A DNA stretch of 64,000 bases, from contig NW_027361677.1 of NCBI RefSeq assembly GCF_039654945.1, positions 23,498,001 to 23,562,000 on the forward strand. The letters run 5' to 3'. Origin of the DNA: Dendrobates tinctorius (Eukaryota). The notes below the pieces were generated by a model, which was given only the letters and a program-made list of their open reading frames with translations, searched no databases and had not been told where the DNA came from. Position 1 is the first letter of the stretch. Every line of letters starts with the position of its first letter. The position numbers and the translations under genes were made by a program. This document shows positions 1-64,000 of the stretch, piece after piece.

Positions 1-3000
1 ATGAAGGCGCTCTACCCTATGAAGGCGCTCTGCCCTATGAAGCCGCTCTGCCCTATGAAGGCGCTCTACCTATGAAGGCGCACTACCCTATGAAGGCGCT
101 CTACCCTAAGAAGGCGCTCTACCCTATGAAGCCGCTCTGCCCTATGAAGGCGCTCTGCCATATGAAGGCGCTCTACCCTATGAAGCCGCTCTGCCCTATG
201 AAGGCGCTCTACCCTATGAAGGCGCTCTACCCTATGAAGCCGCTCTGCCCTATGAAGGCGCTCTACCATATGAAGGCGCTCTACCCTATGAAGCCGCTCT
301 GCCCTATGAAGGCGCTCTACCCTATGAAGGCGCTCTACCCTATGAAGCCGCTCTGCCCTATGAAGGCGCTCTACCCTATGAAGGCGCTCTACCCTATGAA
401 GGCGCTCTACCCTATGAAGCCGCTCTGCCATATGAAGGCGCTCTACCCTATGAAGGCGCTCTACCCTATGAAGGCGCTCTGCCCTATGAAGGCGCTCTAC
501 CCTATGAAGGCGCTCTGCCCTATGAAGCCGCTCTGCCCTATGAAGGCGCTCTACCTATGAAGGCGCACTACCCTATGAAGGCGCTCTACCCTAAGAAGGC
601 GCTCTACCCTATGAAGCCGCTCTGCCCTATGAAGGCGCTCTGCCCTATGAAGGCGCTCTGCCCTATGAAGGCGCTCTGCCCTATGAAGGCGCTCTACCCT
701 ATGAAGGCGCTCTACCCTATGAAGGCGCTCTGCCCTATGAAGCCGCTCTGCCCTATGAAGGCGCTCTACCTATGAAGGCGCTCTACCCTATGAAGGCGCT
801 CTACCGTAAGAAGGCGCTCTACCCTATGAAGCCGCTCTGCCCTATGAAGGCGCTCTGCCCTATGAAGGCGCTCTACCCTATGAAGGCGCTCTACCCTATG
901 AAGGCGCTCTACCCTATGAAGGCGCTCTACCCTATGAAGCCGCTCTACCCTATGAAGCCGCTCTACCTATGAAGGCGCTCTACCCTATGAAGGCGCTCTA
1001 CCCTAAGAAGGCGCTCTGCCCTATGAAGCCGCTCTGCCCTATGAAGGCGCTCTGCAGTATGAAGGCGCTCTACCCTATGAAGGCGCTCTACCCTATGAAG
1101 GCGCTCTACCCTATGAAGGCGCTCTACCCTATGAAGCCGCTCTGCCCTATGAAGGCGCTCTACCCTATGAAGGCGCTCTACCATATGAAGGCGCTCTACC
1201 CTATGAAGCCGCTCTGCCCTATGAAGGCGCTCTACCCTATGAAGGCGCTCTGCCCTATGAAGGCGCTCTACCCTATGAAGGCGCTCTACCCTATGAAGGC
1301 GCTCTACCCTATGAAGCCGCTCTGCCATATGAAGGCGCTCTACCCTATGAAGGCGCTCTACCCTATGAAGGCGCTCTGCCCTATGAAGCCGCTCTGCCCT
1401 ATGAAGGCGCTCTACCTATGAAGGCGCACTACCCTATGAAGGCGCTCTACCCTAAGAAGGCGCTCTACCCTATGAAGCCGCTCTGCCCTATGAAGGCGCT
1501 CTGCCCTATGAAGGCGCTCTACCCTATGAAGGCGCTCTACCCTATGAAGGCGCTCTGCCCTATGAAGCCGCTCTGCCCTATGAAGGCGCTCTACCCTATG
1601 AAGGTGCTCTACCGTAAGAAGGCGCTCTACCCTATGAAGCCGCTCTGCCCTATGAAGGCGCTCTGCCCTATGAAGGCGCTCTACCCTATGAAGGCGCTCT
1701 ACCCTATGAAGGCACTCTACCCTATGAAGCCGCTCTACCTATGAAGGCGCTCTACCCTATGAAGGCGCTCTACCCTAAGAAGGCGCTCTGCCCTATGAAG
1801 CCGCTCTGCCCTATGAAGGCGCTCTGCCCTATGAAGCCGCTCTGCCCTATGAAGGCGCTCTGCTCTATGAAGGCGCTCTACCCTGTGAAGGCGCTCTACC
1901 CTAAGAAGGCGCTCTACCCTATGAAGCCGCTCTGCCCTATGAAGGCGCTCTGCCCTATGAAGGCGCTCTACCCTATGAAGGCGCTCTACCTATGAAGGCG
2001 CTCTACCCTATGAAGGCGCTCTACCCTAAGAAGGCGCTCTGCCCTATGAAGCCGCTCTGCCCTATGAAGGCGCTCTGCCCTATGAAGGCGCTCTACCCTG
2101 TGAAGGCGCTCTACCCTAAGAAGGCGCTCTACCCTATGAAGCCGCTCTGCCCTATGAAGCCGCTCTGCCCTATGAAGGCGCTCTACCTATGAAGGCGCAC
2201 TACCCTGTGAAGGCGCTCTACCCTAAGAAGGCGCTCTACCCTATGAAGCCGCTCTGCCCTATGAAGGCGCTCTGCCCTATGAAGGCGCTCTACCCTATGA
2301 AGGCGCTCTAACCTATGAAGCCGCTCTACCTATGAAGGCGCTCTACCCTATGAAGGCGCTCTACCCTAAGAAGGCGCTCTGCCCTATGAAGCCGCTCTGC
2401 CCTATGAAGGCGCTCTACCCTATGAAGGCGCTCTACCCTATGAAGGCGCTCTACCCTATGAAGGCGCTCTACCCTAAGAAGGCGCTCTGCCCTATGAAGG
2501 CGCTCTACCCTATGAAGGCGCTCTACCCTATGAAGGCGCTCTACCCTATGAAGGCGCTCTGCCCTATGAAGCCGCTCTGCCCTATGAAGGCGCTCTACCT
2601 ATGAAGGCGCTCTACCCTATGAAGGCGCTCTACCGTAAGAAGGCGCTCTACCCTATGAAGCCGCTCTGCCCTATGAAGGCGCTCTGCCCTATGAAGGCGC
2701 TCTACCCTATGAAGGCGCTCTACCCTATGAAGCCGCTCTACCTATGAAGGCGCTCTACCCTATGAAGGCGCTCTACCCTAAGAAGGAGCTCTGCCCTATG
2801 AAGCCGCTCTGCCCTATGAAGGCGCTCTGCCCTATGAAGGCGCTCTACCCTATGAAGGCGCTCTACCCTATGAAGCCGCTCTACCCTATGAAGCCGCTCT
2901 ACCTATGAAGGCGCTCTACCCTATGAAGGCGCTCTACCCTAAGAAGGCGCTCTGCCCTATGAAGCCGCTCTGCCCTATGAAGCCGCTCTGCCCTATGAAG

Positions 3001-3438
3001 CTGCTCTGCCCTATGAAGGCGCTCTACCCTATGAAGGCGCTCTACCCTAAGAAGGCGCTCTGCCCTATGAAGGCGCTCTGCCCTATGAAGCCGCTCTGCC
3101 CTATGAAGCCGCTCTGCCCTATGAAGGCGCTCTACCTATGAAGGCGCTCTACCCTGTGAAGGCGCTCTACCCTAAGAAGGCGCTCTACCCTATGAAGCCG
3201 CTCTGCCCTATGAAGGCGCTCTGCCCTATGAAGGCGCTCTACCCTATGAAGGCGCTCTAACCTATGAAGGCGCTCTACCCTATGAAGCCGCTCTACCTAT
3301 GAAGGCGCTCTACCCTATGAAGGCGCTCTACCCTAAGAAGGCGCTCTGCCCTATGAAGCCGCTCTGCCCTATGAAGGCGCTCTACCCTATGAAGGCGCTC
3401 TACCCTATGAAGGCGCTCTACCCTATGAAGCCGCTCTA
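1..3438. repeat. 18-bp minisatellite (ATGAAGGCGCTCTACCCT, ~190 units, open at window start) with higher-order structure
   Basis: Direct tandem repeat with recurrent variants (A/G in TAC/TGC, GGCG/GCCG, TAAGAAG, 17-bp deletion unit). The MKALYP/HRVERL ORFs are translations of it. Confidence 0.98.
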
Positions 3439-4149
3439 TATTTTACAATAGAAGTCAATGGGAAAGCTAAAAAAAAAAAAAATACAAACACAAACTGGTG
3501 GGTCAGTGATGATTTTCTTAGCGCTATAAAAGGGTTTACCGGTTTCAGAAATCTCCGGTCCCCTTTGTCTGCTGTTCTCGCTCTCTGGTATTATCTGCAA
3601 CGCTGACATCACATCAACAGCGCTGCAGTCAATCAGTGAGGGTAGCGGCACTGAGCGACTTGTGCCATCAACTCAGGATGAGCTGCCGAACTCATTGATT
3701 AGCTGCAGCGCCGCAGACCATAATAGATACCAGGAGACTCAGGGCTGGACCAAGGGAGGATGAGAAAAGGTTATTATGTTTTTTTCAAGGAGGGAGAGAG
3801 GCTTTCTGAAGCCAGAATTAAAAAATGGATTAAAAATGGATTAAAAAACCTCCCATAGTTTATTTACATAGCTCCAAAACCGGATCTGAAACTCAATAAT
3901 GTGATGTCATTTCTGTCCGCCCTGTATTTTTCTGTAATGATCTCCACCTATTTATCTACAATAAAAGCCAATTGTAGTGACCACAATGGTGTACGTGTGC
4001 TCAGCAGTGTATAGCTATAGACCATGCACCTGTCCGGTTGGGTGTGCCGCCTTGTTTATTTGATGGGGAGGGGAGATATTTTCGCTCCTCCATCATTTAC
4101 AGCTTATTGTACAACAACGAGTGTGAAATCTCAGTTCTGTCCAAGAACC

Positions 4150-7100
4150 ATGTGGATTCTGTGCTACTTGACCTTACTTCTCTTGACCAAGTGTCACATC
4201 AACTTTGCCCAATGCCCCGACACCCAGGAGAATGTAGGAGACCATTGCATTCAGCTCGTCAATCAAGAGTTGACTTATGATGAAGCAAAATCTTGGTGCC
4301 AGAAACAAGATGGACGGTTGGCCCAGATTGGAGACCAGGACACCTTAGATGAAATATTACTGCTAATTAAAGATGAGGGATCTTACTGGATTGAAGTCGT
4401 GTCACCCATAAAAGACCAGATGGCTCAAGGTAGCGAGAATAAAAGAGGTAAGCTCGAAAAATAGGAAGTTTAGGGTTAGACCTATCTCGTCTTGACTTGG
4501 ATTTTGTGACCAAAAGCAGGGCTTCTGTTTCCAAAGGTTTTGGAACCAGCCCAAGAGACACACTATTATATTGCATGCTACAATATTAAAAAAACACCAT
4601 TCCTCAAGATGTAGTGGTTACGTCATGTCCCTTAAGGAGGGGTCCAAAGGCCATATTTTCGATCAATGTGCTGTCCATGTGCTCAGTGACCACTCAGTGG
4701 ACACACTGATCCAATAATGATTTTTCACATTGATTAATAAAAAATTTGCAACCTGCACTAGTCTGTTTTTTTTTTGGCATGTCCATAGCATGCAGCAAGG
4801 AGTTCCACATGGAGCCAGTCACGTCCAAAATTTTCAGCTTAAAAACTTTTTAAAACATTGCTACATTTTTTCACCAGTTTACTGTATTCCAATCCCCCCT
4901 CCTTGAATGATTTTATGTATGTCCAGAATTTTGGGAGCAAATTTTGTGTCATTCTGGAATTGGAACATGCAACTTTTTGTGCAATGCCTGACAAAAAAAA
5001 AAAAGATTAAAGACAAAAATGATTAGCTTTTTTTTTATTCCTTGCAAAATTAATGAACTGTGCGCACCATTTTGAAGAATTTGCTGTCAAAAATGTCAAT
5101 ACTACAAGAAAAACAAAACACACAAATGATCAATCGGGTCCATTATTCCAAAGTTCTTTTCCTTTTATGTTTGCCTTGTTTTTTTTCCCACACATTTATT
5201 GATAATGATGCACATTGTGCTTTGTGCATAAGTTTACTGTATCTACATAACACTTAATGCACACAGCGCACTGCCTCTGCCATACAGCGCACTGCCTCTG
5301 CCATACAGGCGTCATCACCTCCCTAGAAGCAATGCATATAGAATTCAATGGAGTATGCCTCCATTTTTTTCTACACACAGGCGTTTACATAAGACCTTAA
5401 TCCATGCAAAAGGAGGTAATAATGAACCCCTAAAGGGGCTTTCTGCTTTTAATATTAATGACCTATCTTTAGGTTCTATTATGTAATGATCATATATAGT
5501 ACAATGAATGGGAGACGCTTCCAGTACAATTTTTGGCCTTTACACAATATACAGACTTCTGTTATCCTTGGTATGGGCAATATCGTCGATCAGCTGATTA
5601 GTGGGGGTGCCAGGAGTCGTACTGGTGAAAAATTCTGCGGATTTTGGATGAAGCTACCTTCTTGAAATACTTTATATATCCTGTGTAAAAATACTTGAAA
5701 TTATACTTGATTAACCTATTGTTACAATCAGAACAAGATCAAAACCAACAACAAGACCAACAGCGGGACACTCGAGAAATTCAGCGCCAAGACGTACAGG
5801 AAAATCAAAATGAAAGACAACAACAAGACAACAGAGAAGATACGCAAAAAAATGAACTACAAAATCAACAAGTAGACCAACAGGACCAATACAAAGGAAA
5901 AAACGAGGACCAACGAGACCAACACAGAGGAAAAGATGAAGACCAACAAGACCCATACAAAGGAAAAAACGAAGACCAACAAGACCCATACAAAGGAAAA
6001 AACGAAGACCAACAAGACCCATACAAAGGAAAAAACGAAGACCAACAAGACCAATACCAAGGAAAAAACGAAGACCAACAAGACTCATACAAAGGAAAAA
6101 ACGAAGACCAACAAGACCCATACAAAGGAAAAAACGAAGACCAACAGGACCAATACAAAGGAAAAAATGAGGCCCAACAAGACCAACACAGAGGAAAAGA
6201 TGAAGACCAACAAGATCAATACAAAGGAAAAAACGAAGACCAACAAGACCAATACCAAGGAAAAAACGAAGACCAACAAGATCAATACAAAGGAAAAAAC
6301 GAAGACCAACAAGACCAATACCAAGGAAAAAACGAAGACCAACAAGACCCATACAAAGGAAAAAACAAAGACCAACAAGACCCATACAAAGGAAAAAACG
6401 AAGACCAACAAGACCCATACAAAGGAAAAAACGAAGACCAACAAGATCAATACAAAGGAAAAAACAAAGACCAACAAGACCAATACCAAGGAAAAACCGA
6501 AGGCCAACAGGGCCAAAAAGACCAAGAAAAAGGAAAAGATGAAGATCAACAAGAGCAACAAAAAGGAATAGACAATCAAGAAGACCAAAGAGGAGGAGAG
6601 CAGGCAGATAAAGGCAATTATGATCACAGAGAACGAGACCAAGAACATCACGAAGAGAGAGACCATGATTACAAGAACCACCACAGAGAACATGGTAAGT
6701 GCTAAATCAGAATGTTGTAGTAATCTAGGTGGGATATGATAAGGTCACATGCTGTTGATTCAAAGTTAGAGAAACTTTTTTTTTAGATGATGATGGCTTA
6801 AATGTCTTGTCTGAAAAAAAGGGCAGAATCAAAGGTTATCCCTAGACAGTAGACTTTTGAGAATGAAGAAAGTGTAAATAATGGTGTCTCCAGAAACCCC
6901 AACTACAGGGGCTCCTATGAATCTAATTAAAATAATTGTTAAACCACAAGTCACACATATGAATGTCGCCTTCCTTGTAGGTAGACACAGGATGGCAAAA
7001 AGGATGGCACAGCAGAGTTCAGGGTGCACTGTAATATATAAAGGCAACCACGAAAAAGGGAGACTTGGTCCAGGCTGTGAAGACAAGAAGGGATTCATCT

Positions 7101-10100
7101 GTTCCTTTGGTAAGTGTATATGGGGGTAGGACAACAGATACGGGTTACACAATAAAAATTGGGGAGTTGTTGAGGGAATAATAATTTAGCAAAAATGCTT
7201 AACGTAAGTTTGCAGTGGGAAATTCATGTAAATGAGTCTTTGGATGAATACAGTATCCTTCCCCCAATGACTCAAACTGTTGGAAAGTGATTGTTGTCAT
7301 GAGTTCTGTATCTTTAATAATATACATGCCAGAATGAAGGTGCAGTATATTACTAGTGTGATACATAGTGATTTTGACTCTGGTCTTCACATTATTTTTC
7401 CTAGATATTCCCAAAATTAACCCGCCCCACATCATTAAGGTGAGATTATGATTTTTAATGTGCTATGGACATATATCAGCAGGAACAGTCCTTATCAGAG
7501 CTTACATTATACATTTGAGTTACTTGCTGAAGATCCTCTGCCATAAGTCAATATTATATTTTGATGACAGTCGATAAATCTGGAATATTTGATAATCCAG
7601 GTCCCATGACTGCTGGATTATAGGAGTTTTGTTTTATGACATTAGAAATATGGCTACTTTCTTTAAGAAAGTGCGCTTTTTATCCATAGTCTGTGTCTTG
7701 TATTATGCCACTGATTTGAGTTCAGCTTGTAATACCAGATGCATCCACTGGGAAAGAGGGGCGCTGTTGCTGAAAGAAAGAAGTAATGTTTTTCTAATGT
7801 CGTACAGTCCACATAAAAGACGTTTTGTACACTGCTCATTAAAGTAAAGAGAACACTTATCACACATCCGATCTCGATGGAAGAAAGATAAAAGGTGACA
7901 ATCTTTACTGATAAAAATTGTGTAATTCTTATCAATGAAAACCAAATTCATCAACCAGATGACGGCTGGACTCCAATTCACCCTGAATAGTGAAGAAGGG
8001 TAAATTCCAGGATCCAATTTGTGTAAATGACATCATGACAACTCATAATGTGATCAGTACTGTGTATGGATCCCTTGTGTCTCCCAACAATGTCTGGGCA
8101 TGTTCCTGATGAGACGGCATCTCCTTTCAGACCTAGATTAGGGCATCAGTGGTCTCCTGGACAGTCTGTTGTGTTACTATGCATTGTCGGATGCCCTGAT
8201 GTACTGTATCCCATACTTCTCGATTGGACCCTGGTCTCGGGAAAATGGAGGCCAGTCAAAGACATCAGTGTCTTTGTCATCCAAGAACTGTCCACACACA
8301 CTTGCCACTTGAAGCCAGGTTGGCCCGGACCGAGAGGAACCTAGGATCCACTGCATCAGTGTAAGGTCTGACAATTGCTCTGACGATTTCATCCCAGTAC
8401 CTAACAGGGGTCAGTGTGCACCTTTGGCTTCTACATGGAAGTTTGCTCAATTCTTCAAGGATACGTCTCCCGAGACTATCACTGACCCATCTTCAAAGCA
8501 GTCATTCTGGATGATGTTATAGGTGGCAGAATGTTCACCACGGCATCAACTCTTTCACGTCGGTCACATTTGCTCAGCGTGAACCTGCTGTCATCTGTGC
8601 AGAGAACGTGTGCCAGTGGTGTTGTCAATTCTTGTGTTTTCTGGTGAATGCCAATCCAGCTGCACGGTGGTCTTACTACGGGATATTGACCCTCATGCCG
8701 ACCTCATGGAGTCTGTTTCTGACTGTTTGGTCATGCACACCACAAGTAGCTGCTGGAGGTCATTTTGTAGGGTTCTAGTAGTGCTCCTTGTGTTCCTCCT
8801 TACACAAAGGATCAGATACGGCTCTTGATGTTGGCTTGCTACCTATCTGCTATCCCTTTCCAGCATTTCTCATGTAATGGCCCAATATCCTGGTATCTGC
8901 TCCATGCTTTTGAGACTAGAGACAGAGGAAACCTTCTTTTGATAGCACGTATGCATGGATATGCCATCATGGAGGAGCTGGACTACCTGTGCAACATGAG
9001 TGGTCTGCATGTTCCGGCTCATACTACCAGTAGAAACAAGGATGAGCAAAACGCAAAACCAGTAAGAAAGGATGAGAAGATAGGAATTATCAGCAGCCAC
9101 CATCTGCAAAATCATTCCCGTTTTCGGAGAAGACTTGTTCCTCTCCAGTGCCCCTATGTCATTTTATTTGCGCCGGTGATATGGATTCACGATCGCTTTT
9201 GCTTCCTACCCGACAAATTGATGCCCCTGAAGCTTAATTGTGCAGTGACTGTGATATCCATACGTTGTCTACATTTTTTGAGCAGTGTATATATACGGTA
9301 ACTACATCCTCCCATATATACCCATTTTCCATTGTGCTCCTATATAAAAAAAAAAATTATTGGCGGACGTTTAATTGTGGTTTACTTTTCTTACAGGGAC
9401 GCTCTGCTGTATGTTTGTACGGAATGTGTCTAAGAAGAAGAGGTACTACCACCAAAAAACCGGCTGTGACAAAACCGAAACACAGTGGAACAGCCCCTCC
9501 TCCGGACCTGGATGCCATCACCCCTCTCCAACAGGAAAAGCTTAGAAATATGTCCGTGGATGCTGCAATTCAGGTTATATAAGCCTATTATATAGCATTA
9601 TACCACTCAATCATTGCCTGGTTTTAAGAGTTCCCCTATAGTGATGAGCGAGCGTGCTCAGAAAAGGTGTGATCAGAGCACGCTCGTGTCCTTATCGAGT
9701 ATTTTCGGCGTGCTCGAAAAAAAATGCTTGAGTTGCTGGGGCTGCATGTCGCGCAGCTGTTAGACAGCCGTAACACAGGCAAGGATTGCCTGTTTGTTAG
9801 TGTTAGGGTTAGCTGCGCGACATGCAGCCACGGCGACTCGAGCATTTTTTTTCGAGCACGCCGAAAATACTCGATTAGGACACGAGCGGAATTATTACCA
9901 TAAATCATTGACAGTTACTATTACCATTACTTTCTAATTGGCAGATTACTTCAGAGATCGTAACTCTGATGGTGAAGGTGGCATCAGACATCTGGAACGT
10001 CTCGCTGGTATCGAAAGCTTCGGATATACTGAGCCAGCTGCTGAACAACAGTGAACTGTTATTACCCGAGTCCCAGGTACAAGGGCAGTCTATCGTAGTG

Positions 10101-13100
10101 CAGAGCTATAAACGCTCATGCACTCGCGGAGGGATGATGATGATGACGACGTCTTGTACAGAGCCATGATAGGGCTCAAACCTTCTCCCTACATAGAGGG
10201 TTTATATTACCCTGGAGACCGAGGTAAAATGAGCCAACACTAGCATATGGGCCCCATTTCTATTTTTTTCTATAGGGGCCCCTTCATTCAGATAATTACT
10301 AAACCTTCTTTTTTTGTCTTGTATGTTTTAGGTCAATGCCAGCAACGTTCTGCTGACTCTCGGGGAGCAGCTTTTGGGCTCGCTGAGCGAGGGTGTTAAT
10401 ATTTCCAGCCAAGTGGTGATTGACGCTGCGCAATCTCTGTTCGATGCCTTTGATATCACGATAAGGGCGTCTCTGGAAAACTATGAGAACTTGACCTCCG
10501 ATCAGGTTTATTCTCTTATTTTTTTTTTGTAATTGATGTGATTGTGATGGAATACTGAGCAATACGGGCGAAGAATGCGCTTAGCTATATGTGACTGTTG
10601 AATAAATTCATTCTAGTCTGCATTACTGCTATGTAGACTATACCTAGAGCACAAATTGGCCAATTTGCATGTGCCCATCTGCCATGACAAGGTAGATGGG
10701 AACCTACACTATCAAACTTATCCCTCCTGGACCAAGATGTGCAAAATTAAAGGGCAGGTAGGAACCAGCACTAATTAAAATTAGCCTTAAGGCTCATGCA
10801 GATGTTTGTGAAACTCGATCTCAATACAGACCACGATTCATAGGTGGTACTCGGGTTTCCAGACCCAAATTTTGACAGCCTCTTAGGCATATATGAGACT
10901 GTCAAATTGGGGTCAGGAGACCTGCAGACTGTCAATACAAGTTTGTTTGTTTTTTTTTTTGTGGTGTTGGCCATAGTTTTTGGAGCCTGGACATACTTTT
11001 TTTTACTTTTCCCCGATATGCACAGGTGATCAGAATCTTGGATTCTTCGGTGTCGTCCATGGATTACGTACAAGGGGCTCTGTTGTCCCTAGGAAACAAC
11101 TCCGCACAGAATTATAATTTCTCTTCCAACTTATCCAGCATGACTGTAACCAGGTTTGTAGCTCTATTTAGGGGAAATAGTATATTCCCCAAATTTTCAC
11201 AATTCAAGCTGTAAACATTATTAAAGGGGTTTTCCTTCCTTCTCTTTGACTTTATCTTTGGCTCCAGTGTGATAAAAAAAAAAAAGAAAATAATATATAT
11301 TCACCCTACCATTTCTCCATCCTGATGACTGTGTCTTCCAACCATTGATGTGACCACCGGTTGGATGTAGAGGTCACATGCCGACCACGCTGCAAGAGAA
11401 TGAGAGACTTAGAGTTAGTCTAGCTAAAAGAGAGATCATGAGACCAAGTGACAGCTATTCAACCACCCAGCCTGACTAGTAGCCAACATTTCTGGAGAAG
11501 TTTAAGCACCACCTCACCCTGACCCTCCCACTCCACCCCAGAATGCCTACTTTGCATCACATCCTTTGGGGTTAAGAGTCCTGGGAAATCTGAAACAGTT
11601 CAGCATCTATGTGACTGCTATTATATTTCCACCCAACCAATCTGCCTGACAGTTGCAGCTTGTACTGAGCAATGCGAGATCTTAGCAGCAGCAGGGAGGA
11701 GGCACACTGAAGAGCTGACAATCAGGCTAGGAGGGTGGAGATTCAACAGCAGTAAGGAGAAGTGACACACTGAGAAGCTATCAATCAGGATAGGTTGGTG
11801 GAGATTCAGCAGAAGCAAAAGGAAGGAGGCACGTTTAAAAGTTGTCAATCAAGCTAGGTGGACGGAGATTCAGCAACGATGCAGGATAATGACACTGAGA
11901 AGCCGTTAATCAGGCTGGATGGGTGGAGATTCAGCAACAGAGGGAAAGAGGGACATTGAGAAGCTATCAGTCAGGCTAGATGGGCAAATATTTAGCAGGA
12001 GCAGAGAAGAGGTACACTGAGGAACTGTCAATCAGGCTAGGTGGGTGGAGATTCTGCAGCAGCATGGAAGAGGGATACTAAAGAGATGTCAATCAGGCTA
12101 GATGGGGAAAGATTTAGCAAGAGCAGAGCTCTCACTCAGGTTGGGTGAGTGGAGATTCAGTAGAAGCAGAAGGCAGGAAGGACACCGAGGAGCTGTAAGG
12201 CAGGGTGGGTATAGATTCAGCAGCAGCAGGTAGGAGGAACACTGAGGAGCTCTCAATCAGGCAGGGTGGAGATTCAGCAGCAGCAGGTAGGAGGAACACT
12301 GAGGAGCTCTCAATCAGGCAGGGTGGATGGAGATTCAGCAGCAGCAGGTAGGAGGAACACTGAGGAGCTGTCAATCAGGCAGGGTGGGTATAGATTCAGC
12401 AGCAGCAGGTAGGAGGAACACTGAGGAGCTCTCAATCAGGCAGGGTGGGTGGAGATTCAGCAGCAGCAGGTAGGAGGAACACTGAGGAGCTCTCAATCAG
12501 GCAGGGTGGGTGGAGATTCAGCAGCAGCAGGTAGGAGGAACACTGAGGAGCTGTCAATCAGGCGAGGTGGATGGAGATTGTATCTAAAAAGTAAGTACAC
12601 CAGCCTCGGAAGGTCTAAACAACCTATTTAATAATGTATGTGATGTGTATTGTGAAATCTGGTGACAGATCTTCTTTAAAGTCTAAAGCAAAGTGATTAA
12701 ATGTTTCAATCTAATCATATTCTTATGGTAAAAAAAATATATTGGCGGAATAAAAATATTCAACTAAGATTGTGATGATGGAGTTCAAAAAATGACAAGC
12801 ACTAAGTTATGTGAGGAAGAAGTGTGACCAGAGCAGTTGTCACTTCCCTTCCCCCACTCATACAAAGTGCATTACTCTATAGAGTGAAGCAGTGATGTCT
12901 TACTCTGTCCATAAGGGGGGTTTCCAGATAGCGCTAAGGTTACTATGTACCTAGTACTATATATGTATTTAATCAGCATTGGGCATAGTCTGTAACTGTA
13001 GCACAGCCACAGGCAATATTCATAAAAATAGATCATGTGAAAAAAAATACCCACTTATGAAACTGTTATACCCGCATGTGAACACAAGATGGCGATCTTT

Positions 13101-16100
13101 TGCTCCATATTCATACTATAAATCTAGGTTTGAGATGAAACAAGCCATGCTGTGATTTGTAGTACTACAGCGGATGATGAAATGATACATTATGTGTGAT
13201 CATATCTCTGCTTCCTTATGTTTCTGGCCATCATCAGGGTGATGTCTTCCAACCTGACCTCAGCACCTTTCACCACCGACCTCCCAGCTGCCTGCAGAGT
13301 CACCTTCCCTTCCTCCTCATCAACTTTACGAGAAAAAACTGAGGCCTACCAAATGGTAAATTTAATGGTAAGTTACCTTTTTAGCCCATACTTGCAATTA
13401 CGATGTGGCATTTATCACATTGTTATATATTAGCTGGGCTGAGCATTGAAAATGTGGCATGTAAACGTGGCAGTAAGTTTTGGGGTTTAACTTTGTGATA
13501 ACATTTGTTGCGGCTGATTACACCATAATCTGCTCCTCCGCCATTTTTGCAGCTTGCAGATGAAGGTTGTACGATCTGATCCGCGTGACTGCAACAATAT
13601 TCCACATGCAAAAAAATCTGCTGCAAAATGTCCTTTTTTCCAGCTTTCCATACATCTTGCTGTAATCTTCACAACATTAACCCTTTCTCCCCTTTTCTTT
13701 CCAGCTCTTGGCTCTCTCCGTGAATCCATTTAGTCACGTGAGTCCTGTGGAAATAGCGGGTCCGGTGGTGAACATAATGCTCGGGGCTGATGATGGCAGC
13801 ATTGGCGTTGACAATATGACAGAGTACATTGAGGTGGGCAGAACTTCTGGCTTGATATGAGCCAGGGAATAGATGCGTGCGCCAACAGGGGCGAGCGATG
13901 CCAGGCGATGATGCATACATAGCTCTGCTCCTAATTTCTCTTCGTATTTTTGCAGATTGCCCTGTTGGTTTTGGCTTCCTACCAGTATGATGTGAGAGGT
14001 GACATATGCCAGGGATCTCACAATTTTGCCGTATTTTTTTTCTTCATATCTTCTAGATCGTGTTGATCAAAAACCAGAGCGCAATGACCAATGAGTCCCA
14101 GATGCACCTGACCAAAGAGAAGAACATCATTTTAACGCTAAACCTGACCTCTGCCAACCATTCTGTGGTCCTGAAACTGGAGCCGGAACTTCCAGTCCAG
14201 CTTATCCTATATGTCGGATTTGAGGCTAAACCCAACAGTAGCTTATTCCTGCACGAGGTCTCCCTGCCAAACGGTAAGGACCCCCATCCTGGTTCATTCA
14301 TTCACCATGACATTGCAGTGATGCTATTTAGCGGGGAGCAGAAACAGAAAGCAGAGAACCCCTGTGCAAGAAGAATAAATTGTCCCTTGCTTTCCAGTAG
14401 CTCCTTGGACAGCAACCCTTATATGTTACCCTAATTTCTGATGCCCACATGGTATTGCCGCCCTTGGTCGAACATGTTGTATGGCCGCCCTTGGTTGATC
14501 ATTTGGTACGGCCGCTCTTGGTTGATCATATGGTATAGCCGCCCTTGGTTGATTATATGGTACGGCCGCTCTTGGTTGATCATATGGTATAGCCGCCCTT
14601 GGTTGATTATATGGTACGGCCGCTCTTGGTTGATCATATGGTATGGCCGCCCTTGGTTGATTATATGGTATGGCCGCCCTTGGTTGATTATATGGTATGG
14701 CCGCTCTTGGTTGATCATATGGTATAGCCGCCCTTGGTTGATTATATGGTACGGCCGCTCTTGGTTGATCATATGGTATGGCCACCCTTGGTTGATTATA
14801 TGGTATGGCCGCCCTTGGTTGATTATATGGTACGGCCGCTCTTGGTTGATCATATGGTATGGCCACCCTTGGTTGATTATATGGTCCGGCCACTCTTGGT
14901 TGATCATATGGTATGGCCACCCTTGGTTGATTATATGGTACGGCCGCCCTTGGTTGATCATATGGTATGGCCGCCCTTGGTTGATCATATGGTATGGCCG
15001 CCCTTGGTTGATCATATGGTATGGCCACCCTTGGTTGATCATATGGTACGGCCGCCCTTGGTTGATCATATGGTACGGCCGCTATTGGTTGATCATATGG
15101 TATGGCCGCCCTTGGTTGATTATATGGTATGGCCACCCTTGGTTGATCATATGGTATGGCCACCCTTGGTTGATCACATTGTAAGGCCGCCCTTGGTTGA
15201 TTATATAGTACGGCCGATCTTGGTTGATCATATGGTATGGCTGCCCTTGGTTGATCATATGGTATGGCCGCCCTTGGTTGATCATATGGTTCGGCCGCCC
15301 TTGGTTGATCATATGGAGTGGCCACCCTTGGTTGATCATATGGTATGGCCGCCCTTGGTTGATCATATGGTATGGCCACCCTTTGTTGATCATATGGTAT
15401 GGCCGCACTTGGTTGATCATATGGTATGGCCGCCCTTGGTTGACCATATGGTATGGCCGCCCTTGGTTGAACATATGGTAAGGCCGCCCTTGGTTGATCA
15501 CATGGTATGGTCGCCCTTGGTTGAACATATGGTATGGCCGCCCTTGGTTGACCATATGGTATGGCCACCCTTGGTTGATCATATGGTATGGCCACCCTTT
15601 GTTGATCATATGGTATGGCCGCCCTTGGTTGACCATATGGTATGGCCGCCCCTGGTTGACCATATGGTATGGCCGCCCTTGGTTGAACATATGGTAAGGC
15701 CGCCCTTGGTTGATCACATGGTATGGTCGCCCTTGGTTGAACATATGGTATGGCCACCCTTGGTTGATCATATGGTATGGCCACCCTTGGTTGATCATAT
15801 GGTATGGTCGCCCTTGGTTGATCATATGGTATGGTCGCCCTTGGTTGATCATATGGTATGGCCACCCTTGGTTGACCATATGGTAAGGCCGCCCTTGGTT
15901 GATCATATGGTATGGTCGCCCTTGGTTGATCATATGGTAAGGCCGCCCTTGCTTGAACATATGGTATGGCTGCCCTTGCTTGAACATATGGTAAGGCCCC
16001 CCTTAGTTGACCATATGGTAAGGCCGCCCTTGCTTGACGAGTATAGTTTTTTTTAACTTATTTTCAATCTAATGTCTCCTTTTTCTTTCCAGATGGCTTA

Positions 16101-19100
16101 TTTACCTGGGTGTTCACTCAAGACTACTTTACCAATGGCATCGGGATATACTATATCAATGTGACTTTGACTAATGGAAGTATATGGGAGAAGCAGACAA
16201 CTTTGGCTTGTACTGTCAGCCTATTCGCTGCACAGTGTGTTTACTGGGATGAAGATTTGGGAGACTGGGATGAATATGGCTGTTTTGTGAGCACTTAAAG
16301 TTTTTTTTTTTGGTTTTTTTTATATCCCCATCGCCTGCTGCAGTTTATTTAAAGAAAACAATCTTTAGTCACTCTCCCCAGGTCCATTTATGAGTCTCTG
16401 CCACCACTCCTGGTGTCTCTTATTGTCTGCAGCGTTGATGTCGACAGCACTGCAGCCAATCGGTGAACTTGGGGGCCCGCTTATTGATTCACTTTAGGCT
16501 ATCAATGTGACGCTAATGCTACAGACAGTAACAGAGTAACAGTGGCGTAGACTCAGCACTTGACCCAGTGAGGGTGAGAAATGCGCATTTTTTCCTAAAC
16601 ATTCTGAAGCCGTAAAACCTTTTTAACTTTATCCATCATGTTTCTGTGCATTATATCTATCTATGCTCATGTATTAGTCAAGGTACTGTAAGCTTGCAGC
16701 ATTGCTGACACATTTATTTCCACTTTTTTGGAGACAGGTTGGACCCAGAAGCACAGAATTAGAGACCCACTGCCTGTGCAACCACCTGACTTTTTTTGCA
16801 AGCTCCTTCTTGGTCATGCCGCATGTGGTGGACCTCAGCGATACTCTGATGCTCTTTGCCAATGTGGCAAATAATCCAGTTGGGCTGGCGCTGCTCGGCA
16901 GCCTGGTAGGATTCTTCCTGATTGTGGTATTTTGGGCGTGGAAAAAAGACAAAGAGGATTTTAAAAAGGTAAACGGGAAGACATGACTACGAGGCATGAA
17001 GAGATGACACCGGGGGGAGTTTCTAAAATACATCCATCACCGGCACCAGGTACTGCGCTGCTTGTAATCCTGACTTTATGCATTTTCTTTCCATCTTCAG
17101 GTCAGAGTGGCCATTCTTACAGATAATGATCCTGCTTTTCACCATAGATATATGGTCAAAGTATGCACCGGATTTCGTAGGGGGTCTGGCACCACTTCTC
17201 AGGTATATACTTTGTATACTGCACCTGTTTGCCGTTATGATAACCCTGTTGGTGTTTGTTGCCTAATAAAAAAAATATATACTTTTTTTGGTTAGCGATC
17301 AGACGTACAAGTCATGAGAAATCTATAGGCTGGAAGTGCACTGGGGGCGTGTCAGGGCACTCGCACTGTTTCATCCACACCCCCAGTGCACTTTCAGCCT
17401 ATTTTGCATACGGTTCCGGATTTGAAAAAAATGGAATCATTTTTATTGCCGTACAATCTCATGTCTAAAAAATGGTTAATTTTAATGTCAAATTAGATTA
17501 TTTTCATATTCCTTATGGATTTATCATGATCTTTTTTTTCTCTGTTTTTGCAGGTTGTTCTGACCCTGTATGGATCAGAGGGGCAGTCTGATTCCCATCT
17601 CCTATCGGATTCTGAGAAGGAGATATTTCACAGAGGGGCGGTCGATGTTTTCCTGCTAAAGACGTGTAATTTGGGGGAGCTGCACAGCCTGAGACTTTGG
17701 CACAGTAACTCTGGACTCAGCCCTTCTTGGTAATGGATCTGATTAATAAAAATGCCGTAGATCTGTCTTTGGAGTCCCTCAAGTGTTTTTTTTTTGTTTT
17801 TTGTCATTTGGACAGGTACGTGCACCGTGTCTCGGTGACTGATCTGGCCGCTGAGAAGACTTGGTACTTTCTTTGCGACTCTTGGCTTTCTGCCGACTTC
17901 GCCGATTGCCAGATGGACCGAATCTTTGCTTCTGCCTCTAAAGCCAACCTAATGTCTCTGAGGTATGGAATCACGTAGGACGCAATGGCAGCACACGCCA
18001 AATACTTTGACTCTCCCATATTTGTAGATCTTGCATTATCTGTTTTTCATAAGTTTTTGCTGGCACAGAGGTGCCGTCCGGTGACACCTGCTCCTATGGC
18101 TAGGGTCACAGGACCGTTTTCTCTCCATGCGAGAAATATGGTCCTATTGTGCTAATCAGACTCTGATCAGAGGGGGATCCGAGTTTCTCGGAGGTGGAGA
18201 GAAAAAAAAAGTTTCTCCACCCCCTCCTTTATGTCACTCCGTGAAAATAAGACCCATAGACTTGAAACCGATTCTTGCAGGCATGGGCCCATATACTTGA
18301 ATCAGATTCCTGCAGGCCTTGACCCATAGACTTGAATTCGATTCTTGCAGGCGTTGACCCATAGACTTGAATTCGATTCTTGCAGGCGTGAACCCATAGA
18401 CTTGAATCTGATTCTTGCAGGCATGGGCCCATAGACTTGAATTCGATTCTTGCAGGCGTGGACCCATAGACTTGATCCCGATTCTTGCAGGCATGGGCCC
18501 ATAGACTTGATCCCGATTCTTGCAGGCATGGACCCATAGACTTGAACCCAATTCTTACAGGCGTGGACCATAGACTTGAACCCGATTCTTGCAGGCATGG
18601 GCCCATAGACTTGATCCCGATTCTTGCAGGCGTGGACCCATAGACTTGATCCCGATTCTTGCAGGCGTGGACCCATAGACTTGATCCCGATTCTTGCAGG
18701 CATGGACCCATAGACTTGAACCCAATTCTTACAGGCGTGGACCATAGACTTGAACCCGATTCTTGCAGGCATGGGCCCATAGACTTGAACCCGATTCTTG
18801 CAGGCATGGACCCATAGATGTGAACCCGATTCTTGCACAGAGCGATTATTTTCCATGGACCACTCGGTTGGAGAAGAAAATCGGACATGTGCACAGCCCT
18901 GTAGCATAACATGGGTGTGAGTGCTGTCCGTCAAAACCATGGATAGCAGTCACTGATTTGTCTGGCTGTGTGCACGATTACTTACATTTAGCCACCGTCC
19001 TGTATTATGGGCCCCTACCAATGTTACGTTTATTATTGCTTCACTCTGGGACTTTTGCCGTTTTATGTTTGCAGGTATCTGCTATTCTCAGGCACCGTAG

Positions 19101-22100
19101 AGAAATTTCTCAAAGATCACCTGTGGTTTTCAGTGTGGACTCGTTGCCCCTGGAGCCCGTTCACCCGCGTGCAGAGGATCTGTTGCTGCATGTGTCTCTT
19201 GTTCTGTGGCCTGGTCATTAATATCATGTTCTGGAACGATCGTTCGGACGAGGACTCACAGACAGGTACACGGGAACAGAGCCGAGACCTGAATATAGTG
19301 AAAAATGGAGGCACAAACTACAGTATATTAAGAAATGACTTACTAGGCGCATGTATACACCCATACTGGGGTCAATAAAGGTTTTCGGCATTGTGACCTA
19401 TTCTAGAGATGGAGGCAATGTGAACAGTTGTCGATTCTTAGCTAGAACTGACAGTATTTTATACTATTCTCTTATATCTGGTCGATTTCTTTACAGGGAA
19501 GTTTTTAATAACCTTCACTCAGATTATAATCAGCGTCCAGTCGTCAGCCATCCTGCTGCCTGTGAATCTCCTGATTGTACAGATGTTCCAGCTCATCCAG
19601 GTACAAGTGAAACAGGTGACGCCAACGCTAAATAAGCTACGTGTTTCCCTCGCGCCAAAACCACCAGCCAAAGAGGCTGCGGCACAGCATCTGCTCAAGG
19701 TAAGAGCGTTCGATTCTTAATATGGCCATACACCTGAGATTGCTTCCTGCTAAACCCTTGATCAGTTTACGGCGATCACCCCGAACCTGCCGATCACATA
19801 TGCGCTCAATCAGTGGAGAGTGGAGGATGATCAGGCATGTTATAATCCATCAGCCCAATCATCTTTCTTTCCCTGCCATTGAGGAAGAAGTGAGAGCCCC
19901 GATTCACATTAACAACGGAGCGTCCTGCCAAATTTGGCGGACATAGTACACACCTGATATAATGAGCACCATTATATTCTGCAGTGTATTATAGTAGCGA
20001 CATTTTGGATGATTTTACTAAATCTTATCCACACTGTGGAAAAAAAAAAAAATCTTTGCATAGTTGACCTTTTATAAAAGGTGCAATTTCTGCAACGAAA
20101 AAAATGCGCACAACTCTTACGGATTTTGCTCGTGTTGATTTGGCTGCAAATATTCTGTTGTTTTTATTTATTATTTTTAACACACTTATAGTGATTATAG
20201 TCTACGGACAAGTTCACGCGTCCATTTTTCCTTTGCAAAAAAAAAAAAAAAAAAAGAATTGTCCAATTTTCATCCAATTTCTGTATCAATTAAAATGGGT
20301 CCACCAAAGAATTGGACAACACATGGACGCTATCGGAGTTGCCTCCTAGCACGATCTGTTTTTCACCATCTTTGGCCACGTTCAGTGTTTGTAAGCCAAA
20401 TTCAGAGGAAAAATACGGTATACTAGAAACACGTCACCACTTCTGTATTTTTCACCCACTCCTGATTTTGACTTACAAATACTGAATGTGGCCTAATGGA
20501 TAGGAGAAGATTGGTGAAACCTCCATATTTTTTTTTTATTTCGCATACAAGATGCAGGAAATGCCACGCTGGTGGTAAAAAATGGGCAAACTATAGCAAA
20601 ACGGGTGAAAAATTGAATAAAATACAGATGTACTGAACTTAGCCAGTGAATATTTGAGTTACAGCCTTGTGTCACCAATTTGGTTGTCGCCTACATTTTA
20701 TATATATATTTTTTTCTTCTATCTTGTCCTGTGTTTTAGGAGCTAAAAGATATCGTGGACTACCTCCAGAAGTATATAATCCAGGTTCTGGGCGAGAGTG
20801 CCAACGATCTGCCTTCTCCTAAATCTGACTCCGTGCTCGCCTACATAGAGACATTGTCCTGTCTGGTGGAATCCTACATCTGTGTTGCCGGAGAAAGTTC
20901 CCAGAGTATCAATCACATGACGGGTGCGTATATCCAGCAACCCCAAAAATAAATAGCACCCCCCAATTATGACTAACCTCTCGCCATCTTCCGTTGCAGT
21001 CATCACCCCACATCAGTGTCATTTCTTACATTACCTATATAAAATCTTGGAGAACCTCCAGTATCAAGTCTCCTCTGTGGATCTGGATTATGTCCCTAAA
21101 TCTATCGATTACATCCAAGCCTCCAATATTCTGTTCGATCTGAAGGAACTTCTGCACACCTTTAATGTATCCGGGGCACCACTGCCAAGCAGGTATCCAA
21201 CACAGGTCCTGACTGGCGATCCTCAATATCTCAGTGGTGTGTAATTTGCTTATTTTGTTTTGTTTTTTTTTTACAGCTTGACCACGAGTTTTCCTGTTAC
21301 CATAAACCAGAAAAGATGTCAGATGCCCAAATTTTTCACCTTCTTGTGTTGGTTCTTTTTGTTTGCAATCAGCTTCTTTTCTGCTTTCTACATGGTGCTG
21401 ATTAGTCTGGACATGACCAAGGCCAAAGCCACCAGCTGGCTCATATCCATCCTGCTCTCCCTGCTACAGAGCATCGTCTTAATACCACCCATCAAGGTAT
21501 ATGCATGCAAAATTGGCGAGGGGTGTGGATTTAGAATTCTGTCTGTGGATTTTCCTCTCTCTCTACTTCACCAATGCAAACGCAGACGTGGCTGTCGGCC
21601 ATGTCCCTGCTGACGCTGTTTGCTGTTGCACAGGTGTTTGCACAGACTATCTTCATGTTCCGTATCCTGAAGAGAAGAAATATTGAAGACGCCTCCGAGG
21701 AACAGCAACTGTACGGGATTCTTGGCCTGCTGGGTTAGTACAGTGTCATGTTATTTTGGCCATGGAATTTGCTGAAGTCCCCCCAATAGGGTGACAATGG
21801 GATCCGCACTGATCCTAATAAATGTGTCGTAAACGCTTAGGTACCAAATCCTTTCCATTATAATTTATAATTATTTTTTGGCACTTGTACTCACAGTAAG
21901 CCGTGAAGACTGGGAGCTATCAGGCTTCAGGGACCCATCTAATCTGGTGTATCGGGCGCCATCTAACAAGAACACCACCAGTCTGAAGAAACAGAGATCC
22001 ATGGAGACGAAACTTTACAAACTGATCCATGAGATTGCTGGTAAGGCAAATTATTTCTATTTTTGCTATGTCTATATCAAATAGCGATCATTACATGAAT

Positions 22101-25100
22101 TATCTAATACAAATACCTGTCCTGGAGACTCCCAGAAAAAGGGGGAACCCTCCAGGGTTCGTGAGAAAACGGGATACAACGCCTTGGAGAAAAACTGCAA
22201 CAATTATGTAGGTACTATTGAATCTGAGGTCGTGAGATAAAATGTATCTGAGACCAAAGTTGAGACAAATAAGTGTATTTAACAAAGCAAGAAGTAGAAC
22301 ATAAACTAACAGAGATTTTCCTGCAATTGTAACGAAGTGCACAGCACACAACAGAGACGTTCAGCAAACTTAATAGCGGGGCGCGACCGCTAATATAAGC
22401 TAGTCCAGCAGTAATAAGAAGCAAGAGTGCGAACGGCACTTATACGTGGAAGTCCAGCAGTGAAGAGAAGAATACAACCGGCACTCATACGTGGAAGTCC
22501 AGAACTATGCAGACAGAGGAGATGACATTTTTCATGGAAGTCCAGAAATACATGAGTGGGGCATAACAGGAAGAAGGCCTTAAATGTACCTTTTGGGTTG
22601 AAAAATTCCACTCTAGTCCTGCACAGCAGCCCACAACAGACACAGTCTCAGAAGTCTGGACAGTAAGTAACCCCAGCCTGGATCCAGAAGCAGCTTAGAA
22701 GACTGAAGGCAGCTGGAAGTGGCGAGTCAGAGCACTGAGTAAGGAGCAGCAGCTGCAACCTCAGAGGCAAGTCAGGAGAAAGCTCAGAAGCAAACAGCAA
22801 AAAAATACTCAGGCAAGGAGGATCTCCGGACCCGGACTTAAATAGCAGGACAGACAGGATGTTCGAGGATAGGGCGAAGACCGGACTCCATCTTGGACAA
22901 GGGCAAAGCAGGCTCCATGGAACATCCGGAATCCTTACAAAAACAGTACTTTTGAAAGTTTTCCTGTGTCTTGAGCCTGGATGCGCTGTCATCCAATGTT
23001 TATTCCTAAGGGCGGAAATGGTGCAGTGACCTGTAAAAAGGGGCTTGGTAATAGAAATTTTTTAACACTGTGCTTTGTACATTGCAGTCCGGAAGTGTGA
23101 AAATTGGCAAGCATATCAATAAGAAAACCTTTCCACAAGGCAACCCTTAGACACAGGCCAAATGACTATCTTGGTTGCTGCTGGAATTGACATTTATTGA
23201 CAAGTCTAAGAAAAAACAAATGCAAAAACCCTGCACCCAATATTTCAGATTTTATTTTAAAGGGGGTTTTACATCTTTAGGGACATTTTTTTACTTGAAT
23301 GCATTTTGGGGATCAAAATAATTTTTTTACAGTTGGATTTTATTCAAAGTTTTACAGCGTTTGCCTCCTATAGCACTGTGTATTTCTGGCTGCAGAACCA
23401 GTTCACTGAGAATTCAACATTGGAAAACTCTCCCATGAGAATGAGCACAATTTATTTTTTGCTTTCTGGGCTCCTCTCAGTTGATTTATGACAACAGACC
23501 ACAATTGCATGTGCAGAGAAACAAAAAAAACCTGTAAAAGCCAAATTGTGTAAAAAATTTTATTGAAAAAAAAAAAAGATATATATCTATTTTTAGGCCC
23601 CAAAAATTATCCAAAGGAAATTACTTAAGGTATAAACTGTGTTCCAAATTATTATGCAAAAAGAGTTTAGGAGTGATAAGGTTAGAATTTTTCTGTTTGT
23701 CATTTAAACTCATTGATGGTTATGTGTGTCAGGGCTCTTTATATCACTGAAAGCAATTGCAGATACCTGTGCAAATTAGTTTGGCAGGTGTGTCCAAATA
23801 AAGGCAAGACTACTTAAGAAGGCTGTTCCACATTATTAAGCAGCCGACATTTTTTGCCAAAATGGGAAAGAAAAAGGATGTGTCGGCTACTGAGAAGCAA
23901 CAAATTGTGGAGTATTTAGGTCAAGGCATGACTACAATCAACATTGCCAAGACACGTCATCGTGATCATCGCACAATCAAGAAGTCTGTAGCTGATTCCC
24001 AGCACACACGTGTGCGTGCTGAAAAGGAAAAATTGAGGACTCTTTCCAACAGGCAATTGCGTCAGGTTAAAAGAGCAGCAGACAAGTTTTTGAAGCTGCT
24101 GGTGCCTCCAACGTCCCCCGAACAACAAGATGCAGGGTCCTTCAGAGATTTGCAGCTGTGCGTAAGCCGTCCTGTCGACCACCTCTATCCACTGCACACA
24201 AGCAGAAACGGCTCCAGTGGGCCAAACGATAAATGAGACGGACTTCCAGACTGTTCTCTTCACTGATGAGTGCCGTGCAACGCTCGATGGTCCAGATGGA
24301 TGGAGTGGAGGATGGCTGGTTGATGGACACCCCATGAAAACACGGCTAAGGCGCCAACAAGGAGGAGGTGGAGTAATGTTTTGGGCTGGAATCATGGGGA
24401 GAGAGATTGTCGGCCCCTTTAGGATCCCTGAAGGGGTAAAGATGAACTCCATAATCTATGTGGAGTTTCTAAAACAGCACTTCCTGCCATGGTTCAAGAG
24501 GAAGAACCGTGCTTTCCGCAGCAAGATCGTTTTCATGCATGATAATGCACCGTCTCATGCTGCAAATAACACATCTGCATCTCTGGCTGCTATGGGAGGA
24601 CAAACTTATGGTGTGGCCACCATCTTCCCCTGACCTCCACCCCATTGCGAACCTCTGGTGCATCATCAAAAGGAGTGTCTATGATGGCGGGAGGCAGTTC
24701 ACATCTAAGCAACAGCTCTGGGAGGGGATTCTGTCCACATGCCAAACAATTGAAGCACAAACCATCCAAAAACTGACAAATTCAATGGACGAGAGAGTTC
24801 AGAAGCTTCTTTCCAACAAGGGGTCCTATGTGCAAATGTAACATCACCTAGAATAAAGTTTTGACTTGAAAACTGTTTGATTTCATTTTGTAATAAGCTG
24901 ATAATGCTTATAATTTCACAATTGACCATTTTTTTGTTCAAAATAAAAAGGTTGAAAACTCTGCTGTGCATAATAATTTAGAACATGCATTTTGCGTGTT
25001 TCTTATTTTTAAATATATACTGTTTTCATAGGCAGCTTGTTCAAAAACATTGCAATTATACTAGAATAGTAGATGACTGGAAAATAACAATGACTGCAAT

Positions 25101-28100
25101 TCATATAGGTAATTTACAGAAAATAGGAGGAAATATTTTTTGCATAATAATTTGGAACACCGTGTATAATAAGCTATTATGACGGTTATTGCAGATATTG
25201 TTTTCCATTTTTAGGTTTACCAAATTATGCCAGTTTCTTTATTCTTTTGCTAGTGCACATGATTTTTCTGGTCACCACCATGCTTATGGTATATGCAGAC
25301 AAAAGTCCCAATGAGTACAACCTGTACACGGCCATAACCAGCAGCTTCTCCACTGTGAATAACATTCAGTTCATACCAGATTTTTATAGCTGGTCACGAG
25401 GAACGTTGCTACCAAATCTGTATACCGAAAACCCAGGTAAGCGATATTTACCAGACCATACATGGTGGCTGTATTGGTGGCCATATTGCTGATCAACACC
25501 AAAAATGCTGTAATAGAAAGATTTAAGTTTATAAACCTATTTCTTATGACTCTCATCTCAGGGTTCATTACTGATGGAAACTGCTTCCTCCTGGGCAGCC
25601 CCCGCATCCGGCAGCTACGAAGACTCTATAACAGTGCAGGCAATCAGAAGCTGTACCACCGAGAGGATACGGGCAGCTACGGGCCTATGTGGAGCCCATT
25701 AAATGGCAGCAGCAATGCTTCAACAGACATGTGGATGTACCACACGGTGGCTGATCTGGGAGGACATCCAGTCTGGACACAGCTTGAATATTACCCTGGA
25801 GGGGGATATGTGGCAGAACTGGGCCTAAACAGCAGCTCTGCTGGGAGGTATAACGTTGGAACCACCGCTACAGGACGCACGGGTCTGAGTAGGGCTTAAC
25901 GGGTAACTTTCTTATTTCTCTTCTGCAGTGTGATTACTGACATGGAAACAAGCAAATGGCTGGACAGCTACACCAAAGCCATCTTTGTGGAGTTCAACGT
26001 GTACAATGCCAATATAAACTTCTTCTGTCTCATCACCTTCATCCTGGAGACCACCGTGATCGGTAGGACTTGTGTGTATACAGTTACTGTAGGTACAGAA
26101 ATATCCAGACACTGACCGATTGAAGTGGAGACTTTCCGGATACATTAAAGGGGTTGAACAAAAATATCCTGTAAAACATTTTTCAGGATGAATGGTTTGC
26201 ACCTTGTAGGGACTCATCTATATCTGATGAAGTCTTCTATTTATGGTCAACTTAGATACTGAAAGATCCACTTCCTGGAGAGTGATCTTCACTTGGGTGG
26301 ATGCTGTGAAGGGGTTTTTCCTCACTATGGAAATGATTCTGGAATCATCCACCACTGTTGTCTTGCATAGACATCTAGGTCTTTCTGAGATCCCAAGCTT
26401 TTTTTTTGCAGAATGTACTAAACTGTTCATTTGGCCCCTCCTAATATTTTTGCTATCACTTTGATGGATTTCTTCTTTTTCAGCCTAGTTATGGTTGGTT
26501 TCTCTTCCACTGAAATCATCTTTGTCCACATGTTGTGGGTTCATAGCTACAGCTTCTAAATGCAAATGCCACACCTGGAAACAGCTCTAGCCCTTTTACC
26601 TGCTCAATTAATGAGGCAAAAGCCCATTAAAGAGCTTTTGAGATAATTGTCCAATTACCTTTGGTCCTTTAACTAGAGGCAGCTCCATATTAAAGAGCTG
26701 AAATTCCTAAATCCTTCCCAACCCTCAAATGAAAGCAGTGAGTCTGCACTTTAAGCTCACTTTGATTATAGAATTGTATCTTGATTATGTTTTGGTAAAT
26801 GGCTAAAATCCCAAAACTTGTGTCACTGTGCAAATATTTCAGTATGGGAAACACTACTACAGGTGCTGTATATTGCTAGTGATCCTACGGACTTCCTCCT
26901 ACCTGCCGATATCCCCACTCTGTTGTCACTCAGCAAAGGAGGTGCCGTGGAGGCCGGCAGGTATGTTGGCCATGGACTAACATGGTTGCTGGAACAGGGT
27001 CTTGTGCATCGATTCTCATGTAGCTTGCAACCGGCGACGGAAAATCCAACACTTTTGTGACTCGGTGTTGCAGTAGGTCGTAACACAACACATTAAGAAT
27101 TGGTCAGATGCAATGTTCTCCATGGAGCACGAGCCTGTCGAGAACCCTTTGTGGTTCTGTGTATTAATAATTATTCATTGTTCCTGCTCCTTATAGGAAG
27201 TCTATATCCATCAAGCGAATTGCAAATTATGCGACTGTATCATGAAACGGAAGGAAACACAACCGTTAAGTTTGTCAGTGAGATGCTGTCCATTGTGATC
27301 TTCTTGTACATCATTATAGTTCAGGTGAGGATAATTTAGTTAATTTTCTATAGTTAAGGATTAGTAAGTAAACCTAGACCCCAGAGTTGTACACGGAGAT
27401 CATCAGAGCCAACCCCCCCAGTAACCTTCATAGGAATAGAATAAAAGTCTGGCTGCCTGCAGCCACCTCTAGGGGGAGCTCATTGCACTGGGATTCATAC
27501 AGCAGCTATTGAAGTGAAAAAAGTCTCCCCCTAGTGGTGGCTGCATGAAAACACCACTCAGTGCTGTACTATCTTCTGCAATCTACATACAAGTGGGCTC
27601 ATCACTTCATTTTGATCTTTAAAGGTGGTCCGTTTGAAGCAACAAAAATGCTCCTATTTTTGCCAGTCAAGAAACTTGCTGGATTTGTGCATCATTGCAA
27701 TCTGCTCCGCCAACACAGCGCTGTACATAAAGCGTGTATATCTGCGCCAGCGGGATGTAGATCGTTACCATGCAGATCGTACTCGGTGAGGATACACTTT
27801 TATATCTTTATTACAGTCACTATAACTTATGTACAACACTGCGGAATAGGTTGGCGCTTTATTAAAGGGGTATTCCAGATAGAAGCCAATGGAGAGGTGA
27901 TCAATGCTACATTTGTTGGATCATCTGAACTGGGGCCTATTAACGGTCGCTGACGTTTAGGGACTAAGACGCTTCCAGACAAGTCTCACACATTGGACTT
28001 TCATGGCCCAATTGAAGGTCTCTTGACATGAAGTCCTAGGCATATACAAGGCCGTTGAGTCTGGATCCTCCAGACAGTTCCTTTCATCAGATGATGTTAC

Positions 28101-29628
28101 TGATGTTCTTTAGTGGCTGTTGGCTCAGTAGCGTCTTACCCCTCTCCTTGGTAGGTTTGTCAGCTTCTACGACACTGCCACCATCGACAGTGCCCAAAGC
28201 TACACCATCGCCTTCCTGGTATCACTATTAACCATCAAGCTCTGGCGCCTCCTCAACCTGAACCCAAATCTGCACCTGATCACGATGACGCTGCAGAAGG
28301 CGTGGAATGAAATCAGCGGCTTCCTTCTCACCATCCTCATCCTCCTGGTGGCGTACTCTATTTCGGTGAGTATTGTGCACATCGGTGGAGCTTTGTGTTC
28401 TAATTTTATATATACTTTTTTTTTTTAAATTTTATTACTTTTTCAGTGCAACTTACTTTTCGGCTGGACCATTTCCAATTACAGAACGGTGACGGACTCT
28501 GCTGTGACCATCATTAGCCTTTTAATTGGCATTTTTAATTACGATGAGGTAAGGGATGTATTCACACTCACATCTGTACAGCAAGAGTTTACGCTCCCAA
28601 AACTTTAAGGACTGTTCCAGTTGCTTGAATAACACCATACTGCATTCTTCTTTCGATCAGCGCCATAATTTCTCGCCAATACCCCATTTATGTCCTTGGC
28701 TGCCTTTATTATAAAGCTTGTGACATCTCTCCATGTGCAGGTGATCAATCTGGACCCCGTCCTGGGCTCCCTGCTCATCTTCACCTGCGTCATTTTTCTC
28801 GCATTCATAATCGTCAATATCTTCTTGTCCGCTTTATTGAACGTCTTCTCCAGTGAACGGAAGAACCCAACGGTAAGAACAAAATTGTAAAAAAAAACAA
28901 AGACAAACCCCCACCTGCAGCAAATAGGTAATCAGCCTTCACAATACAAGGTGCATACATGATTAAATAGATCTTCAACCTGATGAAGGCTGGTGTACTT
29001 ACTTAGAAAATGCACACCAGAACGCCTGTGTCATCCAGTAACGAACATGCTCACACAATGGTTATTGCAAAATTAGACAAGGGAAACTATGATAAATGAT
29101 CTAGTAGAGATGAACAATTTACTTCTAACTCCCTTTGTACTCCGTCCAGACCAGTACAACATGGCAGCGGGTCTTCGCTTCTGCATCCAGCATCCAGGGC
29201 ACCTTTGGAACCAAATACGCACCATGATATTGTGGGGCTTAATAAGCACCAGAAGAGGCGAGGATGCCAGGCACAGAAGTGAGGACACACCAGCACAAAT
29301 CAAATTGCTCATCTCTATTAAATAGTCATTGGGACAGTGACTTTCAAAGGAAGTACACGAGCCTCATCTGGTCTGAAATCTATTTAAGAATGTATCCCAG
29401 TTGGTATAGTGAAACCAAATGACAGATCCGCTTTATTATGGAACATATAATAGAATTAAACTGTATACTCACCTGTGATGTACCCCCAACCTCATCTCCA
29501 CCTCTTCCACTTTTTAGCCATATGAAGAAAAAGAAATAGTGGACATGCTCATGTTAAAGCTGTTGGGGCTTTTTGGAGTATCCAAGAAGGCAGAACAGTC
29601 ATCAGCGGGGAAAGAGAAGCAGTCATGA
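4150..29628 (+). CDS. PKD1L3: Polycystin-1-like 3 (signal peptide, C-type lectin, GAIN/GPS, TM1, PLAT, polycystin cation-channel region), ~2014 aa with exon 2 or ~1693 aa without
   Basis: Phase-consistent GT-AG exons: 4150-4447, 5732-6694, 6981-7109, 7405-7439, 9397-9573, 9945-10076, 10332-10505, 11026-11153, 13238-13367, 13705-13833, 14057-14273, 16093-16286, 16738-16968, 17101-17202, 17554-17729, 17816-17962, 19075-19265, 19497-19699, 20740-20923, 21000-21192, 21277-21496, 21634-21733, 21897-22040, 25254-25436, 25562-25847, 25929-26062, 27197-27324, 27625-27785, 28155-28365, 28447-28548, 28741-28872, 29518-29628 (sum 6045 nt). Motifs: signal peptide MWILCYLTLLLL; GPS CVYW..W...GC..THCLCNHL/TFF; PLAT YMVKVCTG..GTTSQVVLTLYG, WYFLCDSWL; polycystin LLGSPRIRQLR, YPGGGY, WLDSYTKAIFVEFNVYNAN. 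Assigned to PKD1L3 rather than PKD1L2 by adjacency to IST1 and lack of a long REJ region. Confidence 0.9.
5732..6694 (+). CDS. PKD1L3: PKD1L3 candidate exon 2: 321-aa Q/D/K/E low-complexity insert with ~18 x GKNEDQQDPYK (33-bp unit, ~5896-6489) and His-rich end
   Basis: Acceptor ttaacctattgttacaatcAG, donor G|GTAAGT, phase 1 to 1, open frame matching exons 1 and 3. Confidence 0.7.
7830..9287 (-). mobile_element. Decayed Tc1-like DNA transposon in a PKD1L3 intron
   Basis: TA|CACTGCTCA ... TGAGCAGTG|TA termini; minus-strand remnant THVAQVVQLLHDGISM resembles a Tc1 transposase N-terminal HTH; multiple stops and frameshifts. Confidence 0.75.
9638..9890. mobile_element. Palindromic MITE-like element
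   Basis: ~80-bp arms (about 9681-9760 and 9811-9888) are near-perfect reverse complements; no coding capacity. Confidence 0.7.
11690..12580. repeat. ~60-bp intronic minisatellite (TCAATCAGGCAGGGTGGGTGGAGATTCAGCAGCAGCAGGTAGGAGGAACACTGAGGAGC)
   Basis: Tandem copies, diverged at the 5' end and near-identical from ~12200 to 12560. Confidence 0.9.
14445..16040. repeat. 27-bp intronic minisatellite (CCTTGGTTGATCATATGGTATGGCCGC, ~59 units)
   Basis: Direct tandem repeat inside the 14274-16092 intron; source of the PYDQPRAAI-type ORFs. Confidence 0.97.
16775..16800 (+). other. PKD1L3: GPS autoproteolysis motif HL/T of PKD1L3 (H codon 16783-16785, T codon 16789-16791)
   Basis: Translation CLCNHLTFFAS matches the canonical GAIN/GPS cleavage consensus. 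Confidence 0.85.
18251..18840. repeat. 35-bp minisatellite (GACCCATAGACTTGAACCCGATTCTTGCAGGCATG, ~17 units), apparently inside a MITE-like element (~18100-18900)
   Basis: Direct tandem repeat in a PKD1L3 intron. Confidence 0.9.
22328..22939 (-). mobile_element. Possible solo LTR
   Basis: Begins TGTAACG and ends CCTTACA (TG...CA with 5-bp inverted ends), ~610 bp, with internal short direct repeats (ATACGTGGAAGTCCAG). No clear target-site duplication. Confidence 0.4.
23635..25164 (+). mobile_element. Full-length but frameshifted Tc1/mariner element (resembles the DD37E/TRT group)
   Basis: TIRs GTGTTCCAAATTATTATGCA at both ends with flanking TA. Transposase is split over ORFs 23862-24236, 24217-24633 and 24509-24841, with FTDECRATLDGPDGW, MHDNAPSH and SPDLHPIANLW (catalytic E lost). 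Confidence 0.9.
26215..26840 (-). mobile_element. Tc1 transposon 5' fragment
   Basis: Minus-strand remnant RPRCLCKTTVVDDSRIISIVRKNPFT...TINRRLH, a Tc1 HTH2-like region. Confidence 0.65.
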
Positions 29629-30140
29629 TCAACCTAGTCCAATTGTAAGTCAGTGCATAGTGAAAAGAAATCCTATTTATTGGCAGCATACACATATATT
29701 TCAGCCGCTGGTATATTCCTCATTTCTGCTTTATAATCACTGTGCAAAAACCCTGGAAGGCCACCACTTTATTTTTAAGAAATGCACGCTCATATAAGCC
29801 TGTAAATGTTATGTACAAAGGTTAGAAAATCAGGTAGGGAAGCAGCTCATTAATATATTAGCAGCGATCAGTCCTTTGGGTCACGCTTTATGTCATTCCT
29901 GCATAACATAGAAAATATGGCTGCACTGGAGAAATAAGTCCTCAGCTTAGACTCGCACCAGGCCAGTGGCCCCCCCCTGACTGCAACAGCCCCCGAATAT
30001 TCAGTGTAGGGGTAAATTAACACATCAAACCTGCATTGGGAGGGAACCATATTCACCCCTCAGGTAGACGAGAGGCTCTGCCTAGAAATGGACGAAGGAG
30101 GTTTTATAGCCGAGGGTCAGATCAAGATGTTAAAAACTGT

Positions 30141-32947
30141 CTAAGTTTTCTTCTTCAGCTCCTCGAATCTGCGCGACAGGTCATCAAAATCAATATCTTC
30201 TGAATTGGAAGTTGCAGCTCCGGCAGAAGCAGCGGGGAGAGTGTCTGGAACGGACGGCAATTCTGGGAGGACAAAGTTATCCGATACTTTTGTTCGGGGT
30301 TTGGCGACAGGTACGGAATTACCTGGACCTGAAGAAACAAAAGAGAAATGTGGTTCACCACTGTTCCTCATCTCTATCCCAAATATAAATAATAAAGCAT
30401 TACTTCCAACCACTAATCATGCTCGTCCTTATGTGCACTCACCATCTTGAGGAGGTGCGTTTGCCTGTGGCCCGCCATCACCAATCTGTTGGAGACAAGG
30501 AGTTATAGAGTTGGTGTAAATCGATTGGCAGGACCCGGTCTAGGGGGTGTCCATCAGACGGAAGCCCTGCATACCTCCTCTTTTAATTAGCTGGGCTGGT
30601 GCGAGATCGCACAGACAATGTCGCACCAGATCATCTAATAAGATGAGACACCGATGCCGGGGAAGAAGGAGGTGGAACGCAGGAATCTGATTTTGCCACT
30701 GAACCAAGTCCTACAAATAGATTTGCACCATTTCTAGTTCATTTAACATCTCTCACCTTCAAAGAAGAACTGCAATATAAAGAAAAACTTTTGGAATGTC
30801 ACCAAGACATCGTGAAAGTTAATATTACTGCAGGTCCAGGTGCACTATACTCCACCAATTGGAAAAAACAACAGACTGCAACCTCAGAGCTCAGACTGTA
30901 ACCTCACTGTGCCTCCGCTATAATACAGAGCCACACGGAGAGAAAACATCGGACGCAAGCGCCGCTGGCACCGTCCCTACGGTGTAGCATCATGTGCACC
31001 CTCAGCTACTTACAGACTCATATGTTGGAGGCATAGATGGGATTGGTGGGGGCCCCATGCCCATTGCTGGAGGATTTAGATTACCAAAAGGTTGATAGAT
31101 TCCCATAGGCGGTCCATTGAATGTCTCCTGCTGTGAAAAGGGAAAAAAAAAGTGTTATTACAAGGCAAACTGCATAAATTACTAAATAGATCTGTGTTGA
31201 TGAGGCTGGTGTACTTACTTTTAAACTTTGGCAGAATAGTTATATAAAATTGAGGATTTTAGTTTTTATGATTTATACAGTCATTCCGATATGGATATTC
31301 AAAGTAAGTACACCCATCTCATCAGTTATAGCTCACATACCGGTCCACCAGGTGCGGGGTAACTGAATGGAATAGTAGGAGTTGGCATCTGCATAGCTGG
31401 CACAGTCGGCAATGGTACACCAAATCCTCCACCCCCACCGCCGCTGCCGCCTCCTTTTTTCATGTCGTCTGAAAATTCCACATCTATAAGATCTGCCTCG
31501 ATGCCAGTGGGAACCTCAGCCTTAAAATGCAGGGGGTAATTGGAAATTAGAAGAGGTGTAGGGTCACTAGCGGACAAGGCTACCATTACTGAAATGATAG
31601 TCCTTCACCTACCATGACCACAGAATCCGGTTCATAGGGTACATTGTAGTTCTTGGCGATCTCGATGAGGTACCTCTCGACCAGAATTTTTGGAGGAGCC
31701 TCCACACTCAGCTTGTGCATCAGCTACAAGAAAGAAGAAGTCACAACTAGATAATATCTTCTCAAATGCAAGGTCACCCAGTGACACCAGCACTTACCCG
31801 ATCATTGACAGTGCCAATCTGGTTTGTCCTGCACAGCTTGCCGTATTCTTTACTATACTTGGCGCACAGTTGATCCGCGACCTGCGGGAAGAAACAGCGA
31901 CGCCCGTCAGACCAGGGCAGCGTCATAGTCCGTAAAATAATTTTGAACACGTGTATGACACCGATAACTCACTATTTTCAGCTCAGACACTTCAGTCTGT
32001 AGACGTGGAGCCGCCCAAATTAACGTGGAGACGGCTTCAGCCAAACCCGGATCCAGCTCCCTGGAAGAATACAAATGTGTACAGAGATAAATAGAGGATA
32101 CCCTAATGGGGTATGCTTTAAAGGTCCAAATAAATCAGTGCAATACTAAGGAAATCCTGAAAACATGACGCATTGGGGGACTGAAGTTTAGGGAACACTG
32201 CAATAAGTGGTGCCTGACAACTAGGACTGCTGCCATCCTGACAACTTGAGGGCTCCTCCACTCTCAGTAGAGAACGTATGGATGGCCATAGCAATGTACA
32301 GACATGCGAGGCCTCATGGGGTCCTAGGAATAGGACGCTCACCAAACTACTATTAAGGAGGTTTTCTTACATCGTTGACTTATCCTTAGCAATGATCATC
32401 AAAATGAGATGGGTGGGGGTCTGATGCCCACCACAATCAGCTGCAAACAGTGAATGGAGCTGAACAGTGTGCAGCCACCGCTGGAGCTGAAAACAGCTGA
32501 TCTGAGGGGGGCGGACCCCCACCGATCCGATTTTGGTGCATCATAGGATTATCAGTTGAAAAAATCCCTTTAATCTCTTACTTCATGGATTGAATTAACC
32601 CGAATCTGGCCAGGAGCAGATCACAGTACAGCTCTAAAATCTCCATGGCTTCCACCAGGTAATCTTCTCGGATAATGTGCTCCACCCGGATCCTTGCTCG
32701 CTCATCCTTCCCTGATGATAAATAGTCCGCGATCTCTTTCCGGGCCTTTTGTGCCAATTCGGCTGCAAGGAGAAAGCAAAAGAAGAAAAACTTACAAGAC
32801 GGAACCTATGTGCGTATCTAGTCTGGTGCAAACCCCTTTAATTGCTGGGTGTTACTCACTTTTCTTTTTCTCCAGGAGTTTTAGTCGGTTTATGACAAGC
32901 CTCAAATTCACTCGAAGCCGCTCGGCCTTGAACCCGGAGCCCAACAT
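30141..32947 (-). CDS. IST1: IST1, ESCRT-III-associated factor, 359 aa
   Basis: Coding exons (minus): 32947-32860, 32762-32582, 32060-31973, 31881-31798, 31723-31613, 31520-31341, 31130-31014, 30485-30443, 30328-30141 (1080 nt). Starts MLGSGFKAERLRVNLRLVINRLKLLEKKK; ends FVLPELPSVPDTLP...DIDFDDLSRRFEELKKKT (MIM2/MIM1). Confidence 0.97.
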
Positions 32948-33239
32948 TGTGCTTCACTCCTGCAATTAAAGAGATTTTCATTGAGATAATGCAAAAAAAA
33001 AAGGGGGAACCTATTGGTAAAAGGCACAGACTAAAGTATGGTGCTGAAATATGGTGTCTAGAAACTTCCCTTTTTCTGTGCAAAGTCGCAAGAAATCTAG
33101 TGTAGAAGTCACATGCAAATAAGGATGGAATTGCACTGGGGGTGTGGACAGCTTCTTCCCCTCCCTCAGTGAACTTCCATATAACTTGCAGATTCTGTAA
33201 GTAAAATAAATATGCTTTAATAGAAAAAAAAAAATGGGC

Positions 33240-34682
33240 TGAGGCAAAAGTTTATGCACCCTGCATGATTGATACCTAGTAGCACTCCCTTTTGAAAGTA
33301 TCACAGCTTGTAAATGCTTTTTGTATCTAGACAAGAATTTGTTGAAATTTAATTGAATCCATTCTTCTCTCTACCCGTGGAATGTTTCCCGCGCAACACA
33401 ACCCCAAGCATGATTGATCCTCCCACATGCTTAATGGTTGGTGAGATGTTCTTTTCCTGAAATTCTGTGCCCTTTTTTCTCCACGCATACTGTTGATCAT
33501 TGTGGCCAAATAGTTCTATTATAACCCATCGTTCCACAGGATTTGTTTACAAAATGCATCCGGCTTGTTTAGATGTTCTTTTACATACTCCTGACACTGA
33601 TTTTTATGGTGAGGGTGCAGGAGAGGTTTTCTTCTGATGACTCTTCCATGAAGGTCTTATTTGTGCAGGTGTCTCTGAACAGTAGAACAATGCACCACAA
33701 CGCCAGAGTCTGCTAAGGCTAAGTGCACACGTAGCAGAAAATTTCTGCTGGAAAACCTGACTCCCAGAAACCGCGCTTTTTGTTCTGTGCGTTTTCATGC
33801 GTTTTTTTACGCGCGTTTTCTAAACGCATAGAAATAATCAGAAACGCAGAAAAATCCGTGAAATTAGTGAGCATGCTGCGGTTTTTACCGTGATGCGTTT
33901 TTTTCGCGGTAAAAAAACGCATCAATGTGCACAAAAAGTGGAAAATGTATAGAAATTAATGGGAAGCTTATTTTTCGCGGATTTATTGGAAAATTCACTG
34001 TAAAAACCGCAAAAAAAACGTTACGTGTGAACACAGCCTTAATCTTTCTGAAGATCTTTTGCAGTCAAGCAGGGATTCAGATTTGCTTCTCTAGCAATCC
34101 TACGGGCCGCCATCAGTGAATTTTTTCTTGGTCTTCTAGACCTTATCTTGACCTCCGCTGTTCCTGATAACTGCCATTTCTTAATTACATTTCGAATTGA
34201 GGAAAGGGCAACTTGAAAACGCTTTGCTATCTTCTCCTGCTTTGTGGGCCTCCACCATTTTCAGAGTGCTAGGCAGCTGCTTAGAAGACCCCCATGGCTG
34301 CTGTTTTTGGAACAAGGTTTGAGGAGGCTGGGTTTTTATTAAGCTGTGACATTTGCATCACTTGGCCTTTCTTAATGATGATAGTGAACAAGCCATAACC
34401 CTAACAGGCTAATTAAGGTCTGAAACCTAGGTCTAAGTTATCTGAGCACGCAAATCTCCAAGGGTGCCCAAACTTTTGCATCAGCACATTTTCGATTTTG
34501 TATATTTTAAAATGTAAAAGTTGAAAATACACAAACACGTATTTTGTTCTGCCTAAAACACAAAGGAAATGTGTCATCTTTAACTGTAGACCTTTAAGAG
34601 ATCATTTCATCTTCAACTTGCTTGACTGTTCAAACTAATAGTAATTTTGACCAGGGGGTCCCCAAACTTTTACATGCCGTTG
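33240..34682 (-). mobile_element. Decayed Tc1 element in IST1 intron 1
   Basis: Remnants SPTIKHVGGSIML and YKKHLQAVILSKGSATRY; terminal repeat motif CCCAAACTTTT(G/A)CAT at ~34468 and ~34661 followed by TA. Confidence 0.8.
33717..34039. mobile_element. MITE (Harbinger-like) nested in the decayed Tc1
   Basis: TAA|GGCTAAGTGCACACGT ... ACGTGTGAACACAGCCT|TAA inverted ends with a TAA duplication interrupting Tc1 sequence. Confidence 0.7.
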
Positions 34683-35216
34683 TAGCTCTACAGCCATCAC
34701 CTCTTCCTCAGGTGACAGGTTTAAGTCCCATGGAGGATGAGTCAGTCTATCTGGGGAATGTAATTACAACACATCGTGACTTTTATAACTTCCTCCTCCG
34801 CCCGCTCTGTACTATTATATGTGCCTGATGTCATTGCAACACGTTGGGAAAACACGGAAACTAAAGCAACGTTCCCCCCCCCACCACTGTCTACAGGTCT
34901 ATGGATTACAACTTTTCTATTTTTTTCCCAAAATTTAATGCAGCTTTTTTTTTTTTTTTTTTTTACAAAAAGTCTTAAATATAATTGTACCATTTTTTGC
35001 CTACAATTCCTATGCAGACCTATGCGTCTCCATGGTTACGGAACAGACAATGCTGTTGGTAATCTGCACCTTGTATACAGCATGACGGCACATTCCTCAT
35101 GTGAGATACGGACATGTGACCTGACCTGAGGGTGGTGAAGTAATGCAGCACATGACTTCAAATGGAGGGCGGCACAGTGCACTGTAGCACAGGGTACAGC
35201 AGCGCCCTCCAACAGT

Positions 35217-35716
35217 TGCAAAACTACAACCCCCTAGCATGCAATGACAGCTCCAACCAAGCATAATGCAAAACAACAACCCCCAGCATGCAATGACAGC
35301 GCCACCCCGGGCGTAATGCAAAACTACAACCCCCAGCATGCAATGACAGCGCCACCCCGGGCATAATGCAAAACTACAACCCCCTAGCATGCAATGACAG
35401 CTCCAACCAAGCATAATGCAAAACAACAACCCCCAGCATGCAATGACAGCGCCACCCCGGGCGTAATGCAAAACTACAACCCCCAGCATGCAATGACAGC
35501 GCCACCCCGGGCATAATGCAAAACTACGACCCCCAGCATGCAATGACAGCTCCAACCAAGCATAATGCAAAACAACAACCCCCAGCATGCAATGACAGTG
35601 CCACCCTGGGCGTAATGCAAAACTACAACCCCCAACATGCAATGACAGCGCCACCTGAGCAGAATGCAAAACTACGACCCCCAGCATGCAATAACAGCTC
35701 CACCTGAGCATAATGC
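35217..35716. repeat. 50-bp minisatellite (AAACTACAACCCCCAGCATGCAATGACAGCGCCACCCCGGGC..., ~10 units, 150-bp A-B-B higher-order unit); inverted partial copies at ~36095-36170
   Basis: Direct tandem repeat visible in sequence. Confidence 0.9.
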
Positions 35717-36771
35717 ATTAATAAGGGGATAATTGGCTGATAAATCCTGATGCTGGGACCCCTTTAAAAGATGGAAATATACCTTAAAATTGAATAAATT
35801 GGAATTGTCTATCCTCAGATTTTGGGATTAAAGGGGATTTTCTGTCACTTTTGGATCATTAGGGTCTGATCTCTGCCAATTCGGAGTATGAAAGAAGCAG
35901 CACGGCTGATTTAGTCCTGCACCCCACGCAAGGGTGACATACAGACCCCTGGCTGGGAGCACCACAGTGAACAAAACACTTTGATGCAGCCTTTCTACTC
36001 TCTGGATTGCGGGGGTCCCAAGGTTGGTAGAGGGGACATTGATTAAATCCCTTTTAATTCAGAGCAGTAATGTGTAGGGTTTTGGGGGTTTTTTGGCGCT
36101 GTCATTGCATGCTGGGAGTTGTAGTTTTGTATTACGCTCAGGGGGCGCTGTCATTGCACGCTGGGAGTTAGTATAGGGACATGTTGCTCTCTACTGGAAT
36201 ACTGAGAGGCTGCAGTGTCATGTGACTGTGGGAAATCCTAACGCTGAAACCACAGGAGCGGTGGCGGTCGGAGAGGTTAGTACATGGCATTATTAATTTA
36301 TGGGTGAAACTTAGGTAATTTAGAAGGGGTTTGTCCAGCAGCGGACATCCCCTATAAATATGGCTATACTTTTATATTCAGGGGTTGAATGGGAATGTCC
36401 CCAGGTGACTCATGCTGCTCTCTTCGCCCTCGGCCTGTCCGCACTCCTATGTATCCCTATGAAGCCGAGCAGGTGGCTGGGAAGTAATAATGTAACGCAA
36501 GTACAAACAATGAATCACAAAAGACACAAGAAAATCTACCTTAAAAAAAAAAAAAAAGTAATTTTGGTATTGCTGCAATTATCCCGCTCCGCAGAACTGC
36601 GATCGCACACCGAACGTCATAAAAGGAAAACTTTTGGATTTTTCCTCCATTTTTTTTCAGGAGATTTAACGGTAAAATTAACCAACGGCCATGAAAGGGG
36701 GCGGGTAGGGGACACGGCAGCAGGAAGGGGTTAATGGGGTCCTGTGGACAGCCTATGGGGCAGAGGATGGC

Positions 36772-39195
36772 CCGGGGTCAGGCACGCGCGGGGCTCTCGC
36801 TCTCTTTCAAACCGGGGGTCAGGCGCGCGCGCGGCTCTCTCTCTCATACCGGGGGGTCAGGCAGGCGCGCGCGCGGCTCTCTCTCTCTCATACCGAGGGT
36901 CAGGCAGGCGCGCGCGCGCGGCTCTCTCATACTGAGGGTCAGGCGCGCGGGGCTCTCTCTCTCATACCGGGGGTCAGGCGCGCGCGCGTCTCTCTCTCAT
37001 ACCGGGGGTCAGGCGCGCGCGGCTCTCTCTCTCTCATACCGGGGGTCAGGCGCACGCGCACGCGGCTCTCTCTCATACCGGGGTCAGGCGCGTGCGCGCG
37101 GCTCTCTCTCATACCGGGGGTCAGGCGCGCGTCTCTCTCTCTCGCACCGGGGGTCAGGCGCGCGCGGGGCTCTCTCTCTCGCACCGGGGGTCAGGCGCGC
37201 GCGGGGCTCTCTCTCTCGCACCGGGGGTCAGGCGCGCGCGGGGCTCTCTCTCTCGCACCGGGGGTCAGGCGCGCGCGGGGCTCTCTCTCTCTCGCACCGG
37301 GGGTCAGGCGCGCGCGGGGCTCTCTCTCTCGCACCGGGGGTCAGGCGCGCGCGGGGCCCTCTCTCTCTTGCACCGGGGGTCAGGCGCGCGCGCGGGGCCC
37401 TCTCTCTCGCATCGGGGGTCGGGCGCGCGCGCGGGGCCCTCTCTCTCTCGCACCGGGGGTCAGGCGCGCGCGCGGCTCTCTCTCTCATACCGGGGGTCAG
37501 GCAGGCGCGGCTCTCTCTCATACCGGGGGGTCAGGCAGGCGCGGCTCTCTCTCATACCGGGGGGTCAGGCAGGCGCGCGCGCGGCTCTCTCTCATACCGA
37601 GGGTCAGGCGCGCGCGGCTCTCTCTCTCATACCGGGGGTCAGGCGCGCGCGGCTCTCTCTCTCATACCGGGGGTCAGGCGCGCGCGGCTCTCTCTCTCAT
37701 ACCGGGGGTCAGGCGCGCGCGGCTCTCTCTCTCATACCGGGGGTCAGGCGCGCGCGCACGCGGCTCTCTCTCATACCGGGGGTCAGGCGCGCGCGCACGC
37801 GGCTCTCTCTCATACCGGGGGTCAGGCGCGCGCGCACGCGGCTCTCTCTCATACCGGGGGTCAGGCGCGCGCGCGGGGCTCTCTCTCTCGCACCGGGGGT
37901 CAGGCGCGCGCGGGGCCCTCTCTCTCTCGCACCGGGGGTCAGGCGCGCGCGCGGGGCCCTCTCTCTCGCATCGGGGGTCGGGCGCGCGCGCGGGGCCCTC
38001 TCTCTCTCGCACCGGGGGTCAGGCGCGCGCGCGGCTCTCTCTCTCATACCGGGGGTCAGGCAGGCGCGGCTCTCTCTCATACCGGGGGGTCAGGCAGGCG
38101 CGGCTCTCTCTCATACCGGGGGGTCAGGCAGGCGCGCGCGCGGCTCTCTCTCATACCGAGGGTCAGGCGCGCGCGGCTCTCTCTCTCATACCGGGGGTCA
38201 GGCGCGCGCGGCTCTCTCTCTCATACCGGGGGTCAGGCGCGCGCGGCTCTCTCTCTCATACCGGGGGTCAGGCGCGCGCGGCTCTCTCTCTCATACCGGG
38301 GGTCAGGCGCGCGCGGCTCTCTCTCTCATACCGGGGGTCAGGCGCGCGCGCACGCGGCTCTCTCTCATACCGGGGGTCAGGCGCGCGCGCACGCGGCTCT
38401 CTCTCATACCGGGGGTCAGGCGCGCGTCTCTCTCGCCCCGGGGGTCAGGTGCGCGCGGGGCCCTCTATCTTGCGCCGGGGTCAGGTGCGCGAGGGGCCCT
38501 CTATCTCTCGCACCGGGGTCAGGTGCGCGCGGGGCCCTCTCTCTCTCTCGCACCGGGGTCAGGTGCGCGCGGGGCCCTCTCTCTCTCTCGCACCGGGGTC
38601 AGGCGCGCGCGGGGCCCTCTCTCTCTCTCGCACCGGGGTCAGGCGCGCGCGGGGCCCTCTCTCTCTCTCGCACCGGGGTCAGGCGCGCGCGGGGCCCTCT
38701 CTCTCGCACCGGGGTCAGGCGCGCGCGCGCGGGGCCCTCTATCTTGCACCGGGGTCAGGCGCGCGCGGGGCCCTCTATCTTGCACCGGGGTCAGGTGCGC
38801 GCGGGGCCCCCTCTCACTCTCGCACCGAGGTCAGGCGCGCGCGGGGCCCCCTCTCACTCTCGCACCGGGGTCAGGCGCGCGCGGGGCCCTCTCTCTCTCG
38901 CACCGGGGTCAGGCGCGCGCGGGGCCCTCTCTCTCTCGCACCGGGGTCAGGCGCGCGCGGGGCCCTCTCTCTCTCGCACCGGGGTCAGGCGCGCGCGGGG
39001 CCCTCTCTCTCTCGCACCGGGGTCAGGCGCGCGCGGGGCCCTCTCTCGCACCGGGGTCAGGCGTGCGAGGGGCTCTCTCTCTCGCACCGGGGTCAGGCGC
39101 GCGCGGGGCCCTCTCTCTCTCGCACCGGGGTCAGGCGCGCGCGGGGCTCTTTCACTTGGGGTCAAGCGCAGGGCTCTCGCCCGGGGTCAGGTGCA
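36772..39195. repeat. CpG-dense ~33-39 bp minisatellite (CCGGGGGTCAG-(GC)n-GG-(CT)n-CATA/CGCA) at the start of IST1 intron 1
   Basis: Tandem repeat with variable dinucleotide tracts; source of the RARGSLS ORFs. Confidence 0.97.
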
Positions 39196-39357
39196 GGATT
39201 TGCAGCCTCTCACTCACTGACAGCAGGCAGAGCTATAGAGAGCGATGAGGGAAGGAGACAAAGGCAGTTACATCAGTGAAGACCCGCCCTCCATACACGG
39301 ACTATGGGGCGGCACTGTGTATGAGGGGAGACACAGGACGCGCACACCGGCCACCGT

Positions 39358-39625
39358 ACTCACCGCAGACCCCACACAAGCCCCGCCGGGTGTACAGGCC
39401 TCACTGCGCCGCCGGCTCTGCCTGTCAATCCCTACAACTGCGCCAGCACACGCCCTCCGCTGACGTCACGACGAGAGGCGGGGCTAAGGAATAGACATAA
39501 ATGCGCTTCCTAATGACGTCAAAGTCATGTGCCACTGTGGTGGGCGTGGCTTAGCCTGAGATCAGCCGAGCTGTGATAGGTGGAAAGTGTTTACGTCCTG
39601 GTGACGTCATGGTCATGTGACAAAG
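39358..39625 (-). promoter_or_regulatory. IST1: Putative IST1 promoter and non-coding exon 1
   Basis: Minus-strand donor GTGAGT (ACTCAC 39358-39363); CpG-rich; TGACGTCA at 39461, 39514 and 39602; GC boxes GAGGCGGGGC and GGGCGTGGC. The first coding exon has an acceptor 12 nt upstream of the ATG, so an upstream exon is expected. Confidence 0.65.
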
Positions 39626-40079
39626 TCTTGTGCTCTGTGAGGCTGCGGGCAGAGGAGTGTACAGAGTGTAACTCTTTGCTGACCGGTCCGTCTGGTGTCG
39701 GTAGCTTCTGCACTTTACCACCTCTGGGCTCAGGCTAAAGAGTGACCCCTGCCGGCTACCGCCAGTACTGCAATTTAAAGGGATTGTCCATTTATGGTTC
39801 AGATTAAAGAGTGACCATTTATTTGTAAATAAAGCGTAATTATTGTGCTCTTTCACTTTCCCTCTCTCCTTTCAAGAGTCCTAACTTTTGTTTCGTGCAG
39901 CCACCAGCTGTAGTTTTGAAGGACGCCGTTCATTTTACCGTAGAAAATTGGTGGAAAAATAAATTCCTATGCAGGGTGAAATGTTCATTTTTCATTTTGT
40001 TTTTATGGTGTCTATTAAAACTGACCTGTTAGCATGATTCCACGGGTCATTACGACTACGGAGACGCCAAGCCGGGGTA

Positions 40080-40480
40080 TAAAATATTATTTTATTATTT
40101 TTTTATTTATTATTTTTATAACATATTTTTGACACAAAGTGTCACCATTATTATTTTTTTTCCGTTTTTCCCTCTGTTGCTTTCTAAGGGGTTGTTTCTT
40201 ATATTATTATAATTAATTTAATAACTGAATTAATTAAGTTTAATATTAATATAAATATTATCAATATAAATGTAATATAATTAATTTAATAAATAAATCA
40301 ATATAATTATATATAAATTTGATATAAGAGAATTTATAAATCAATATTACTGTAATGTATATAAATTGGATCTAATTTAATAATAAGTATTAATTTATAT
40401 ACCTTTAATATCAATAATTTAATACATTAGAATCAATGGTGCTATATAAATAATAATAATAATAAATTAATTTTAATTAA
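40080..40480. repeat. Extremely AT-rich low-complexity tract
   Basis: Nearly pure A/T from ~40200 to 40480. Confidence 0.85.
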
Positions 40481-41258
40481 TTTGTTTTTTAGTGCCTAGT
40501 ATAGTATTGTGTAGGGAAATTGATGATTTCGGCTTACAAATACTGATGTAAAATACTGAGGGTGTGACCGTGGCCTTATGCGCTGCGGATATTAAATCCC
40601 GGCCATTTCCCTTAGAAGGTGTGTGGGTGTAAAACCCCATTGTGAATGGTAACGATGAGACCATGTGCACATGGAGCGTTGTGGGGAGTCTTCTTGGGGT
40701 ACGTCGTCTCCACGAAACACCTGAACGTCTCCTCCTGTTGGTTCCTATTGTAAATCTCCTCCCTGTCGCTCGTACGTTCCGGGTTTCTAAAGAAAAAGGC
40801 CAAAAAAAAGAAGTGACCGGAGCGCTCTTCAGGCGTCCTCCTCTACCGAGCTGCTCCGTACTTTACCATTGAAGTCAATGGGAGGCCCCAAAAATAGTCA
40901 CAATGATGGCGGGTGTTTGTTTTTAAGCCTTTCTCAGGCATTTTCACCTCACAGAACGCTGGCGTTTTATTCATTGTTTATAGGGTTTTTAAAAAAAGGC
41001 TCAAAAAGACTTGGAAAAAACATTATTTTTTACACAAAGCTTTAGAGAAAGAAATGCCGGATAGACGGCGCACTTTCTGGTGTCGTGTGAACGTGGCCGG
41101 TAGGAAAAAGAGTGCCGGAGACGTCGGGGAAGGGGGGCTCTCGCTGTGCCATATTTCCCGGTGGCTTGCGGGGGCGTACAAGCATGGCTGACAGGATTCA
41201 AGGCACCTCGTTATATGGCAGACATTTATGGGGGATACACGACAGCATCACGTCTACG

Positions 41259-44200
41259 CCACCATGACAGCGCTGGTCCCATACATAGAGGGACGTGCCA
41301 CCATGACAGCGCTGGTCCCATACACAGAGGGACGTGCCACCATGACAGCGCTGGTCCCATACACAGAGGGACGTGCCTCCATGACAGCGCTGGTCCCATA
41401 CACAGAGGGACGTGCCACCATGACAGCGCTGGTCCCATACACAGAGGGACGTGCCTCCATGACAGCGCTGGTCCCATACACAGAGGGACGTGCCTCCATG
41501 ACAGCGCTGGTCCCATACACAGAGGGACGTGCCTCCATGACAGCGCTGGTCCCATACACAGAGGGACGTGCCACCATGACAGTGCTGGTCCCATACACAG
41601 AGGGACGTGCCTCCATGACAGCGCTGGTCCCATACACAGAGGGACGTGCCACCATGACAGCGCTGGTACCATACACAGAGGGACGTGCCTCCATGACAGC
41701 GCTGGTCCCATACACAGAGGGACGTGCCACCATGACAGCGCTAGTCCCATACACAGAGGGACGTGCCACCATGACAGCGCTGGTCCCATACACAGAGGGA
41801 CGTGCCACCATGACAGCGCTGGTCCCATACACAGAGGGACGTGCCTCCATGACAGCGCTGGTCCCATACACAGAGGGACGTGCCTCCATGACAGCGCTGG
41901 TCCCATACACAGAGGGACGTGCCTCCATGACAGCGCTGGTCCCATACACAGAGGGACGTGCCTCCATGACAGCGCTGGTCCCATACACAGAGGGACGTGC
42001 CACCATGACAGCGCTGGTACCATACACAGAGGAACGTGCCTCCATGACAGCGCTGGTCCCATACACAGAGGGAAGTGCCACCATGACAGCGCTGGTCCCA
42101 TACACAGAGGGACGTGCCACCATGACAGCGCTGGTCCCATACACAGAGGGACGTGCCTCCATGACAGCGCTGGTCCCATACACAGAGGGACGTGCCTCCA
42201 TGACAGTGCTGGTCCCATACACAGAGGGACGTGCCACCATGACAGCTCTGGTCCCATACACAGAGGGACGTGCCACCATGACAGCGCTGGTCCCATACAC
42301 AGAGGGACGTGCCACCATGACAGCGCTGGTCCCATACACAGAGGGACGTGCCACCATGACAGCGCTGGTCCCATACACAGAGGGACGTGCCTCCATGACA
42401 GCGCTGGTCCCATACACAGAGGGACGTGCCTCCATGACAGCGCTGGTCCCATACACAGAGGGACGTGCCTCCATGACAGTGCTGGTCCCATACACAGAGG
42501 GACGTGCCTCCATGACAGTGCTGGTCCCATACACAGAGGGACGTGCCACCATGACAGTGCTGGTCCCATACACAGAGGGACGTGCCTCCATGACAGCGCT
42601 GGTCCCATACACAGAGGGACGTGCCACCATGACAGCGCTGGTCCCATACACAGAGGGACGTGCCTCCATGACAGCGCTGGTCCCATACACAGAGGGACGT
42701 GCCTCCATGACAGCGCTGGTCCCATACACAGAGGGACGTGCCACCATGACAGCGCTGGTCCCATACACAGAGGGACGTGCCACCATGACAGGGCTGGTCC
42801 CATACACAGAGGGACGTGCCACCATGACAGCGCTGGTCCCATACACAGAGGGACGTGCCTCCATGACAGCGCTGGTCCCATACACAGAGGGACGTGCCTC
42901 CATGACAGCGCTGGTCCCATACACAGAGGGACGTGCCACCATGACAGCGCTGGTCCCATACACAGAGGGACGTGCCTCCATGACAGCGCTGGTCCCATAC
43001 ACAGAGGGACGTGCCTCCATGACAGCGCTGGTCCCATACACAGAGGGACGTGCCTCCATGACAGCGCTGGTCCCATACACAGAGGGACGTGCCTCCATGA
43101 CAGTGCTGGTCCCATACACAGAGGGACGTGCCTCCATGACAGTGCTGGTCCCATACACAGAGGGACGTGCCTCCATGACAGCGCTGGTCCCATACACAGA
43201 GGGACGTGCCTCCATGACAGCGCTGGTCCCATACACAGAGGGACGTGCCACCATGACAGCGCTGGTCCCATACACAGAGGGACGTGCCTCCATGACAGCG
43301 CTGGTCCCATACACAGAGGGACGTGCCACCATGACAGCGCTGGTCCCATACACAGAGGGACGTGCCACCATGACAGTGCTGGTCCCATACACAGAGGGAC
43401 GTGCCACCATGACAGCGCTGGTCCCATACACAGAGGGACGTGCCTCCATGACAGCGCTGGTCCCATACACAGAGGGACGTGCCTCCATGACAGCGCTGGT
43501 CCCATACACAGAGGGACGTGCCTCCATGACAGCGCTGGTCCCATACACAGAGGGACGTGCCACCATGACAGCGCTGGTCCCATACACAGAGGGACGTGCC
43601 ACCATGACAGCGCTGGTCCCATACACAGAGGGACGTGCCACCATGACAGCGCTGGTCCCATACACAGAGGGACGTGCCTCCATGACAGCGCTGGTCCCAT
43701 ACACAGAGGGACGTGCCTCCATGACAGCGCTGGTCCCATACACAGAGGGACGTGCCACCATGACAGCGCTGGTCCCATACACAGAGGGACGTGCCTCCAT
43801 GACAGTGCTGGTCCCATACACAGAGGGACGTGCCTCCATGACAGCGCTGGTCCCATACACAGAGGGACATGCCACCATGACAGCGCTGGTCCCATACACA
43901 GAGGGACATGCCACCATGACAGCGCTGGTCCCATACACAGAGGGACGTGCCTCCATGACAGCGCTGGTCCCATACACAGAGGGACGTGCCACCATGACAG
44001 CGCTGGTCCCATACACAGAGGGACGTGCCACCATGACAGCGCTGGTCCCATACACAGAGGGACGTGCCTCCATGACAGCGCTGGTCCCATACACAGAGGG
44101 ACGTGCCACCATGACAGCGCTGGTCCCATACACAGAGGGACGTGCCACCATGACAGCGCTGGTCCCATACACAGAGGGACGTGCCACCATGACAGCGCTG

Positions 44201-44815
44201 GTCCCATACACAGAGGGACGTGCCTCCATGACAGCGCTGGTCCCATACACAGAGGGACGTGCCTCCATGACAGCGCTGGTCCCATACACAGAGGGACGTG
44301 CCACCATGACAGCGCTGGTCCCATACACAGAGGGACGTGCCTCCATGACAGTGCTGGTCCCATACACAGAGGGACGTGCCTCCATGACAGCGCTGGTCCC
44401 ATACACAGAGGGACATGCCACCATGACAGCGCTGGTCCCATACACAGAGGGACATGCCACCATGACAGCGCTGGTCCCATACACAGAGGGACGTGCCTCC
44501 ATGACAGCGCTGGTCCCATACACAGAGGGACGTGCCACCATGACAGCGCTGGTCCCATACACAGAGGGACGTGCCTCCATGACAGCGCTGGTCCCATACA
44601 CAGAGGGACGTGCCACCATGACAGTGCTGGTCCCATACACAGAGGGACATGCCTCCATGACAGCGCTGGTCCCATACACAGAGGGACGTGCCTCCATGAC
44701 AGCGCTGGTCCCATACACAGAGGGACGTGCCTCCATGACAGCGCTGGTCCCATACACAGAGGGACGTGCCACCATGACAGTGCTGGTCCCATACACAGAG
44801 GGACGTGCCTCCATG
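41259..44815. repeat. 39-bp minisatellite (CATGACAGCGCTGGTCCCATACACAGAGGGACGTGCCWC, ~91 units)
   Basis: Very homogeneous tandem array; source of five >1000-aa ORFs on both strands. Confidence 0.99.
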
Positions 44816-44944
44816 GGGGGCACTATACATTATTACTGGCTGGCATTTGTGGGGGCTGTTACTGTGAATCCTCTGGTGAGGGGCCCTATTGCATGAGACT
44901 GACTGTATACAATGGTTATGGCCGACACTCCATCATCCCCCTCG

Positions 44945-45072
44945 GCCTGGTCACATGACCACGTGACGTCATCAGAGGGCCTCGCTCCCTCCAGCAGATG
45001 CGGCCGCACTCATCGTCTGTCTGGAGCCGGGACACGCCCGGACACCGGGGCCGGGGCCTCATGCATGTGAGT
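44945..45072 (+). promoter_or_regulatory. ZNF821: Putative ZNF821 promoter and non-coding exon 1
   Basis: GGTCACATGACCACGTGACGTCA (E-box/E-box/CRE) at 44949-44971, followed by a CpG-rich stretch and donor GTGAGT at 45067. Confidence 0.55.
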
Positions 45073-45283
45073 ACCGGGGGTTGCCTGCACCGGAGATCAC
45101 TGCAGGGTAAACGCCCCCGGGATGTGCCGCTGTAATCACTGCAGCGGGGCTGGGGAGACATGCAGATCGCGGGGCGCCCCCTGCTGACCGTGCAGCCCTG
45201 CACCATGCATGCGCCATACATACCCGACCTGCACTGTAGTGTGATAATAATGTCCAGCTGCACTCCTCACCCATTCACTGCTG

Positions 45284-46352
45284 GCCCTGCTCCACGGGGC
45301 GATGGGTCCCTCTGCTCTGTGACGATGAGGCTCCCCGCTCTGGAGGCGATGGGTCTCCCTGCTTCGGGGGCGATGGGTCTCCTTGCTCCGGAGGCGATGG
45401 GTCCCCCTGCTCCACGGGGCGATGGGTCTCCTTTCTTCGGGGGCGATGGGTCTCCTTTCTTCGGGGGCGATGGGTCTCCTTTCTTCGGGGGCGATGGGTC
45501 TCCTTGCTTCGGGGGCGATGGGTCTCCTTGCTTCGGGGGCGATGGGTCTCCTTGCTTCGGGGGCGATGGGTCTCCCTGCTTCGGGGGCGATGGGTCTCCC
45601 TGCTTCGGGGGCGATGGGTCCTCCTGCTCCACAGGGCGATGGGTCTCCTTGCTTCGGGGGCGATGGGTCTCTCTGCTTCGGGGGCGATGGGTCTCCCTGC
45701 TTCGGGGGCGATGGGTCTCCCTGCTTCGGGGGCGATGGGTCTCCCTGCTTCGGGGGCGATGGGTCTCCTTGCTTCGGGGGCGATGGGTCTCCTTGCTTCG
45801 GGGGCGATGGGTCTCCTTGCTTCGGGGGCGATGGGTCTCCCTGCTTCGGGGGCGATGGGTCTCCCTGCTTCGGGGGCGATGGGTCTCCTTGCTCCGGAGG
45901 CGATGGGTCCCCCTGCTCCACGGGGCGATGGGTCTCCTTTCTTCGGGGGCGATGGGTCTCCTTACTTCGGGGGCGATGGGTCTCCTTTCTTCGGGGGCGA
46001 TGGGTCTCCTTTCTTCGGGGGCGATGGGTCTCCTTTCTTCGGGGGCGATGGGTCTCCTTTCTTCGGGGGCGATGGGTCTCCTTTCTTCGGGGGCGATGGG
46101 TCTCCTTACTTCGGGGGCGATGGGTCTCCTTGCTTCGGGGGCGATGGGTCTCCCTGCTTCGGGGGCGATGGGTCCCCCTGCTCCACAGGGCGATGGGTCC
46201 CCCTGCTCCACAGGGCGATGGGTCTCCTTGCTTCGGGGGCGATGGGTCTCCCTGCTTCGGGGGCGATGGGTCTCCCTGCTTCGGGGGCGATGGGTCTCCC
46301 TGCTTCGGGGGCGATGGGTCTCCTTGCTCCGGAGGCGATGGGTCCCCCTGCT
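45284..46352. repeat. 24/25-bp GC-rich minisatellite (GGGGGCGATGGGTCTCCYTGCTTC, ~44 units)
   Basis: Direct tandem repeat in putative ZNF821 intron 1. Confidence 0.96.
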
Positions 46353-46794
46353 AGGTGTTGGACTTAGTAGTACGGTGATAGCCGGGAACCCCGCTGGTCT
46401 CTAGACCGTGGGACATCCTCCCCCCGCTGGTTTCTAGAATGTGCCCCTTTCTGCCGCCTCCTTTTTTTTGGTACTTTCCCTGTTATCTAGACCCCACGCC
46501 TCTCTGTGCTACATAGACCGTCTACCACCCATGCTTTGGCTTTGCGTGGTCAGCCTTCCTGGAGGACCCGCAGTCTTTTGCTTGGGGGCTTGCCAGGAGG
46601 CCTGACCCTGCGACTCTTAGACCTGGATGATGGGAGTGAATATGACGCACACCCAGCACTTTCCCTCGTTTTTGCACACATTCTGCATTACGTTTTTCTC
46701 CCTTGTACCTGCTTTTACTTTTTCATCGTTTTCCCTCCAATCTCAGAGCTGCTCTGTGTAGGAGGACAGCGTGAATGTAGCCAGTTCCCATAAG

Positions 46795-49700
46795 ATGTCC
46801 CGGAGGAAACAGACAACTCCAAATAAAGTACATTGTGAGTACCCTCCTATCCAAACTTGTGGGGGGGACAAACGGGAATACGTGACGCATTGGTCTGCAT
46901 GGGAGCTGTAGACACACAACTGCTGCAATGGAATAACTTTTTGCACGTATGTATTGATACAGACGTCATTACCTATTCAAGTTGTCAGACAGTCTGTCGG
47001 CACAAAATGACTGGTCAAACCAAGCACAGGCACACGTTGCACCCTTGGTGTGGCCACACAGCTCCGGAATCCTTCTCTCATACCAGAGACCGAAAACAAG
47101 AAGGTCAGAAGGTGCACTGAGCCGTTTGGCCATGCCAAGGGTGCGCCGATCACCTGTGCTTGGTTTGAACAGTCATATTGTGCAGACAGACTCCATAGGC
47201 AAAGCTGCAAGTAGCACTTATCTTCAGGACCCCTGGGAGGAGTGTAATGGTATTTTTGCCCCTTTTGTTTCCCTTTTTAGGGGAGAACATGTTTGCAGGA
47301 TTGGAGCAACAAGCTTGTGAAGCGATGATGAAAACTGAGATTATAAAGCAGGAGGTGTCCGAGATGGAGCAGAATGACCGGAGTAGCAGTGAGTCGGGTG
47401 CAATGTAATAGTCTAATCGATCGTGTGGTTGCCAATTACCCTTCTTCCTATTAGAAAGAACCTGTCAAAGATATTGTCATAATGGCCCTTTTATACTGAT
47501 TTAATGGATAACTGTAGTGAAAAAAAATCTGTAGCCTGGTTCTTGAATTCACCTTAGATGCTTTGGTGCAATAGCCTCTTTGTGCATCAGAGTGGGACTG
47601 TGGGTAGGGTCTTCGGCTCTGCCGTGGCCCCTCCACATTTGTATGAGCCTCCTTTTTTAAATTTCATGCTAGCTCCGCCCGTGTACATTCATGTGTCCAG
47701 CAAAATGGCGCCGGAGGTGGCACATGCTCAGATTAACCTCCAGCTGTCCACAGCAAAATGGCGCCGGAGGTGGCACATGCTCAGATTAACCTCCAGCTGT
47801 TTCCTGCAAAATGGTGCCGGAGGTGGTGTATGCTCAGATTAACCTCCAGGGGTCTCCAGCTAAATAGCATCGGTGACTGCATATGCCAGCGGTGCCTTTT
47901 TTGCTGGAGACCATAAGGTTAAGCTGAGCATACGGCGCCATTTTGCTGGAGAACGTTGGGACGTGAATGTGCGCAAGCGGCGCCCTCGGCAAGATCAGGG
48001 GCTAGCTCGAAATTTAAAGGAGGCTCATATAAATGCGGAGGGGCCACGTCCATACTTTTAACAGGTTAAATCGTGATGACAGGTTCTCGTCAAGGATATA
48101 AAGGGATATGATCATATTTGAGCGCATCTCCTTGCAAACAAATTGTCATGATCTTGGTTAAAAAAAAAAAGTGTTTGTGTAGACGCCGGTTGCAGTGATG
48201 TACGGGTACTGTCTCCGATCCCGGCAGGTGGCAAGCATCAGCCACTCTGTTCATCTCCTCCTGGCTTCTATATTGCGAGGACGGGGAGCAAAAGTCCCTT
48301 CTTTATGGTGGGATTCAACAATTCTCTCTAGAATATCCCCTTTAAGGGCCGTCACGTTTTGCTTATTCCAGGCGACACTGATGAGGAGACTACAATTGAT
48401 GAGCTGTCATCTCCGGCCTCTGAAGAAGACATCACTGAGAAGGAAGATGAACCGGGCGTAAGCAAAAGGATGAGGAAACGGGAAGATGCGTCCATGGTAT
48501 GGGGCATAACGCGAGGGGTAATGGAATGGCGACATACTTGAATCCGTCATATGTAGGGCACGCTGATCTGACGCTCTCTTCCTCCTTTGTTAGGTCCACG
48601 AGTCTTTTGACGGTAATCTGGATTCTGCACTTTTTATTTGCCCCCTTTGTCAGCTGGACTGCGAGAGCCAGGAGCAGCTGATCACTCACGTGTACCAGGT
48701 AGGAGACACGCTGCCCCTTTATCCCCATAATGTCAGCATTCTGGTATCTGGCTCCTCCCAAAAAATGGACATTTACCTTACTGACACCCCCAAAACAGAC
48801 CTGACTACATTTATTCTCAAATCTTCTCTTCAGCACACAGCTGCCGTGGTGAACACAAAAAGCTACCTGTGTCCGGTGTGCGGCCGAGCCCTCAGCTCCC
48901 CGGGGTCCTTAGGACGACATCTGCTGATCCATTCCGATGATCAGCTTTCCAATTGTGCTGTATGTGGCGCACAGTTCTCCAGCCATGACACCTTCAACAG
49001 GTAAGGGCAGAAAAAAAAGCACACTATGAGCAGCACTGACAATGTCCCAGGACTTCTGCATGACAGTCGGGTATCAAACGCACAGCCTGGCAGGCACCGG
49101 TCAGCGGCACGTCACCAGGCTGCATCGGAGCTACCCTTTAAAATACATCCGCATAGTTATAAAGTTATGTCCTGCTTGTTTTTCAGTGAAAAGCTGCCAG
49201 AGGTTTTGTCTCCGGAAAGCTGGGACCAGAACAACCCTAAAAGCCCCAGCGGTATGGACTTCAATGCTGTTTACCCTGCTGGAGTATTACTTGTGTGCAA
49301 TAACTGTGTGGCTTACAGGAAGATGATGTCAAGCCAGACCCCCACAGTGCGTAGGTGGGCCAACCGTAGACAGAAAGAGCCCGTGCAGGCCCGATTGCAA
49401 AGGCTGGAGCGGGAGCGTACCGCCAAGAAGAGCAGACGAGACAGCGAGACCCCCGACGAACGAGAGCTGAGACGGATGAGGGACAGGGAAGCTAAGAGAC
49501 AGCAGAGAATGCAGGAGACCGACGAGCAAAGAGCAAGGCGCTTGCAGCGAGATCGCGAGGCCATGCGCTTGAAACGGGCCAACGAGACTCCGGAGAAACG
49601 TCAAGCCCGACTCGTTAGAGAGCGAGAGGCTAAACGGTTAAAACGACGTCTGGAAAAGATGGACATGATGCTCCGAGCGCAATTTGGGCAGGACCCATCG

Positions 49701-49823
49701 GCAATGGCGGCATTGGCTGCAGAGATGAACTTCTTTCAGCTTCCGGTGGGGAATAATGAGCTGGAACAGCAGATTCTTGGGAAGATGGCACTGGACGATC
49801 AGAATAACGGGACCCTGCACTGA
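46795..49823 (+). CDS. ZNF821: Zinc finger protein 821 (C2H2 fingers + STPR domain), 393 aa
   Basis: Exons 46795-46834, 47281-47388, 48372-48496, 48594-48698, 48834-49000, 49187-49823 (1182 nt). Starts MSRRKQTTPNKVHW; fingers CPLCQLDCESQEQLITHVYQH and CPVCGRALSSPGSLGRHLLIH; STPR repeats ETPDERELRRMRDREAKR / ETDEQRARRLQRDREAMR / ETPEKRQARLVREREAKR. Confidence 0.95.
47453..48090. mobile_element. Palindromic MITE with an internal 53-bp x3 repeat, in a ZNF821 intron
   Basis: Ends GAACCTGTCA / TGACAGGTTC; internal arms ~47626-47715 and ~47930-48046 are reverse complements. Confidence 0.7.
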
Positions 49824-49899
49824 CCGTGGGGAGTGGGGGGGGTTGCGCTCCTGTTAGAATGTGATACACTTTAATCAGATTTTTCTCTATACCGCTGCT

Positions 49900-50083
49900 G
49901 GGTCTCTCCTCCTCCATCCTAGGGTGGTCTGGATCTCTCCTCCTCCATCCTAGGGTGGTCTGGATCTCTCCTCCTCCATCCTAGGGTGGTCTGGATCTCT
50001 CCTCCTCCATCCTAGGGTGGTCTGGGTCTCTCCTCCTCCATCCTAGGGTGGTCTTGGTCTCCTCCTCCATCCTAGGGTGGTCT
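49900..50083. repeat. ~31-bp minisatellite x6 in the ZNF821 3' UTR
   Basis: GGATCTCTCCTCCTCCATCCTAGGGTGGTCT tandem, upstream of the AATAAA at 50383. Confidence 0.9.
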
Positions 50084-50382
50084 ATGTTGCAATCCATAGC
50101 TCAGGATTACAAAGCTGCTGGAGGGGAAAATGTTTAGTATCTGCAGTGATATTACAAAGAGACGATTATTTGATGAGCGCGGGATCCAGATCTATGGAGG
50201 ATACGTGCGGCCGGCGCAGCTGAGACTGTGATACAGGGTATGAACACAAGCAGACATCACATTTGGCTCACGTGGCTCCTGTCGTGCCTGAACTCTGCAG
50301 TACGGGCGCTGTATGTGTGTAGTATGTCTTATTTATGTGTGTATGGCAGAGTATCGCAGCGACATCCGTGTAATGTGGAACC

Positions 50383-50388
50383 AATAAA
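50383..50388 (+). terminator. Candidate ZNF821 polyadenylation signal
   Basis: First AATAAA I found after the stop codon, followed by T/GT-rich sequence. Confidence 0.55.
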
Positions 50389-52896
50389 TTATTTTTATAC
50401 GAGGTTATGGCGGCCTTCTGTTCTGGGTGAGAGAATTGGGGACGTTGGTGGTTTTTACGTCTAGAAAATGTCGCGTCGTGAATTGTTCAAACAGGTTTTT
50501 GCTCAGGGGCGCCAAACGATTTGTGTAAAAAAAAAAAAAAAAAAAAACTTAATGGCCGCCATGCACGGTAGAGGCCTGTAAGCCATCTGTCCCGGCTCTG
50601 CCATTTCCTTATTACTATATAAAGGAATGGTGGAAATGCCCTGTGTGTTCCGGGCTGATCAGGGAATTGGTATTTGAATGGAGAAAAGTTAGGTAAGTGT
50701 TCAGATGGAGCAGATTTACTGCACCCAGAGGACTCCTACTAACTGCTGCTTGGTATAAAAGCTGCATGAAGCAGCAGGGGCTGCAGTGAGATGCGACGGC
50801 CTCATCTTCAGTGGCCATGGGGGAAACCAGATGCTGTTGGAGTATAAAACATCAGACCTCATTATTGCTATGAATACAGACACTGAAGCAGCATGGACTC
50901 CAGGAAGATGTGAGCTGCTGAGAGCCAACAGGGAACCATCAAACTGTAGCTGCTATGAAATGGCTCTGAGAATGCAGAGACTGAAGCAGCAGAGATGCAG
51001 GAAACCGTCAGAATGAAGGTCAAGAGTTAGGAGATTATACAGCATCAGATTACAGCGCTGAGAGTTCAGACACTGAAGCGGAAAGGACTGCAGCCTAAGA
51101 GCTGATTACTGTACAGTACTTGGTATAAAAATCCGCATGCAATAGCATCGACAAAGACATAGCCTAGTGTTAGCACACTGGAAATTGTTCCAGAAAATAA
51201 AGCATTTCGTCTGGAAAATTTTCTATTACACGTTTTGTTATACAAGTTTATTTCCTTTGTGTGTACTGGAACAACACAAAAAGAACTGAAAAAGGCAAAT
51301 TGGACATAATTTCACACAACCCCCCAAAAATGGGATAATAAAGTTGTTGGCACCCTCAATATTTGCTTCCTATAACCATCTACAAGCTTCTTACATTTCT
51401 CAAATGGGATTTTATAGCACTCTTCTTTTGCAAACTGCTCCAGGTTTCTCATATGTGAAGGCGCCTTTTTCCAACAGCAATTTTAAGATCGCTCCACTAG
51501 TGATCAATGGGATTTAGTTCCGGACTCATTGCTGGCCACTTCAAAATTCTCCAGTTCTTTGTTGCCATTCATTTCTGGGGTCATTGTTCTGCGGGAAGAA
51601 CCATGACCTAGGATTCAAAACCAGATTTCTGACACTGGGCACTATATTGCAACCCAAAATCCTTCTGTAATCTTCAGATTTCAAGATGCCTTGCACACAG
51701 GACACCCAGTGCCAGTAAAATAACTTCAAAACATCTTTGAACCTCCACCATATTTGACTGTAGGTAATGTGTTCTTTACTTGATAGGCTTCGTTCCTTTT
51801 CCAGTTGGCTTTACTGAAAAGCTCTATCTTGATCTCATATGTCCCCAAGACGCTTTCACAAAAAAATTTGGATTACTTGCGTACATTTTGGCAAACTGCA
51901 GTCCAGCTTTTCTTTGTCTCTGTGTCAGCACTGGGGTCCTCCTGGATCGCCTTTCATAAGGTTTCTTTTCATTCAAATGTCGACAGTTTGTGCTGACACT
52001 GATGTACCAAGCCAGTAGGACAACTACAATTTCTTTTGGACCTTGATTGGGGCTGCTTATCCACCAACCGGACTATCCTATGTCGCAACCTTTCATCAAT
52101 TTTTGACTGCCATCCACAGGGATTAGCTTCAGTACTATGGGTTGTAAACTTATGTTGCGCACCGTGGACAAAGGAACACCAAGATCTCTGGAGATGGACT
52201 TGTAACCTTGATACTGTTATTTTTTTTTTTCAGCAATTTTGGTTCTCAAGTCCTCAGACAGTTCTTCTCTTTCTGTCAATGCAAATATTGAGTCATCTTC
52301 TCCCTTTTATATCTGGTTTCAGGTGTGACTTTCATATTGCCCACACCTGTTACTTGCCACAGGTAAATTTGAACGAGCATCACATGCTTGAAACAAGCAT
52401 GTGGGGGGGGGGGGGGGGGAATTCTGTCCAATTTGCTTTTTTTTGGGTTGTTCCAATACACAAAGAAAATGAGCGTGTATAGCTGAACATGGATATAAAG
52501 TAAAATGCAATTGTGGCACACACAATATGTGGAGGGAGAAATCACATAACTGATATTGTAGAAACCTTCCCACATATATATCTCTGTAATAGGAATGAAA
52601 GACAAACGGCAAACTATATAAAGAGCACTCAAAAGAAAAAAGCAGTCAAATAGTCCCATAAAACGTCACTTTTATTACATAGTTTATAAAATAATGGACA
52701 ATAATGTACATGGGATAAAGGGGGATAGGATGCGAGCACACAATGGCACACCGGAACAGGACTCACAATCCACCCAGCATGCTACAGCAAATAACCTTAT
52801 GGGGCTGACATAAACCATTGTAGAGGCACACAGCCATTATCACAGTCATGAAGCAAGTGCATATATTACAAAAGGCAAATAGATTGCCCAAAGATA

Positions 52897-54505
52897 CAGT
52901 GGGGAAAAAAAGTATTTAGTCAGTCAGCAATAGTGCAAGTTCCACCACTTAAAAAGATGAGAGGCATCTGTAATTTACATCATAGGTAGACCTCAACTAT
53001 GGGAGACAAACTAAGAAAAAAAAATCCAGAAAATCACATTGTCTGTTTTTTTTTCATTTTATTTGCATATTATGGTGGAAAATAAGTATTTGGTCAGAAA
53101 CAAGCAATCAAGATTTCTGGCTCTCACAGACCTGTAACTTCTTCTTTAAGAGTCTCCTCTTTCCTCCACTCATTACCTGTAGTAATGGCACCTGTTTAAA
53201 CTTGTTATCAGTATAAAAAGACACCTGTGCACACCCTCAAACAGTCTGACTCCAAACTCCACTATGGTGAAGACCAAAGAGCTGTCAAAGGACACCAGAA
53301 ACAAAATTGTAGCCCTGCACCAGGCTGGGAAGACTGAATCTGCAATAGCCAACCAGCTTGGAGTGAAGAAATCAACTGTGGGAGCAATAATTAGAAAATG
53401 GAAGACATACAAGACCACTGATAATCTCCCTCGATCTGGTGCTCCACGCAAAATCCCACCCCGTGGGGTCAGAATGATCACAAGAACGGTGAGCAAAAAT
53501 CCCAGAACCACGCGGGGGGACCTAGTGAATGAACTGCAGAGAGCTGGGACCAATGTAACAAGGCCTACCATAAGTAACACACTACGCCACCATGGACTCA
53601 GATCCTGCAGTGCCAGACGTGTCCCACTGCTTAAGCCTGTACATGTCCGGGCCCGTCTGAAGTTTGCTAGAGAGCATTTGGATGATCCAGAGGAGTTTTG
53701 GGAGAATGTCCTATGGTCTGATGAAACCAAACTGGAACTGTTTGGTAGAAACACAACTTGTCGTGTTTGGAGGAAAAAGAATACTGAGTTGCATCGATCA
53801 AACACCATACCTACTGTAAAGCATGGTGGTGGAAACATCATGCTTTGGGGCTGTTTCTCTGCAAAGGGGCCAGGACGACTGATCCGGGTACATGAAAGAA
53901 TGAATGGGGCCATGTATCGTGAGATTTTGAGTGCAAACCTCCTTCCATCAGCAAGGGCATTGAAGATGAAACGTGGCTGGGTCTTTCAACATGACAATGA
54001 TCCAAAGCACACCGCCAGGGCAACGAAGGAGTGGCTTCGTAAGAAGCATTTCAAGGTCCTGGAGTGGCCTAGCCAGTCTCCAGATCTCAACCCTATAGAA
54101 AACCTTTGGAGGGAGTTGAAAGTCCGTGTTGCCAAGCGAAAAGCCAAAAACATCACTGCTCTAGAGGAGATCTGCATGGAGGAATGGGCCAACATACCAA
54201 CAACAGTGTGTGGCAACCTTGTGAAGACTTACAGAAAAAGTTTGACCTCTGTCATTGCCAACAAAGGATATATCACAAAGTATTGAGATGAAATTTTGTT
54301 TCTGACCAAATACTTATTTTCCACCATAATATGCAAATAAAATGAAAAAAAAAACCAGACAATGTGATTTTCTGGATTTTTTTTTTCTCAGTTTGTCTCC
54401 CATAGTTGAGGTCTACCTATGATGTAAATTACAGACGCCTCTCATCTTTTTAAGTGGTGGAACTTGCACTATTGCTGACTGACTAAATACTTTTTTTCCC
54501 CACTG
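52897..54505 (+). mobile_element. Young full-length Tc1 (DD34E-type) transposon
   Basis: TA|CAGTGGGGAAAAAAAGTATTTAGTCAG ... CTGACTAAATACTTTTTTTCCCCACTG|TA; ~205-bp TIRs with few mismatches. Confidence 0.97.
53264..54286 (+). CDS. Tc1 transposase, intact 340-aa ORF
   Basis: [22 protein letters not shown] and [11 protein letters not shown] motifs with N-terminal HTH region. Confidence 0.95.
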
Positions 54506-54558
54506 TAGGTAACATGCTATTTTGAACTTAGTGCTGCAGGAGCGGAGGGAAGTCGGCC

Positions 54559-54605
54559 CACCCCGACGCGCGTTTTGGAGCGCTAAGCACCTTCCTCAGG
54601 GGGCA
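54559..54605 (-). ncRNA. Minimal type I hammerhead-ribozyme-like motif (G12A, probably inactive)
   Basis: Minus strand CCCC-CTGAGGA-A-GGTGC-TTAGC-GCTCC-AAAA-CGCGCG-TC-GGGG: stem I, CUGANGA core, stem II, [G>A]AAA, palindromic stem III, GUC site. Confidence 0.65.
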
Positions 54606-56804
54606 TGGATGGAGGGCTGCTATTTTGAACTATCTTTGGGCAATCTATTTGCCTTTTGTAATATAAGCACTTGCTTCATGACTGTGATAATGGCTGTGTG
54701 CCTCTACAATGGTTTATGTCAGCCCCATAAGGTTATTTGCTGTAGCATGCTGGGTGGATTGTGAGTCCTGTTCCGGTGTGCCGTTGTGTGCTCGCATCCT
54801 ATCCCCCTTTATCCCATGTACCTTATTGTCCATTATTTTATAAACTATTTAAGAAAAGTGACGTTTTATGGGACTATTTGACTGCTTGGTTCTTCAGAGT
54901 GCTCTAAACATGTACATGCAATAATTTTATGGGAGAAATACTTTATTTTCTGGAACAATTTCAAGGGTGCAAACACTTTTGGCCCTGACTGTAAGAGGTC
55001 GTCTAGCCCAAGTAGCAAAAGGGAAACCACCGTCATGTAGCTATGGATGTTGGTGGTCTATTACTGTTTATTTCTTGGTATAAACACTGCCTGAACATTA
55101 GGGGCTGTAGAGAGATAAGAGGTCCTTCAGGGAGTCCAGATGAATATATCAGCTTAAACTACAGCTACGACAATGCAGACACTGATGCAGCAGGGACTGC
55201 AACCCCCAACCATTACAGTACATGTAATACAATGTCACTGAGAATGCAGAGATGCTTAGTATAAATGCTGCTCTGAAATGGAAGGTTGTGTACCCCAAGT
55301 TCCAAAAAGGAAACCATCAGTATGCAGCTTTTAAATTCCACTCATGACTAACAGCTAAAGAATATTCTCCATTTAATAGTGGATTAATAGAACCACAAAT
55401 GCAGCCCGCTTCCAAAAAAAAAGGTAAGACACCCGGAGAAAAAAGAGCTATGTGTTTATATAGGCATATTGGTACATAGAATGCTTACATGTTAAATGTG
55501 TATTAGCATGAAAATACAGTTGATTTTTTAATATTTTTATAACTCAGAGAAAATAAAGGAAAAAAGAAACAAAACAAAAAAAAAAGCTCAGCGGGAATAC
55601 AAATATACAGTACAAATTGATTTATTTAAATCAGTTACAAAAAAAAGCACAACAAAATATAGATTAATGCTCTGGTAAAGATCAGGTAGCAGAATAGGAG
55701 AGAAGCACCGGCCTAAAGTCTAAGGCTTTGTAGGATGCATATCAGTTAATTAGATGAAACGCGTGTCCCAAGGGGATGGAAAGTGGTGCCCTCCGGACCT
55801 CCCTCCCTAACCTGGGGCAAGGGCAAGGGTCCGCTCCGCTCGAAGACTGACGCATCGTACAATTAAAAGGATCTGTTATTTAACACTGGTCTGAGGCCAA
55901 AAAAAATGCTTCCTTGTGTTACAGTTGGAAAAAAATACAAAGTTAAGCAGTGCATTAAAGCCCCAACCCCTGCGCACAACTCCGGGTGCAACCGCATGCC
56001 CCCGAATGTTAGGATTGCTTGTGAATATTTGCTTTGCTCCTAGTATAGCATATATATCATTATTGGAGATGGGGGTGTACTTTAATTTATCCAGTGACTC
56101 GTCTGGCCTTCGTAGAAGGAAATGATGGGAGTATATGTAGTGTCCAGTGACGTTCAAAGTGGGATCTGGTGGGGGGGGTCTTTTAGAATAAGATTTGGCA
56201 GTGCGGAAAGTAGGCATTAAAATAGCGTACACGCCAGATATGAGCTAAATATATAGATGTCCCTGCGGGGGGTAAAGCTTTCGGTCAGAAGGTGCAGGAG
56301 AGCCAGGGTCCGTGCTATACCTTTATTGCACTTGGGAAGTGTTTTTTTTTGGGGGGGGGGGCACGACCATAGATACTGGCCAGGGAAGTGTCAGTTACTA
56401 TTACGGCCGGTCCCGAAAGTTTGCGACGCTTAGAAAAGCATTCCGCCTGTCGACTGTGCCCGTTCTGACGTGGTAGGGTCAGGTCTTAACTGGAGGCTTC
56501 GAATCTCAGGAAGACACTTACTCCAAAAAAAATACCCTCATCTCAAAAATAAGTCACCTCCTCCACTTCCGATATCGAAAAACATTCTTATACTTAACAC
56601 ATCAGCGATAAATGCATGGAAATGCACAATATATACGTATAAAATAGGGTTAACCAGGAAAATAAAGAGATCTCCGTTTTTGTGTCTGTGCAGTAGACAT
56701 TACCCTCCCGGGCCATTTTTTTCCTCCGGCAGCAGGGACCCAGTCTCAAAACGTCAATGATTATCCCTGTACTCTAACTGTGCAAAATTAGGGTTGGCAG
56801 AGAT

Positions 56805-58865
56805 TTATTTCCCTGCGTTTGACCGGCCTTCAATGGACAGCTTCACCTCTTGTGGAATGAACGAATGGCGTGAAGGCGAAGGCCGGGCTTCTGAACTCTG
56901 TCCGCTATATCTTTGGACTCCTGGGTTTGACCAGCTCGGCGAAGCTGTGGGAAGAGGACATGAGGTCTGGGCCAGGGAAATCTGAGCCACACCATCTTTC
57001 TGGAGCTGATTTTGCCTATCGCCATCTCTTTCGGGCATCTGTGGGCACTCCCTAGATTGTAACACTGCTTTCTCGATCTGATGCGGCAAAGCCTGGTGTG
57101 TGCTGCCTGCAGGCGACGCACCGTTCTTGGAGATACTCTGCAAACTTATGGATATGCATACGTCTCCCACTTGAAGTCGGTGGCAAGGAAGTGCAAAAAG
57201 CTGCGCAGTCTGTGACGGGCTGCATGAAGACCAGCCTTGTCCGTACACAAAAAACGGGTGCTCGGGAGGGACGTCAAGACACACTTTGCTTTGTTGCTCC
57301 CCCACTACGAAATGAAGAGTCACAAATCCTGGCCACTGACTCTCCTGGATGTCCACCACTGTGCTGGAATCGATTTTAAGGCCGCCGCTGACTTCTGCGC
57401 TTCGCACGAAATCCTGGGTCTGTAAGTCTTCTACCCTTTTCAGTTCGCCGGTGGCGAGCTGGATGATGGCCCCTTTCATGAAGTGTGATGGTAAAGTAGT
57501 GGCATGAGGAGGGGGTGGCGGCGCACCCGTGGTGGGAGAGTCTCTGCCTCGACTGTGCACTTCTGAAGATCTGCTCTCTTGGGTTTTAGAGGCATGCTGT
57601 AGAGTGGCAGAGGATGATCTCGCGGCAGAACTGTGCATTCCTTGCGTTGCCTCGCCATTTGAAATAAGTGCATTTTTCTCTGAGTATTTAATAGGGTGCT
57701 GTGCCCCGTACACACCCCGGAGATCGCCTCTTGGCGGACTCGTAAGATTGCTGTGTCCTCTCTTTGCATCATGCTTAATGTCATTGGATAGATTTAACGG
57801 ACTCATCCGCTCTTTTCTCTGCACAGACGGCAAGCAATACTCCTGTGAAACCATCCCTCCAACAACTCTCTGAACTTCTAGGTCTGTATCCGGAGTGCTC
57901 CTATGGGTCATGAGAGCGACCTCCGTCCTCTGTGGTGCACGGCATGAGTATGTTTCACAGTCCAACAGATTGTCGTTTTGTCCTCTCGCCATCTCTTCTT
58001 CAGAATGGTGGATGTACTGGTCTATGGCTGCCTGGCTCGCTCTTCTGGAGGATGTACATTCGGATTCTCTCTGGGACCCGTTGGTAGAGGCCATCATAGT
58101 TTCTTTATCAATGGGGGAGGCCGAATTAGGTGGACACGCCAGAAGCATTTCATGTACGGGATACCCTGCTGGCATCTGAGAAGGGTGCTGATAAAATACA
58201 GGGACTCGTCCCTTGGTGACATCCACCGGTACAACGCCCATAAGAACAGAGGGAGATTGTGCTGTGGTCACTTTACTGAAAGTTTGGGGAGATGGGGGCT
58301 GAGGAGGAGGAGTCACCCCCTCGGGTATGACAGAGTTATATGGCACATAATGGGGTACGTGAGAAGTAGCCAATGTGGCAGGTGGAGATATCACAGCACG
58401 TTGTAAGAAGCCTGGAGGCACGGCATAGGGAACGGCATAAGATGGCCCCAGAAACTGCACGGACGTGTGAGAGATGGGAGCATAATGGATGGAAGGATAC
58501 GTAATTCCTGGGTGTTGGATCAATTGTGATGCTACATTAAAGGAAGGAGGGATGGACCCCATGTTAACTACAGGGTGGAGGCCTGATGAGGAGTAGGTGG
58601 GGGGCACAGCAAGTTTGTACAGATTTCCATACTGATCCACTGTGACTGATTCTGCCCCTTCTCCGGCCACTTCATATCTCACCCCATGTCCTTGTCCTGA
58701 AGCCACCAAAACTCCGCGGGGCCAGGAGGTCTCGTTGGTAGATCTTTCATTAATGGAGGAGTTATCCACCTTAGGTGGCTGCTCCTCTATGTTTATAGTG
58801 CTCTGAGCCAGATCTCGTTTCTTTGGTGGAAGACATTCCTGGCTCCGCTCGTGTGCGGGCTTCAT
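56805..58865 (-). CDS. ATXN1L: Ataxin-1-like (BOAT), 686 aa, single coding exon
   Basis: MKPAHERSQECLPPKKRDL N-terminus; AXH domain LPSHFMKGAIIQLATGELKRVEDLQTQDF...VGDVCISISL; C-terminus PQEVKLSIEGRSNAGK; no polyQ; acceptor at ~58983. Confidence 0.97.
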   Translation of the reverse strand: MKPAHERSQECLPPKKRDLAQSTINIEEQPPKVDNSSINERSTNETSWPRGVLVASGQGHGVRYEVAGEGAESVTVDQYGNLYKLAVPPTYSSSGLHPVVNMGSIPPSFNVASQLIQHPGITYPSIHYAPISHTSVQFLGPSYAVPYAVPPGFLQRAVISPPATLATSHVPHYVPYNSVIPEGVTPPPQPPSPQTFSKVTTAQSPSVLMGVVPVDVTKGRVPVFYQHPSQMPAGYPVHEMLLACPPNSASPIDKETMMASTNGSQRESECTSSRRASQAAIDQYIHHSEEEMARGQNDNLLDCETYSCRAPQRTEVALMTHRSTPDTDLEVQRVVGGMVSQEYCLPSVQRKERMSPLNLSNDIKHDAKRGHSNLTSPPRGDLRGVYGAQHPIKYSEKNALISNGEATQGMHSSAARSSSATLQHASKTQESRSSEVHSRGRDSPTTGAPPPPPHATTLPSHFMKGAIIQLATGELKRVEDLQTQDFVRSAEVSGGLKIDSSTVVDIQESQWPGFVTLHFVVGEQQSKVCLDVPPEHPFFVYGQGWSSCSPSQTAQLFALPCHRLQVGDVCISISLQSISKNGASPAGSTHQALPHQIEKAVLQSRECPQMPERDGDRQNQLQKDGVAQISLAQTSCPLPTASPSWSNPGVQRYSGQSSEARPSPSRHSFIPQEVKLSIEGRSNAGK

Positions 58866-60967
58866 GTTGCTTCCTGCTTTTGATGGGGCCTCTACGATGT
58901 TCGGTCAGCTTCATGGGTGTCTGGCAGCAATGGTTGGTGATGACACCACATATATTTGCTTGGCATCTTCTTGGTCTAAGAGCTGAAGGAAAAGAGATAG
59001 CAAGACGTTAGTCTGAGGCAATCATGTCACTTAAAGGGACAATGGAAATTGGAGATGGATGGAGCCGGAGCCAGGTTAATTATCCCCAGCACCAAGACAT
59101 CAAAATAGCAACCCTGACGGGAGCTTTAATGATTTTGGACTTAAGATAGCCAAAAATCTACATAGAAATTAGGGGTCGTCAACTTAAAACCATTTCCCAA
59201 AAGACCCCAAACTCGTCCATAGGATGGATTTCAACATCTCCGACATGTTGTTCTCATGAGGGACAAGTGGAGTCTGGCAGCCACCTATTCCTAATGAGAA
59301 CACATGCATGCTCTGCCAAATTGAGCATCAGTGTGTATAATATGGACAGGGTCAGAACGCAACAGGAGGGATGAGAAGGACATTATTGGTAATGGCAGCT
59401 AGATTTAAGGTGTAGACCACTTTTATGGTGGGCAGCTGATCTCAATGGGATATGAGGTAGGGGGTCTATGAAGAAATGTTATTACTATATAGGTGTATTA
59501 GACGTCCTGGCAGTGTATAAGGAAAGAACAGACACGCCATCAAGTCATCATGAGTTCCAATGCAAAATCAAATCAGGGGTTTACGAGCTATAAGTTCCCC
59601 ATTATGGCTCCTACAGAGGTGGCCGCCCGGCCTTACCAGACTTCCCAGAAACTAATACAACCAAGAAACAGCTCAGCAGCAGAACGTATGATGACACGAC
59701 TCATGGATGTGAGTGAAATCATCCACTACTAATGTATGTACCGTAACCTAATCCCTGCAGACGGCACCATGATGACTCCGACCTGATGACAACCTCCATG
59801 TTCCCGTGCTGATACTGCATCATTACAGATCCATGTGGATATGAAGGACAGCCAGCATCAGCCATGATCATAGTCCCCTCCATGCAGGGATAGAAAGGAC
59901 TGAGCTACCTCCTAGAAGATACAGGCTCCTTCTCACCTTTCTCAGAGGCGAAGCTCCACCGTATGGAAGATAATCGGGAGTCAATAGTATCCTGGTGCTG
60001 CATCAATGAGCGTGCCAGGCCTCATTCACACCTACATTGTATTTGCAATATGTATGAACGGACAAGTCAATGTGACTCAATGCAGCTATATGCTACGTCC
60101 GTGTCAACATAGGTGTAGGTCGGTTCTAGGTTCTAACATCCTCGAACACTGAGCTGTGTGATTGGGGTCCTGCCCTGTATCCAGCCATGAAATCTCCAAA
60201 ATACTCTCCTCGTAGACAGGGATCCAGGAGGACAGTATAAGATCCTAAAGCCTAATCCCCTGTAACCTCCATGAAACTAAGATGTACAGGGGACCCTATA
60301 GCAAGCGCTGTCCACCCCGTACAAATAGGGGGCTGTAAATGACTACATCAAGACCCTGCAGCCGCAATGTCAAAATATTTTTGTAGAATTCTCATATGTG
60401 CAATAGCGTGCAAAGCTTTTCTTTTCTGCAAAGTTCAGATCCAGCAATGACTTATCTGGCCTACAATCCTGATGATATCATTATGATTCATGGACTGTTC
60501 TCTCTCTTCTTTTTTCTCTCATGACTATGTCAAGGCTGGCCAACATAAACTTATATCAAAGTCTGTGCGTTACCCCAGAATTGTAGCTAAAGGGGGGAGG
60601 CAGATACCCTAATGCCGGTGCACAAGAGGTCCAAGGTCCCACTTCAAAATAACACAAAATCCTCGGCACCCCACTAATCAAAACTTCCGACACGTCTCTA
60701 GGAGTCGGCGTACTGCAGCTTTCCTTTAAAGTGTACCTATCAGTTATAATGTTACCTTTATTATATAATACTCCCTTTAATATGCTGTATATTGGTGGGG
60801 ACCCAGCCCCGAGACCCCCTCTGGAGAATGCAGGTCGGCAGAATGCACATGGAGCAGTGTACGGGCTGATAAGACGCTCTAACGACTGTCTGCGTCAGTC
60901 TTATGAGCGATCGGGGGCTCTCATGATCCGGCCCCCCGACTGATCTACAGCACAATAATCACATATA

Positions 60968-62603
<1,636 letters not shown>

Positions 62604-63019
62604 TAAGATAAACACTGCAAATTATAGGTAAGTAACAGAAGCTTTACGTAAGGGCCATTTTTCATCAGCGTGCTAGATCTGATTTTCAACCATTTCTTTC
62701 TAATACAAAAATGGGACAAAAAAAAAAATCCAGGTTTCTCCAAATCATTAACCACAAGTAGGCAGCGCTCGGGGGACACATAGGTGCGACAGCTTTTTTC
62801 AGAGACCTGTTTATTTGAATAGATGTGACTTATCTGTGGCTCTGATCAAAAACGGACCTGTCTCCTAATAAACACGTATATGAACAGAGACCGTTGGCAC
62901 AACCCTACAGATACCGGAATGGTGCACAAGTAGGATCCCAATCCGTGACTATCAATGTATATAAACTTGGCACACACCCAAACGAATGTTGTTGCAAAAT
63001 TGGTGATTTTAATAAATGG

Positions 63020-63066
63020 CAGTACATACATAAACGTTTCGGTCTATGACCTTCATCAATGTACTG
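63020..63066 (-). ncRNA. Second minimal hammerhead-like motif (Penelope-type)
   Basis: Minus strand CAGTACA-TTGATGA-A-GGTC-ATA-GACC-GAAA-CGTTTA-TGTATGTACTG, followed by ATTAAA. Confidence 0.5.
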
Positions 63067-63486
63067 AAAAATTAAACAAAAATAACAGAATAAAAGAAAG
63101 TATTTACAATGTAAAGACATGGGTTTTTTTTACAGAGAAAATTATATAATATGCTGAGACATCGGTCACATTATGGCACAAGATACAATGTAGTAATGAG
63201 GACACAATCACGGAGACAGGAAACCTACAGAGAGGATGCACATACCGTTAGAATGTACTGTGAGCACTTTGTGAATAGGTTTCAAGGAAAACCTGAAAAG
63301 AGGGGAGGAATGGAGCTGATAAAACAGCCATTCAAAATAGGTGAAGGTGAATATTATGAAGACTGATCATACCAATGCTGAAGGGAGGTAACTATCGCCG
63401 TCCTACTGTGAGAAAATATAGACCGCTTAGTGACTGGCAGCAATGTAAAGTCCATACTGACTACTAGTATGGACAAAAAAGGCAAT

Positions 63487-63790
63487 CTTACCGTGCAATG
63501 CTACAGCGTGTGGATGCGGTATCCGCCGCAGATCCTATGGCGCTATAGGTGTGGAGGAGGTGGCAGTGTTAAATAGCCCAAGAATATTGCTGCTTAGCCT
63601 ATCAGACGCGCGCCACAGGAAGTGGGTGGGCGTGTGTATGACTGACGTCATACGGCGCTCCAGGCGCTGAGAGGAGGCGTGGGTGTGGGCGTGTCGGTCT
63701 GAGGCCCCGGAAGTGTGTCACAGCCTGTCAGGCTAGAGCGCTCTGTAGTGAGGAGGCATAGGTTACCGTGGTTACAGACGCAGCGTTAAT
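63487..63790 (-). promoter_or_regulatory. CpG-rich promoter-like segment (ATXN1L upstream exon/promoter, or TE-internal promoter)
   Basis: ETS sites CAGGAAGTG and CCGGAAGTG, GC boxes GGGCGTG, CRE TGACGTCA (63643), minus-strand donor GTAAG at 63487-63491. Confidence 0.35.
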
Positions 63791-64000
63791 AGCAGGAGTG
63801 CCAAGAGTGGTTGTTCAGTGATAGGTGGTGAAGATTCAACAAGAGTTCACAGTTGTGGGTTCTGTAATTGAAATAGAACATCATTAGTCCAAATATAATA
63901 GAATGACATCATGAAAATAATAATGAAAGTAGAAATGGAGATGAAATACTAGCAAAATGTATACAGTAACCATAATACTGATATATCATAATAGAGACTG

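Follow-up and report, generated by a model that had tools for sequence, protein, structure and literature searches.

Positions 5732-6694 of the window, by which we mean the whole 64,000-nucleotide stretch of Dendrobates tinctorius DNA analysed here, are a real coding exon (exon 2, E2), seen spliced in a related species between two exons that encode the halves of a C-type lectin-like domain (CTLD). We consider it probable that this is a coding exon of the frog PKD1L3 orthologue which is apparently included as a rule, looping about 321 residues out of the CTLD. From the related species we infer that E2 is spliced in Dendrobates tinctorius itself as well. Translation and splice-site reading reproduced the coordinates and phases that an initial annotation of this DNA had given for E1, E2 and E3. 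It had also placed three Cys and a YWI strand in E1 and the motifs SGC, PGC and KGFIC in E3; translation confirmed this, with YWIE in E1 and SGC, PGC and GFIC in E3. Phase 1 is used at all boundaries of the three exons, and the phases of E2 match both neighbouring exons. The window contains no N.

Features of the PKD1L3-like gene, with positions counted from the first letter of the window; a slash marks an exon-intron boundary.
Feature	Position	Strand	Description
Exon 1 (E1)	4150..4447	+	ATG at 4150; 298 nt; donor GAG/GTAAGC; ends in phase 1
Intron 1	4448..5731	+	33% T, ordinary composition; removed in the related species' X12 record 8 and X7 record 19
Exon 2 (E2)	5732..6694	+	963 nt, 321 codons, phase 1-1; acceptor ACAATCAG/, donor ATG/GTAAGT
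E2 repeat core	5874..6516	+	33-nt unit, 19.5 copies, homogenised
E2 His/Arg/Asp/Glu-rich tail	6574..6694	+	covered by the related species' contigs that reach E3
Intron 2	6695..6980	+	286-nt GT..AG skip in X12 record 9 and X5 record 16
Exon 3 (E3)	6981..7109	+	129 nt, phase 1-1; acceptor CCTTCCTTGTAG/, donor TTG/GTAAGT
Exon 4	7405..7440	+	36-nt microexon, from the related species' RNA contigs
Exon 5	9443..9577	+	opens a Thr/Pro/Lys-rich stretch; from the related species' RNA contigs
GPS motif, two exons (HCLCNHLTFFAS)	16047..16983	+	Pfam GPS, 6.8e-05 and 2.7e-04
PLAT exons	17530..17975	+	Pfam PLAT, 3.6e-07; 31.3 bits at 17530-17730, continuing at 17709-17975
Polycystin (TOP) domain exons	25462..26112	+	Polycystin_dom, 3.7e-10 and 8.2e-16; 40.1 and 58.6 bits
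PKD_channel exons	28132..28605	+	PKD_channel, 2.8e-16 and 1.2e-03; 60.1 bits

The assignment of the gene as PKD1L3-like, of PKD1-like architecture, is supported by its domain matches and by its neighbours. GPS, PLAT, Polycystin_dom and PKD_channel matches follow downstream of the CTLD exons, on the same strand and in the expected order, and a 6358-nt contig of a related species (X5 record 17) begins at E3 and extends downstream past E5. The GPS exons scored 23.8 bits (cut-off 22.5) at 16047-16295 and 21.8 bits at 16678-16983, and the HCLCNHLT motif is present. For the polycystin domain, the best PDB chain was mouse PKD1L3 (7d7e_A, 7.4e-15, versus 6e-06 for PKD2L1), PKD1L2 having no structure to compare. 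The adjoining genes are ZNF821-like (C2H2 and STPR) and ATXN1L (AXH, 4.7e-40), a neighbourhood which we take to be the gene order of human 16q22. An exhaustive representative search with E1 returned multi-CTLD proteins only and no PKD1L3 orthologue. The PKD1L3-like identity proposed initially is supported, and the gene would follow the plan of mouse and human PKD1L3, with a signal peptide and C-type lectin domain first and then GPS, PLAT, 11 transmembrane segments, polycystin domain and PKD_channel.

The evidence for splicing comes from contigs of a related species in three runs (X12, X7 and X5), which differ from the window by 5-12% of nucleotides in exons and were taken as RNA from the spliced contigs themselves; the comparison covered positions 4000-9900 of the window. 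E1 is joined to E2 (4133-4434 to 5729-5882) in both X12 record 8 and X7 record 19, where the stretch between the two aligned blocks closes with the E1 tail AATAAAAGAG and then AAC. Farther downstream, X12 record 9 (1430 nt) joins 6436-6698, 6985-7108, about 7405-7440 and 9444-9577, corresponding to E2, E3, E4 and E5, and the introns removed in these contigs are GT..AG. The joints of E1 to E2 and of E2 to E3 that had been predicted for this gene are therefore present in the related species. Its E2 apparently starts 6 nt further upstream, in frame; because the window reads AC at that spot, we infer the acceptor at 5732.

Whether E2 is always included is a separate matter. It might be a cassette exon, retained or skipped according to tissue or stage, which would yield a compact CTLD form beside the form with the 321-residue loop. 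The phases of E2 let the frame survive skipping, E1 and E3 together make a CTLD of normal length, and the acceptor at 5732 has a weak pyrimidine tract. In addition, the X5 contigs break precisely where E1 ends and where E3 starts, the points at which an alternative path through the assembly graph would split off; however, unspliced pre-mRNA explains these breaks equally, since the intron before E3 ends in G as well. The 4447>6981 joint of E1 to E3 was not among the joints listed for the related species' contigs, and the X12 and X7 contigs run from E1 into E2 unbroken, but contigs drop rare variants and cannot show absence, so that they are silent on skipping rather than negative. We regard the cassette arrangement as unlikely.

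An open frame through E2 would also be found if an intronic minisatellite were open by chance and stood outside the mRNA in Dendrobates tinctorius. The window is rich in minisatellites of 3n period that are open in several frames, E2 contains only 5% T, which makes stop codons rare, and its antisense frame is open as well; its openness alone is for these reasons weak evidence. Among the repeat units, 4 types of variant are synonymous and 9 non-synonymous; in what is a weak test, this gives no significant sign of purifying selection and no significant bias to synonymous change. Against such a coincidence, spliced contigs of the related species include E2 with boundaries at the predicted positions or at most 6 nt from them, and the phases fit on both sides. 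Furthermore, the indels of the related species relative to the window (15, 6, 3, 24 and 24 nt) are all multiples of three; in intron 1, those listed for a genomic relative (X1) measure 1-3 nt. The edges of the T-poor block fall precisely on the AG and the GT, as do those of repeat similarity, and when the non-repeat flanks of E2 were shuffled at matched composition, only 11% and 7% of the shuffles stayed open. A chance reading frame is thus highly improbable in our judgement.

The array at the centre of E2 was detected by TRF with a score of 1027, 90% matches and 0% indels, and its 33-nt unit was found nowhere else in the window. Its product is GKNEDQQD(P/Q)YK; about 18 GKNEDQQDPYK units had been claimed, and we counted 18 in register, with P and Q varying at one position. 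Within E2, similarity to the unit fades gradually and is down to background right at the splice sites. The initial annotation had regarded the segment as an exonised minisatellite, an origin that did not find support, as the decay pattern agrees no less well with growth within a low-complexity exon that was coding beforehand. The sequence suggests a low-complexity Gln/Asp/Glu/Lys exon in which about 18-19 copies of the central unit arose by amplification and were homogenised, with degenerate older copies on either side.

The E2 product contains 82 Gln (25%), 55 Asp, 41 Lys and 33 Glu, and seven of its final 40 residues are His. Its net charge is -34, with a pI of 4.6, a GRAVY value of -2.97 and hydrophobic residues at 7 of 321 positions. 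AlphaFold2, run on E2 as a single sequence, gave a pTM of 0.22 and a mean pLDDT of 61, with long helices only, broken at Pro-containing units. Judging from this composition and model, the insert would lack a compact fold; it would either be unstructured or consist of extended, charged helices with breaks at Pro-containing units. Neither the whole of E2 nor its non-repeat tail found a homologue as a query among candidates below a length limit that full-length annotated frog proteins exceed, and the insert had no family match in a profile search and no usable match in the ESM Atlas.

The two exons around E2 encode complementary parts of one domain. E1 supplies the signal peptide along with the first half of the CTLD (Cys0, Cys0', Cys1 and the YWIE strand), and E3 the C-terminal half (Cys2, Cys3 and Cys4). 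Pfam Lectin_C matched E1 at 23.4 bits (cut-off 22.6) over profile positions 2-47 of 107, while E3 alone (42 aa) gave no match to this profile. Spliced together, E1 and E3 align collinearly, over residues 18-140, with a single contiguous CTLD (P0133), and the E1/E3 junction falls just before the EPN-type loop of that domain. With the halves collinear and E2 spliced between them in the related species, the claim that E2 splits the CTLD holds. The long-loop region of CTLDs tolerates variation, and the insert sits at what is presumably a common CTLD intron position.

As in canonical CTLDs, the six Cys have the expected spacing in the long-form pattern, YWIE takes the place of the WIGL-type strand, and the length is normal once E2 is left aside; disulfides would be expected between Cys0 and Cys0', Cys1 and Cys4, and Cys2 and Cys3. 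Unlike in canonical CTLDs, a tandem repeat of several hundred residues occupies the loop, and the Ca2+/sugar motifs are missing: the CTLD has no EPN or QPD triplet, and RLGPGC stands where WND..C is expected. Because these motifs are absent, the domain probably does not bind sugar and has a lectin-like fold without probably being a lectin.

How strongly the N-terminus is constrained bears on what the insert means. A word-indexed search with E1 found one genomic ORF from a more distant relative (P0151), in which E1, its three Cys and its donor are kept at 74% amino acid identity in E1; the contigs of this relative stop about 600 nt into intron 1, short of any E2. Candidate P0090 and its contig L003 were uninformative. 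The listed differences from the related species, counted as non-synonymous/synonymous, are 9/4 in E1, 13/3 in E2 and 2/0 in E3. Since they are mostly non-synonymous in all three exons alike, constraint may be weak throughout the N-terminus. Near Cys3, a Gly stands in the window at the place of a Trp in two relatives, and exon 4 of the window is without a frame-keeping canonical donor; both could reflect decay or assembly slips in this copy.

It is accordingly conceivable that the CTLD is no longer a constrained fold and that E2 is tolerated in a drifting, mostly disordered tip of the ectodomain. Besides the excess of non-synonymous differences, the absence of the EPN/QPD and WND motifs and the Gly at the place of the relatives' Trp point in this direction, as do in-frame duplications of 15 and 24 nt among the loop residues beside the insert; the mouse channel, moreover, works when truncated to remove its ectodomain (PMC8357825). 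Nevertheless, the six Cys and YWIE persist with the reading frame and splice sites intact, including in the relative with 74% identity in E1, and we hold such a decay to be rather doubtful.

If E2 is included in the way that we favour, about 321 extra residues would be present in the mature protein at the start of the long loop, after the YWIE strand and before Cys2. The insert would loop out while the halves of the CTLD remain joined by the Cys1-Cys4 and Cys2-Cys3 disulfides, so that the fold might survive, and the loop would extend from the channel ectodomain as a polyanionic projection or spacer that evolves fast.

A more specific role is conceivable for this loop, namely that of a functional charged module, which would be cross-linked by transglutaminase or act as a low-affinity Ca2+/H+ brush, and so tether or tune PKD1L3/PKD2L1. 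The abundance of Gln and Lys, the 88 Asp and Glu residues and the His near the end of E2 would suit it; PKD1L3/PKD2L1 is responsive both to Ca2+ outside the cell and to acid wash-out (PMC8357825), and the lectin domain of PC-1 has been reported as an activator of its channel complex (PMC7728438). In contrast, the sequence evolves fast and found no homologue or family match in our searches, and we give such a module very little credence. Scarcely more probable in our view is the fuller proposal that the loop could be a polyanionic, His-tailed, Gln/Lys-rich arm that binds Ca2+ or protons or is cross-linked to mucus or matrix, and so tunes the CTL-dependent gating of PKD1L3/PKD2L1, with repeat number as an evolvable dial.

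In its mode of growth the insert resembles the VNTR exons of mucins and involucrin-type repeats, in which a unit of whole codons is amplified and homogenised within one exon with degenerate edges, evolving fast and changing length in frame; its composition recalls the Gln/Lys-rich involucrin. Unlike these, which belong to a stalk or to a cytosolic precursor of the envelope, it sits within a folded domain in a subunit of an ion channel, offers no Ser or Thr for O-glycans and has no sequence similarity to them. We know of no CTLD with a tandem-repeat insert of several hundred residues in its long loop, and in the literature we found nothing on repeats in amphibian PKD1L3 or on repeat insertions in CTLD loops. 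The low-complexity region of mammalian PKD1L3, which is Ser/Thr-rich, comes after the CTLD and not within it. The contrast with mammals drawn initially is confirmed in that the CTL domain of mouse PKD1L3 is one stretch (residues 30-138/150; PMC7728438), whereas the frog CTLD has 321 repeat residues inside.

The insert is an unusual lineage-specific variant of PKD1L3, in a family whose ectodomains are poorly understood. A naturally interrupted PKD1L3 CTLD offers a test of the size of insertion that the long-loop region tolerates, and the same variant a test of whether the CTLD matters for PKD1L3/PKD2L1 function. E2 also provides a clean case of a tandem array growing in a coding exon, set among the many non-coding minisatellites of comparable period in this genome. 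Should the N-terminus be merely drifting, this would amount to an ordinary lineage-specific low-complexity expansion.

The first exons of the PKD1L3-like gene comprise E1 and E3, which hold the two halves of a C-type lectin-like domain (CTLD), and the repeat exon E2 between them. Exon bounds, phases, the 963-nt open segment and the repeats agree with the initial annotation. Translation gives phase 1 at every E1/E2/E3 junction, and hence both E1+E2+E3 and E1+E3 are free of stops. At 5874-6516 Tandem Repeats Finder reported 19.5 copies of a 33-nt unit (90% matches, 0 indels), read in frame as 18 in-register copies of GKNEDQQD(P/Q)YK. The downstream neighbours, a ZNF821-like gene and ATXN1L, also flank PKD1L3 on human 16q22, and the gene is by this synteny probably PKD1L3 rather than PKD1L2. 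GPS, PLAT, polycystin and PKD_channel exons follow E1-E3 on the same strand, and in comparison with structures the polycystin-domain exon matched mouse PKD1L3 (7d7e_A, 7.4e-15) far ahead of PKD2L1 (6e-06). The domain order agrees with the one published for PKD1L3: CTL, REJ, GPS, PLAT and channel (PMC8357825).

Features of the window (slash, exon boundary)
Feature	Position	Strand	Details
E1	4150-4447	+	298 nt; ATG at 4150; donor GAG/GTAAGC
E2	5732-6694	+	963 nt, open; acceptor ..ACAATCAG/; donor ATG/GTAAGT
E3	6981-7109	+	129 nt; good pyrimidine tract before; donor TTG/GTAAGT
GPS motif, two exons	16047-16295, 16678-16983	+	domain match
PLAT	17530-17975	+	domain match
Polycystin domain	25462-25896, 25900-26112	+	domain match
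PKD_channel	28132-28425, 28429-28605	+	domain match
Minisatellite	36774-39150		39 nt x 64 copies
Minisatellite	41258-44815		39 nt x 91 copies, 97% identity
Minisatellite	45296-46352		24 nt x 44 copies
ZNF821-like gene	48594-49820	+	C2H2 + STPR (domain content)
Tc1/mariner (Sleeping Beauty-like) transposase ORFs (2)	53264-54283, 61305-62378		340 and 358 aa; HTH + DDE_3 intact
ATXN1L	56808-58865	-	intact, single-exon; AXH domain 4.7e-40

Positions 1-3438 are taken up by an 18-nt tandem repeat of about 192 copies (92% matches, GC 0.55-0.57), which stops about 700 nt short of the PKD1L3 start codon and continues beyond the left end of the window. The three tabulated minisatellites, all large and GC-rich, come after the PKD1L3 channel exons and before the next gene; a frame-broken transposase-like stretch (~23800-24840) is situated between the PLAT and polycystin-domain exons.

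Taken alone, the open frame of E2 says little about coding. A makes up 55% of the exon and T 5%, an antisense frame is open as well, and the window is rich in minisatellites, many with periods divisible by three (18, 27, 39, 39 and 24 nt) and several open in multiple frames; the 91-copy array, open in five of six frames, shows that open frames mean little in this genome. Variation among the repeat units leans towards constraint without reaching significance (4 variant types are synonymous and 9 non-synonymous, against 13 and 86 possible single changes in the unit). Stronger evidence than openness came from the non-repeat flanks, which stay open in just 11% and 7% of composition-matched shuffles, from the T-poor block, which starts at the first base after AG and stops at the last base before GT, from unit similarity, which fades gradually within E2 to reach background exactly at both splice sites, and from the phase, which is compatible with the exon on either side.

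Decisive evidence that E2 is an exon was provided by intron-skipping contigs of a relative. Four runs of related species (X1, X5, X7 and X12) were aligned to window positions 4000-9900. X1, from a closer relative that diverges from the window by about 3.7%, consists of unspliced genomic DNA; its listed indels measure 1-3 nt, and all but one fall in intron 1. The other three runs (X5, X7 and X12), presumed to be RNA, are labelled as another organism than X1; their divergence from the window is about 5% in E1 and E3 and 10-12% in E2 and E5. X12 record 8 (504 nt) and X7 record 19 join 4133-4434 to 5729-5882 through 31 letters made up of 15 nt of the E1 tail duplicated in frame, the E1 tail proper ending AATAAAAGAG, and AAC. 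X12 record 9 (1430 nt) links 6436-6698, 6985-7108, a 36-nt microexon at about 7405-7440 and 9444-9577, its first step being a 286-nt GT..AG skip that is equivalent to 6694>6981, because GTAA and GTAG are one letter apart; X5 record 17 (6358 nt) begins at E3 and runs on through E4 and E5. Since four introns are removed at GT..AG sites, these contigs come from spliced mRNA, and the indels of the relative (+15, +6, -3, -24 and +24 nt) are all multiples of three. The 963-nt segment is thus used as a real exon in the relative. The predicted E1-E2 and E2-E3 joints both occur, and the X12 and X7 contigs run from E1 into E2 unbranched; the alternative E1>E3 joint, also foreseen in the initial annotation, was not among the joints listed for the X5, X7 and X12 contigs over 4000-9900, which may miss a minor isoform. 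Because no RNA run of D. tinctorius was found, we infer splicing of E2 in this species from its kept frame and splice sites.

At the acceptor, AACCAG in the relative is the counterpart of the intronic AATCAG of the window, and E2 of the relative seems to begin 6 nt upstream of the window's E2 start. The window has AC where that acceptor would need AG, so splicing here most likely uses the AG at 5730-5731, which lies six bases further downstream and preserves the frame. Exon 4 (7405-7440) is a 36-nt, phase 1-1 microexon in the RNA contigs of the relative. Here the window reads AAGG/TGAGAT, with no frame-keeping canonical donor, and use of the GT at 7440 would yield a 35-nt exon and put exon 5 out of frame. 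Either the assembly has slipped by one base or D. tinctorius skips the exon, E3 to E5 (start region 9438-9445) being in frame.

E1 alone covers Lectin_C profile positions 2-47 of 107, and spliced E1+E3 (residues 18-140) aligns in one stretch to the contiguous CTLD of the database protein P0133 (127 residues). The alignment places the E1/E3 junction in the long-loop region, immediately before the EPN-type loop of P0133; E2 is therefore inserted between the WIGL-type strand (YWIE) and the conserved Cys2, and by this placement the Cys1-Cys4 pair would have to span the insert. With E1 and E3 matching one contiguous domain and E2 spliced between them in the relative, the proposed split of the CTLD is borne out, as is the contrast with mammals: the published bounds of the mouse PKD1L3 CTL are residues 30-138 or 30-150, without such an insert (PMC7728438), whereas in the frog E2 lies inside the CTLD. 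EPN/QPD and WND motifs are absent from this CTLD, and the domain is therefore lectin-like and not likely a sugar binder. At 7058, six residues before Cys3, the window has GGG (Gly) and X1, X5 and X12 have TGG, probably the Trp of 'WND' in these relatives; either this Trp was lost in D. tinctorius or the Gly is a base error.

The insert of 321 residues (Q 82, D 55, K 41, E 33, Y 19, H 9) has a net charge of -34, a pI of 4.6 and a GRAVY of -2.97, with just 7 hydrophobic residues, 7 His within its final 40 residues and no N-glycosylation sequons. Database searches with it brought up neither a Pfam family nor a homologue, and no neighbour in the Atlas. From the single sequence, AlphaFold2 (pTM 0.22, mean pLDDT 61) gave only long helices interrupted at Pro-containing units, a model that points to the lack of a compact fold and does not separate disorder from extended charged helices.

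Because repeat similarity decays in a graded way within E2, the unit appears to have been amplified and homogenised inside an already coding low-complexity exon. Capture of a ready-made array from an intron, in line with the exonised minisatellite initially proposed, fits this decay less well but may still be the origin. Among the best-supported differences between relative and window, non-synonymous changes outnumber synonymous ones in each of the three exons (non-synonymous/synonymous: E1 9/4, E2 13/3, E3 2/0), which marks the entire ectodomain tip as fast-evolving. Reading frame, splice sites and all six Cys are nevertheless conserved, including in a relative whose E1 has 74% amino acid identity. 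The residues flanking the insert (4420-4447 and 6981-7010) are themselves unstable short repeats, with 15 nt (a QxQGS copy) added in the E1 tail of the relative and 24 nt (another MAKRMAK-type copy) behind 6988, both in frame.

PKD1L3, CTLDs and coding tandem repeats are each already known; our literature search found no polycystin whose CTLD contains a repeat exon several hundred residues long. We consider it fairly probable that E2 is a constitutive coding exon giving a large, acidic, unstructured or extended loop from a non-sugar-binding CTLD whose core still assembles. Such a loop would extend outward from the long-loop region, at the ectodomain tip of PKD1L3, with the CTLD core forming despite the insert. 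Given the fast evolution, a tolerated, weakly constrained expansion is the default view; the loop could also serve as a spacer or charge brush, bind Ca2+ or H+ close to a channel that responds to Ca2+ and acid, or be a substrate of transglutaminase.
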